Assembly (NCBI GenBank): GCA_963514005.1
Contig: OY740808.1
Location: 18,228,001-18,292,000 of the forward strand
Length of the DNA: 64,000 nucleotides
Direction of reading: 5' to 3'
Source of the DNA: Raja brachyura
Lineage: Eukaryota
Part shown: positions 1 through 64,000 of the stretch, piece after piece
Layout of the letters: every line of letters begins with the position of its first letter
Position numbering within the stretch: the first letter of the stretch is position 1
The notes under the pieces: generated by a model
Seen by the model: the letters and a program-made list of their open reading frames with translations, nothing else
What the model was told of the DNA's origin: nothing
Databases searched by the model: none
Program-made: the position numbers and the translations under genes

Positions 1-1231
1 CCTAGTGCAATGTCTTATCTGGATGATGTCAATTTTCAATCCCCGAGAAAGCAAATCTTCAGACAAAACTATAAATGGAAGCCATCAGTGTTATTATTTA
101 TCAATACGAATCTTTTAACTCACAGCCATGTATTTGCAGATGGCTCTCGCGTCCTATTAATGTTGTGCTGGGACTGAGAGCAGCTTGTTTTAATGGTTTC
201 CCAATCAGAGTAATTGAATTTGTCTGTTCCACGGTCAATTAACCTCCTTGGGTTAACCTTTCAAGCGCACAGTCCAAGCCATCAAGTAAGTTTTAACTGA
301 ATTAATTTCTCAGCAGAGGTGTTGACACCAACAAATAAAATCTATCCAGTCCAGGCAGGGACTGATTGGGCTGCCGGTCAGCATTGCTATAGAAACAATG
401 GACTTCATCCAGCAATTCAACTGGCAGGAATCAGTGTTTATCTTAAAGTCATACAAAATCTAACACAAAGGTGAACAGATGCGTGGAGCATTGTTTGTGA
501 TTTAACCCACATTGACAGCTGGGAAATGGCCCTTGAGAGTGGAGAAGAATATAACATTAACAATAACATTAGGAACTCTACTTTTTATGAGTAACATTTC
601 ATTTCACTCGATTTCCCCCACCCCCTTGCTAAACAAGTAGTGGCCTTTCCACTCCCACACTTTAACACACAATAAGTCCCCAGAGCAGTTCCGTTGTAAG
701 GGGCAAAGTAATCCTTGCAAGGAGGTGCAGAAGCAATCTGTGTGACTGTACCTCTCAATTATCTTCATGGTGAAGTTTCCAACCCATCTCCTGTGCAACA
801 CATCATCTCACTGCGTACCCTGGTATAACTGCGGTCGTGACACTGTGACCTCCTTAATAGCATTCCAACCACAATTTGGGTTCACAGAGTGCCTTTTATG
901 CTGGAGAATGCCCCCATTTGTTGTGTATCACTGTAAATTAAAATGAAACAGAAGATATGATTAAAATGTTGGGGAAACGTTTTAAGGGAAGTGTTAAAGG
1001 GGGAGAGAGACGGGAGACTTGTGGAGGGAGGCGGGTTGGTTTAGCCGGTTGACTCCAGAGTTGACTCCCTACCTGGCTTGATACTCAGTGTTGGGGAGAG
1101 GATGGATGAACGCATGCAATGGCAAAGTGAAATACCTGTGGGGTGGAGAGACGGCCATGTTTAGAGGGATAAATGTATGAGATAGTGGAGCGTTTGAAGA
1201 TGTGGATACATTGATATTAGATGTAACAAAC

Positions 1232-1530
1232 ATAACTAGAGCCATACAGTGTGGAAACAGGTCCTTCTGCCCAACTTGCACACGCCAACCAAGATGCCCC
1301 ATCTACATTAGTCCCACCTGCCTGTGTTTGGTCCATATCCCTCTAAACCTTTTCTATCTATGCACCTGTCCAAATGTCTTTTTAATGTTGTTACAGTACC
1401 TGCCGCAACTACCTCCTTTGGCAGCTTGTTCCATATACCCACCCTATAACCATATAACCCTAACCCTCTATGTGAAAAATATTGCCCCTCAGGTTCCGAT
1501 AAAATCTTATCCCTCTCATCTTAAACCTAT
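1232..1530 (-). mobile_element. CR1/HER1-type LINE 3' fragment
   Basis: Reverse strand reads as a CR1 3' end (...GGACCAAACACAGGCAGGTGGGACTAATGTAGATGGGGCATCTTGGTTGGC...GGGCAGAAGGACCTGTTTCCACACTGTATG); similar to copies at 8905, 30525 and 44900. Confidence 0.8.
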
Positions 1531-3247
1531 ATCGAAGACATGGCATAAAACCTTATTGATAATGTTGGGCAAGATGTGCAGCCAGGAGAGTATTGGAATA
1601 GTCTTTATTTTGTTAGGCTGTCTTTCTGATGATGAACCCATCTGATCTATCATCTGCTGTAGCCTTGGACAAAGGTCCTGGCTATTCGCAACACCTCCGA
1701 TCTTCACCTCATCCGTATTTGTTGATGCATGGCCAGACTCTGATTTGTTTTCTCTCACAATGCTGACATGGAATCCGTTGAAAGATTTTGAATTTGCATG
1801 AAGAGGCCTAATTTACTCAAGCGTGTTGAATTTTTGCGAGTATCAATGCAATTTTTGCAAGTGAATCGAAAAATCTTGCACCTAAGTCTCTGGACCTGAA
1901 CTCACAGCTTTTGATTCACAAGGCGAGCAAGAGTCTTAGCACTGAGACTGAACAAGGTTATGAGAAACTGAGGCAGAGTGGATGAGAAGGATCTATGTGC
2001 CTCAGCAGAGGTGTTAAAATCTTGAAAATCAATATCCCTTGGTTATTGTGAGAAAGATTAACTGGGGATTGAAGGGAAACTTTTCAGTCGGAGGGAAGAG
2101 AGAGTCTGGAACTCATTCCCTACAGTGCTGGTGGTGAAGGATGCCTTTGTTGCATTTAAAACAACTTGGAAGAGGAAACTAGTGCCCACAGACCATGATC
2201 CGGATGGTACGATCCGCTACATCCAATATGAACAGATTGGGCCAAATGGCCAGCTTCAGTTCTATCAATTCATACAGTACTTCTTTGAACTGGAATGTGT
2301 CCTGTTTAGAGAACATAAAAACGGCAGTTCTATTGCACTATAGTGAAGGTGAAGGTCGAGCATTGTGTTTACAAGGTTACAGACCTTACTGTTGGGGTGA
2401 AAACTATAGGTTGAATTAATGAATAATAAAGCCTGGATCCGAGTGAATTAACTTGCATTTGAAACCGAGATGCAATTTTCTAGCCGTGTTCCTCAGGGCT
2501 TCTCAGTTTGTTATTGTTAACAAACTTTAAACAGCTTTTAATGCAGTCACCTTAGCCCATGGGGATTAATCGCGCAGCCACAGATTTTGCTTTGGTGCCT
2601 TTTTCGCTGCCTTTTGATTAATGTGCAGCCACTGGGGAGCTGATAGCAGCTTGTGCAGTGATACTGGCTTGCCGGCTCTGTCAGGAATCTGTAAATTTGT
2701 GAATTCAATTGTTGTATCTCGAATGGAAATAAGAGAGAAGTTTTTAGTTAAAAGAAAATTGGATCTGAAGGGACAGAGGCTGAATATTGCAAGGAGAACT
2801 TTGAGGGTAATTCTTTGGGGTGAAGTGAGTGAGGCTTGCCATTCACCCGCTACTGTCGTCACTACAGGGGTTTGTACCTCTGAGAGAAGGTCACAGTGGC
2901 GTCAAATACCCTCAGAGTGGAACAATGTGGAGTTCAGTGATGTCCAACATCGTAAACTCCCTCACAGTATACTTCCAGGTTGCTGACTCTGTCCTCCCAG
3001 GGGGAAGGTGGCAAATTGGCTTTGATAAGAAACGATATCAATTTCCTTGCTGGTTCAGCAATTGTATTGCACGTGCAGCTTGGATCACCAGTAGCCATCG
3101 TCTCCACTGAATTAACTAACAGCAGTCAGCCCTGGCAGGTAGCAGACTGTATTTAGGGTCAGCAGAAGTCTTGATCTTGGCTGCTGTCCAGCAATGATTG
3201 CTGGCGAAGGTGTATGCATCATGAAGACTGTAAACCATCCTGGACAA

Positions 3248-3316
3248 AGTCTGAAGAAGGGTCCTGACTCAAACCATCACCTATCCGTGAACTCCAGAGA
3301 TGTTTCCTGACCTGCT
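3248..3316 (+). mobile_element. Degenerate Penelope-like terminal unit (decayed hammerhead motif)
   Basis: AGTCTGAAGAAGGGTCCTGACTCAAACCATCACCTATCC...CCAGAGATG matches the family consensus seen at 51575. Confidence 0.65.
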
Positions 3317-3487
3317 TTACTGGGCAAAGTATTAGCGGGCCCAAGATTGTGTTTGTAGGCATCACGTTATGGAGAAGTGAGGGAATTGGTAAGGAGAATA
3401 AAAGAAGCATTCTGCTGCTCACTAACATCCTGGAATTGAGATGCTAGCTGTTTATTTTCCTCAGAGGCAGACTGACCTGCTGAATTC

Positions 3488-3829
3488 AGTTTTCGTTTAG
3501 AGATACTGCGCATAAACAGGCCCTTTGGCCCACCAAATCTGCGCCGACCAGCGATCCCAGTACACTAGACACGAGGAACAATTGACAATTTTGACCAAAG
3601 CTGATTAGCCTGCAAACCTGCACGTCTTCACATTCACGTTTATTGTCACATGCACCAATTAAGGTACAGTCTTTGGAATGTGGGAGGAAACCGCAACACC
3701 CGGGGGGAAACCTACGCAATCAAGGGGAGAACGTACAAACTCCGTACAGACAGCACCCATAGTCAGGATCGAACCCACGTCTCTGGCGCTGTAAGGCAGC
3801 AACTCTACCGCTGCGCCACCGTGCCGCCC
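3488..3829 (-). mobile_element. HE1-type tRNA-derived V-SINE, near full length
   Basis: Reverse strand: GGGCGGCACGGTGGCGCAGCGGTAGAG (A box) ...GGGTTCGATCC (B box), central GGAGTTTGTACGTTCTCCC domain, CR1-like tail ending CTCTAAAC; a ~40-bp LINE tail fragment is inserted near 3630-3670. Confidence 0.9.
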
Positions 3830-4054
3830 CTTCCAGCATTGTACCAGCGTTTCCTATTTTAATTTCAAATGTCCAAAATCGGCAGGTTTGTGGGTTTTCA
3901 TTTCTTGTTGTAAAATTGTAAAATGATGTGGTACTTCATTGTAATGTTCTGCCCATAACACATTCTGACGAGTTGCATCTCTGCTGATTATATAGCCTGA
4001 TCTTCCATCCCACCACATTGTGAGCACTGGACTTTTTCTCTGTTAGTGTAACAC

Positions 4055-4195
4055 TGTCACACTACATTCTGCACTACTTTTCATTATCTCTTGTACTTAT
4101 GTATGGCTTGGTTGTACTCATTGTATGGTCTGACTGGATCGCACACAAACAGAGCTTTAAACTGTATCTCGGAACACATGCCAATAATAAACCAC
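4055..4195 (+). mobile_element. LINE 3' tail fragment (Rex1/L2-like)
   Basis: ...CTGACTGGATCGCACACAAACAGAGCTTTAAACTGTATCTCGGAACACATGCCAATAATAAACC; related tails at ~50000-50250 (+) and 55315-55670 (-). Confidence 0.55.
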
Positions 4196-5062
4196 ATGCC
4201 AATATACAAGGTGATGAGAAATACTACTTTATTTATCATTACCATGTGTACTTTCAACTCTGTGATGCATCATAAGGACAAGGAATCTCATTGCACAGGA
4301 TAAAATTTGAATCTGTATTTCCACAGCCAATTTATCACAGTGTACCTCAGCATCCGAAACATCACGTGGTCACAGCCTACCCTCTTTCTGCATCTGCTGA
4401 GATCTTTATTCACAGCTTCTTCGTCATGTCATCTGAATCTTCCACTGCTGTGCTTGGCAACATCCCATGTCATTCACAACAGACGCTCACTCATCCAGGA
4501 CCTCACTGGTTATTCCCCTTCCCACTCAGTACTCGTCACTTGTAACCATGTGCTTCCCATGGTCCCAACACTTTAACTTCAATACATTCACCCTCATGTA
4601 CACCCTTTACTATGATACCATCTCTTCTGACTTCTGCTGCTGTTTTGTGGGTCTGGATTTTCTCTGCCTTTGGGTTGGTTCCCTGACCTTGGGGGCATGT
4701 TATTGCTTTAAAGGCACAGTACACGTATTGTTTTTTGCTCGAGGCTCCTCGTTGTAACATGATCTTTAGTGCATCCTGCCATCATTACAGCCATCACAAT
4801 CATAACCCTTGGTGCCACCATCCTAGTAAAGCACTCGGCTGAAACACTCACTCTCCATTGTAATTCATAAACAGTATTATTCAATGCAGTAGTTATGGCA
4901 TTCACTTTCAGCACTGCTGGACTTTGCTTCTTCATTGTATTGACTGATCAGTCTCTCTCCTTCCCACATTTTGTGTAGCCGGAGGTGAGATTGGCAATAC
5001 CCAGGAGCGATCCCATAAACCTCTCATGGGATTTACAACCTTAGAGTATTCTTCCATTCATT

Positions 5063-5201
5063 TGTGGAAACAAGGAACTACAGATGCTGGTTTACAAAAG
5101 AAGACATAAAGTACTGGAATAACTCAGCGGGTCAGCCAGCATCTCTGGAGAACATGGATACGGTGGCGATTTGGATCAGGTCAGGTCCCTTCCTCAGACT
5201 G
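5063..5201 (-). mobile_element. Penelope-like terminal unit
   Basis: GGAACTACAGATGCTGG...AACTCAGCGGGTCAGCCAGCATCTCTGGAG...CCCTTCCTCAGACT is the reverse complement of the hammerhead-bearing unit. Confidence 0.75.
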
Positions 5202-5605
5202 GTGCTTTGATATTTTGTGTTGCCTTCCACAAGGACAAACCCCAATGACAACCCTTCAGCTGTAGGCACAAGAACCCTCCACCTTTATAGACAATTTATT
5301 TCTCTAGTTGAAGTCAGAGAAAGTAATGCCTTTGAGAGTTTTCCTTCCACCAGACTAGCTTGTATTTGAAGAAAAATAAAGCAGTTCTCTCGCCTGTACA
5401 GCACTATGACTCTCTTACGTTTACTCTGGAGACGAGGTGAAATACATGCCTTCCCGCTGAGCGATTGATTTTCTTAAACAAAGAAGTATATGTCAGCAAT
5501 GGGCAATCAGAATGACAATTGTTTTCCTTTTATATTTAAAAAGTATCACCACTCTTCCACACATGTGGATATCCCTCTTGTAAGATGTGCGTGCACTCCA
5601 CTTAC

Positions 5606-5680
5606 AACGATGCATACAATTGCTTTGTTGGTAACAAGCTGTACTGATTGAACTCGTCATCAAGCACTGTTTCCTTCCAC
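5606..5680 (-). CDS. Candidate 75-nt internal exon, gene unidentified
   Basis: Minus strand TCTCCCTTTTACAG|GTGGAAGG...CATCGTT|GTAAGT; length divisible by 3; two frames open (e.g. WKETVLDDEFNQYSLLPTKQLYAS). No protein recognised. Confidence 0.3.
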
Positions 5681-6572
5681 CTGTAAAAGGGAGATAATAG
5701 TCCTCTCATGCATTTTGTTCACCAAACAATTCTCCCTATATTGTTTGATAGTCTGCAATCAGCTGGCTCGCTGCCCTGCTGCTGTTAGCTCCCTGAAGAG
5801 GCAGGTGCTGCAGTATGATTACTTGGCACTGGGTGAACTAAACTTGTCATTTTTCTCTGACAACCACTTAGTAATCATTGTGTTCAGAGTGTTTTTACAA
5901 GATCGGGAAGAAAAGTAACATTCTGCGAACAATACCAACTATAGTCCCTGTTTATATTTGTTAAACAAAAACCTGATAAGAGCTGGTGGGAAAGACTCAA
6001 CAAGGCCTTATCAGACAAAGGGAAGTGTGAGGTAAACAGGTCCCCTGATGGTCCTTGGCTGTTTCTGCTGTCGCGATGTGTAGGTGTTGCTGTAGGGACC
6101 GGCATTGATATCCTGGCAGATTGTTGTGGCAGCTATTTTGCTTTTCTGAATAAGACTCATTACATAGTGAGACCTTGGTGTGCAGGTGCAGATACATCTG
6201 TACAGCAGAGCTCTGCGGTAAATGGTGAATGGAGGAGATTCACCAAAATTAAGGCTTCATTATGATTGATGAGCTTAAAACTCAGAGGGTAAGCATTCTG
6301 CTTTAATTCTACTTTACTTTTATTAAATTCAGTTTAGTTTATTGCCACGTGTACCAAGGTACAATGGAAAGCTTTTTGTTGTGTGCGTGCCAGTTCCTGA
6401 GATATTACTGCTCTCTTTGAGGAGCCAGACAGAGGATGAGGAAGAGGGCTCCCTCAGCTCCAACTCTCCTGGACATACCGTCGCATCCCAAATACTGATC
6501 ATCCCTAAATTCACTTATTTTCCATCCTAGACGTCACGATTATCCTGGGATTGGCTGTGCAATTTTAATCTA

Positions 6573-6665
6573 AACACAAAAGTACTGCAGGACTTCAATG
6601 TGTAGGGCAGCATCCGGGGAGGGAAGGGACAGGTGCCATTTCGGGTCGGGACCCTTCATCGGACT
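6573..6665 (-). mobile_element. Penelope-like terminal unit
   Basis: Reverse strand AGTCCGATGAAGGGTCCCGACCCGAAATGGCACCTG: decayed hammerhead motif plus downstream consensus. Confidence 0.7.
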
Positions 6666-7242
6666 ATTTCGGCAGTTTAATGGGCAGGCAGGTGATTTCT
6701 GCGGATTTCATGACGGGTTAGCTGGCAAAGTCAACTTCAGCGTGTTACTGTGGCCTGGGGTGTCCCTGCATTGCTGACAGGCTAATTCTGATTACAGGAG
6801 GGAAATCTCCCAACTAGTGCCACAGAATGGCAAACCCTGCGTCGTTTGCCTGACTTTCCTGCTTTGCAGCACGGTCAAATGTTCCATGCGGAGGTGAGGG
6901 ATTTCCAAACGGGGGAAGAACAAAGCGAAAAATGAGTAGGTGTTGTTCAGGACACAGTGATGGTTCAATGGTGCGTTTATTGTGACATGTGCAAATGCAC
7001 AGTGAAATTATAGTTCTTACATACAGTCCATACAGTTGTGCTATACCCAAGCACATCCTGGACTTGTAAATACACAGAAATAATCTACTGAGCTGGCACG
7101 CAAGAGGCGCCATGTTTTGGCACCATTTTCAGAGCCCTGTCCACGCTCCAGTTCTTATGAACGTCGCTCGATCCAGGCAAGCCCCAGGCTGCTGCAGGGC
7201 CTCCAGCCATCGCCTTCCTATTCAACTGTTCAACTTTAAACA

Positions 7243-7566
7243 GGTGGCGCAGCGGTAGAGTTGTTGCCTCACAGCGCTTGCAGCGCCCGAGACCCAGGAT
7301 CAATCCCGACTGCAGTTGCTGTCTGTAGGGAGTTTCTACGTTCTCCCCGTGACCGCGTGGGTTTTCGCCGAGATCTTCGGTTTCCTCCCACACACCACAG
7401 CCATACAGGTTTATAGGTTAATTGGCTAAGGTTTGTATACTTGGTCTAAATGTAAATTGTCCCTAGTATGTGTAGGCTTGTGTCAATGTGCGGGGATTGC
7501 TGGTCGTTGCGGACTCGGTGGGCCAAAGGGCCTGCTTCCGTGCTGAATCTCTAAACTAAACCAAAC
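7243..7566 (+). mobile_element. HE1-type V-SINE
   Basis: GGTGGCGCAGCGGTAGAGTTGTTGCCTCACAGC head, GGAGTTTCTACGTTCTCCCCGTGACCGCGTGGGTTTT core, GGACTCGGTGGGCCAAAGGGCCTG...CTCTAAACTAAAC tail. Confidence 0.9.
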
Positions 7567-7569
7567 TTT

Positions 7570-8568
7570 AGTGTGTCAGACTCGATAACAATCAGCACGG
7601 GAGCACCTCAAGGCTGCGTGCTCAGCCCCCTGCTGTACTCACTCTATGCCCATGACTGCGTAGCCGGTCATAGTGCGAACTCCATCATCAAGTTCGCTGA
7701 CGACACCACTGTTGCGGGACGTATCACTGATGGGGATGAGTCAGAGTATAGAAGAGAGATCGAGCGAGTGTCCATATGGTGCCAGCACAATAACCTGGCC
7801 CTCAACACCGGCAAAACCAAGGAACTGATTGTGGACTTTGGAAGGAGTAGGATGGGGACCCACAGTCCTGTTTATATCAACGGGTCGATGGTTGAAAGGG
7901 TCAAGAGCTTCAAATTCCTGGGCGTGCACATCTGTGAAGATCTTTCCTGGTCCGAGAACACAGATGTAATTATTAAGAAAGCTCATCAGCGCCTCTACTT
8001 CCTGAGAAGATTACGGAGAGTCGTTTCTGTCAAGGAGGACTCTCTTGAACTTCTACTGGTGCACAGTAGAGAGCTTGCTGACCGGTTGCATCGTGGCTTG
8101 GTTCGGCAACTTGAGCGCCCTGGAGAGGAAAAGACTACAGAAAGTAGTAAACACTGCCCAGTCCATCATCAGCTCTGACCTTCCTTCCATCGAGGGGATC
8201 TATCACAGTCGCTGCCTCAAAAAGGCTGGCAGCATTATCAAGGACCCACACCACCCTGGCCACACACTCATCTCCCTGCTACCTTTGTGTAGAAGGTACA
8301 GGAGCCTGAGGACTGCAACGACCCGGTTCAGGAATAGCTACTTCCCCACAGCCATCAGGCTATTAAACTTGGCTCGGACAAAACTCTGAACATTAATACC
8401 CCTCCATCTGTTATTTGCACTTTATCAATTTATTAATTCATGTGTGTATTTACGTATATAATTGTAGTCAATGCCTACTATGTTCTGTTGTGCTGAAGCA
8501 AAGAAAGATTTTCATTGTCCTGTCAGGGACACATGACAATAAACTCTTTTGACTTTGACTTTTGAACT
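7570..8568 (+). mobile_element. 5'-truncated Rex1/Babar-type LINE (RT C-terminal half plus 3' UTR), frameshifted
   Basis: ORF 7573-8178 has TGAPQGCVLSPLLYSLY, KFADDTT and KTKELIVDF RT motifs; it continues in another frame (8045-8389: IIKDPHHPGH...RRYRSL...RFRNSYFP); AATAAA and (CTTTGA)n tail follow. Confidence 0.92.
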
Positions 8569-8904
8569 TTTCTATTTTTCTCTGGTCTAGGAAAGCTCTG
8601 AAGAACAAGCCGAGAATGTGTGACTTTCACACCATATTCAGATAACATCTTGAAAGCTTTGATTATGATTATGATGGAGCTATAATTAAGTCTTTTGGGT
8701 CAATGTCATGGTCTGTTCTAATGCAGTCTCTGACAAAGCGAAAGATACTTATTATAGGTTGTAAACCTAAAGAGCTTGCTCTGTCCATGTCTACGCTGGG
8801 AGAGTCAAGAATGTCTAATAACATTCTTACTTGCTGTAGCTTAACAGGCCCATTAATGCAATAATACCCAAATACATATTCAATAATAAATAATACACTC
8901 AAAG

Positions 8905-9125
8905 GGAGGTGGATATGTGGAACAGCTGCTAGAGGAGGAAGTTGAGGCAGGTACTATAACAACATTTAACAGACACTTGCACAGCTATACGGATAGGAAA
9001 GGTTTGGAGGGAAATGGGCCAAACGTGAGCAAATGAGACTCGGTTTGTTTGGGCATCTTGGGCGGCGTGGACAGGTTGGGCTGAAGAGCCAGTTTTCATG
9101 CTCTATGATTCTATGACTGTGACTC
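8905..9125 (+). mobile_element. CR1-type LINE 3' fragment
   Basis: GGAACAGCTGCTAGAGGAGGAAGTTGAGGCAGGTAC...GGGCTGAAGAGCCAGTTTTCATGCTCTATGATTCTATG terminal repeats. Confidence 0.75.
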
Positions 9126-9352
9126 TAATACAATAAATTAATAATCAGTAATACTTGGTAACCAGACCCGATCAGAGACAAATGTGGACTGAATTCCCGG
9201 AGGCCAACAATAAAGCTCTCTCTCCATTCATCGGTTTCCTTTCGGAGGCACTTTCACCCATTCCTTGGTATACACTATTTATCTGCTGGGAATAAATAAT
9301 GCAACTTGCTATTAACCTTTGTTTAAAAATAAAACACAGCTAATTTTGGTTG

Positions 9353-10195
9353 AATAATTTTTATTAGAAGTATAAGTACAGGTGTAAGTACAAATATAAG
9401 TACATATAAAAACAACGTTCTTGATAAAGAGATAGGTAATAATTACCATGTTTTCTTATATATACTTCTAAACATTTTATTGTAGTTTTTTTTTAGTGAA
9501 AAGTAGGAAAGTGTGAAAAATGGTTAACATAAAAATAGTTATAAAATAACCAAAAGAGAAAAGTAAATAAAATAACAGTGGTATATTATACAAACAGTAT
9601 TTATATAATAATATATCCGTGATCAATAATGTATTATTCTTCGCTCAATCCTTCGTTCAAATCTCGATCAGGTCCACAAACCGAGTCATATTGGTCCCTT
9701 AAGATATTCAAGGAATGGAGACCAAATCAGATTAAATTGGTCTAACTTGCCTAAAAGTGCAAGTCTTATTCTTTCCAAGTGTAAAGTCTCAGCCATTCCT
9801 GAAATCCACAATTTGATTGTAGGGGGTATGTGGCCTTTCCAAAATTGTAAAATTAATTTTTTACCAATTATTAAACTATAATCTATGAAAGTTCTTTGTG
9901 CTGTCGTGAGTAATTGATCCCTTTCTAATATTCCCAATATTATTAATTTTGAGTCTGGAACTAGATTCTTATTTACAACATTCGAGATTACCTTAAATAT
10001 TTCCAACCAAAAATTCATAATTTTTATACAAGTTGTAAAAGAATGTGTTAAATTAGCTTCTGGGTTTTGGCATTTGTCACATATAGGAGATACATTAGAA
10101 AACATTCTATGTAATTTAGACTTTGAAAAATGCAATCTATGTAAAACTTTGAATTGTATCAGAGAGTGTCTAGAATTTAATGACACTCTCTGATA
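9353..10195 (-). mobile_element. 5'-truncated L1-clade LINE (ORF2 C-terminus plus AT-rich 3' UTR)
   Basis: ORF 9686-10300 contains IQFKVLHRLH...CDKC...LTHSFTTC (zinc-knuckle-type C-terminus) and QFNLIWSPFLEYL, typical of the end of fish L1 ORF2; AATAAA on the minus strand near 9358. Confidence 0.85.
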
Positions 10196-11454
10196 CAATT
10201 CAAAGTTTGTAAATTTGAGCTGTTTGTTGTTCCTGCAAGTGGAGGGAGAAACCATGGCTATGTGTTTGACATGCAGCCCACATTGTATTAAACCAAACAA
10301 GAGCTGACAGTGGGAGAAGGAAGGTACCGAGATATGGAGGTGGCATCTTAATGTTCACAGGGAAGCCTCATGTTTCTATATTTTATCACACAATCACTTT
10401 TTTTTTAAATGTCCAGTGTTTTATTCAATGTTGAAACACTGAGGCACCGAGGCCTTACCCACTCTGTAAGATAGACGTTTGCACTCTCCAGTATGGGTTC
10501 CATCTGTCAGTAGTTGAGAACATTGCTTCTTCTTCTACACGGTAGTGTGTGTTGATTCCCTATATCTGCATAATGAGTTGAGATATTTGTACGAGCATTA
10601 TTAAAAATAATAGATCGAGTGGACACTTAGATTTACTATCTGGCAGATGCCAGCGTCGCTGTTAATTGTTTAAAACGACCAAAGAAATCCGAGTAATACG
10701 GTTAAAAGGTTTACAAGGAAATCACCCGGTTTCATGTAAGTGGGAGATTTATTAATGCACGTTGCTTATCCATTAGGTCTGTAAAGAGAGTCACTCAAAC
10801 GCAGGGAGCGCTTGCTTTCTGATCTCAGAATTAAAAAGAATGAGGTTTTAAATTTTAAGCTCCCACTGACCTTGCAGATTGCATGTAGCTTTTGGCAGCA
10901 AAGTCGAGAAATCTTATTAAATTCACCCTCCATAAACCTTCAGAAAAAATATGATTAATGGTTCCGTTTTTAAAAAAAGAAGCTTGAACAAAAAATCCCG
11001 CAGCTCCAGTAGTCACACTGCCTCGTTCAGTCATGGAAAAAATGTAATACCAGTTGTGCTTTTATAGAAAAAACACGCCCAGTCTGTCAAGTTGTATGAT
11101 CAAAAATGTTTGATAAACAGACTGAGTTCATATGAATCGGAAATAAAGTAAAAACTTACAGCTTGCTAGAATGGGTTGTGCACTTACAGCTGCGGTCGTC
11201 TTTCATGAGTTTTATTAATTTTACACAGTCTCACAACCTCCATGCTCCACTGTAACACGAGTGAGTTTTCTACATATTTTTTGTGTTATAAAATCGCATT
11301 CTCAATCCACGGTCTCATAAATCTGCCCAATATATCATTAATGTCATTAAAATGCTTAATACCTGCATTGAGACAAAGCAGTTTGATTCATTGGTTGAGA
11401 AGAGATCAATCAATGTGCATTTATTCATCCAGAGTTCCTTGTTTTATTTCCTTG

Positions 11455-11637
11455 TTTCACCTATCACCTCCCGGCCTTTCACCCCTGTTCCTTCTCGTCT
11501 TTATACTGGCAGTCTTCCCACCCCACGCTCAGTCTTGACGCAGGAGCTCGACCCGAAATGTCGACAGTTGCTTCCCCCACCGATGCCGCTCGACCTGTTC
11601 CAGCAGTTTGTTTCTTGCTCCAGATTCCAGCATCTGT
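11455..11637 (+). mobile_element. Penelope-like terminal unit, older subfamily
   Basis: Pyrimidine-rich leader, then CAGTCTTGACGCAGGAGCTCGACCCGAAATGTCGAC...TCCAGATTCCAGCATCTG. Confidence 0.65.
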
Positions 11638-11744
11638 ATTTCCACTATCATTGCAGAACTCCCTTAATACTCCCGGGTTCTCAGCTTAAATAATTTCAAA
11701 TCCTATCGTGGGACCTGAAGCAACACCTCCTGACAGTAATGTGA

Positions 11745-11810
11745 TCGATCGGTGGTCGTCATGGACTCGGTGGGCCAAAGGGCCTGTGTCGGTGTTGTAT
11801 CTCTAAACTA
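11745..11810 (+). mobile_element. HE1 SINE / CR1 3' tail only
   Basis: GATCGGTGGTCGTCATGGACTCGGTGGGCCAAAGGGCCTGTG...GTATCTCTAAACTA matches the tail at 7495-7560. Confidence 0.75.
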
Positions 11811-12619
11811 ATCTCAACCAAACAGTAAAGTGTTAAATGCAACAATTGCATGACCTTCATTTCATGAAATTCAAACTATTTTTGTTCCTTACAACACTGG
11901 ACAGTTATAAACAGTTGCGACATTTTGTGGGCCTTGTTTGTTCCTTGATGTCATCTCGTGCAAAAAGGCAGAAAAATCTTGCAGTTGGAAAGCCAAAGTA
12001 TTTTTGTGGTTATGCATGGTTTGTATTTCACATTTTCGATGACTTCAGTACAGCTGCAGCAAGGCTGGTTACTCGCTTTCCGCTCTCAGTCCAAGTTGGC
12101 TGCTGTGAGGTTTTCCTTTCCCTTCTCTTTGTGCGACTTGAAAGTCATCCTGGTTGAGGTCCCTTTGTCCTGTTGGGCCTGGAGTTGTGAGGGCTGAGTG
12201 GCGCACCACACAGCTGGCCCCACCGGTTTATTTGTGTAACATGAAAGCTAAACCGCATTGCCATTGCCTTCTCCCTCAGATAATCCATCAAATAAATAAA
12301 CGTAAAAAAAAGATGTCTGAAGGAACATGACGTCCAATAGCGCTTTAACCTGACATGCTGGGATAAAGCCATTCTAACGTGATGCACACCTGCTCTTAAT
12401 GGGTTGTGCCGTAAGAAGTGTGGAGATGATAAATTTCTTTCCGGACTTGGGATAAGTTTATTTTGTGAAAGCCGGGTTTGTAATCCTTGGAGCAAAGACG
12501 GATGAAAGAAGATTTGATGGAGGCGTACGCGCCGGCTCTCGTCAGACTGCATAGACGGAAGTTGTTCCCCGTGACAGGCGGCTCAAGGGTCAGGGGAACG
12601 AGAATTGACCAAGAGACAT

Positions 12620-12910
12620 AAGAGACCGCAGATGCTGGAAACCGGAGCAAAAAAACAAACTGCTGGAGGGGTCAGTGGGTCAGGCAGCATCTGTGGAGGC
12701 AGAGGGACGGTCGATGTTTCAGGTCGAGAGCAAATGACACAAAGTGCGGGAGTAACTCAGCGGGTCATGCAGCATCTCTGGAGGACATGGATAGGTGGCA
12801 TTTCCAGTCGGGACCCTTCTTCAGACTGATGTCGGGGGGAGAAATTGGGAAAATCGTGGTGGGAGCAGGACAAACTCTGGCAAGTGATAGGTGGATACAG
12901 GTGGGGGGAG
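12620..12910 (-). mobile_element. Two tandem Penelope-like terminal units
   Basis: Two successive reverse-complement copies (...GTTTCAGGTCGAG; ...GTCGGGACCCTTCTTCAGACTG), followed by the reverse complement of the pyrimidine-rich leader. Confidence 0.75.
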
Positions 12911-12914
12911 ATAG

Positions 12915-13045
12915 ATTCGACATGTTGAAAAATGTCCACGAGAGCCCCGAGTACCTACGAGTGGCTGTTACTATAATTCTCCGAGTTCGAATCAGGGGAA
13001 ACTCGGAAGAACTCTTGAATTACCTCGTACAGTGGGACAGGCCCT
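12915..13045. mobile_element. PIF/Harbinger-type MITE fragment (one TIR)
   Basis: Ends in AGTGGGACAGGCCCT|TTA; shares AAAAATGTCCACGAG with the element at 62306-62811. Confidence 0.65.
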
Positions 13046-13106
13046 TTAGGGTGGGGAGTGCAGTGGAGAGCTGGAGTTGAGCATAATAATGACAGCAGGA
13101 GCAGCG

Positions 13107-13163
13107 GCCTGGTATGGCACAGCATGCCTGGTATGGCACAGCATGGTGGTACGGCACCCAGCG
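13107..13163 (+). repeat. 19-bp tandem repeat (two exact copies plus one degenerate)
   Basis: GCCTGGTATGGCACAGCAT x2, then GGTGGTACGGCACCCAGCG. Confidence 0.85.
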
Positions 13164-14107
13164 GCAGGGGAACAATTAATCAACGTAACTGCTTCCGGAG
13201 TCTCATATCCCCACAAAGGAAAATAAACATTTGCCGTTCATTATTTTATATTCTATAATAGAAGTGGAAATAGCGCAATTGTTCCTGGATAGCAGGTCGG
13301 GGGAAGGATTGTGTTTGTAGGTTATGGATGCTCCTTGCCCAGTCTTAACTTGTGTCTTAACAGAGAACAGTACAGCACAGGAACTGGCCCTTCGGCCCAC
13401 GATGTCTGTGCTGACGTGATGCCAAGTGAAACTATTCTCATCTGCTTGTGCCGTGCGGAGTAATGCTGTACATTTGCACCAGCAGACAACCTTCATGCTC
13501 CTGTTCCACAAGCTATTGATGCTCCGGACTTGTGTTCCAGGGGCCCTGTGCAGTAGCACTGTTGAAGCAGAACTCACCCTCGTGCCATGACTGCCGCTTA
13601 GATCATTAGAATTCTCCTAACACCCCACACACTTGTAGCTTTAGAATATAATCATGTTTGGCACAGAACATCATCTGTGCTAATCATTCCCTATACTCTG
13701 CTCAACTCTTATTCTGAAATGAGAAAGGACAAAGGCCAGAACACATGCTGTCACTTTTCATTAGGTGGTAACAGAGGGGAATTAAACACTATTGTCTTTA
13801 CAAAGTGTCAATGCAAGCCTAATGCTCCACAGTTTAAATAATGATGCATCTCATGAAAGAAGAAAGGCCAAGCTGAGGATAGATGTTGTGAGCTGCTTCG
13901 AGAACCAGTCGAAGGAAGCTGTCAGTGTTGATGGTTTTAACTTTTGTGTTTCACAATGTATTACGTTTCAAAGCAAGATTTCATTTGCATAATGTGAACA
14001 CTTTTTGCTTTTGTTTTTACATTTCATCTTTTTACAGTTGCTTAAAACTAGAAGCCTTTCCCCAGGCTGCCTCAAAATGTTCTTTACTTAGTTTTTTAGA
14101 GCTATAA

Positions 14108-14370
14108 CGTGAAAACAGGCCCTTTGGCCCACCGAGTCCATGCTGACTGTCGATCACCTGTTCACACTAGTTCTACACATGGGCAATTTACAGAGGGCCA
14201 ATTAACCTGTAAACTCGCACGTCTTTGGATGTGGGAGAATCCCGGAGCACCTGGAGGAAACCCACGCCATCACAGGGAGAACATGCAAACTCCACACAGA
14301 CAACAACCGAGGTCAGGTATGAACTTGGGTCTCTGGCGCTGTGAGGCAGTAGTTCTGCGCCACTGTGCCG
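14108..14370 (-). mobile_element. HE1-type V-SINE
   Basis: Reverse complement of the head, core and tail seen at 7243. Confidence 0.85.
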
Positions 14371-15669
14371 ACTGGAATCAAGTCAAGCACTGGGGATGAT
14401 GTGGAGGTTGGCTGATGTTCGGTCAGTGGTGTTGCAAGAGTCCATTTACTCTCGATGGCAGAGATCTGTCCTCTTCGGAAGCGAGCTACGCTTTCTTGTT
14501 GCAATGCTCTTGCACCGTTGCACACTAATGTAGTGGCCGAGATCCTGCTGGAGCATCTTAGCTGGACTCTCCCCCGTAACCTTTGACCTCGGAGATTGGC
14601 AGACACCAGCTGTCACACAAGGTCAGAGAAGGGAAGGGAAATTGAAGGGAAGAGCAACTGAGGTGAACTGGAGTCAGCCGGTTACATCGAGAGAAACAGA
14701 ATGGAACAGAAAGATTAAGCGAGAAAGAACAAAGAGATACATAGGAAAAGTGAAAATGGAAATTGAAATTAAGAGAATGTCTGTGATTGCATCAAATAGA
14801 TTATATATCTCAATATTGAATAGATACTCACATTGTAAATACCAGCCCTAATATTGAGCAACAATTTAAGTGGGCATGTGGCGAGCAAAGGTGTTAAACT
14901 CTTGAAAGCCAGTTGAGTGCACGCACGTTGCTGCTTTAATAAGGATGGCGTGCATCATCCGGCGTTGTGTGGTTTTTACAATTCACATGGCATCTCTTCC
15001 TCTCCACTGGTCATTACATGTTTGATTCATTTACCATGATAGGCACCATTAAACTCATCGGTTTACCTTTGCATATATCACCAGCATGAACGGCAAATTG
15101 AGTTTCTCATTGAAATTCTGGCACTTATTTTGCTGAAAGGTATTCGGTCACTGAAATGCCCACCCAGTGTTGCTCAGTGAGCCTTGAAGAGTGTCTTGTC
15201 ATCAGCCGTTTGCCATCCAATCTGCTTTTCATGTTCCTTTCTGGTTTGAAAACTATCCCATTAAAAATAATTTTCAGCACAATGAGTACAAAAACTGCAT
15301 TGAAAGACTCTCCACGCCAGACATGTGATGATATCTGCTCTGCATGAGCATCTGACGTTGATGGTGGGTGTCTCAGTTTAGTTTATCGTCACGTGTAGCG
15401 AGGTACAGCGCAAGGCTTCATGTGGTTCCCCGGCACGCTGTCTGAACCCAGTCGAGTGCCTGTGCTGAGCTGCCACTCCAGAAGGTTGCAACACACACTA
15501 ATTCAGCCTCGCTAGGGTTGCTTTGCTTTGGAGGTGTCTCCTTCAACAGAGTGCAAGTGATGAAAGGAGCCTTTCAGAAAGGGAGAAGAGACAAGGGTTA
15601 GGATGTTACTGTGAGATGGGACGTTTGTGGAATGATTGCCTGATTAATGCTTCCTTCAAGTGATGATGC

Positions 15670-15760
15670 ACAGAAGACAAAGTGCTGGAGCAACTCAGTG
15701 GGTCAGGCAGCAACTCTGGAGGACATGGGGAGGTGGCGTTGCAGGTCGGGATCCTTGTTT
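15670..15760 (-). mobile_element. Penelope-like terminal unit
   Basis: AAAGTGCTGGAGCAACTCAGTGGGTCAGGCAGCAACTCTGGAG...GGTCGGGATCCTT. Confidence 0.7.
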
Positions 15761-15774
15761 GAGGGGGTGATACA

Positions 15775-16066
15775 CAGGGCCGCATTAAGACCCATAGAGG
15801 CCCTAAGCACTTAAAAGATTTTGGTGCCCCCATATATATGTAATTCAAAATATAAGCAATAATAAACCATAAAATAATGGTGTCACTATGACACCATGAT
15901 CACTTCGAAATTATATTTCCGATCATATAAACCACTTTGAATATTATTTTAGCAAGTTTAAAGTGATTTATTTTGTGCCATAAAACATTTACCATTTCTG
16001 TGGTGCCCCCCTTCCCTTGATGCCCTAAGCATGTGCTTATTTTGCTTAATGGTTGATCCAGCCCTG
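15775..16066. mobile_element. Non-autonomous hAT element (292 bp)
   Basis: Imperfect TIRs CAGGGCCGCATTAA / TTGATCCAGCCCTG; 8-bp TSD GTGATACA (15767-15774) / GTGATGCA (16067-16074); internal repeated GCCCTAAGCA and GGTGCCCCC. Confidence 0.85.
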
Positions 16067-18279
16067 GTGATGCAAATCACCAGTAGTTGCAAGTCATACG
16101 CGGGTCCCATAAACACGGAGCTGACCTGACCCGAGGCGTGAGCTAGACTACTGATCTCCAAACTTTCGTATTGCAGAATTTGGAGGAGGGCAGGGGATGG
16201 ACTGTAAATTGAAGATATGTCTAATTGAGTCATCTCCACCTCATCCTGAGGTGACATCAATAGTCTGTTCACCTACGTAAATCAACAACACAAGTTTTGA
16301 CATTTTAATCCTTTTTTTCACATTCTTGTAGGGCTTGATAACTTTCCCAATATCTGTAAACTCATTATGCTACAGTCTGTAAAATCACAACAGATCTACT
16401 TTCTAAGCTCTTCCATGTACCTTGGTTGATGCGTTCCACCATTGGCATTCAGCTGTCAAACTCCTGGTTTTCCATAATTTCCTGTTCACTCCTTTCTCCA
16501 TTTAGATCCTCCTTAAACTGTGCCTTTCGGACAGAGCTTTTGATATCTGTCATAATACCTCTTATTTCTCTATGTCAGAATGCTCTTGTAACGTTTTTGT
16601 TTTTACTAAAGATGCTGTATAAACAAAGATTGGTGTTGTGGATAGACGTGGGAATGACCATGGAAAAGTGACAGCCCCCACACTGGGGCACAGATACAAC
16701 ACACCGAGTAACATCACGGTGTTCAACAAACACCACTTCCTCTCCGCTGAGCAGGAAAACCGAGGAAAGAGACAAAAGGGGGCAGAATCGCAAAAGCTGT
16801 CCCAGTCTGCTTTGTGTGCCTCGTTGATCTGTCCAAGTTTCTATTACCTGGCGTGAATGGAGTGCCCTGCCTCTGTGATAACACGCAGTTTTTCCCATCT
16901 TAAAAACAATGAAGTATTTTGTTCATTCTCTATGGCCTGAACTTGTAGCATGGCTATAGTATGTCAGTCAGTCCGATCTGATAATCCCTTGTAAAGTTCC
17001 AGCTATTCATTTTATCTGTGACTCCTTTAAAGGAATAAAAGTGATATTTCATTCTTGACATGAAAAATTCATCGAATGTGGCAGTGTAGATCCATCTTTA
17101 CTTAAAAGCCCTGATGGCCAGACATCAGGAGGAGCTCAGAGCTTAATATCTAATTAAACATCACAAGCGGCAGATTAGGATGATTCACGCCTGACATTTA
17201 TCACGGCATCGTTGTTTCGTTGCTGTTGCATGTTTCAGCGGATCACTGAAGGGTCAGAGTCTAATTTACACTACAGCATTTGTAAATCTTAGGTAATGTC
17301 ACCTTTGGTTATCAATGAAACTCCAGCCAAATTAAATTATTTTTTTCACGCAGACAGATACACTCTCCAATTTTGAACTCCGGGACATTGCTGTGCTGGA
17401 ATTTAAAATCATCCCATGGGCTAAAACCTTGTCCAGAGTCGAACATCCATTAATGCAGTGATCCCTCACTGCTCCCTGTCACAACTGCGTAGCTGAGCCG
17501 TGGAATAGGTTTAAACTCGTACCTTCTGATGTGAAACTAAGATCCAGTTCGGTGAGCGATGCTGGCTTGCTTGCACATTGGATGCAGATTGCTCATTTCT
17601 TTGTATTTCTAATTAATTAAATAAATGGTATGATAATGATGGTAGATATTAAAACCACAAACCATCTATCACTGATCTCACTCGCTTGGACACTCTCACT
17701 GGTAAATTAATTGAGCCCATTCTTGGGACTTGAATTGTACATTTCTGCTCTGCCTTAATTAAAGATTTATTTTGGAGTCCAGTTGAAATGTAATTCCCAG
17801 AATTGTAAATGGATTTTGCAGATTCGTGTGAATGCATTATCATTTAATTTCCTAGCATTGTTTCATAAATAGGAAATCTAGTGGGGAATTTTTCTAACGA
17901 AAACTTGCAATTTTATACTCAACCTTCCAGTTGCTTTTAATATTGTTCCAAAATGCACTTAGTTTGCTGTTTAAAACAATGCCACCATTCACAGCACGAA
18001 CATCCCCACAGAGTAACGTGGCTTTTACATTTCACATGTTGGCTCTCTTATTGAATTATGGGGCCCGTTGTTTTAAGATCAGTAACTGGTTTCAAAAATA
18101 ATATATTGTGCATAAAAGCTGTGAGATCTTTGTTTTACCCATGTTGTGGATTAAAGAGCATTTTCTGTGGAGAGGAGTGAGTGCTCTGTGAGGCATTGTG
18201 GAAAATATTAAAGGCCCTTTGTGCCTTCACAACCACTAAAATTTCAGCAAACATTGTTAATGCCGACAAGATTGACTAC

Positions 18280-18640
18280 CGGTGCTGGAATCGAGAACAT
18301 AAACGCAACAGTGGAAGAACTCAGCTGCCGAGGCAGCATCTGTAGAGGCAGAATGTAGAGTCTGACGGTTCGGGTTGAGACCCTGCATCCAGACTGAGAG
18401 GGGGCAGGATCGGTCACCAGGGGTAGGGGATGGGGCAAGTGGTAGATAATAGATGGAGCCGGATGGGAAAGGTATGATGGGCAAATGCAAGCAGGTCAGG
18501 TTGGGAATTTGGGACCAAGGCTGGGAGGTGATAGGTGGAGGCAGACAGAGAGGAGGGTGGGCAGATGGACTCAGGGGGTGGGGAATGGGGTGGCAGGCTT
18601 GAGCAGAAGAGGAAGAGATCTGGTTGGAAGTGTAGATCAC
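18280..18640 (-). mobile_element. Longer degenerate Penelope-like 3' region
   Basis: Reverse strand: pyrimidine-rich leader, then CAGTCTGGATGCAGGGTCTCAACCCGAACCGTCAGACT and downstream consensus. Confidence 0.65.
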
Positions 18641-18769
18641 TGACTGCTGCGGAGCACCGACTATTTCCATCTGCATGTTATTTTAACTCCTTCCAACTCC
18701 CAACTCCCACACCAGCACGTCTGTCCTCGATCGTCTACATCACTCTGCAAGAGCCACACACAGATTCAA

Positions 18770-19035
18770 CACTATGGCGGAGCTGGTAGACCTGTCACTC
18801 TCAGCCCAGAGACTCGGGTTCGATCCTGACTTCCGGTGCTGTCTGTGCGGAGTTTTCCCGTTCTCCCTGCTAGATCAAGGAGAGCTGCTGCCTCATAGCT
18901 CAGCCTTGTGCTTGATCTGGAACCCTGTTGTGGAGTTTGCATGTTCTCCTTGTATTCCTGTGCTCCAGCTTGTTTACACATCTCAAAGACATGTGGGTTG
19001 GTGGGTAAATGGGCCATGTTAATTGCCCCTCATGT
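18770..19035 (+). mobile_element. Degenerate, rearranged HE1-type SINE
   Basis: CCAGAGACTCGGGTTCGATCCTGAC B box; two GGAGTTT...GTTCTCC core segments. Confidence 0.65.
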
Positions 19036-21599
19036 GGAAATGAATGATGTAAACCATGGAGAGATGATGGAAAAACTGAAAAGTGTGGAGATTATACGGA
19101 AAATCAGTGGGAGCGTGTGGAGACGAAACTGCAGATGCCGGCATCTCGAACAACTTGAGAATAGTCCTGATCGGAAATGTCACTTATCCATTGCGTTGAC
19201 AGATGATGCCCGACTCGCTGAGTTCCTCCAGCACTTTGTGTTTTGCTCACAGTGGCCTCCTCTTATGCAGTCAGGTAACATGCAAATGTCACTGAGGCAA
19301 AATGACTCGTCTTGGGAGAGTTCTAAAGAGGAGGCCCATGGCAACTGAAGGACTGTTTTCCACATGATGGTCGCCAAGCATTGGGTTGAAGTTGGAAGAG
19401 CAGATGTTATGTGAGAAGAGACTGCATTACTCAAGTGGGCTGGGACGGTGTGTGAGATTGGACCTTGATGTGTGTGCAGTGGGAATATGGTGTCATGAGG
19501 AAAGCAGCGGGCAAGGGGCATACAGAGTGTGGGACTGTGATATCATGAGCTGTACAGTAAGTGGAGCGTGACGTTGAGAGGAGGAGATGAGGAAGCAGCT
19601 CACGGCCGAGGCAGGGGTGGGCAGTGCCAACAGCAGAGGGATGTCGCCAGCAATGGCTGGCTCGGACTCTGAAGGACATCTGAGGGTGAGAACCAAACCC
19701 TGAGGTTTCAGAGCCTGCTTCAGTCCAGCAACGTGGAAGGTTGACCGAGCTGGAGCCAGAAATGTGGATGCTGGCAGAAACGGAAAGGAATTGCTTTTGA
19801 TTTTTGTCAACACTGAGCATAATAAAACTTTTGGCTCTTTCAGTTTCCACTACACTGAATGTTAGCGACCCGAGATATTTCCATTGAATGTGAGCACAAT
19901 GGGCTTAAAGCATCGGCATAACATTCCTGCTGCAAACGTAACATGTGCTCCAAAATTAGTTTAATGCTGAGCACATTAAATATAGTGAGCTGCTGCCAAA
20001 TGTCATGAAGCACATTTTCAAAGCTTTATAGTTATAATGTAATAAAACAAATATCTCCGAGAATTGTGGTGATTTTGTAAAGATGGAATTGCTGAATGTG
20101 CAATTTATTAGTCTATACTGTATGCGAAGAGATGAATGCTTCCTTTTTATCTGCAGTTTACAGAACACTGATCCTGTCAGTAGTTGCAAATGAGGTTTGT
20201 TTTTTTTTAGCATTGAGCAATTTTTTATTCATTAGGGCATTTCAATTAATTTGCTTCAAGTATGCAGCCTGCCTAACGTCATTGTGACTTCGGAACTTGC
20301 CGCCGAAGCCGGTATATGCCCTGTTCTCAGTGTGGGTAACAGAATAAGTGTGGAACAGTCAGATGCTCCAAATGAACAGGAGCCAGAACGGATGTTGTGT
20401 AGTGTTTAATACAGCGCTCCACAACTGGTATGTGCTTACGCATCACTCCAGAAATTGACCAGGGCGCTTCTTGGCATGAGGTGCGTGTGAAACAATGTCC
20501 ATGTGATCCTGGGGCTTTCCCCAGGCAACCCTTCTGCCGCAGTGCCTGTGGATGAGTCCGTGATGTCCTGTGGGCACTGCACACTGGATAATCCCACACT
20601 CACCTTTTATCCACCGCATGACCTGGTAGCCCTTAGCCCATGGTCCTGGACCTGAACCTGATCCATCAATCTTTGCCCACTCATCTATTTCCTCACCTGC
20701 TTATTCTTCCCACCTCCTCAGTCCAAGCATGGCCCTCACTGGAGACCTCCACTCGTACACTCTCCCCAGCCGCTCACCTGAAAGGCATTCTGATCCTGAG
20801 GTGACCCCCAGTCCTCTCCCACCCGACCTCCCAGTGTGTGCAGAAACATCCATTTCCATGGCCTGAATGACCAATTCTGTGCGTTGAACACAAGATCGAT
20901 TCCCCCATGAGGAAGTGATGAGGAAGTGCTGGGCTGTTAAACGTCAGAGATGGGCTGTGTCCCAGTGAAACCTCTGCCTCTCAGTGAGATGTTAAATTTA
21001 GATGCTGCTTGTGCTGATGTACTGGTGTAAAGAACCACACCACACGTCCCACTGGCAGGGCAATGATCAGTTTCCCCTTGTTTAATTGTATCCTGCCCTC
21101 TATCCATTCCCCCAAGTGAAGCTGGTTTAGAGCAATGTCAGTGAGAGATCTGAAGTTGCAAAGTCTTAACTTACTGATGACATTCAACTGAATGCACTCA
21201 ACAGTCCTTGGCACATTATCTTGTAATGCCCCCTTACACCCTGACTGCCTCTCTGCATTCTGTGTTTATAACTCAAAATGTATTAAATCGCCACACTGGT
21301 GTAAATATTAATTGAATTGCCATGTTGTTCGTATTCACAATGTTAAAATGCTTGATACCGAAACTCTCCCCAATCTGTGCCAGTGGGAAACGTCACAAGA
21401 AGAATCCTGCTTCTTCACTGAAATTTCTAGTGTATTAGCCTTTCTTAAAACAGATTCCAAAAATGGGAAAGCGGATTTTAAAAAGCAGATACTGCGAGTG
21501 GCATCCTATCTACCAATCCCAAAGCATTATTAACATTTTCCCAATCTTACATTGCTGTGTGAGCAGAGAGAGGTGAGAATGAAGCAACAGGAACCATCG

Positions 21600-21795
21600 T
21601 AGGCACAAAAAGCTGGAGTAATTCAACGGGTCAGGCAGCATCTCGGAGAAAAGGAATAGGAGACTGAAGAGGGGTCTCAACCCGAAACGAAATGTCACCT
21701 ATTCCTTTTCTCCAAAGATGCTGTCTGACCCACTGAGCTTTTTGTGTCTACCTTTGGTTTAAACCAGCATCTACCTAGGTAGTTCCTTCCTACAC
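21600..21795. mobile_element. Fold-back Penelope-like unit with central hammerhead motif
   Basis: Antisense arm CACAAAAAGCTGGAG...AAGGAATAGG, centre CTGAAGAGGGGTCTCAACCCGAAACG, sense arm CCTATTCCTTTTCTCC...CCTTCCTACAC. Confidence 0.8.
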
Positions 21796-23363
21796 AACAG
21801 GTGTGGACATGGTTGTGGAGCAAACCTTGTGTGACCTTTTGTATAAAGGTCACACAAGGAACACACAGAACATGTTGCTGAGTAAGACCACTGGAAAGAA
21901 AAAAAGAGTCACACTGAAAGCTTGTGATGCAATTATGCAGGGATATTTTTACAGGTTTATAATTCTGTTAAAATATTCAAGAGCTTGCATATGAGTACAT
22001 TGGTATTCAGTTCCACATCCCACAGCACAATACTTGGTATCTGGAACAGTGACCACAAGAAACATATTGATTGGCCAGGTAACAGTCTGTACAAAGTAGG
22101 AGATGCTATGCACACTGGCGGGTTCAAAGGTCCCATGCGATTAGAACTTGAATATTCCTTCAGGTTCAGCTTTGACGTCCTTTGTTATTTTGCCATCAGT
22201 GATGTCCTTGAATGGCATCAAATCTCATCCCGACAATGAATTGTCCAAAGTGGTATTGCTCCATTTTATAACAGGACGTTGCTGGTGAATGGACAGAAGT
22301 AATCCAATTGCACGAAGAGCCTGCCTCATGATTCACATTCGCATCTGGACCCCTCAATTAGATTTACTGAGCTGTAATTCACCGAGCTGCATTCCTGCCT
22401 CAATTACAATCATTTTAAAATGTTTCTTCGATTTGCCTTGCTCCTTTTGTTTAATGGGTCTGCTGAAGTCAGCATTGGAAAGGAGGAGACGGTGATGGGC
22501 GGGACTTGGACTGTTGCACGGAGATACCCCACAGTGGGCAGCTACCCCAGCCAGCTACTAGCAGGTTCTCAACACTGCAAACACTAACTAAACTGTGAGC
22601 TGTGAGCTGCCTCATTGCACAAAGGACTTCGGGCTCTTTGCATTAATATGGGGTTTTTACTTTATTTGATTTTTTATTTAAAGATGTTATCTATGAGTTC
22701 TATGTTTACAGACCTGTATACTGCTGCGAGTAAAAATGTTATGCGGTTGTGGGTTCATACGACAATTAGTCACTTGCCCCATTTATGACCCTTGACGCTT
22801 GAGCCAGGGTGCCTGGCCATTTGAGGTTTACAACTGCCTCTGGTAATCCAACTAGATAGTTAAAGAATCCTATTACCATTTCCATGGATGTAATGGTAAT
22901 TTGGAAATCTGTGATTGAATATGGGACTATATGTTCAGTTTATAATCCACATTTACTGTAAATAAAGCTCAGTTGTGAGAGAAAGGGCTATTTAGTACCA
23001 CAATGCGATTAACTATAATCCTGTATTAACCTATTTGATCAAAGCGTGGTACAAAGAGAAGCTTTGTAATTAGGGCTAAGAACCTGCAGCCCTGCCATAA
23101 TCCTCAGGGTATGACTGCCCTACACACACATACACAGATGGGGGAATCTTTGTCAATGGTGACTGCTTTGGGCATTTACCTTATCTCGTTGGGTCATTCT
23201 GCAGTCCTTTGAAGCCCACAGCGGTACAATTCCCTAATTAGTGTTAGGGCATCGGTAATCCTCAGCCCTTTCCTGCCAGTGTTTCCTCGATCAGTTTTTC
23301 CTTACATCCTGATGATGTACGTTAAATGTAGGCTTCAGTCTGGAGGTTTTTCTCTGCATGAAT

Positions 23364-23812
23364 TAGACGATAGACAATAGGTGCAGGAGTAGGCCATTCG
23401 GTCCTTCGAGCCAGCATCGCCATTCAATGTGATCATGGCTGATCATCCCCAATCAGTACCCCGTTTCTGCCTTCTCCCCATATCCCCTGACTCCGCTATA
23501 TTTAAGAGCCCTATCTAGCTCTCTCATGACAGCATCCAGAGAACCTGCCTCCACCGCCCTCTGAGGCAGATAATTCTACAGACTCGCAACTCTGTGTGAG
23601 AAAAAGTGTTTCCTCGTCTCCGTTCTAAATGGCTTACTACTTATTCTTAAACTGTGGCCCCTGGTTCTGGACTCCCCCAACAGCGGGAACATGTTTCCTG
23701 CCTCTAGCGTGTCCAAACCTTTAACAATCTTATATGTTTCAATAAGATCCCCTCTCATCCCTCTAAACTCCAGAGTGTACAAGCCCAGCTGCTTCATTCT
23801 CTCAGCATATGG
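23364..23812 (-). mobile_element. CR1-type LINE 3' end (ORF2 C-terminus plus tail)
   Basis: ORF 23576-23833: LGLYTLEFRGMRGDLIETYKI...RTRGHSLRI, homologous to ORF 56429-56923; a Penelope-like unit abuts it at 23851-23910. Confidence 0.9.
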
Positions 23813-24234
23813 ATCCCCCACCCCCCCCCACAAAATGCGTTTTGGCTTTTCGTCACCTATTCCTTCTCTCCAGAGATGCTGCCTGTCCCGCTGAGTTACT
23901 CCAGCATTTTGAAATGTTTATGAAATTATTCTCTGTGTGTTGCACGATGCACGGGAATCCTTCGCAGCAAATGAAGCATACATTTGAGCCTGGTTTACAC
24001 GTTATATTGATGTTTAATGTCGGGCCACACGACCTAGTTCTGTGTTATGGATTCTATCTAATTCAATTTGCGCAAAGATTACAGGAGAGATCTATGTGCC
24101 ATTAACCTGACCGCCGAATGCCTATTCAAGATGCTAAACAAATTCACCCTGACTCCCACAGCACAGCTTTGGCTGCTCTCAAACACTTGGCTGCAGGTGA
24201 TATTCCGTTTACTCTATCTCCACCATATGCTTAC

Positions 24235-24405
24235 AGCAGGTTGGAGGGAGATGGTGATGAGGCTGGGAGAGGCAGCATTGCTCGCCATATGTGTGCCGTG
24301 GAACAACGCACAGCCTCTGCTGCCGTCGCTGGGCTCTCTGCAAATCTTCAGCCCTGGCCCCGCGTTTAAAGATGAGAAATGATCCACTATCGACCACCCT
24401 TTCAT
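24235..24405 (-). CDS. Candidate first coding exon of a - strand gene (57 codons), unidentified
   Basis: GCCGCGATGA start context; open frame MKGWSIVDHF...MASNAASPSLITISLQPA ending at GCT|GTAAGC donor; CpG-enriched, repeat-free surroundings. Confidence 0.4.
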
Positions 24406-24539
24406 CGCGGCCACGCTGATTTATTTATTCTCGCCTCTCACGGGCCGCTGTGTGCATTCGGCTCCATACAGCATGTTCTGTATTTGAGCGCAATTTGAAA
24501 CGTGCAAGAGATGCAGCTCAGAGCAGCTGAATTGTGAAG

Positions 24540-24730
24540 CGAGCACCTGATGTCTCACACTTCACCCGAAACTCGTCCTCCCTCCCTCCCTCGCTCGCTC
24601 GCTGTGTGTGTGTTAGAGGCGGAGGTTCACCAGGGCTCTCAGCCGGGGTAACCCACACTGAGGAAACCCCCGTGGGGTGCCTTTTAATTTCTTCCTCCCA
24701 CCCCCACCCCCCCCCCCCCCCCCCTTGTGA
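24540..24730 (-). promoter_or_regulatory. Putative promoter/5' UTR region of the - strand gene
   Basis: (CTCC)n(CTCG)n(TG)n tract, GAGGCGGAG GC-box-like motif and poly-C run just upstream of the candidate exon; local CpG enrichment. Confidence 0.4.
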
Positions 24731-26179
24731 GAAATGAATAATCAGTGGGAAAGTGGCAGAGGTCGGGGGAGAGCAATTGGCAAATGACGAGGGGCATGGA
24801 ACATCACAATGGGCGAGTTAGAGTCGAGGGGCAAAATTACAGGAAGTGATTTACACTCTAACGTTAAAATATACCACAGGGATATACGAAGAATATACCG
24901 GAATATCATTCTAAGCTGGCATTCCAGAGTGTTCTCTAATAGGACACGTGTAATAGATTTTTTGATGGATTGATTCCATCTGCTGATATTCTCGTAGCAT
25001 CTCCAATCCTTTCTCAGACCAGTCATCACGGTCCATGGATGGCCATTCGACGGGCTGTGCACAGACTGGATGGATATATGGTCTCTCTCTGCTCTGGCTG
25101 AAATGGTCAGGTTCAGGCCATGAGTCAAAATGCAAGTAAAGTTCACATTTGAAGCCAAGTCATTCACCCTTTGCTTCGACCAGGCGAGATACAAGCATGC
25201 GTACAATATAATCTGAACACTCAATTAATATCTTGTCTCCAAAATCCCGGTAATAAAATACTCTCCCGGTGTGTACATGGAGGATTAATCAGGGTCGGCA
25301 GGAAAATATAATTTCCATGAGCAAAGGTGATCGCTCGGTGTGGTAATTGCATATGCATTACTCCATTAGTGGAAAAGGTACATTACACCAGTGTCTGAGG
25401 CAAGCTGTTTCTAACACCTGATTAATTTACAACTACGCTGGAGCAGTATTTCTGTAGCCCAACTGTTGAAATTGTAGCTTCTGTTGTTCTGATATTAGTC
25501 TGGATATTTTTATTGCCTCTCTAGAGGCAACTGTATAGGTCAGTTACGGATTCAGAATCCTGTAAACTAAAACTACAAGGAAGAGCCTGCACATGTCTGT
25601 TTGTGGGTTAAGCATTATAATTATAAACTATAATGGAAAACTGGCATTCCTGGGTTGGTATTCACATATATTCCAGGGCTTCATGTAATCTCAGCAATTA
25701 TTCTGCGAAAGATGGTTGATTTTTTCATGTTGCTATTCATTAGTGGGCTCAGATTTTTGAAAATAACCCCTTTGACAATCCTCTTTTGTATCTGCACAAC
25801 CTACAATCTATCACTTGTGAATTTGTTTTTTCCAAATGAGAGTTTATATTCATCTCGGTGAATGTTATGTTGAGGTTTTAAAACTATTTTTCATTAATGG
25901 ACATCTGGAAAACGAGTGTTTTTTGTTTTGCTGCAGTGTGGTGAATACGACAATCTACAGACCACAGAACCATTACTCATGCAAGTTGTTTTCAAAATAA
26001 ATATCCCAATGACTTTGTTTTTAGGTTGATATTGTTTTGGGGCCATGCCCTTTGACTGGCACAGGCAGCCTATCGTGCCAGGTTTTATTGCCAAGGGGAT
26101 TCCAGAAGGCGGCGAGTTATTTGTGAAAACTGACCGAGGAAAGGATTGAATCGGTGAAAGTTCTTTTTTTTCTTCGTAG

Positions 26180-26497
26180 TTTTTAGAGCAACGTCATGGA
26201 AACGGGCTGTTCAGTTCACCGAGTCCACGCCGACCATCGATCACTAGTTCTAAGTCATCCCACTTTTTCATTCACTCACTATACACGGGGGGGGGGGGAA
26301 TTTACACAGGACAATTAAGTTAATCGCAATCTCTAACATCACACGTCTTTGCGGTGTGAGAGGAAATCTGAGCACCTGGAGGAACCCACGATGTGACAGG
26401 GAGAACGTGCAAACTCCACACAGACGGCACTCGAGGTCAGGATGGAACCCGGGTCTCTGGTGCTGTGAGGCAGCAGCTCTATCCGCTGTGCCTCCCA
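26180..26497 (-). mobile_element. HE1-type V-SINE
   Basis: Reverse complement of head, core and tail (GGAGAACGTGCAAACTCCACACAGAC; GAACCCGGGTCTCTGG). Confidence 0.85.
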
Positions 26498-26550
26498 ATG
26501 GTTTTACAGTGGCTAAATGATAGCTTGGGAATCAGGAAATCTGCTATGGA

Positions 26551-26552
<2 letters not shown>

Positions 26553-26610
<58 letters not shown>

Positions 26611-26622
26611 GGGGGGGGGGGG
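26553..26622 (+). repeat. (TG)n microsatellite fused to a poly-G run
   Basis: About 21 TG units followed directly by ~29 G. Confidence 0.95.
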
Positions 26623-27530
26623 AAGGGCAAGTGGATGTGATTTTCTTCCTGCGTCTTCTCCACATCATGAGCATGTGAAACTGCCAAATGTACTTTGCAG
26701 AGATTAGAAATATGATTTTTTTTAAATGCTAATGGAAGATTCAGAAAAATTGTAAAACACCGCCCAGCAATACGTTGTCTGGATTCATAAAGGAAATAAT
26801 AGTCCTAAGTGATCCCACTTTTCATCCACACCCCTAAATGTTATGTACCAGCAGAAGTTAGTGTGCACGTGTGGCGTTGGAATGGATATTATTCATATTG
26901 TTAAGATGATATGTTAATATCAGGTCTTGGCATTTACAGCAGCACATAACACTGCAGCATCCTTCATATAAACCCGGGAGTAATCAGTGGAATAATTCAG
27001 AGATTCTGCACACTTGAATGCTCACAGTTTCAGATGGTCAATGAAAGAGATAATAGCATTAGCTGTCTGAGACTTTAGCTTCCTGGATCCAGACTGTGGC
27101 TAATACACATGATTGGTGCTGAAGTGAAAAAGCCACACTTCATTTTATTGACACGAGCTGATATTGAAATATCAATAGCATGGGGTGATCCATGGAGCTC
27201 AGGTGCCTATTCTTCACTCCCAGTGGTGTGTTTTTCATGAACAGAATTTGTAGCTCGTCTGGTAAGCTGCGAAAACTGCCTGCTAAAACCATGACCCTTT
27301 ATCCGTACTTACCTGAACAAATAAGTGGTGGCTTTCAATGAGCCCAGCCCAGAGTGGCCACGGGCAGTGTGCTGCAGTCAGCATGCACACCTGTGATAAT
27401 CTACCAGCACCATCTCTGTCGGTCTTACCTTGTTGCGAACTGTCTGCTAATATATTTGCATGAAATTCCTTTGTGCGCTAATTCGATAAAAGACGAAACC
27501 ATTCATCTCAAATGGGATTGATATATTTGA

Positions 27531-27695
27531 GTGTGTAGGAAGCAACAGCAGATGCTGGTTTATATTGAAGATAGACACAAAATGCTGGAGTAACTCAGCG
27601 GGTCAGTTCTACAGAGATGTTGCCTGTCCCAGAGTTACTCCAGCATTTTGTGTCGATCTTCAGTGTAAACCAGCATGTGCAATTCCTTCCTACAC
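27531..27695. mobile_element. Fold-back Penelope-like unit (hammerhead centre deleted)
   Basis: GTGTGTAGGAAG...GACACAAAATGCTGGAGTAACTC / GAGTTACTCCAGCATTTTGTGTC...CTTCCTACAC inverted arms. Confidence 0.85.
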
Positions 27696-27899
27696 ATTCA
27701 GTGCATCTTGCATCATGTTCAGCACAGATATTGTGGGCTGTAGGTTTTGTATGGAGTGCCTTGTAGAATGGTCATTTTTCACTCTGGTTCTCAGCAACAG
27801 GATCACCATTGTCACCCTACTGACATTTACTTAGGATACCTTGGCCCTCTGTATTTGACATCCATACCAGAGACTATTAAATCAAATTCTTAACCCAAG

Positions 27900-28074
27900 C
27901 TGTCATTATACCTCCTTTTGTAGCTTTTTTTTGGTTATAAATCATGTTTCTCTGGGTATCTAAATTTTTTGTTGTTTAAGTTATGACATCGGATGGAAGC
28001 TGAATACCAAATCTCGTTGCACCTATGTGCAATGTCAATAAAATATCATATTATTATTATTATTATTATTATTA
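27900..28074 (+). mobile_element. LINE-type 3' tail ending in (ATT)n
   Basis: AAGTTATGACATCGGATGGAAG...CAAATCTCGTTGC...CAATAAAATAT(ATT)n; reverse-complement copy at 41343-41480. Confidence 0.65.
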
Positions 28075-29619
28075 TGTCTACTTTTATTTGAGCACACTCC
28101 TGTGACGTGTCTTGGGATGTTCACTATATCCATGGCAGCATATAACTGTTTGGTCGTAGGCCAGAGTGGAACTCTGTGTATCTTTTTTTGCAATTGGCCG
28201 CATGATTAATTTTTATTTCAAATGTATTGCCATATGTTGCGGAGAGGAGGAAATATAATTTAAGCTTGGTTGGCAAACTTTTGAATGCACGCAGATTGCC
28301 TAGAAGAGGAGGGAAGCATTTGATGCATATTCATTGAATTTATTTCCAATGATATTCCTGTGTTTGGACAAAAAGAAATAGGAAACAGCTGCTTTCCTGC
28401 AGGAAATAGATGTTTGCAAATTAGCAGGCAGCCCCAAACTACCTAACTTAATGAAAAGTAGGGGATGTACCTTGGAGGAAGGGTATTCTCGGCAAAATAA
28501 GGCCTTGATCCTTTCTGCTTGACACTGTAACAAGGGGATGATTTGTGTAGGAGAGAGGGAATTAACTAGGCAGATGGAGACTCTGTCAGTGAAGGTTAGC
28601 TCTCACTTTGGCTTGGCTGTAGACCAAAATGTAATCAATTAATGGCAATTATAAAGGGAAATTTTCTGCTGTGAACTTTGCCCGGTGTGGGCTGAGTTAA
28701 GACTGCCCAAATTCATTTTACTTAGGAAACATTACCAGCCATTATAGAAAAAGGAATACTTATCTTACCCTGACCAGATTTCAAGCTTTGATCCCTGAGG
28801 GGAAAGGTCATGGTACTTATTGACTGCACAGCCTTTTCCCTGGTGAATATTTGTGTTCATTCTGAGGCCCGTTCTGCAGAGAACTGGACACCGCTCCTAA
28901 TAATCAATATAATTTAGAAAAATCAGTTTAAAAGAACTGGGCTGCCACTTCCTGATTGACACCAATCTATCCTGAACATATAGCGAATATGGAATAGTGA
29001 ACATTTTCTGACCTTGTCAATTTAATAGAAAATACAGATTTTGTTTGCTAATAATTCCCCTCCCCCCCCACACCTACCAGCCTTGTTTTTAATTGGCGGT
29101 ACACGAGATGCAGATTGGCCTTTTGTTAATGATGAGGACCCAAGTCAGTGGTGAAATCTATCGCAGAGCAATTGGTCAACTTAGAGTTTGTAGTTAAATG
29201 GGGACATCAGCCAGGTGCTGCAGTGGCCCTGTGGTGCACAGACTGAACAACACCCAACACTGTCCACCCATGGAGCCTCCTACATCCTCAGTATAGCTTC
29301 AGACACCATGTACATGCTAAAGTGTTAACTTTGATTAGAATGCAAAAAAATGTATTACCCTACGCATTCGGTTCGGACAGATTCTCCCATAACAGTGCAT
29401 TGAATTTGGACAAGTTGGAAAATTCCTGGCACTGGAATTTAAATACATGGTAAAGGTAGTATGAATACAAGTGTTCACGTACTCGAAGGGGCAAGTGTAC
29501 TGAGATTACACCACTCATTAGATGAGCAAATGGCTGGATTAAGTGACTAGAGGTGAAATGGGAACAAATATCAGATAAACAGAGAAGAGGAGGAATGAAA
29601 TGTAAAGCTGGAGGAGGGA

Positions 29620-29840
29620 TTATCTAGCCTTTGTCACTTACTCCGCCCATCTGCAAACCCCTCCCCCCCCCCACCTGTATCCACTTATTACTTTCCAGAC
29701 TTCGTCAAACTCACTCCCTCTGTTTTCCAGCTCTCTCACCCCTTCCCCAGTCAGTCAGAGGAAGGTCCTGACCCTGTCCATTCCCTGCACAGAGGCAGCC
29801 TGACCTGCTAAGTCATCTCAGCACTTTATTGTCTCGCTCA
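29620..29840 (+). mobile_element. Degenerate Penelope-like 3' region
   Basis: CCCCCCACCTGTATCCACTTATTACTTTCCAG leader, CAGTCAGAGGAAGGTCCTGACCC, then downstream consensus. Confidence 0.6.
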
Positions 29841-30524
29841 ATAAATGCTAGGATTTAATTTCTAAATAAGGAGCACAGGGTGTGTTTTTATTTTTCAAGA
29901 AACTAATATAACCAGAATTGGTTATTTTGCAGTTCATTTCTGCTGAAGCTCGCTATGAACAATCTCTTTGAACCCCTGTTATGGAAAATGTGTCATGTAA
30001 TGAAATGTTGGACTTGGAAAACCTTCGCTGTGTAGCCCGATGCAAACGGTGAACAATTGCCCAAGTCCCGATCTTGCAATCGAGCCTGATGTGTTCGCAC
30101 GTATGGGTGGCCGCCTCTCACAAATTGCCAAAATCAATCGAAGGTTGCTCAGTGTGATATTCTGGTCAAACATGACCAGCCGTAATTTTTCAAACTTGTA
30201 TTAAAAAAAGTTACTCGCATTCATCTTCTGCTACGTTTGTACGACTTTATGATTTATTTAATATTATTACTTTTACTTATCACCCTCCGCTTTAGCTTCT
30301 GTTAAAATAGAACTGGAGTATTGAATCCATTGTAGCAAGTGCATTGTAAACCATGTATCGCAATCGGATGGAACAGTTTCTTATTTTAAATCAAGGCTGC
30401 CATTTCTAAAGAAACCAAAAACAACCAGGAATTTTCAAATGAATTTACTCCTACAATTTTTTTAGGCTTTTGCTCTTTTGATCCAAATGATGGTGAAGCT
30501 TTAAATTTAATACTGGATGGTTTG

Positions 30525-30800
30525 GCCTTGAGGTGAAAGGGGAGAGATTTAAGGGACCTCAGGTGCAACTTTTTCACTCATAGGGTAATTCGTCTCTGGA
30601 ACAAGCTGCCAGAGGATGCTGCAGAAGTAGACACAATCAATTATTTTTAGAGAAGTTTGGACAGACATATGGATGGGAAGGTTTCCGAGGGATATGGGCC
30701 AAGTGGAGTTAAATGGACTAGCTTCAGTGGGGCATCGTGGTGGGCATGGACAATGTGGGCCAAAGGGCCTGTTTATGAGCCGCACAGTTCTGATTCTCTA
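30525..30800 (+). mobile_element. CR1-type LINE 3' fragment
   Basis: AGGTGAAAGGGGAGAGATTTAA...CTGGAACAAGCTGCCAGAGG...GGGCCAAAGGGCCTGTTT tail. Confidence 0.8.
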
Positions 30801-33800
30801 TAACTTTATATCTGGTGGATAAAGTGCTATTCCAAACAAGCAATCGTTGCAAATAAATATTTCCAATCCAGTTGCTGTGTTTGCAGAGGATGTCAGGGAA
30901 TGGCTGCGCGGGAGCTCCAGGACAACCTTTCACCATCTTGAGATTCCCCATCTAATTTAATTCCTCTTTTTTTCTCTATTGACGAATCTCTCTATGACCC
31001 ATTTCCTATCCCCCAAAGTATTGGCCAACGGGATATTACTAGAGTCAATGAAAGCATATTTCTGTAGCACTATACAACCATGTTGGGGAATCAGGAGGAT
31101 GGTTACGGCTTGGGAGGACATGGTGTGTTACAGCAAGCCCTTGCTTCAGCAGCACCAAGTAGCCCACTGCTGGCCTTTCTCCCTTCACATTGTTCCCTTC
31201 AAATCACTGCAAGAGGAAATGATGATTTCACCCACCCTGCGTGCTTTTAATAGTGGCCTGTGGTGTTTTCACCAACTCTGATATGGTAATATTGCTTTGC
31301 TTGTTTTCCATTGAATAAAACAGCATAGTTCATTGTATTCTAGTGGTATGCTTTTTTAAGGAAAAACAAATTAAGTTAAGGTAATCACTTCTGTAACAAA
31401 AATGTAAGTTTCCTTTTGGCCTGTGTCCCTGCCAGAGTAGAGTTTGTTTACACAAGATATCAATGCCAATTGAAAATAAATGAATTTCCTTTCCCTGGAT
31501 CTCAGTGCCTCATCTATAGTTGTGAATCGTGTCGAGGTCTTTTCCAATATATTCCCCACATCTTTCGCAAGACTGGCCTGAAGCTAACTTCCAGGAGAGT
31601 TTATGTGAGTGCCTCTGTTTATGATTCTATTTTCTCCCTTCTTTTATTCCCCGTAACCTTCCGAGGAACAGGCCGGAACCGCGCCATTGCTTTCACGCAA
31701 TGCACGACTGAGAGTGGGAACCTTGAGTTCAAACTCCTCCACAGCCACACTCCCACAACAATCTCATCTGCCAGTACTAACTTAAAAAATTAGTCTCCTT
31801 GTATCCGTCTCAGAACTCAAAAGTGCACTAGCAGTTAGTATCCATAGTGATGTCCAAAAAAACACGGGTGTAAAACCGTTTGTAGAAAAATTAACTTTGT
31901 CTTGGACTGACTTCAAAGCAATTATCTAATCCCAAGGTTCAGACAATGTTTCATGTAGTGCGACCTTGGCTTTTATGGTTGATGATATCATCTGAACACC
32001 TTTGTTAAATTATTGGTTTGTAATCGCTGGCAAGAGCTGATTATTTTTGTAAGAAGGTGATTTTATGCACGTAGAATTTCCAGTAAAATCTATCGAATAT
32101 CCGAAACTCTTTTCATTGGTTCACTTTGTTAATGTCAAATATCTTTTATGAAATATTATTGTTCATCAATATTGATATTCACACCACCTGGCAGATTATG
32201 AGAGTGGGAAATTAAAACAATCCTGCAGGTTTTAGTTTATTGAAGCTGAGCGAAGAATGTATTTTTGTAGAAAAGTTTCCATCATTAATTACATAGCTGC
32301 AATGAAGTTCTGCTTTCATGTGTCAGGCCAGGGGAATTTTGCCAGCGGTAATTGTAAAAATTCAATTTACCTACAACCATCACAACTATTTCTTCAAAGA
32401 CTGTTGCTCTTTCTCATAATATTTTAAGACAATAATCAGCATAACACTTTTTAATCCAGCTAACCATTTTTAGAAGCATTGAAATTCATTGCATGAAAAT
32501 AAACATAGTTATGGAGCATGTGAACGGAGAATGGTTTAAAAAAGGTAATTCCTCTCCACTGACACGTTAAAGCAGAACTTTAATGCAGCTGTATTAATGA
32601 TGGAAACTTTAAAAAAAAATACTTAAAACTTAAAAAAAAAATACATCCAGCTTCAATACATTCAAAACTGCAGAACATTACAGATAAAGCTACTTTTAAT
32701 TTAAAAGGTAATTTATTATCTATATGTAAAATAGAAATGTTATGATACTGTGAAATCATGTGCTGCATTTTCACTGGAGCACTTGAGGGACAAGTAGTTG
32801 TCGGACTCAAGCTTGTTTCTATGATTAGTGTTGCAACATTTACTATCAGAGAGATAAGTTTCTTCTTTGGTCCCCTCCCTGGAGTCTTGCCGAGATAGCA
32901 TTACCGTGGCATTGTTACTCCTCCAGGACTGTTGGCCAGCGGCCATTATTCACGTACAAGATTGGTGAGTGCTGCTGAACCATTCAGCACCAAAAAACAC
33001 CATTGCCCAGTCAAATGTATGTTCCGTTGATGTCAGGATGTCGATATCTCCTGCCTCCTCCCCACCTTGCAACTGATGTTAACATTTGTAAGCAAAGCTC
33101 AGAGGGAGATTAGCCAACTCAGCACAAATTAAAACTCAAACTTGGGACCTTCTAGTGTGCTGTGGATGCCGGTTATAAGCGTATCCACTCCTCATCTATC
33201 AGGGAAGCTGACCAAGATGTTAAGTGTCACTACATGTACATGCAGTAGATAAGTAGATGAATTAAAATCTACTGTAAAAGTTTGTACGGGCAAGAATCTT
33301 TTCTTTGTGAGTTGGCAAATGGCTTTTGGATGTTGATTGATGGGAGAATGGGGAACCAGAGCTAATACTCTGGAAGGTTCAACGATGGCACAGATGGTAG
33401 TCAGCCTTGTTTCCAACCAAACAGATGGTCTCAGAATTGAATGCCAGACCTGTCAGTCTCGCGGTGACTTCCTACCACTGCTTGGATGTGAGCCTCACTA
33501 TCGACGGTGTTGATAGATATGCCAGTCTGATCTACAAGGAGCATGCTTACCTTGCGACGACCACGGCAGCAGCGATGGTGGCAATGTAGAGTAATGCGAG
33601 CCAATTATAACCTTCCCATCCGAAAGGAAACTGTAAACAGTATCCGACAGCGTCTCTGCAGCATCACCATGCAGAAACAATGTAAGCACCAGCTTATCAG
33701 CAAACTGTGTGTACATCAGACAGCTAGTTTATATTAATTAGAAATAGCAGCCACGGAAAAAAAATCATTTTGCACGTGGTCAGTGACAGTTGGTCCTCCT

Positions 33801-33882
33801 GTGCAGTGGGGGTCTCAGTGAGGTCAGTACAATCCAAAATTCCCATCCTTCAGTGTCATTGCACGGGATATTTCGGGCTGCA

Positions 33883-34250
33883 GGTTCATAAGTTCATAGG
33901 TGATAGGAGCAGAATTAGGACATTCGGCCCATCAAGTCTACTCCACCATTCAATCATGGCTGATCTATATCTGCCTCTCAATCCTATTCCCCACCCTTCT
34001 CCCCATAGCCACTGACATCTATATTAAACAAGAATCTCATCTGTCTCTGCCTTAAAACATCCATTGACGGCCTCGACAGCCTTCTATACCAATGAATTCC
34101 ACAGATTTATCGACCCTCTGACTAAAGAAATTCCTCCTCATCTCCTTCCTAAATAAAGGTCCTTTTATTCTGAGGCTATGACCTCTGGTCCAAGACTCTC
34201 CCCTAGTGGAAACATCTTGTCCACATCCACTCTATCCAAGCCTTTCACTA
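33883..34250 (-). mobile_element. CR1-type LINE 3' fragment
   Basis: GGAGCAGAATTAGGACATTCGGCCC...ATCATGGCTGATC...CTCTGGTCCAAGACTCTCCC; same family as 57310-57480. Confidence 0.85.
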
Positions 34251-35867
34251 TGTGCACAGGCTGAAGCACTAGGTAGAACACTAATGGTTCACCCTGCACC
34301 TGCTCAGTTCATATCAAGTGATGTCTTTGTTAGGTATTGGCAACATTCCCCGACGGACATCTCGCTCTTCTGGGTGGTGAACAACGCTCAGGCAGACCAA
34401 AGGACGTCTTTCACCAAGTTGATGACCTTCCAGCAGCATTCGATGTCAGTCTCTGAATGTGTCCCTGGGAACAGTCCGTAAATCACAGAGTCCTCTGTGA
34501 CGGAGCTGTTCGGGATAAAGCGTGCCAGGGACCCTTGCATACTTCTCCAGGCTCCCTTTGCAAATCCACACTCTGCCAAGATTTGTGCTGACTAAACAAT
34601 CAAAGAACGACCATGGAGATTCCAGAGAGACTTGGATCACCATCGTTGCCATGTTGTGGAACATGGTGCACAGCCCTTTGGGAGAGAGTGGTTAGAGAAA
34701 AGGACAACATCAAGACAAGGATGAAAAGTGATGATCATTCACCACTCAGTTGTTGCTTCTTGCCGCAAGCCATATGCAATTGGCCAAATCCACGGAGCCT
34801 CTGCACGAGTTACATTGAGTGGACTTCAGATACCTGGGTCATTATCGATGATGGAGCAATTGATTGGCTCCAGCCGCAAAGTTAGAGAGGTCTCAAATCA
34901 ACATAATCACCAGAGTGAGTTTATGCTGTTTTAATGATGCTGAAAGCCTGAACGAGTCATGTGTTTTAATGTCAAATGTCCTAAACAGAACAATGAAATT
35001 CTTACTTGCAGCAGCGCAACAGAATATATAAACAGTACTCTGTAAACAAAATAAGAAATGATAAACGAGCCTGATGACTATTGGTTATTTAGGGACAAGT
35101 TCCTTGACATAGGCAATTTAAATAATTTTGAAAATAATTCAAATTAAGCAAGACATTGACTGCTTTACACCAATCTAACCAGTTAACTGCTGGGTGACAT
35201 TGTTTCATGATCATGTCCAATTGCTTAAAATTGTTTTACTCTCAGGAGGTGGAAGAGACATGGACCAGGGCTGTTTATTTTGTGAACACACTCCAAATAA
35301 ATCAGCAGCAGCTTCCTGCTCTTCCACAGTAACCAGTAAGCCAGTCTGTTGAAAGAGATTCCAAACCCTCTTGCTTATTGCATTAGTTCATGGCAGATTT
35401 TGGCTTTCGAGATTTGTATAAAGGAATTTAGGCTGAAATCAAGCAAGATCTATTTTAATAACCGATGAAAACTCTCCCGAGAAATGCTATTTAACATACT
35501 AATTTATAAAATAAAGTACATAATAATAATCATTTAAAAGCATCGCATTTGTTCCAGCAATTTAATCACATTGCAGTTTTATTTTCCATGCAGCATGCGA
35601 TGAAATTGTAGGAAAAATGGGATCATTAAATCTAATCAAAAGCTACCATGTAATGAGTTCTGCTCGTTTAATCCATGTACACACACAAACACACAGAGAC
35701 CATGGAGGTGTCTGCAGTCTTCGGGCAGTGCACCATTCATATCCCCTCCTTGAATCCAATTCATGTGTATGCAGTGAACTCCGGAAGTGTGCTTTGTACA
35801 GTGAAGCAGGTCAAGCAGCAGGGAAACCCGGCACCTGTGCTTTTCCAAAGAATCATCATTTCCCTCA

Positions 35868-36208
35868 AAGCGCCCTCCTTCACATTGGCAAGTCCAAGTG
35901 CAGATTAAGCAATTGATTTGCCGTACACCTGCACTCCGTCCACCCAGGCCTGCTGGATCTCCCAGTCGCTCACAATTTTAACTCCCCTTCCCATTCCCAC
36001 GCTGTCAGTTTCTGTCCTGGGCCTCCTCCATTGCCAGCATGAGGCCACAGCACCTCATATTCTGCTTGGATAGCTCACAACCCGGTCTGAAGAAGGATCT
36101 CGACCCGAAAAGTCACCCATTCCTTCTCTCCAGAGATGCTGCCTGTCCCCGCGGAGTTACTCCAGCTTTTTGTAACTATCCAGCGGCTTGCGTGTCGAAT
36201 TCTCCAAT
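35868..36208 (+). mobile_element. Penelope-like element GIY-YIG endonuclease remnant, interrupted by a hammerhead-bearing unit (36084-~36178)
   Basis: Translates with a stop and frameshifts as LLHIGKSKCRLSN*FAVHLHSV..DLPVAHNFNSPSHSH../SVLGLLHC../QHLIFCLDSSQP|insert|SG..VEFSN, matching the YIGxTxRxLxxRxxEH...PVAxHF...LQPxGxN pattern of PLE endonucleases. Confidence 0.8.
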
Positions 36209-37309
36209 ATGCAAGGGAATACTGGAATATTCCCCTATTCGGTACTTCCTGCCCTAGGTTTGGATAGTCTCATCAATGCTTCTAAAGGGGTGCAGCTGGA
36301 ATAGATGTACGCGACTCCCGGTTTGCTTTCAATGCACTGTCTATCGTTTGAATACAATTAATGAAGAAGATTCAGCCAGTACGCATATTTCAGCACGGGA
36401 TGAGGATGGGGTGGGAGGGTAATAGGGAGAGGGGTTTGGGTGGAGGTGCATGGTGGGGCGATGCGGAAGGAGATACCTTCCTTCACAGGATGAACATGAA
36501 GAAATTAGTGCTAAAATAACCGAATGCCTTTCATTCTGATTTACAAAGCACCTATTGCATGGAAATTAGTTGAAAACACACCATCTAACTGTAGCTTGTC
36601 TCTGCGCTGTTTTCTTGCCTGCATATGGTGTCACGACTGTAGATAAGTAGGTGCCAGGTCTAAATTATTCAACCAGCAAGCACTAGCATCTAGACAGTAA
36701 ACTCTTTGGCTCTGTTTTCATAAGGCTTGCACAATCTTGCAAACCTAATGGTGTGTGACATCCTGTTCAGAAATAGGCAGATTTGAGAAGTTTGTTGAAC
36801 AATCCTTTTGTTATAATTATATTCCCCAGTCACACGAGGACAACAATTAAATACTCCTTGGACTTTAAGGGACATGCTTAATCATGCTTATTGCAAAAAC
36901 ATATTTTAGAAAAGCAGATGGTAGCAACTAAACTCATGAAGCATACTGCAATCTGCCTGAATGTTATAACCCTTTTGTGAGTGCTGGCTTGGGTCAGTGG
37001 CTCCCTATTCTCTGAGTCGGAAGTTTTAGATTAAGCACAAATCTGATGCGGCTGATGCTTTTGAGCAGCATTAATGGATATTTAAACCAGTGTGGTTTGG
37101 GATGTGAAATTAGGTTTTATTTCATTTACAGTCACGTTTTCATGTTTTCAAAGCTGAACATTAAGAATACAATGCATTAAGATTTCTGTAATTGGTCTTT
37201 GTCTGACAGTTGTCAACAGTGATATTGTCAGAGCGATATTTCTTCCCAACCCTCCATATTCATCTGTGCTTAAGTAAGAAATGTCTTTGTTAAAATAGCG
37301 AGAAAAAAG

Positions 37310-37830
37310 GTTTGTGAAAACACCTTGGACACCATGTGCCCTAGCTTTTTGCTCTAATCAAATGCGGGGAGCTTGTCAAAACCTTCCTAAAGCCCATGTA
37401 CAGAACATCGCCTTGCCTACATCATTTTCCTTTATAATCAGCTCAAAAGTCGCAGCCAGATTTGTGAGGGAGAGCTTTCCCTGCACAGACCACACTGACT
37501 CCCCATAATCAATCTCTGATTCTCCAAGGGATCATACTTCCTGTCTCCAAGATTTTTTTCCCATAGTTTCCCTGCCGCTGATGTAAAGCTGATGGGCCTG
37601 TGGTTTCCTGGTTTATCCCCACCACTCTTCCAGAATATGGGAGTAGTGTTTGCTACCCTCCAGTCTTGCAGTCCCTCACCGTAGATGACGTAGCAGTCTC
37701 TGGCCGAGACCCAGGAATCTCCTGCCTTGTTTCCCATCAACCCCTGCGATCGATTTATTCGGGCTCCGGGGATTTGTCCATGGCAGTGTGCATCTACAGA
37801 CCTTACACTTCCTCTTTCTTGAAGCACATC
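37310..37830 (-). mobile_element. CR1 LINE internal ORF2 (RT N-terminal) fragment, degenerate
   Basis: ORF 37438-37827: DWRVANTTPIFWKSGGDKPGNHRPISFTSAAGKLWE resembles the CR1 motif WRxANVTPIFKKG..PGNYRPVSLTS. Confidence 0.85.
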
Positions 37831-38034
37831 ATTCTCTTAGCCTTGGAGGTTCAGAAAGCTTTCTCAGCCTTGTTATGGGCCAGTATCATTGTGAAACGAT
37901 GTGCAGGCAAGTGTAAAAGATCTGCCCGCCTGCACCGGGGAAGTGGCGGCATGATTGAGTGTGGTCCTCTGGCCGTAGATGGAGTGGGCAGTATTGGAGA
38001 AGGTCAGCACACGATGGCGACAGCGAGTGATGAG

Positions 38035-38192
38035 AGACACAAAATGCTGGAGTAACTCAGCGGGACAGGCAGCATCTCTGGAGAGAAGTCTCCCATTCCT
38101 TCTATCCAGAGATGTTGCCTGTCCCGCTGAGTTACTCCAGCATTTTGTGTCTATCTTGAGTGTACACCAGCATCTGCAGCTCCTTCCTTCAC
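38035..38192. mobile_element. Fold-back Penelope-like unit with 12-bp TSD
   Basis: 54-bp inverted arms (38035-38088 / 38099-38152, 2 mismatches); flanking AGTGATGAGAGA at 38026-38037 and 38199-38210. Confidence 0.9.
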
Positions 38193-38470
38193 ATGGCTAG
38201 TGATGAGAGATGTCCGCAAGAGGCAAACTTGGCAAGTAGAGCGCACTGTTTCAAGGTGGGCTCAGTGAGTAGAAAGTTGGTTTGCAACCTTGGAGTGTCT
38301 CTTGTTTTTGGATCAGTATTTGATTTTGAAGCATCCATCTGTTTGACATTATTTTACATGTAAATATCATGTGAATTTAAACGTCAGTGAAAGAAGTACA
38401 CCCAAGATGGTTGAACCAAATCCTGTGTTCGGTTTATATAGGTCTGAGTCATAGTTTAACAAATGTGGAG

Positions 38471-38678
38471 ACACCAGAAACTGCAGATGCTGGTTTACAG
38501 AAAAAGACCCAAAGTGCTGCAGTAACTCAGTGGGTCAGGCGACATCTCTGGAGAACATGGATAGGTGACGTTTCGGATCGGGACTCTTCAGACTGAAGGC
38601 TCTTGTCACCAATCCATGTTCTCCAGAGATGCTGCCTGGCCCACTGAGTTAGTCCAGCACTTTGTGCATTTTGTTTTC
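38471..38678. mobile_element. Fold-back Penelope-like unit with 13-bp TSD
   Basis: Antisense arm running through the hammerhead, then a sense arm; AACAAATG(T/C)GGAG at 38458-38470 and 38679-38691. Confidence 0.85.
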
Positions 38679-38854
38679 AACAAATGCGGAGTTGTTTGCT
38701 GGTAAAAGCATAGCTACGTTGGAGATAACATTAAATCCTAAACTGCTTGACTCACTAGTTATGGTGATTAAACTACTATTCAAAAGTCATTTACAAACTC
38801 TGTCCCGAGAGTTGGAAACCACTGTCACATTCTGAATTATCTGAAGGGATCTAC

Positions 38855-39228
38855 AGGAGGCGCTACCTCATAAAGGCAGTCAGTATCATCAAAGACCCAC
38901 ACCACCCTGGCCACACTCTCATCTCACTGCTACCATCAGGGAGAAGGTACAGGAGCCTGAAAACGGTGTCCTCCAGGCTCGAGAACAGCTTCTTCCCAAC
39001 AACCTTCAGGCTCTTGAACACTGCACAACACCAACCACTACCGTGGACTGTGTCCTTTTGGACTTCAGCTTGTACGACTGTTATTAATTTATTGTATCTT
39101 GATTATTATATATATATATACCTGTGTTGTTGCATTAATGAGCCTATTAGGCTGGAGCAAGGAAGAACTTCACTGTTCCATTACGGTACATGACCATTAA
39201 ACAGTCCTGAATCGACTCTTGACTCTTG
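38855..39228 (+). mobile_element. Rex1/Babar-type LINE 3' fragment
   Basis: ATCATCAAAGACCCACACCACCCTGGCCACACTCTCATCTC...AGAAGGTACAGGAGCCTG matches 8235-8310; (CTCTTGA)n tail. Confidence 0.85.
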
Positions 39229-40409
39229 AACCCTGTGTTGTCAGTGCAAGGCCAAGCGTACAATATTAGCAAAAAACAATATCACTATTCATGAACACAA
39301 ATAACACGGCTTCAGGTTAATAAATACAGCAGCGAATATATAAAAATATGATGACTTTGGGGATCACAGTTCCAACTGCCAACAGTCAGTTATCCAAAGG
39401 GAAATAATAGTCTGTTAATATAAAGCAACGTTAGTGCTAATAAATCAGGAAATACAGACAAGATCTAACTTTGCAGTGACAGTCAACATGATGCATAACG
39501 TCCATAAATTGAATAGCTTTTTGATCACCAAGGATCATCTCACCAGCCGCTGGGGCATTATGGACATTGGGCTGAAGACCACGTGCCCCTGAGGAGATGG
39601 CTGGTGGGGAAAGTGCAATGGGTTGTATTATATCTCCTCATTTGTCTTCCTGGCAGAACATCTCCGACTTTCAAAGCATCACTGTAATTAAACTGGTGGC
39701 ATGTTAGGAAGGTTTCATTGTTTTCTGGATGATGTGGGTAAGCCATCGGTAGTTGTCCACAGTTGCTGCCTTCTCCTTAGACTCCGATGAGATCAGTGGT
39801 GGGGTCAGCGTGCGGCTCTCACTGTTGAGCCGTTTGAAATGTTTAAATCTATCCAGGGTCTGGCCAAAGGCGACGGCACTATTTCATCACAAACTGGCCC
39901 GTGGGCTGTGGCAAGACTTTGAATTGTTGGAGTTGTTCATCGCAGCAGCCTCAATCTCTTTCTTGCATCCATATTCTCGATGTCATTGGTCTAGTTTAGT
40001 TGTCAGAATGATGTTTTTACAATGAAGGAGTGGATTCTGGCAGTGCCATGAAAACGTCAGAGAAACCATTTTCTCCTTGAGATAGTTATCACTTGACATT
40101 TGCATTATGTAAATGTTAGCTCAATTTGTGATGTTGCCCTATTCTTGGAGTGAGATGGTTTAAAATACCGCACAACCATTGCCAGTGACACTAAAAGTTT
40201 ATTTTGCATAGAAATCTCTAATATTTGGCGATTGCTTTTTTGAAGTATGGGTGCTGTCATTTTGGAGAGCAAAAATCTGTTGAGTCAGATGTTAATCTAA
40301 AAACCTTGTGATGATATGAACTTCTATTGTGATACTGATATTATTCCCTGATTGCCAAGAGAAAGGGATTTAAATTAGAAAATAATGACAAAAAAACATT
40401 AGAGTACAT

Positions 40410-40810
40410 TGAACATAGATATATAGGTGCAGAAGTAGGCCATTCGGTCCTTCGATCCAGTACTGCCATTCAATATGATCATGGCTGATCATCTAAAATC
40501 AGTACCCCGTACCTGCTTTATCCCCATAACCCTTGATTCCTTTAGCCCCAAGAGCTATATCTAACTCTCTTGAAAACATCCAGTGAATTGGCCTCCACTG
40601 CCTTTTGTGGCAGATAATTCCATAGATTCAGAACTGGGTGAAAAAGTTTTTCCTCATCTCAGTCCTAAATGGCCTACCCCTTATTCTTAAACTGTGACCC
40701 TTGGTTCTGGATTCTCCCAACATCAGGATCATTTTTCCTAGCCTGTCCAATCCCTTCAGACTTTTATATGTCTCCATGAGATCTCCTCTCATCCTTCTAA
40801 ATCCCAGTGT
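40410..40810 (-). mobile_element. CR1-type LINE 3' end
   Basis: Close match to 23364-23812 and to the reverse complement of 56600-57013. Confidence 0.9.
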
Positions 40811-40839
40811 CAGCAGTCAGGCAACACGTCCTCTGGATA

Positions 40840-41107
40840 TCAGTCTGAAGAAAGGTCCCGACCCAATACGTCACCTATCCATGTTCTCCAGGGATGCGGC
40901 CCGACCTGTTGTGTTACTCAAGTATTTTGTGTTTTTCTTTGGTATAAACCAGCATCTGCAGTTTCTTGTTATTACATCTCTGGAGCACATTGATAGGAGA
41001 CGTTTTGGGTTGGGACCCTTCCTTCTAATTGGGACATGCTTCACATATTCCTTTTCTTCAGAGATGCTGTCTGACCCGCTGTGTTACTCCAGCTTTTTGT
41101 CTCTATC
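40840..41107. mobile_element. Cluster of three Penelope-like units (sense, antisense, sense)
   Basis: CAGTCTGAAGAAAGGTCCCGACCCAATACGTCACC...; ATCTCTGGAG...GACGTTTTGGGTTGGGACCCTTC; TCCTTTTCTTCAGAGATGCTG.... Confidence 0.8.
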
Positions 41108-41639
41108 TCCTGAACATTTTAGTTTGTTTGTTCAGTGAACCCACCTTGGTCCAGTAAGTTCTATTTTACTGGTGGTTACCCGTTAAATCTAAGTTGGGGC
41201 TACTGCATCATTCTGTCTGATTATGTTCACTATTGGGGGTGTCCTGTCAGTCAGTTAAACCCTCAATGTTGAAGCAGTGAATTCAGGCTGCCATTTACTG
41301 AGTAGCTGGCGACAATATGACTTTTATATTCAAACTCTCCATCATAATAATAATATATTTTATTGTCATTGCACATAAGGCAACGAGATTTGGTTTGCAA
41401 CTTCCATCTGATGTCATAACTTAAACGACTAATAAAATTGAGGTTTAGATAACCTGAGAACAAGGTTTGTGAAAAGAAGGGGCACTGTAGAGGGGGAACA
41501 TGCCAGGGAGGACTGGGTGGGGCATTCCTGTCGTGTGGAGACACCAGAAGTGACCACTTGGCAAGTCTGCCCCCTCTCTCCCCCCCCAACCCCCCTCCTG
41601 TGGATACCTCGCTGTATCTCTGTCCCCCCTCCCCTCCCC

Positions 41640-42080
41640 TCCCGGGTACCAGCGGAACGAGCAGCGATGGCGGGAGCGCGCCTGGCTGTGTTGACGGGAG
41701 CGCGCAAGCCTCCCCCTGCCTGCGCGCCCCCGCCTGTAGTGGAGGCTGCGCTGGCCGACACTGCGCTCTCGGAGCGGAGCAGCGCGGCGGCGGAGGGACG
41801 GCTCCGGCTCCGGCTCCGGCTCCGGCTCGCACACCCGCAGCGGGGAAAGGGAGCGGGCCGGCTCCGGCTGCGGCTCCCGGACCATGCGTGGCCCCCGGCC
41901 CTGAGGCGCCCGCCCCGGACCCTCCTGCCCCGTCCCGTCCCGGACCCGACCCGACCCTCCTGCACCGCGCTGTGGGACAGACAGCGGCTGCTGACAGACA
42001 GCATGTGGACACCCTGCACACACTCTTGATGCTCCCCGCAACCCGCCCGTCCAAATATGATGAAATGGCAGCCCCGGAAG
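41640..42080 (+). promoter_or_regulatory. CpG island / promoter and 5' UTR of a + strand gene
   Basis: Very high GC and CpG density against the AT-rich window; (GGCTCC)n run at ~41800-41828; followed by a canonical donor. Confidence 0.8.
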
Positions 42081-42083
42081 AAG
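42029..42083 (+). CDS. Candidate coding part of the first exon (MLPATRPSKYDEMAAPEE, phase 1); gene unidentified
   Basis: ATG at 42029 (in-frame ATG at 42065), ending at AAG|GTGAGA donor; alternative frame MMKWQPRKK from 42057; the exon could also be non-coding. Confidence 0.4.
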
Positions 42084-42990
42084 GTGAGATGGGGGAGACA
42101 GGAGAGGGGGGGAGACAGAATAGGGGGGAGGGGGAGAGACAGGAGGGGGGGGGGAGAGGAGTAGACAGGAGATTTGTGAGAGGTAGAAACAGGGGAGAGA
42201 GGGGAAGGCAGGAGGAGAGGGAGTGAGAGAGGGTGACAGGACGGGGACAGGGGGTACAGACAGGCGGGGGGGGGGGGTGGCAGGGAGAAGGGAAGACTGG
42301 ATAGAGAGTAGAGGGGGGGGGGGGGAGAGAGAGAGAGTGGGAGTGGGAGGTGACAGGCAGTGAGGGCTGGGAGAGTGGGGGATCGCCCAGTTTCCGTGTG
42401 GGACAGTGCCTGTCACTCGCCCCAAGCGGTGCTCCTGCCGGGACGATGCTGTCTTCGCGTTGTCACTCTGGACGTTTTTGCACGCTTGTGATCTATTGCT
42501 GCGGAAAACTTTCTTTTTGTGCCTTTAAACAAAAAAAAAAAGCCGTGTTGCCATTCTGCGTGAGAATGTGCCGGCGCGGAGTAACTGTACATCCAGCCTG
42601 TCCACACTGTGCGTGTCAGTATTGGAGTCGCCGACACGCCGCCGGCTGGTGGGGCCGGACTGACCGCCAGTTGTTACAGGGTCTGCTGTCTGTAAATGAC
42701 CCGCGATGCCAGTGTGGTCAAAACTGCAGGCGGCAGTCAGTGGCGAAGTCCAGGTCTAGGTGGGCCAGTTGCCCAGTCTGTGGCAGTTCGTGCTGTCTGC
42801 AGGCAGTGTTGCTGCCAATGTCCTGCCCAATCTCTCCCCCCCCCCCACAAACAAAAAACCCTCAGAGTCCAATTGTTGTTATGTCCTTTCTTTTATCCAA
42901 CGCTTTATGCACCGGTTGTGCCTGTTGTGGATGCGACATGCGTGTAGATGGTGTTGGGGATACAGACACGTCTGACAATTTTATGTGCAA

Positions 42991-43166
42991 TGTGCAGGAA
43001 GGAACTGCAGATGCTGGTTTGCACCGAAGATAGACCCAAAATGCTGGAGTAACTCAGCGGGACAGGTAGCATCTCTGGAGGGAAGGAATTATTCCCTCCC
43101 TCGCTCTCTCCAGAGATGCTGCCTGTCCCACTGAGTTACTCCAGCATTTTGTGTCTGTCTTCAGTA
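42991..43166. mobile_element. Fold-back Penelope-like unit with 10-bp TSD
   Basis: Inverted arms; TTATGTGCAA at 42981-42990 and 43167-43176. Confidence 0.9.
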
Positions 43167-44899
43167 TTATGTGCAAACCTGTTTTTTAAATGGACTGACA
43201 TAAATGCAGCATTTTCTATTGGACGCGGGCTCAGCTTGTAGCAGGCGATTGCCAAGGAATTGCACAGAGTTCCGTGTGTTCCCACTGGAGGGCGTGTGCA
43301 TTTGTGTCGACCAGGGTCGGCTAAAGTACAATTTTATTTTTAAAAAATCAAAATTGTAAGAAGATGCAGGGTCTCTTAAAATGTTTAACGACACTATTTG
43401 CAGTCCATTGAAATACATTTAAGGTGGGGTGGGCGGTGATAAATCAGATGGGCCCTGATTGCTTATTGTGTGGTTCAATGTTAGCAGTGATTAGCTCTGG
43501 ATGTTGATGGCTAGAAATGTGGCCAAATTTGCCAACTATTGTTAAATAGGTGTGAGGTAATCGGCAGTGTTTATTTGATTATGAGCTCCGTTTGTGTTGG
43601 TGTTTATTTGCGGGGGCTTTCATTGAATAAAAAAAAAAGGCCAGGCTGTGATTACACATTAGTACTGGAGCACGCCCATAATTTCCAGATCTGGTTGGAA
43701 AGTCTTTATTGTGCCTTGTTGTGTTTAGTCACTGAGCTATGTTTCACAAATTGTCTTCAACAAATGGAACAACGAGTAATGTGTGTTCTGCCACTTAGAG
43801 TATCAGGAACACTCGAATTTCCCATTATAGTGGAATAAATAAGTAGCAATTGTAGTGAGAAATGGGGGGATAAAGAGAGAGAGAGAGAAAGAGAGAGATG
43901 AAATGTATTTCACTACTTATGCTAAGCATTCAATAGACAAAATGATTATCTGGCTTCTATCTTTCTATCCCATTCTTCCCAACATTAAATTATCTCGCCA
44001 GTTCATCAGTCATAGGAGCAGAATTAGGCCATTCGGCCCATTGAGTCTACTCCGCCATTCAATCGTGGCTGATCTATTTTCCCTCTCAACCCCCTTCTCC
44101 TAGTGACTAGTGAGAGTCGTTTAAAATTCCTGGCATAATTTACAAGTTTCAAGCATCGTGACTCTTGGCATTTTGCCTACTAAATGCTGTTTTTTAAAAA
44201 AAGAAAGAAAATAAAACAAGAAAAGGTGTTCCAAAGGGTGAAGATCAGAAGGTTAGTGTGACGTGGTTAATAGAGATCAGCTGTTGGAAGAGGTTTGGCA
44301 TGTTTACTGTGGTTGGAAATGGCTGGTTGTTCAGTATTCAGGTTCAGACCCTGTTATTGAAAAGTGGCTCTTGGGAGCGACGAGATGCCGAGCTTAAATT
44401 TACGATGCAGCGTTAAAAATTAGTCAAGAATGGGGAGCTTTGAATGAACTTCACTGCTTTCAGACCAAAAGATTGATGGTGTCCTTCCTTCCTTCCTGTG
44501 GAAAAGGTGCTGCAATTTAAATGTTAAAATGCACACGCGATCTTTGGTTAATTTATTAATAAATTCAGCGTTGGCAACATATTGTGGCAGAAAACAACAA
44601 CTTGCATTGATAAAGTGCTTGGAATGTGGAAAGAAAAATGTCCCAGGCACTTCACAGCGATGTGGGGAAAACAGATGTAAAAGCAAGGAGTGAGTCTAAA
44701 AGATCGGCTGGAGAGAGCTTGGAGAAGTGGGGAGGGCCAGTGGGTTTAGGAAGAGGTTTACACTGTTCCCAGTGGTGGGCTGAAGGGCGGTACAGCAAGA
44801 AAACATGGGGAGATTTGGTGAGAGAGGTTGCAGATATTGCGCCAGGGAACAGGGTTGTAACAATCGAAAGAGAAAAAAATAGACTTACATTTTAAGGCA

Positions 44900-45375
44900 G
44901 AGTCAGAGAGTCATGCAGCATGGAAATGGGGCCCTTCTGCCCAACATGTTCATACTGACCAAGATGCCCCATCTAAGATGGTCCAATTAACCTTTATTTG
45001 GCCCATATCCCTCAAACCTTTCCTATCCATGTACCCATCTAAATGTCTTAAATGCTGTTTAAATGTTGCTACCTCAACGGCCCCTTCTGGCAGCTCATTC
45101 CATATACCCATCACCCTCTGTGTGGAAAAGAATACACCTCAGGTTCCATTAAATCTTTCCCCTTTCACTTAAACCTGCATCCTCTGGTTCTTGATTTCCT
45201 CTACTCTGGGGGAAAAAGATTCTGTGCATTCACCCTATCTATTCCCCTCATAATTTTATACACCTCTATACAATCACCCCTCCTCCTCCTCCTGCGCTCC
45301 AAGGAATAAAGTCCTGGCCTGTCGAACCTCTCCCTAAAGCTCAGGTTCCCTTGAGTCCTGACATCATCCTCGTAG
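44900..45375 (-). mobile_element. CR1/HER1-type LINE 3' fragment
   Basis: Same tail as 1232-1530, extending into ORF2 C-terminal sequence (CCTGCGCTCCAAGGAATAAAGTCC); a short CR1 tail also lies at 44000-44100. Confidence 0.8.
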
Positions 45376-45894
45376 GATGGTGGATCAGGTGCGAGTGTGG
45401 GTCAGCTTGAATGGATGTGGGGCAGGGCTGAGGGGGTCAAATTGCATTAGTTGCAAGACTGGCAATTTTTACGTTTACCTGAAATTTAAACTGAAGTTAA
45501 AATTTCTGCTTGTAATAAATGCCACAGGGAGAAGATTACTCTGGGATTTATTTGTCAATGCTGTCATTATTTTCCTTATAGCAAAAACTTTATTTAAATT
45601 TAACAGAAGGGTAGATTGTGTTCCATTGGCATGTAGCCACTGGATATTTCTGCTGCAGTGAGGAATTATATGCCCCTCATGGATACATAATCATCCACTT
45701 TGAAAATTTATTTCAAAAATGTCAAATCAATTTTCCTCCATGCAATCACAGTTTCACCCGGAGGAGACCAGTGAGTCCAGCGAGTTGCTGCTGGCCCTGT
45801 GGAACCTTCCTGTTAGTCCCTTGCCTCTACTCTTTGCCCAGATCCCTGAGAGTTATTTTCCTTCAAATGCGTCTCCAGTTGCTGATTGAAAGCA

Positions 45895-46182
45895 GTGTTT
45901 AGATTTTTTTGAGAGACAGCATGGAAACAGGCCCTTCAGTCCAGTCCGACCACTGATCACCTGTTCACACGACTTCTATACTATCTCACTTTCTCACCCA
46001 CTCCCTACACACTAGGGGCAATTTACAGACGGCCAGTTAACTTTCAAACCCACACGTCTTCAGGATATGTGAGGAAACCGGAGCACCTGGAACAAAACCC
46101 ACGTGGTCTCAGAGAGAACGTGCAAACTCCACACAGACACACCCGAGATCAGGATCGAACCCGGGTCTCTGGTGCTGTGAGG
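45895..46182 (-). mobile_element. HE1-type V-SINE
   Basis: GAGAACGTGCAAACTCCACACAGAC...AGGATCGAACCCGGGTCTCTGG. Confidence 0.85.
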
Positions 46183-46757
46183 CACTGCGTGCCTGTTTCC
46201 ATCACTCTCCCAGCTAGTGAGGCCCACGTCATAGCCAGCGGTCAAATTTAAAACAGCACGACTTGAATCTGTTATCACTTTGGATTTGTGTCCCACACTC
46301 CTTCCGAACAGGAAGAGTTTCTGTCTAATTACAGAAGCCTGTTGTGGCTTTTCACCTCTACCAAGCATCTCAAACTTGTCCCAAGGTGAACAGTCACTGT
46401 TATCCAGCCTAAACCTGGAACTGAAACCCTCCTTGGAACCAGAATCGGTACCCTGTTCCTGCTGTCTCCCCATATCCCTTGATGCTGGATGCTAATGATT
46501 CAGGGGAGATAATTAGGCTGACAATTCGGAGAGAGTGACAGAGTCGAGGGAGCTAGTGATGAGGTTTGTTGGATCAAAGCTGTTTTCAGATAACCCCAAG
46601 AAGCAGCATTGGTTCCCATTGCAGTGTTGGTTGTGGGATTATAGAATAAAATGATTGGATTTTCTCCTTGTCTTTTCTGCTGCTGCCTTCCTGTATTTGG
46701 AAACTTGGTGAAGGTTCGGCAATTCTTCATGTCTTGGGCTTATTGAGTAAGAGTAGT

Positions 46758-46903
46758 GTATGAAGGAACTGCAGACCCTGGTTCAAACCGAAGATAGACA
46801 CAAAATGCTGGAGTAACACAGCGGGCCAGACAGGCAGAGATTCCTTCTCTCCAGAGATGCTGCCTGTCCCGCCAGTATTACTCCAGTATTTTGTGTTTAT
46901 CTT
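46758..46903. mobile_element. Fold-back Penelope-like unit
   Basis: AAGATAGACACAAAATGCTGGAGTAAC / TTACTCCAGTATTTTGTGTTTATCTT inverted arms. Confidence 0.8.
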
Positions 46904-47276
46904 GAGTATAAATTGTCAAATAATTAATTGCATCGTGTCAGACAAGTGCTGGGCAACCTAGTTTCCTTATTGTAGGGTGAATGTGCACTTTTCTTGTTAA
47001 TTAATAGTTCCTATTTGATTATAAGTAATGAAAGCCTGACAGAGTAACTTAATCAAAAGATTCTATAAACAATAGTCCGGAAATAATTAGAAAAGTATTC
47101 AAATTGAAAAATTTGTATCGTGTGATGCTGGGTTGCTCTATAATCAATTATTTAATTACAAAAAATTGTTAACGTGTGCATCTTCCATTCAGTTTTGCAT
47201 TACTGTTGAATGTGCAGATGGTGTCACTGTGGTAGTCATATATGTCCATATATTTTTCAGGGTGTCACACTGGATG

Positions 47277-48879
47277 ATTCATGGTTAAATTCCACCCTTG
47301 TCAAAAATTCCGAAATTCCTGACTATTCAGTACATGTATGTTTTTACTCCTGGTTATTTACACAGCCTTGCCCTCTAAATTGATCGCTCTACATCGAGTG
47401 AAGGTGCATATAGTTTAATCATGACATGTAACAACTGTGCGGTGATGTCAAGTCCCAAAGATCTCCTATCTCTGTTTGCTTAGTAAAATTTAATAATACC
47501 ATTTAAACATCGTTAGTTTGACAGAGCTGTATTTTTAACGTTCGACATGTTCACAGCTCCAAGCACTGACTGCAGCTCGCAGCTCACAGCTGGAAGTGGA
47601 GTTACGAGGATCTGGACAGACAGGGAGCTGGAGGAAGTCTGAGGTCAGGCTGCACCAGCGAAGGCAAAAGGTGCCAGTTAATGTTTTGAATTCAGACCCT
47701 GCATCAGGATGCGAGCTGACCCACTGAGTTCTAGCTTTCTGGTCCCTTGGTTCCAGATTCCAGAATCTTCCATCTCTTTTGTCTTTGAAGAAATGGGAGA
47801 GAATAAACCGATCTTTGCATTGCAGTCTGTAATATTTAGGGAGGATTTTTTGAAACGGTTGTTATATCTCATCCATCCCTGTTGTTTGTTGCACAGTGAG
47901 ACCTCAGCGAACAGTATGTAGCTTTTGACCATTGATGTGTGATGCTAAGGGCAAGGCACTATGCCGGGAAAACCAGACCACTCTTTAACTTTGAGAAATA
48001 CAGTAAAGGGGAATAACAAAGAGAATTGCAGTCTTTACCCCTGCCAACCTTTGCCTCGTGTTGAAGGGATTAAAGGAATTGCGGATTGCTGGTGTGAAAT
48101 CGACCCACATCAGTGGCCAGCTCACACTGTACCTGGATGTTTGCCTGTGTTGTAACTGGAGCTTCGCTCTATTCCTGGTATATTTTTACAATTTGTACAA
48201 TCTACGACACCTTTGCATTGCAAATAAACAAAGAGCTCAGTTGCAATATTCTGATTTCATTCACTGGCGTTGGGCAGATCCTTGTCCCATTTTCCAACCA
48301 CAAAATGTAGATCAAGACCGAAGCAGAGGTTTTGATACCAAAACACTAGAAGTAACCCTTGTGTATTTACCCACGTCCAAGGTGTTCCATGGCAAAAGGG
48401 TTTGCATGCCTTGCCCTACATCAGGCCAGTATAAGTGCTTGTCAGTTGATTGAAAGCGTGGAGGAGACTGGCGCTGACAACTCTTGTGCAGCTTATTCAC
48501 TTTATTCTCCTTGAAATCCACCCTCAATGTGTAGAGGACATGCCGGTACAAAGTGAGACTTGTTGCCATCTTTTCTTGCTTGGATTTGTTAGGATTTCCG
48601 AGATAATGGAGTGCAGTTTTGTGCAGCTACACAGTGACAACTTTAGAACATGCAAAATGGAGGCCCATCATGCGTGCTTTCAGTGGGGTTGTGGCTGATC
48701 CTGCACCTCGTCTCCATTCTCCTCGGTTCACAGACATTGGTGTCCGGAATTCGGATGACTCCAGATGCAGTGAAGCCAAGAGTTTGTGTAGTGTGAAGCA
48801 TATCAAGTGCCTGACACTTGGACAGGCTCCTGATACTAAATTTCCGAGTTTTTGACAAGGGTGGAATTTAACCGTGAAT
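47277..48879. repeat. 41-bp inverted repeat pair bounding 1.6 kb (candidate DNA transposon TIRs)
   Basis: 47277-47317 ATTCATGGTTAAATTCCACCCTTGTCAAAAATTCCGAAATT versus the reverse complement of 48839-48879, 3 mismatches; no clear TSD. Confidence 0.7.
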
Positions 48880-49134
48880 ACTTTAATACTCTGCAGGCCA
48901 AACATTGGGTTGTACCTTGCTAACTGCAACATAGAAGGAAGCCATTTTAATCTTCAAGTCCTTGCTGGCTCCCAACAGAGCAAGATTTTAATTGTGTAGG
49001 AAAGAACCTAAATATTAAATGTACCTGTTCTTCACTGTACTTGTGTATGCAATGATAAACTCGATGACATGACAGACCTATCTGTCCCATCCCCCCTTAC
49101 CTCCCTGTAACCTGTCCCTGTAATCCTGCATCGC

Positions 49135-49330
49135 AATTCCTTGTCAACTCCTCATCCATTCTTTTACCAGCTGCCCACAATGAATGGTCATTTACAGTGG
49201 TCAATTAACCCACCGGTACATCTTGGGGTGTGGTTTGAAACCATTCACCCACACTATCACGTGGAGATCGTGTAAACTCCACACAGGCAGCACCCGAGGT
49301 CGGGATTGAGCTCAATCTGGTGCTGTGCAC
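49135..49330 (-). mobile_element. Old degenerate V-SINE
   Basis: GTGTAAACTCCACACAGGCAGCACCCGAGGTCGGGATTGAGC core and B-box remnant. Confidence 0.6.
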
Positions 49331-49799
49331 GGCCATGATACCCGATGCACTTTGCAAAGCGGATGAAGGCCGAGATTGTTTCTTCTTCTGCCACCTCTTC
49401 CTCTTCCCCAGGCCACACCCTGCATTTGGCAGACCATATTCTGCCAGCTCCTACTCGACTCAATCATTAAACCCCTCTCCTCCCCCTCACCTTCTGACTC
49501 CCTGGCTCACATTCATCCTCTGGATTCTTTAGCCCGTGTCCCTCTCTCAAGCAGCTGTAGCAAACGCATGGTCTGACCATACACTTGATTAATTTGCGTG
49601 AGGCATCCATGTGCCTCATTCCACACGAAGGATCAGTTGACGTGCTATACAATGCTTGTCATTTCTGGCATGCACTTGCCCAACTACCCTCCCCCAGTTC
49701 TGCATATGTATGAAGCAACTATGTGCAAAGCTACTTTTTAGCCAGCTACATACATTTTACTGTTGACAACTGGAGAATCTTTTAATAACATTCACCCCT

Positions 49800-50135
49800 A
49801 AGAGCAAAATACTGCAGATGGTGGAAATCTGAAGCAAAGGCTGGAAATACTTAGTGGCTTACACGCGAAGTCTAGAGAAAGCGAGAGAAACAGAAGAAGG
49901 GTCCCGACCCGAAATGCCGTCTGTCCATTCCCTTCACACATGATGCCAGACCCACTGATTTCCCGCAGCACTTTGTGTTTAACTTGTCTATGGCGCTGAT
50001 GCACTACAATGCTGATAACTATATTGTGCTCTCTGTATCTTCCCCTTCATCCTGCGTATTATTTACCTGAGGAAGGGTCTCTCCGGAGATACCACCTGTC
50101 CCACTGAGTTACTCCAACAATTTTGTGTCTATCTA
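49800..50135. mobile_element. Penelope-like units (fold-back at 49800-49985; fragment at 50067-50135)
   Basis: AGAAGAAGGGTCCCGACCCGAAATGCCGTCTG hammerhead remnant with flanking consensus. Confidence 0.65.
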
Positions 50136-51533
50136 TTGTACTAGCGTTAGGCTTGGTAGTATTTATGTCCAGCATTATCTGATCTGTTTGGCTAGCATGC
50201 AAAGCAAAGCCTTTCACTGTATCTCGGTGCACGTGATGATAATAACCCTAAACCGAAGGTTATGGGTTAGTTTGAATACTTCTTATTCAATTCATTCAAA
50301 CTTATTCATTCACTCATTCTGATAAAAGGTCAGTGATCCGAAACTTCTCTCCACAATTTTGTTTTGAATCCTGCTTGGAAGGGCAGCGACTTGCGTTTGA
50401 TATCTGGGCGACGCTGCTGTGATATCAGTGAAATATATAATGCGGTATGTAAAATCCTTGCACTTTGCCTTTCATCCATTACGGTTCCAGTAAAGTATAT
50501 CAGTGGGATGTCTACAGCAGGCACGTCACCACAGCAGGGTTGACACCATGAAATACTCCATCATTTGAATTAAATAGGATCTTAAGTGTAACTTGGAGCA
50601 ATTTTACATTAGAACTAACATTCATCCATAAATTCTGCATTAGATCAGTGATTGAAATACATTTCTTGCGTTTGAGAATTGCAACCTTGCTTCCAGTTGC
50701 CTTTCACAGTAATGGATGCATATAGATTGCCTATAACAATAGAGGTGCAGTGATCCTATGGATGACAATAATATAATCCTATAACTGAAGTAATTTTATA
50801 GATAGCTATCTCTTGAAAAGTGTGGAGTTTGCTTTTTGGAACAGTAGGAAATGACCCTGACAATTGCTAAGTTATTGAATAAACCATGAGGGAGGTAGAG
50901 CGCTGAGACACAGCACGTGCGTGTTAGCATCAGCCATTGTCACTGGGAAATAGCTTTGCTGTAAGTGCGGCAGGCAAAATGACCTCGAAATTTAATTATT
51001 AAATAAAGCGACGACACAATTCTGAGACTATCTGATGGTTAAGGGGCTTTGGTCTCCATTGTTCCCGTGCAGGTGAAACTTGGAGATATTGAAAGGAACA
51101 TGAATCACCTTTACAGCAGATGTGTAAAGTGTAATCATAAATGGATTTTTATTTTTGTGTGGGAAATTATATTTCAAAAAAAAAACCTAAGACAACCATG
51201 CATTATGATTACAACACTGCTGCTGGGCACAATAATACAATGTAGGTTTGTGCGCTCCTTGGGTGTCAGACTTTGTGCCAGGTCTCCAGAATGAACAAAA
51301 GTTGAATTTGGCTATCGTTCGAATAGTACATTGTTAGTTTTGTGAATGGAATTGGAAAATGCAGCAACTTTCTACGGCCCCACTTCCTCGATTCAACAGT
51401 CCGCAAATGTTTTTGAGAAAGTTTTAGCTCCCATCATATAAACGTACAAAGTGACTAAAAATGTGTCACCTAAAATAAAAATAGAATACTCGACAGGTCA
51501 GGCAGCATCTGTGGTAAGATGAGCAGGTAACCT

Positions 51534-51674
51534 GTGTAGGAAGGAACTGCAGATGGTGGCTTAAACCGACATCAGTCTGAAGAAGGGTCTCGACCCGAAA
51601 CGTCACCCATTCCTTCCCTCCAATGATGCTGCCTGTCCCGCTGAGTTACTCAAGCATTTTGTGTCTATCTTTGT
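51534..51674. mobile_element. Penelope-like unit with intact hammerhead, nested in an older unit; 11-bp TSD
   Basis: GCAG(G/T)TAACCT at 51523-51533 and 51675-51685; short antisense arm plus a sense arm starting at the hammerhead. Confidence 0.85.
51575..51608 (+). ncRNA. Minimal type-I hammerhead ribozyme motif
   Basis: GT-CTGAAGA-A-GGGTC TC GACCC-GAAA-CG-TC^ACCC: CUGANGA and GAAA core, stem II, palindromic ACGT in place of helix III, GUC cleavage triplet. Activity not shown. Confidence 0.75.
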
Positions 51675-52258
51675 GCAGTTAACCTTTCAGGTCGAGATTC
51701 ATATTTACCATTGGCATAGAGTTCAACAAAGTTGAACGTATCTCCAGCTAAATGTCATACCAAAAAAATTAGTGATGACATATTTACCTTTCATGGTGGA
51801 TTATTTAAAATTTATTTCTGATAAAAATCATTGTTATTCTTCATGTTTTGGATACATTGGAATCGCTGTGGACATTTTACGGCAGTCTGATCAGTGTTTG
51901 ATCAGGTTAAGTTTTCTCTCCCTTTCCTGTTGAAGGTACTGGCAAGCTTTCACCATTAGGGACTATAGACGTCCATGATTTTGCTGCGATAATGTACAAG
52001 CTGACAAAATATATAGTGTCTCAAATTGAGTACAGTAGATGTTTGCAGTAAATTGTGCTGAAGAATGGAACCTGGTCTGATGCGATCGGTTGAACGAGTT
52101 GCTGCCGCGTTGAAGGATAGTTTCGGAAAAATTCCACATGTTGGAAAAATGGGAAAGCACTGATTTGAATTAGGAGCTGGTATTCACTGCATTAATCTTG
52201 TCTGAATAAAATGTGGCTCACTGAAGCTTTGATATTAAAAACAAGCTTTTAGTAATTG

Positions 52259-52351
52259 TCTGAAGAAGGGTCTCGACCAGAAACATCGCCCATTCCTTCT
52301 CTCCAGAGATGCTGCCTGGCCCCCTGAGTTACTCTAGCATTTTGTGTCTAT
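52259..52351 (+). mobile_element. 93-bp Penelope-like unit starting at the hammerhead; 12-bp TSD
   Basis: TTTTAGTAATTG at 52247-52258 and 52352-52363. Confidence 0.9.
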
Positions 52352-52419
52352 TTTTAGTAATTGCTGTTTGCTGGTTTGGCTTGTGGCTGCTCTTTCTGAA
52401 TTGTTTGAGTGCATGTCAG

Positions 52420-52655
52420 TTTTGTGTCTCCTAGCCCTCAGCTAACAATGGCCCGTTTCCTTTATCATCGTCACTTTTTTGTATACCTTTCATTCATTTG
52501 TTCTATATCTCTCAATATCACCGTCTATATCTCTCGTTTCCCTTTGCCTTGACACTCAGTCTGAAAAAGGGCCTTGACCCGAAACGTCACCTATTCTTTC
52601 TCTCCAGAGATGCTGTCTTGACTGGCTGAGTTACGCCCACATTTTTTGGCTATTG
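52420..52655 (+). mobile_element. Penelope-like 3' region with leader and mutated hammerhead
   Basis: Pyrimidine-rich leader, then CAGTCTGAAAAAGGGCCTTGACCCGAAACGTCACC. Confidence 0.8.
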
Positions 52656-53429
52656 TTTTTTTTTTTAAAATTTGGAATCCCTTTCTTTTGTTAAAAGTAA
52701 AGTAACATTTAACCTTGTATTAACTGAGTTGTGCCATCTGACTCATAACATTGATGTTGTCAAAAACTGGGGGAGGGAAGTGGATGTCAGTGCTTCAGCT
52801 CAACACTGCTACCAAGGACTAACAACAACTCTCGTAGAAATCTTGTAGAAGAAGCTGTTCGTGCTTCAAGACAAATTGCCAATAATAGGCCTACAAATTG
52901 TTGGATTGGAAAGGCATTTCTGATATATAGTACTAATTTTCTTATATCATTGTAGTAAGAACATTTCTGTAAATCTGATATTCATGATTACTATTTATGA
53001 TAACATAAATTGTAAACTTGGCGGTATGAATTCTAGTTTTTTAGGCAATGGCTTTAAATCTCTGATATAAAGCAAAATCAGTTGGGAAGAATCTAAATAT
53101 ATATATTTTCTGGACATATGCTTGCCTGCGTATAGCAACTAGTGTGTACTGACCAATATTTTAGAATTTCAATACGCCGTCCTTAATCTGCAGTGTTTCA
53201 CAAGGACGTTGTACAGTTTGAAAGCAGGCACGAGTGAAGGTTGGTGATCATGTTGTTCTGGGTGCCGGCTTATGGTGCCAGTTCACAGGGTCACATTTAA
53301 CAAATACATGGGAAATGTTACTCCATGTTAATTCAGATTTACTTTTCACAGAGCATTGGTCGTATGAAGAAGGGACTATTTTAACGATGGAAATTTTGTG
53401 AGCCCCGGTATCATCAGCTGTAAGGGACC

Positions 53430-54180
53430 CCATAACTCATCCTTGCAGCCTCTCAGAAGTGGGAGGGGGGGGGGGGGGGCTGAGCGATCACTGATGCCTT
53501 GGGGATAGCTGGTGAGGGAGTGGAGCGACCGGGTGGGGGGAGGGTGACACAATTATTATTTGTTGTTGTTGCTCGACCTCCAAAAACTGGGGGATAATAC
53601 AGGCCATCCCCCAACTCAAAACGTGGGTGGATATATCCTCCACCCCCCCCCCCCCCCTCCCTCCCTTTCGGGGCCCACTCTTCCTCTCTCTCTCTCAGCC
53701 CACGGGCCCATCCTCCCTCCCTCCCACTCGGTGGTTAATCACCACTTCGTTCACTGCCCCATATCTCGACTGTGAACCGCACTGTGATTGCCCATTGAGC
53801 GGAGAGGAGGGAGGGTTTTTTTTGGGGGGGGGGGTGGGGGGCAGTCGGTTTCCATCACGGCTGGTCATGGTTTTACCCAAAGATCATAGAGTGGAACTCC
53901 ACTCTATAATCTTTGGTTTTGCCGCGCTCACTGTGCGCTTGTTCTGAGATTCTGGATGTCGGAGGTCCTCAGAAGAAGAGAAAAATATGCCTGCGGGCCG
54001 GATAATGGCGGATTATGAAGCAAAAAAGTGGAGGGGCTGTAGACCCCCCCCCCCCCAGCCCCCCCCTGGTTCTGCGGCCCCTGGTGTGGGGGGTGGTTAG
54101 TGTGTGTGACACCGTAGGCCACCCTCCCCCCGCAACCGTGCGTTGAGGGTACAGGACCCAATGGGTCCCACTTGGTCTAG
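53430..54180 (+). mobile_element. Candidate non-autonomous Helitron-like element (5' end uncertain)
   Basis: GC-rich, homopolymer-rich block ending in hairpin GGACCC-AAT-GGGTCC, a short spacer and CTAG|T. Confidence 0.55.
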
Positions 54181-54270
54181 TAGGGAATAAAACACGCTCT
54201 CATGGAAGATAGACACAAAATGCTGGAGTAACTCAGCGGGACAGGCAGCATCTCTGGCGAGAAGGAATGT

Positions 54271-54302
54271 GTGACGTTTCGGGTCGAGACCCTTCTTCAG
54301 AC
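54271..54302 (-). ncRNA. Minimal type-I hammerhead ribozyme motif, within antisense unit 54208-54330
   Basis: Reverse complement GTCTGAAGAAGGGTCTCGACCCGAAACGTCAC, identical to 51575-51606; unit flanked by TCTCATGGAA at 54198-54207 and 54348-54357. Confidence 0.75.
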
Positions 54303-55314
54303 TTTTGAGCCGAGACCCTTCTTCAGACTTTCTTCACGTTTGTTCATTCTCATGGAATTTATGTTGATAAAGAAGAAAAGAAATGAATACTAAATGTATT
54401 TCTTTTCACGTTCCTTGACTCTTGCGCAGACGATGTGGCTTTAAGTTATGGAGAGTCGCGCCAAGGACGGCTTTGCAGGAATGCAACCCCTGCCCCATAA
54501 TGCTGGATCGCCTGAATGTGCATTGCATGTGTTGAGAAATGAGGGTAACTCCTGCAGCTCCACCCTTCAGAAACATGGAGGTCTTGACCTAGTTATCGCA
54601 ATGTTTGCCTGTGATTCTAGTCTGATTTAAGATTTAAAGGAAAATGAATGCAGATGTCCTTTTTGTGTGTTTCTGCTTATTCAGCTCCTGAAATAATCTA
54701 ATCTTATGAAGTTCAGCAGTATATGTTGCTGATGCGAGGGATGATGTACTGAAAATATCATTCCCAGCTTCTGCAACCATTTGCAAGATTTAGTTTACTT
54801 TTGCACAGACAAGTAAATGAGTGACATTGATTGCTTCTCCCCCCAGCACCTCCCTTCACACTCTCTCCAAGTTATGACAAAGACATTACAGAGACATGTT
54901 TAATGTGTTGCTCCTTAATGCTGTGTGATTTCTCCAGCCCTCCACATTTAATGGATTGCTTTGTGCATGTTTTGCTGTGATCTGGGTTTAGGTATCAGTA
55001 GTTTGGACAACAGTAGCTGCTACAAAGAACAGCTTATTGACGTGGGACATCCACAGGGCATAGTACTGACGGACAAATGCAAACTTGCTTATTGTTTGGG
55101 ATTCCAAATCCAGCCCCTGTCAATGAGAAATTGATTCTGTGGCGTATCGCCGGAGGTCGGTTCTTAGATGCAGGGCCGACAGCACTGGGGTGGTGAACAA
55201 TATAAAACGCTCTCTGGCTCCCGTCTTTGGATCAGTCGGGGCTCTTTGCGAGCGGAGAATGTGAGAGTGAGTTTCTGCACAACTCGAAAACCTTGCTGCA
55301 CCACCGAGTGTTGG

Positions 55315-55670
55315 TTTGGTTTAGTGTAGTTCATTGCCACTTGATCCAAGGTACATTGAAATGCGTTTGTTGCGTGCTATCCAGTCAGCGGAAAGACAAC
55401 ACATGATTACAATCGAGCCATTTACAGTGTGTGGTTACATGATAAGGGAATAACGTGCAAGGTAAAGCCTGCAAAACCCGATCAAGGAAAGTCCGACGGT
55501 CACCAAAGAGGTAGATAGTAGTTCAGCACTGCTCTCTGGTTGTGCTAGGATAATGCATTTCGTTGTCTCTGTACTGTACACTGACAATGACAATTAAAAT
55601 TGAATCTGAATCTGATTCAGTTGCCTGATAACAGCTGGGAAGAAACTGTCCCTGAATCTGGAGGTGTGAT
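55315..55670 (-). mobile_element. LINE 3' end (Rex1/L2-like) with a second short LINE tail inserted at ~55552-55613
   Basis: Reverse strand GTCTTTCCGCTGACTGGATAGCACGCAACAAA tail; inserted + strand tail ends in (TGAATC)n. Confidence 0.6.
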
Positions 55671-55698
55671 GTCAATATCAACCCAGTGAACAACTTCC

Positions 55699-55953
55699 GT
55701 CTGAAGAAGGGTCTCGACCAGAAACGTCACCTATTCTTTTCAGGCAAGGTAAAATAACAAGGTGTTCCTCAGCCTTTCTTGAATTACTCGTGTGTCTGAC
55801 TTAGGATGGGTTTGGGCAGGTCTTCGACCCATTTACAATCTGCTTTGAATCATTTTCAGTCCAAAGAAGGGTCTTGACCCAGAAACGTCACCTATTCCTT
55901 TTCTCCAGAGATGCTGTCTGACCCGCTGAGTTACTCCAGCTCTTTGTGTCTAT
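55699..55953 (+). mobile_element. Two sense Penelope-like hammerhead units (55699-55740; 55857-55953) flanking a non-family 109-bp segment
   Basis: GTCTGAAGAAGGGTCTCGACCAGAAACGTCACC and AAGAAGGGTCTTGACCCAGAAACGTCACC. Confidence 0.8.
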
Positions 55954-56378
55954 TCTGAGCGTCCATTGTTGGGAGATTCACCTCGCCTCCCTGAGTTAGT
56001 GCGGCAATATCAATAATTGAATCAACTACATTCATTTTTCTCTTTCTTTTATCCCTTTCCAATTCTGTTTTCCTTTTTCAGGGCAGTTTTTTTTTTACTG
56101 CAGTTTGTGGAACACATTGGTTTAAGTTAGCTGATAGAGCCAAGAAAATGAATTGACCACAAACAAAGCAATACTTGTGGTAGGAGCTCGGTGAAACAAA
56201 CAGAACTCGGGTAGAAAGTTCAGGATGATCTTCAATTTAAGCTACAGGATTGAATAAATACCATAAAATGAGCAAAAGTGTTTGGCAAGTCTGAAGTTGT
56301 TTGCATCAGTTAAATAATAGCTAACCAGTGACATTGCGTCAGTATTAAATATATATGGTCATTAACTCCACGTAATTC

Positions 56379-57013
56379 ATAGCAAAAGGATTTGATTTGA
56401 GTATAGGAGCAGGGAGGTTCTACTTCAGTTGTATAGGGTCTTGGTGAGGCCACACCTGGAGTATTGCGTACAGTTCTGGTCTCCAAATCTGAGGAAGGAC
56501 ATTATTGCCATAGAGGGAGTGCAGCAAAGGTTCACCAGACTGATTCCTGGGATGTCAGGACTGTCTTATGAACAAAGACTGCATAGACTCGGTTTATACT
56601 CTCTAGAATTTAGGAGATTGAGAGGGGATCTTATAGAAACTTACAAGATTCTTAAGGGGTTGGACAGGCTAGATGCAGGAAGATTGTTCCCGATGTTGGG
56701 GAGGTCCAGGACAAGGGGTCACAGCTTAAGGATAAGGGGGAAATCCTTTAGGACCGAGATGAGAAGGAATTTTTTCACACAGAGAGTGGTGGGTCTCTGG
56801 AACTCTCTGCCACAGAGGGTAGTTGAGGCCAGTTCATTGGATATATTTAAGAGGGAGTTAGATGTGGCCCTTGTGGCTAAGGGGATCAGAGGGTATGGAG
56901 AGAAGGCAGGTACAGGATACTGAGTTGGATGATCAGCCATGATCAAATTGAATGGCGGTGCAGGCTCGAAGGGCCGAATGGCCTATTCCTGCACCTAATT
57001 TCTATATTTCTAT
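56379..57013 (+). mobile_element. Young 5'-truncated CR1 LINE
   Basis: Uninterrupted ORF 56429-56923 (LVRPHLEYCVQFWSP...RGDLIETYKI...RVVGLWNSLP); (TTTCTAT)n tail; 7-bp TSD GTAATTC at 56372-56378 and 57014-57020. Confidence 0.95.
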
Positions 57014-57309
57014 GTAATTCTTATTAGCTACAGATACATCCACAGGTCTGCAAAAAAGAACAATAATGGTATTACTAAATGAGAAAATAGTATTTTTCAC
57101 CATCACAGTGTGATGGAGCATAACACCATGCTGCCTTGACGCTGCCTGCAAAGGTTTGAACCTTTCTATTAGTTTTGTTGCTTATAAAGTATTCCATCAT
57201 ATTTCCACACACTAGGCACTGGATCACAGATCGAGACCAGGAGATGCGTCCCAGGCATCTCTGCCCAAACGGAGCTACCTTATCGGTCTGGAATATCGCA
57301 CAATTCATA

Positions 57310-57480
57310 AGGAGATTTAAGGCGGAGATGGACAGATTTTTGATTAAAATGCGCGACAGGGGTTAGGGATAGAAGGCAGGAGAATGGGATTGAGAGGGAG
57401 GGTTAGATCTGCCATGATTGAATGTTGGAGTAGACTTGATGGGCCGAATGGCCTTATTCTGCTCCTAGAACTTGTGAACT
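57310..57480 (+). mobile_element. CR1-type LINE 3' tail
   Basis: GATCTGCCATGATTGAATG...GGGCCGAATGGCCTTATTCTGCTCCTA. Confidence 0.8.
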
Positions 57481-58529
57481 TATGAAGATGCATCCTGAAC
57501 TGTAGATTGCACAATAGTGAAGAAAAGAGAGAATATGGTGAAAGACCATGAATTTTACTTTTAGGTAATATCATCTCTGTCAGAGTCGAGCTGTAAAAAG
57601 TTGCCCTTCACAGGACGTGGCCAGAGTATTGTCTTTCCACTGACCTTACCGTCAGGTACTCATTTTAACGTCTCACCGTGGAAACGTTGCTGAAGATGTA
57701 TTGGTGCAGTGTTCAAACTGTGTCTGTCAGCAGCAGCAGCACATTGAGTGGGAGGGCAGGTACAGGTCTTCCACAGGTTACCAACACCCCATCTATGGAC
57801 GGGAGCTGGGCAGGATGGATCTGCCGTCTACTGCAGGCATTTTCTGCCGGCTGGGAACTACATTCGTGGTAATATCACAAATATTTGAGTTTAACGGCCG
57901 GGTTTAACTAACCTTTGCCCTTGGTTGGCTTATATCCTTTATTTGAACATATTGCCGGGGGCTGCCTTTCTGACCTGCGAACAGTTCGGGTTATGAACAG
58001 CTCTCAGGAATGGAATGAAACCCGGGCACATTCTGTAGCTGCTGGTCGTTGGGCCCTGTGCTTTATTTATCTTAGTGCCCTGGTCAAGACCCTGTGCTGG
58101 TCCCGTCCCTAATTTGACCCAACCTAGTCTTTTTTAATTCCAATAAAAGATCTGTGTAACCAGCTTTATTTTTTGGGGGAAGATCTAAATCAGTGGCATG
58201 ATCGTGGTGTCAAGGTGCCAGATCATGCAGGAAATGATGGTACTTGGTCATGATCTCAAGGAATGCCGTCCACAGACCATCCAACGATCTATGTGATGTG
58301 GCCACACAATGCTGGAGTAACTCAGCGGGACAGGCAGCATCTCTGGAGAGATCTAAGTGATGCGATTTGCACCAGCTTTGAAACTGCCATCATGAAGACT
58401 GGTCAAAGTCCTCAAGTCAAAGAGGTGGTGAGGCACCTGCAGTAGCAGCATCACTGATGTGGCTCGGCAGGCTCCTGTAGTACTCCTGACCCCAACATAG
58501 CACCTCGACTAGTGAAAGCTTTTTGTATT

Positions 58530-58900
58530 AAGCATTGGTTTGACCACACTTGGGAGGAATGTGTGCAGCTTAGGGCAACTCATTACGGAGAGAAGATTAA
58601 ATCTAGAAGGTATAAACAGTACAGATTAAGCAGAATGACTCCAGGGATGGGGAGCTGGAGCGAATAAAAGACTTAAGATTCTACATCCACTTGAGCTAAC
58701 AGTACTAAAATGAGATTTAATGGATAGTATAATGATTCTGAAGGATTTAGATAGAGGTTGAGATACTATTTCCTCTGCGCAGCAAATGACAAATGGTCAT
58801 CTTTTAAAGTTCCCAGCAAGAGAATGTGGATTGAGGTTCAAAGAAATGTTAGAATTCATAAATCTGTTTAATTTACCAGTCAGAAGAATTGTTGAAGGGA
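58530..58900 (+). mobile_element. Old degenerate CR1 ORF2 fragment
   Basis: GCATTGGTTTGACCACACTTGG...GTGTGCAGC...GAAGGATTTAGATAG is colinear with 56430-56800. Confidence 0.5.
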
Positions 58901-59182
58901 AAAGAGAGCCTTGATATATTTGGATCGTAATAAATCCGTCTACTCATTTGATTGTGACGCAAAGGCTGTTTATTCCGTTGAGTTTCTGCTCACTCTCACG
59001 CCATTCCCGTTTCCCCACAATATCACCCATCACAGGTTCATCAACCTCCCCTGATTATCCTGCCACCTCTCTACACTGGGATCCAGTGAACCTCCCAGCA
59101 CCTCTCTGGGATGCAGGAGGTAACTACACAGCCCGGGCATATTTTCCATGTGCACACCCCACTGACAGTACCCGAGGATTGT

Positions 59183-59467
59183 GTTTAGAGATGCAGCGTG
59201 TAAACAGGCCCTTTGGCCCACCGAGTCCGACCAATGATCACCCCCACACGCTAGTTCTAACCGACACACTAGGGTCAATTTACAGAAGCCAGTTAACCCA
59301 CAGACCTGCACGACTTTGGGGTGTGGGAGGAAACGGGAGCACCCGGAGAAAACCCACGCGGTCACAGGGAGAACGTACAAATTCTGCATAGACAGCACTC
59401 GTGGTCAGGTTTGAGCCTGGGCCTCTGGCGCTGTGAGACAGCAACTCTACCGCTGAGCCACTGTTCC
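59183..59467 (-). mobile_element. HE1-type V-SINE, adjacent to an older SINE remnant at 59040-59180
   Basis: GTTTAGAGATGCAGCG...AAACCCACGCGGTCACAGGGAGAACGTAC...CAACTCTACCGCTGAGCCAC. Confidence 0.88.
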
Positions 59468-61098
59468 CCTGTCTAACATTTTTTTTCCTGCGAAGGCAGT
59501 CCCCCACATCAACAGATTGTGCAGCTGAGTTTCCCGCATTTGGGGACATCGCAGGTGTCAGCACACACAAAGTGCAATGGGATAGCCGCGTCTCGGGAGA
59601 TCGGCCATCGTGACCACCGGTTCTCCCCTGCCAGGTCAGGATCAAACCTGGACTGCTGGAGCCGTGCAGATGCTGCGTTATTTGCTGCACTACTGTACAA
59701 ACCGTGCAGCTTGCAAACTGCAATACAAGAGTTTGCATTCCTCAGATAACAACAGAAAATCGAGTGGGATCTGGGCTCCAGATACATACATTAGATTCTC
59801 CAGTATTTTTGCATTTCTTGATTATTCATCATGTAGCTAAATCCAACACGACCCAACACAGACAGCCGTGTTTCCTGAAACCCAACTCCATATGACCTCT
59901 GGCAGGCGTGCCTCAAGTCTCTGCTATCGGAGTATATGTGAATACCTCTTGGAAATCTAAATAACCATCCACTTGGAAGCAATGGAGAGAGTCACTAACG
60001 TTACTAATCTTGCCTACCATCTCACCAAAAACATTTATACATTAATCTCAAATGATCTAGCTGAGTTACTGGTGGTTTTGAATCCTCCCACATTTGAACA
60101 TTTTCAGCGTTCTCGTTTTGTTTTGTCCCTGCCACTTGCTTCTCGTGGGTGTGATGGAGGAAGCTGGAGTCCACGCCTGCGCTGTTGTTCCCGGCACCCA
60201 TTTTGGGCTTGAGTTCTTCCTGCAAGGGCTCTTCCCTGCTCAAAGTTTTCTTTCCGCTTTGCATCATGTTCTTTTCCCACCACAAATGAGCAAGAGCGAA
60301 CACTTTGCCTGAATTTGGAAGGGGGACTCCAATCATTTAGCAGAGTGCCCAATGTCTATATTGTAGCTGGTGGCCCCGAATTGAGTTGGCCTTTATCACT
60401 GTTCTGCGTGTGTTCAAATAAAAGTCTTCACAGAGGCCAGGGCTTTTTCAGGTGGCAGCTCTACATATTTGATTCCCATTGCAGAGAAGCTGTTTGTTCA
60501 CAGAGTACAGGGTGCCCTTGCCTCCCCCCTCTGCCTGCACCACGGCATTCCCAGTGGCACTCCTCAACTTCCATACATGGACACGATGGAAAATGCCGTG
60601 CTGGTTTTTGTGGAATCGCCTTTGTAAGACATATTACAGGGAAAATGGTGAATGAAGCTTGTGTCAGTCTGGTTTCAATAATACTTGACAGAATTACATA
60701 ACATTACATGATAAATAACAAGGTGCTGCTCAGATTTTCTTCAATTACACACGTCTCTGACGTAGGATGAGTTTGCACAGCCCTTCGACCCATTTGCAAT
60801 TTGCTTTGAACCACTTTCAGTAACTTTGGATGCACTTTTTGGACAGTTTTATCTGAACAAAGCTCAAAATATATTTTATATTCCAGGAACCAATGCGCTG
60901 TGTTCAGTAGTGGATCAGTCATGAGTGGCACTATACACAAGTTGTGTCACTTTTGTTTATTTGAAAGAAGTGATACTGTCAGCAGAAGCAGAATTGTACA
61001 GTGTGACAGTGTGTGGTCCTGGAGTCAAGCCTTGCTTTGGTTAGGCTGCATTTGTGTGCAGTTCTGGTCACCCCATTCCAGGAAGGATGTCTAGCTAA

Positions 61099-61310
61099 AG
61101 GGCCTGTCCCACTTTCACCACCTAATTCACGACCTTTTTTACTCGTGGACATTTTGCATCAGGCTAGAAAAACGCCCCGACCTATTTGATGCCACGAGTG
61201 CCTACGACTAGCATCACGACCTAATTACGACCTACCTACGACTTCCTACGACTTTGTGACGACCATGCTGCGAGTATGAGTTAAGGGCAAACTCAGCAGA
61301 GGTCGTGAAA
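61099..61310. mobile_element. Internally deleted PIF/Harbinger-type MITE
   Basis: TAA|AGGGCCTGTCCCACTT TIR; 61261-61310 is the reverse complement of the left subterminal region of 62306-62811. Confidence 0.75.
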
Positions 61311-62084
61311 ATGAGTTACTTGAGTTACTCCAGCATTTTGTGTCTATCTTCGGAGGCTACTAAGTTAACAGCTAATTAATATCCTTAACATCCACTTTCC
61401 AAGCGTCTAATGAAGAACATTAACTGGGGCTGAGAGTGACCTGTGGCACTGCAGGAAATTCCACTGCTGTTGTGTGAAGCAATTTGTGGTTAGGGTTGGG
61501 GGCGCAAATGGCGGCGTACTGGTGAGAATTCAGTGTGAGTGTCCAGGGGGACAGGGACGGGCAGAGTTTGGGTCAAATCGTAGGCTGTTTATAAAGTGGT
61601 GCTGTGGCACGGTTTTAAAGTGTTTGAAGGAAGACAAGATTGTCGTAGGCAAGATGTTGTTCAGTCGTGAGCAGCCGAAAAAGAAATAATTGTAATAAAA
61701 AGGAACTGCAGATGCTGGTTGATACCAAAGATAGACACGCAAATATAATTGAACCTGGAAAGAATTGAACCCGGAGACTCTGAATGGAATCTTAATTCTG
61801 AGGTGCTGGGTGGAGGAAGAGTGGGGAGAGGAGGGAGCACTGATCACCATGGCGTGGAGCAAATGATGGAGCAGTTTCATGGGCAGACTTTCCATCCAGT
61901 ATCACCTACTCCGCTCGCTGTATTTGCAAAAGCCAAACCAACACACTCAATGGAATCCACCACCGAGTGAGGTGGTACATAAGCCTTGTTACAGACTCAA
62001 TGGACCAGGATTTGAGGTCCTTGTTCTTAATTATACTGCAGCAACAGCAAGTTTCTTGTTGTGTCAAGAATTATGATGCCATAG

Positions 62085-62265
62085 TTATCTGTTATTTGCA
62101 CTTTATCAGTTTATTTATTCATGTGTGTATGTATTTATATAATGATATATGGACACACTGATCTGTTTTGTAGTAAATGCCTACTATGTTCTGTGTGCTG
62201 AAGCAAAGCAAGAATTTAATTGTCCTATCAGGGACACATGACAATAAACTCACTTGAACTTGAAC
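62085..62265 (+). mobile_element. Rex1/Babar-type LINE 3' UTR
   Basis: Matches 8408-8550 (TCTGTTATTTGCACTTTATC...CAGGGACACATGACAATAAACTC). Confidence 0.8.
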
Positions 62266-62305
62266 TAGAGACCACTGGTTTTGCTGAGCAGGTGGAACTT
62301 CCTAA

Positions 62306-62811
62306 AGCCCCTGTCCCACTTTCACGACCTCATTGGCGACCTCTGCCGAGTTTGCCCTTGACTCGTACTTGCACCATGGTCGTAGGAGGTCTTCGTAACT
62401 CTTCCTCATGCTCGTGATTGGTCTCCGCGTACTCGCGGCCTCAAGTTGGTCGCGACGTTTTTTCCATTAAAAAATGTCCACGAGTAAAAAAAAGTCGGCA
62501 AGGAAAAAATGGATACTTTTTCCTTGTAGGTAGGTCGTGATGGTGATCGTAGATAGTCGTAGGTCAATAACTGGCCCGATAAAAAAAATGCAAACATGAC
62601 ATCATTTTATCATGTGATAATTTTCCATTCTTAGCTCGTCGTAGTTGGTCTTAGGTGTGGAAGACGGGGGTCGTGGGAGGTCGTAGAGATAGTCGCAGGA
62701 GGTCATAGGAGGTCTTTTACTTCGGCGAGTCAACACGACCGTGACATTTTTTTCAACTCGTCTCGGGTCTTCTAAACTCGTGGATTAGGTTGTCCAAGTG
62801 GGACAGGCCCT
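62306..62811. mobile_element. Complete PIF/Harbinger-type MITE (506 bp)
   Basis: TIRs AGCCCCTGTCCCACTT / AAGTGGGACAGGCCCT; TAA TSD at 62303-62305 and 62812-62814; CpG-rich interior with repeated GGTCGTAG. Confidence 0.9.
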
Positions 62812-63167
62812 TAAGCCTCTGCTTTGTAATCACAAGCATTATCTGGAATTTGTTTTATTGGGAACAATGCTGGAGAAGTGGTTTTGGTGGCACCTGTTGG
62901 AATTATACTGGCGATGACAATGGTAGTTCACCTTGGTTTGTTTTTCACCTCCTTGTCACTGGTTTTAATTATCTTTAAGCTTGACACTAACGGCTGCATT
63001 AGGATCCCTGATCCACCACTCTATCGCCCAAGACCACCAGCGACCCCTGCCCCTGTCACCAACGCTCTGGCAGTAATTTGGCAGAGGGCAGGTCTCGGGA
63101 TTCCCCTTTCATGTTAGCTGCTCATCTATTCTCATCATCCGTTGACAGCACCACCCAAATTATTGAT

Positions 63168-63358
63168 ATACACAAAAAGCTGGAGTAACTCAGCTTGTCA
63201 GCCAGCATCTCTGAAGAAAAAGAATAGGTGACGTTTTGGGTTGAGATGGAATGTCACCTATTCCTTTTCTCAAGCGATGCTGTCTAACCCACTGAGTTAC
63301 TCCAGCTTTTTGTGTCTATCTTGGGTTCAAACCAGCATCTGCAGTTCCTTCCTACACA
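63168..63358. mobile_element. Fold-back Penelope-like unit
   Basis: ACACAAAAAGCTGGAGTAACTCAG...AATAGGTGAC / GTCACCTATT...CTGAGTTACTCCAGCTTTTTGTGT. Confidence 0.85.
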
Positions 63359-64000
63359 AGCTTGATTTCTCTCACCGCAAAGGACAGTGACAACACAGGA
63401 ATACACCCACTGCCCGAAACCTGCCCCTCGTGTCACACACCATCTCTCCTGGACACGGACAACCATTCATTCCTTCATCGTCACTGGGTCTGGGTGGGAC
63501 CGCCTCCTTCACACCGCGGTGTTTGCGGAGAGCTGCTGATGACCACTCTCTCGGGATGGTCAGGAAGGGTAACCTACCACGATTTTTGCCATCTAAACCC
63601 ACGTCATAAATAACTTTGTAAAAATAGATTCCTTTGTCTCTCGTGTTTCCTTTTCCATTTATTCTCTGTACATTTTATATTCAAATTGATTTTCCTTTAC
63701 ATTATTTAGTGGACAACTGGCATCCCCCTCCCCCCTCCCCCCCTTCATGGTCTCTAAGTAATCGTGACGCAGACTTCCTCGACATTCAGTAACCCCTGGA
63801 CCTCCTGCTGGTTGCTGTGCTGTGCGGAGCAAGCAGCAAAGGCGACCCGACTCCTGTTTAAACGCTGCCCACTGCACCAGTACAATGCTAGCTTCCCCTT
63901 TTCTGCCTTGCATTTATTAGGCCCGATCCCAGCTGAACCTGCCAGAGTTATTCCTCCTCCACTAACCTTTAACAGAGACTGGGAACAATCCCACTGGTGA

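What the first reader, a model, noticed from the sequence alone, without database searches (positions are those of the whole stretch)
51575..51608. High-copy short repeat carrying a minimal hammerhead ribozyme
Seen: GT-CTGAAGA-A-GGGTCTCGACCC-GAAA-CG-TC-AC occurs intact at 51575 (+) and 54271 (-), near-intact at 36084, 52258, 52559 and 55699, and decayed in many more of the ~30 copies counted by eye. Established: the CUGANGA...GAAA...NUH core with helix III reduced to a palindromic tetramer is the minimal type-I hammerhead described in Penelope-like retroelements, proposed to cleave as a dimer. Inference: this genome is loaded, at about one copy per 2 kb here, with a non-autonomous ribozyme-bearing retroelement (retrozyme-like) that standard annotation would call an unknown repeat. 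I cannot tell whether it has been described for this lineage.
Basis: partly seen in the sequence, partly recalled or inferred. Interest (0 to 1): 0.75.

Follow-up and report, generated by a model that had tools for sequence, protein, structure and literature searches.

The report
Penelope retrotransposon ends carrying minimal hammerheads
The motif is a real minimal hammerhead-ribozyme sequence at the front of a very abundant short repeat that is likely the left-over end piece of Penelope-like jumping genes in a cartilaginous fish, a kind of element already known to carry such ribozymes, and this old copy is predicted not to cut itself unaided.

Summary
Observation confirmed. 51575-51606 fits the published minimal type-I hammerhead; a descriptor finds 2 intact copies in the window against 0.005 expected. 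The motif is the first third of a ~98-nt repeat with an optional ~37-nt tail, at about 30 loci. [quoted passage not shown] 'Retrozyme' is not supported: there are no tandem arrays. Only 2 of 22 ribozyme-spanning copies are intact, copies decay evenly, helix I has 2 bp, and the flagged insertion is shared by three organisms, so it is old. Not shown: cleavage, or DNA continuity from ORF to ribozyme in this genome. An earlier scan note reported the same kind in another shark genome. Worth keeping: the copy number, and 5' ends piling up at the ribozyme's 5' edge, not at its cleavage site. New member of a known kind.

The parts
51575..51606 (+). Minimal type-I hammerhead motif: 2-bp helix I, CUGAAGA core, extra A, 4-bp helix II, GAAA, palindromic CG in place of helix III, UC; predicted cut 51604/51605
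   Evidence: consensus in PMC4209133 supplement
51574..51671 (+). ~98-nt 'head' of the repeat (subfamily A), inferred PLE pseudo-LTR segment from the ribozyme's 5' edge to the first 3' boundary
   Evidence: loose ends pile up before 51574/51575 and behind 51671/51673
51566..51573 (+). Few bases of the element's upstream sequence; with 51574-51577 they form TCAGTCT, an initiator-like and also splice-acceptor-like motif (both labels recalled)
   Evidence: shared with the upstream of copy 12827(-)
51533..51569 (-). ~37-nt PLE-type tail, placed inverted in front of the head
   Evidence: in other genomic copies it follows the head directly (joints 51563-51568 to 51671 on opposite strands)
51523..51533 (+). 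Left copy of an 11-bp target-site duplication (1 mismatch)
51675..51685 (+). Right copy of the 11-bp target-site duplication
51468..51700 (-). Older, related copy (subfamily D-like) into which the flagged copy inserted, at the older copy's own GAAA/cleavage-site region
   Evidence: flanks read across the insertion align with copies 12729(-) and 11531(+), scores 52 and 39
54206..54329 (-). Second intact ribozyme copy (54271-54302), preceded by a partial duplicate of its 5' half; 10-bp target duplication
52258..52352 (+). Head copy with perfect 12-bp target duplication; ribozyme damaged
52430..52653 (+). Copy with ~130 nt of pyrimidine-rich upstream sequence (inferred PLE 3' UTR part of the pseudo-LTR); G8 lost
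55699..55955 (+). Two further dispersed copies (55699-55739 truncated; 55856-55955)
35866..36210 (+). Decayed GIY-YIG endonuclease C-terminus of a PLE (one stop, frameshifts), interrupted by the repeat copy 36085-36180
38029..38194 (.). Example of a head-to-head inverted insertion with tail and 14-bp target duplication (others: 21595-21796, 27532-27697, 38463-38666, 40829-41110, 42991-43162, 46756-46903, 63162-63358)
18277..18640 (-). Old copy with the longest pyrimidine-rich upstream extension, sharing a motif with the upstream of 11531(+), 12827(-) and 29753(+)

Best explanation
The flagged motif is a minimal type-I hammerhead sequence at the 5' edge of a ~98-nt repeat that is likely the truncated pseudo-LTR of a Neptune-type Penelope-like retrotransposon, likely copied into the genome by that element's own reverse transcriptase and endonuclease and now likely an inert fossil. 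Steps: (1) shown: motif, two 3' boundaries ~37 nt apart, inverted arms, 10-14-bp target duplications. (2) Inferred from the Anolis Poseidon element (PMC11167929): the enzyme nicks AT-rich DNA and starts reverse transcription inside the RNA at two sites, here ~98 and ~135 nt downstream of the ribozyme's 5' edge, which gives the head and head-plus-tail ends. (3) Inferred: most copies stop at the ribozyme's 5' edge because the RNA template begins there (initiator-like TCAGTCT); the minority copied from the downstream pseudo-LTR continue into the pyrimidine-rich 3' UTR. The template was therefore mostly uncleaved. (4) Inferred from published behaviour of the class: in the parent element two motifs would pair through the palindromic ACGU and cleave after C17, slowly and probably only with the PLE protein's help. 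(5) After insertion the copies decay without selection on the ribozyme.
For: Motif fits the published consensus and looks like the Acropora Neptune example. 3' ends: 20 of 43 segments end at unit positions 90-107 and 13 of 43 at 133-138; PLE tails are 30-40 bp and may sit at either end (PMC8557442). Head-to-head arms in 8 of 30 loci, also described for PLEs. Duplications of 10 bp or more in 10 of 30 loci against 3.7% of 300 random pairs. 5 of 17 copies that reach the 5' edge continue into pyrimidine-rich sequence, 4 of them sharing a motif; contigs join segment 52430-52545 to the head in all four runs. A decayed endonuclease at 35866-36083 matches whale-shark and little-skate proteins (9 of 10 hits; tblastn E about 1e-7 to 1e-11) whose longer relatives carry PLE RT motifs, PF26215 and a CxxxxCxxC linker. 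Zebra-shark P0015 runs RT, endonuclease, a Pro/Ser/Leu-rich read-through, then ends in SLMKGLRPKR, against SLKKGLDPKR for the window motif (score 37; 11 of 3000 shuffles; best of the other proteins 31). Nested insertion into older PLE sequence at 51533 and 36085; PLEs tend to insert into or beside earlier copies (PMC6765202). Even decay of 0.11-0.13 per site in core, stems, flanks and tail; CpG sites 32% changed against 15%. The flagged insertion is entered from unique flank in organisms C, D and E, which differ by about 2-3% in unique DNA.
Against: No copy in the window is continuous with an RT or endonuclease ORF: the one endonuclease remnant is interrupted by the copy, not followed by it, and a profile search found no other remnant. 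The ORF-to-ribozyme link rests on one predicted protein from another species, which could be a spliced gene model. No covariation: helix pairs do no better than shuffles (357 of 500 reach the observed pairing). No Rfam hammerhead hit. Helix I is 2 bp, shorter than most published examples. The predicted fold hides the core (helix II pair probability 0.001; active dimer -6.1 against -26.9 kcal/mol for the best cofold), which argues against activity of this copy. The strong pile-up at one 5' position is also what a dedicated short master RNA would give. The start site is inferred from insertion ends only.
Confidence: 0.8

Rival explanations
1. The short copies come from dedicated non-autonomous master elements (a SINE-like ~135-nt RNA derived from the pseudo-LTR) that borrow the Neptune enzyme, not from the autonomous transcript.
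For: Most copies begin within a few bases of one position: the top loose ends lie before 51574/51575 with unrelated AT-rich flanks (agreement 0.31-0.32) in all DNA runs. Depth on the one upstream segment laid is about 0.34 million against about 15 million summed over the three head bins (not a copy number). Four subfamilies can be told apart.
Against: The same heads occur with upstream extensions of different lengths. Internal priming on the autonomous RNA already yields short products in vitro (PMC11167929). No poly(A) tail and no tRNA gene.
Confidence: 0.15
2. It is a non-LTR retrozyme that spreads as tandem arrays or circular RNA cut out by its own ribozymes.
For: Some contigs join a tail end directly to a head start (37-42 contigs per DNA run). 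Retrozymes derive from PLE pseudo-LTRs and were found in one chondrichthyan genome, mean unit 363 bp (bioRxiv 10.64898/2026.07.22.740005).
Against: No tandem array of the unit among 18 rows. Copy ends do not coincide with the cleavage site: 51605 is not among the top loose ends shown. A tail placed before a head is also normal PLE anatomy.
Confidence: 0.04
3. The 5' pile-up marks a splice acceptor or a reverse-transcriptase stall at the ribozyme, not a transcription start (a rival to step 3 only; the element is still a PLE end).
For: The upstream is pyrimidine-rich, contains CTGAC and ends in CAG just before U2.1. In Drosophila virilis Penelope an intron ends at the 5' side of helix I (PMC4209133) and the start site lies further upstream (PMC2377424).
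Against: Spliced templates would give a shared first exon upstream; the loose ends before 51574/51575 share no sequence (agreement 0.31). The loose-end consensus ends in G in 6 of 7 listed rows, a weak hint of a copied cap.
Confidence: 0.25
4. This particular copy has been kept by the host as a working ribozyme or regulatory element.
For: It is one of 2 intact copies among 22 and is present in three organisms.
Against: It belongs to the youngest subfamily and is 94% identical to the other intact copy over the head, so an intact motif is expected by chance; decay is even over the unit; the predicted fold is inactive.
Confidence: 0.03

Closest known systems
Minimal hammerheads (min-HHR) of metazoan PLE pseudo-LTRs (Cervera & De la Pena 2014, PMC4209133)
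   Same: Type-I layout, CUGANGA plus one extra base, G10.1-C11.1, GAAA, palindromic 15.2-16.2, NUH; mostly single dispersed motifs; pairs on opposite strands. Closest listed layout: Acropora digitifera Neptune.
   Different: Helix I 2 bp and helix II 4 bp (both at the short end of the published range). No chondrichthyan among the 40 species in the supplement file searched. Density here would far exceed the ~4,000 and ~9,000 motifs given for coelacanth and Xenopus if the window is typical.
Neptune clade of endonuclease-bearing PLEs (described in PMC8557442)
   Same: Tail of 30-40 bp, inverted truncated arm, heavy 5' truncation; chondrichthyan relatives of the window's endonuclease remnant have the Cys-rich linker before GIY-YIG.
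   Different: No full-length or partial-tandem element in the window; target duplications are visible here (10 of 30 loci); no microsatellite targeting seen.
Poseidon element of Anolis carolinensis (PAc; PMC11167929)
   Same: Two 3' ends a tail-length apart downstream of the ribozyme; AT-rich targets; insertion ends unrelated to the cleavage site.
   Different: Other clade. In PAc the ORF starts inside the ribozyme; here no reading frame is open through the head in all subfamilies (read).
Animal non-LTR retrozymes (bioRxiv 10.64898/2026.07.22.740005)
   Same: Derived from PLE pseudo-LTRs, carry type-I hammerheads, non-coding.
   Different: Those are tandem repeats with a ribozyme in each unit; these are dispersed single or inverted insertions with target duplications.

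Membership tests
PLE minimal type-I hammerhead | Core CUGANGA, extra base, GAAA, NUH in type-I order | tested here: met
PLE minimal type-I hammerhead | Helix II of 4 bp or more closed by G10.1-C11.1 | tested here: met
   4 of 4 pairs in the flagged copy; 84.7% of cells paired in 18 copies
PLE minimal type-I hammerhead | Palindromic 15.2-16.2 in place of helix III | tested here: met
   CG in the flagged copy and in three of four subfamily consensuses; TG in the oldest, a CpG decay product
PLE minimal type-I hammerhead | Helix I closing the core (3-5 bp in most published cases) | tested here: inconclusive
   Only 2 bp; third pair in 1 of 17 copies. 2-bp cases are published for D. virilis and Culex
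PLE minimal type-I hammerhead | Compensatory changes in the helices | tested here: inconclusive
   No excess over shuffles in 18 closely related, decayed copies
PLE minimal type-I hammerhead | Self-cleavage after H17 as a dimer or with protein | not testable with these tools
   No raw RNA reads; predicted fold unfavourable
Rfam hammerhead families | Match to a curated covariance model | tested here: not met
   No hit at E<=10; that the missing helix III explains this is inference
Penelope-like element (pseudo-LTR remnant) | Optional 30-40-bp tail at either end | tested here: met
   definition
Penelope-like element (pseudo-LTR remnant) | Inverted 5'-truncated copy adjoining the 5' end | tested here: met
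   8 of 30 loci; opposite-strand joints in all four runs
Penelope-like element (pseudo-LTR remnant) | Repeat lies downstream of an RT plus GIY-YIG ORF | tested here: inconclusive
   Not continuous in the window; supported by zebra-shark P0015 at protein level only
Penelope-like element (pseudo-LTR remnant) | Partial tandem with a full-length ORF | not testable with these tools
   No genome held; none in the window
Neptune clade | Cys-rich linker between RT and endonuclease | tested here: inconclusive
   Present in the chondrichthyan relatives (compare); the window remnant does not reach that part
Non-LTR retrozyme | Tandem array of two or more units, each with a complete ribozyme | tested here: not met
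   definition
Non-LTR retrozyme | Unit-length circular RNA joined at the cleavage site | not testable with these tools
   Only contigs available

The most novel reading that the evidence does not exclude
These repeats are run-off copies of the very 5' end of the capped, uncleaved Neptune RNA: priming at two internal sites and a stop at the start site turn an autonomous PLE into a SINE factory without any SINE gene. At one locus per 2 kb the genome would hold several hundred thousand to a million such ends and tens of thousands of intact hammerhead sequences, far above published vertebrate counts, giving a fossil map of the start site and both priming sites at single-base resolution.
Probability: 0.3. 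Interest if true: 0.5.

Novelty: new member of a known kind. Interest (0 to 1): 0.25.

Why it matters
The kind has been in print since 2014, so the catch is correct but not a discovery. What remains useful: (a) a repeat family that covers roughly 7% of this window can be assigned to PLEs; (b) the role of PLE hammerheads is still open, and here the insertion ends avoid the cleavage site, in line with in vitro work showing that uncleaved RNA is the substrate; (c) with so many dated copies, one assembly would allow a strong test of where PLE transcription and reverse transcription start.

Tried and rejected
No whole genome was held, so there is no genome-wide consensus or count. Exact-pattern scans of viral, metagenome and prokaryote contigs found 0 matches. 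The word-index protein search with the endonuclease remnant found nothing; the HMMER search did, and its top hit P0001 is an unrelated repetitive protein that I set aside. Pfam gave no hit on the remnant itself (4 readings); 5 of 10 relatives hit GIY-YIG below the curated cut-off. A search with the translated head found one uninformative 81-aa protein. No RNA holder listed; run X1 was marked probably DNA and all four runs laid were contigs, so expression and cleavage ends are untested. A longer helix I was looked for by eye, by descriptor and by pair counts and not found. RNAalifold on 12 head-plus-tail segments gave one 5-bp head-to-tail helix with no compensatory change. Rfam miRNA-like hits at 38049 and 43041 are the inverted arms, below gathering scores, rejected. 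A chance motif is rejected. The host gene, and whether the copy lies in an intron, were not determined. Lunse et al. 2017 is not held; I saw it only as cited in PMC6765202. Literature searches for a chondrichthyan description (and supplement searches) found no paper describing this repeat; PMC4350176 reports PLEs in all species studied, elephant shark among them. Supplement file 1 of PMC4209133 could not be searched, the bioRxiv supplements are closed, and Repbase/Dfam were not available, so the family may well be catalogued.

Full report
1. Observation. The motif is there as described. The 30-nt core matches 6 places with up to 3 mismatches and none in 100 shuffles. A descriptor for the minimal hammerhead finds only 51577(+) and 54300(-), against a mean of 0.005 in 200 simulated windows. 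The layout agrees with the consensus of 56 motifs from 40 species in Fig. S3 of PMC4209133. Rfam has no hammerhead hit at E<=10.

2. The real unit. BLAST and nhmmer with 51501-51720 show a longer repeat. Mapping all segments on one reference gives 43 segments (one tail counted twice), 23 on + and 20 on -, which I grouped by hand into 30 loci. 3' ends fall in two groups, 20 of 43 at unit positions 90-107 and 13 of 43 at 133-138, so there is a ~98-nt head and an optional ~37-nt tail (the reference ends at 138, but 10 of the 13 stop at 133-135). Eight of 30 loci are head-to-head inversions. Ten of 30 have flanking direct repeats of 10-14 bp with at most one mismatch, against 3.7% of 300 random pairs (boundaries hand-set, and one repeat overlaps the element's first bases). 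Of 17 copies that reach the ribozyme's 5' edge, 5 continue into pyrimidine-rich sequence and 4 of those share a motif; most of the rest start within about 8 bases of the edge or abut an inverted arm. No tandem array of the unit exists among 18 rows, and no tRNA gene.

3. The flagged locus. It is an inverted tail (51533-51569) plus a head (51574-51671) between 11-bp duplications, inserted into an older related copy on the other strand at that copy's cleavage-site region.

4. Genome-wide view from public contigs (4 of the 11 runs listed, stretch 50900-53400, 85% likeness). In X6, 232,452 of 16.0 million contigs were laid; summed depth is 9.1 million on 51572-51655 and about 6-20 on unique flank. 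The tool warns that this is no copy number; the window density alone (30 loci in 64 kb) would give several hundred thousand loci in 1.6 Gb if typical. The top loose ends lie before 51572 (the upstream segment continuing), before 51574 and 51575 (long, unrelated, AT-rich), and behind 51671 and 51673 (tail or flank). The cleavage site 51605 is not among the rows shown; 2,974 weaker rows were not shown, so a smaller peak there is not excluded. In the window, five segments start at positions 26-30, a few bases upstream of the cut. Joints show head-to-tail, head-to-head, tail-to-head and upstream-to-head forms. In organisms C, D and E single contigs run from unique flank into the flagged insertion on both sides and on into the copy at 52258, while D and E differ from the window by 13 and 17 letters in about 660. 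The insertion therefore predates their split.

5. Link to a protein-coding element. 35866-36083 encodes a broken GIY-YIG C-terminus. HMMER finds 10 proteins, 9 of them related, including whale-shark and little-skate gene models. Their longer relatives (88 hits) carry RT, PF26215 and a CxxxxCxxC linker before the endonuclease, the linker that marks Neptune and Nematis (PMC8557442) and resembles Neptune1_Nv in its supplement. This places the window in a cartilaginous fish (inference). The repeat copy at 36085 interrupts this remnant and does not follow it, so it is a nested insertion, not proof of linkage, and no other remnant was found. The best linkage evidence is P0015 (zebra shark), which reads through the endonuclease end and a Pro/Ser/Leu-rich stretch and stops in SLMKGLRPKRQLLCS; the window motif in the same frame reads SLKKGLDPKRH (score 37, 11 of 3000 shuffles). 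L-M-K and K-R-Q are compatible with CUGAUGA and GAAACGUC. This is one predicted protein from another species.

6. Is the ribozyme under selection or active? Two of 22 copies spanning it are intact. Copies differ from their subfamily consensus by 0.11-0.13 per site in core, stems, flanks and tail alike, and CpG sites have changed at 32% against 15%: neutral decay. Among four subfamily consensuses (8-13 segments each, assigned by eye) the ribozyme varies at 3 of 32 columns and the rest at 19 of 97 (p=0.28; p=0.04 without two CpG columns), while positions 51-82 vary at only 3 of 32. This suggests, but does not show, selection on the master elements. Pair counts give no covariation beyond shuffles, and helix I stops at 2 bp. 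In the flagged copy the sequence after the cut is predicted to pair with the core, leaving helix II at probability 0.001. Published minimal motifs do not cleave as monomers and cleave weakly as dimers (PMC4209133); the Anolis one needs the PLE protein and is dispensable for insertion in vitro (PMC11167929); 8 of 9 Xenopus dimers tested did not cleave (bioRxiv).

7. Mechanism. The two 3' boundaries match the two internal priming sites that explain the PLE tail in Anolis; this step is inferred by analogy. The 5' pile-up at TCAGTCT suggests run-off at a transcription start (initiator label recalled); the loose-end consensus ends in G in 6 of 7 rows before 51574/51575, a weak hint of a copied cap, but only about 1 of 9 window copies shows an extra G. 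A splice acceptor at the same spot, as in D. virilis, or a dedicated short master RNA are the rivals.

8. Papers, what I saw. PMC4209133: main text parts 1-2 of 4, supplement file 2 parts 1-2 of 3 and a term search. PMC11167929: parts 1-2 of 4. bioRxiv 10.64898/2026.07.22.740005: parts 1 and 3 of 5 and passages; supplements closed. PMC8557442: passages and a term search of one supplement. PMC2377424, PMC6765202, PMC6155905, PMC4350176: passages. Lunse 2017: not seen. Seven searches turned up no description of this chondrichthyan repeat, but repeat libraries were not available.

9. Verdict. Observation confirmed; interpretation partly supported; new member of a known kind; interest 0.25.

Noticed in passing
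window 59491-59642 (-): U1 snRNA match, 85 bits against a gathering score of 69.5, with several changes and a shortened last stem: likely a U1 retropseudogene.
   Followed up: no
window 35866-36210 (+): Decayed PLE GIY-YIG endonuclease end with a younger pseudo-LTR copy inserted near its C-terminus.
   Followed up: yes
window 51468-51700 (-): The flagged copy landed in the cleavage-site region of an older related copy.
   Followed up: yes
window 54304-54329 (-): Direct duplicate of the ribozyme's 5' half plus about 18 extra bases inside the target duplication, as if reverse transcription restarted at the 5' end.
   Followed up: partly
window 7555-8386 (+), 9689-10354 (-), 37441-37836 (-), 38768-39190 (+), 56396-56920 (+): LINE remnants: RVT_1 at 7555, zf-RVT below cut-off at 9689, an RT-like match at 37474-37668; the labels L2-like, L1-like and CR1-like would be recalled, not tested.
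   Followed up: no
window 3494-3806, 7277-7582, 14093-14356, 26180-26480, 46097, 49247, 59182-59448: A second dispersed repeat family (D9, D11, D19), resembling elasmobranch V-SINEs as I recall them; not tested.
   Followed up: no
window 41400-42500: GC-rich island with (CGGCTC)5 and long open frames on both strands, probably a gene start; gene not identified.
   Followed up: partly
repeat unit positions 49-56 and 108-115: Head and tail can pair (5-bp helix in 10-11 of 12 segments, no compensatory change), a candidate structure for protein binding or priming.
   Followed up: partly
window 51574-51575: Loose-end consensus before these positions ends in G in 6 of 7 rows although flanks are AT-rich: possible copied cap.
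   Followed up: partly
protein P0004 (whale shark): Its N-terminus resembles the antisense translation of the repeat head and is followed by endonuclease sequence, as an inverted arm would give; weak match, E 0.55.
   Followed up: partly
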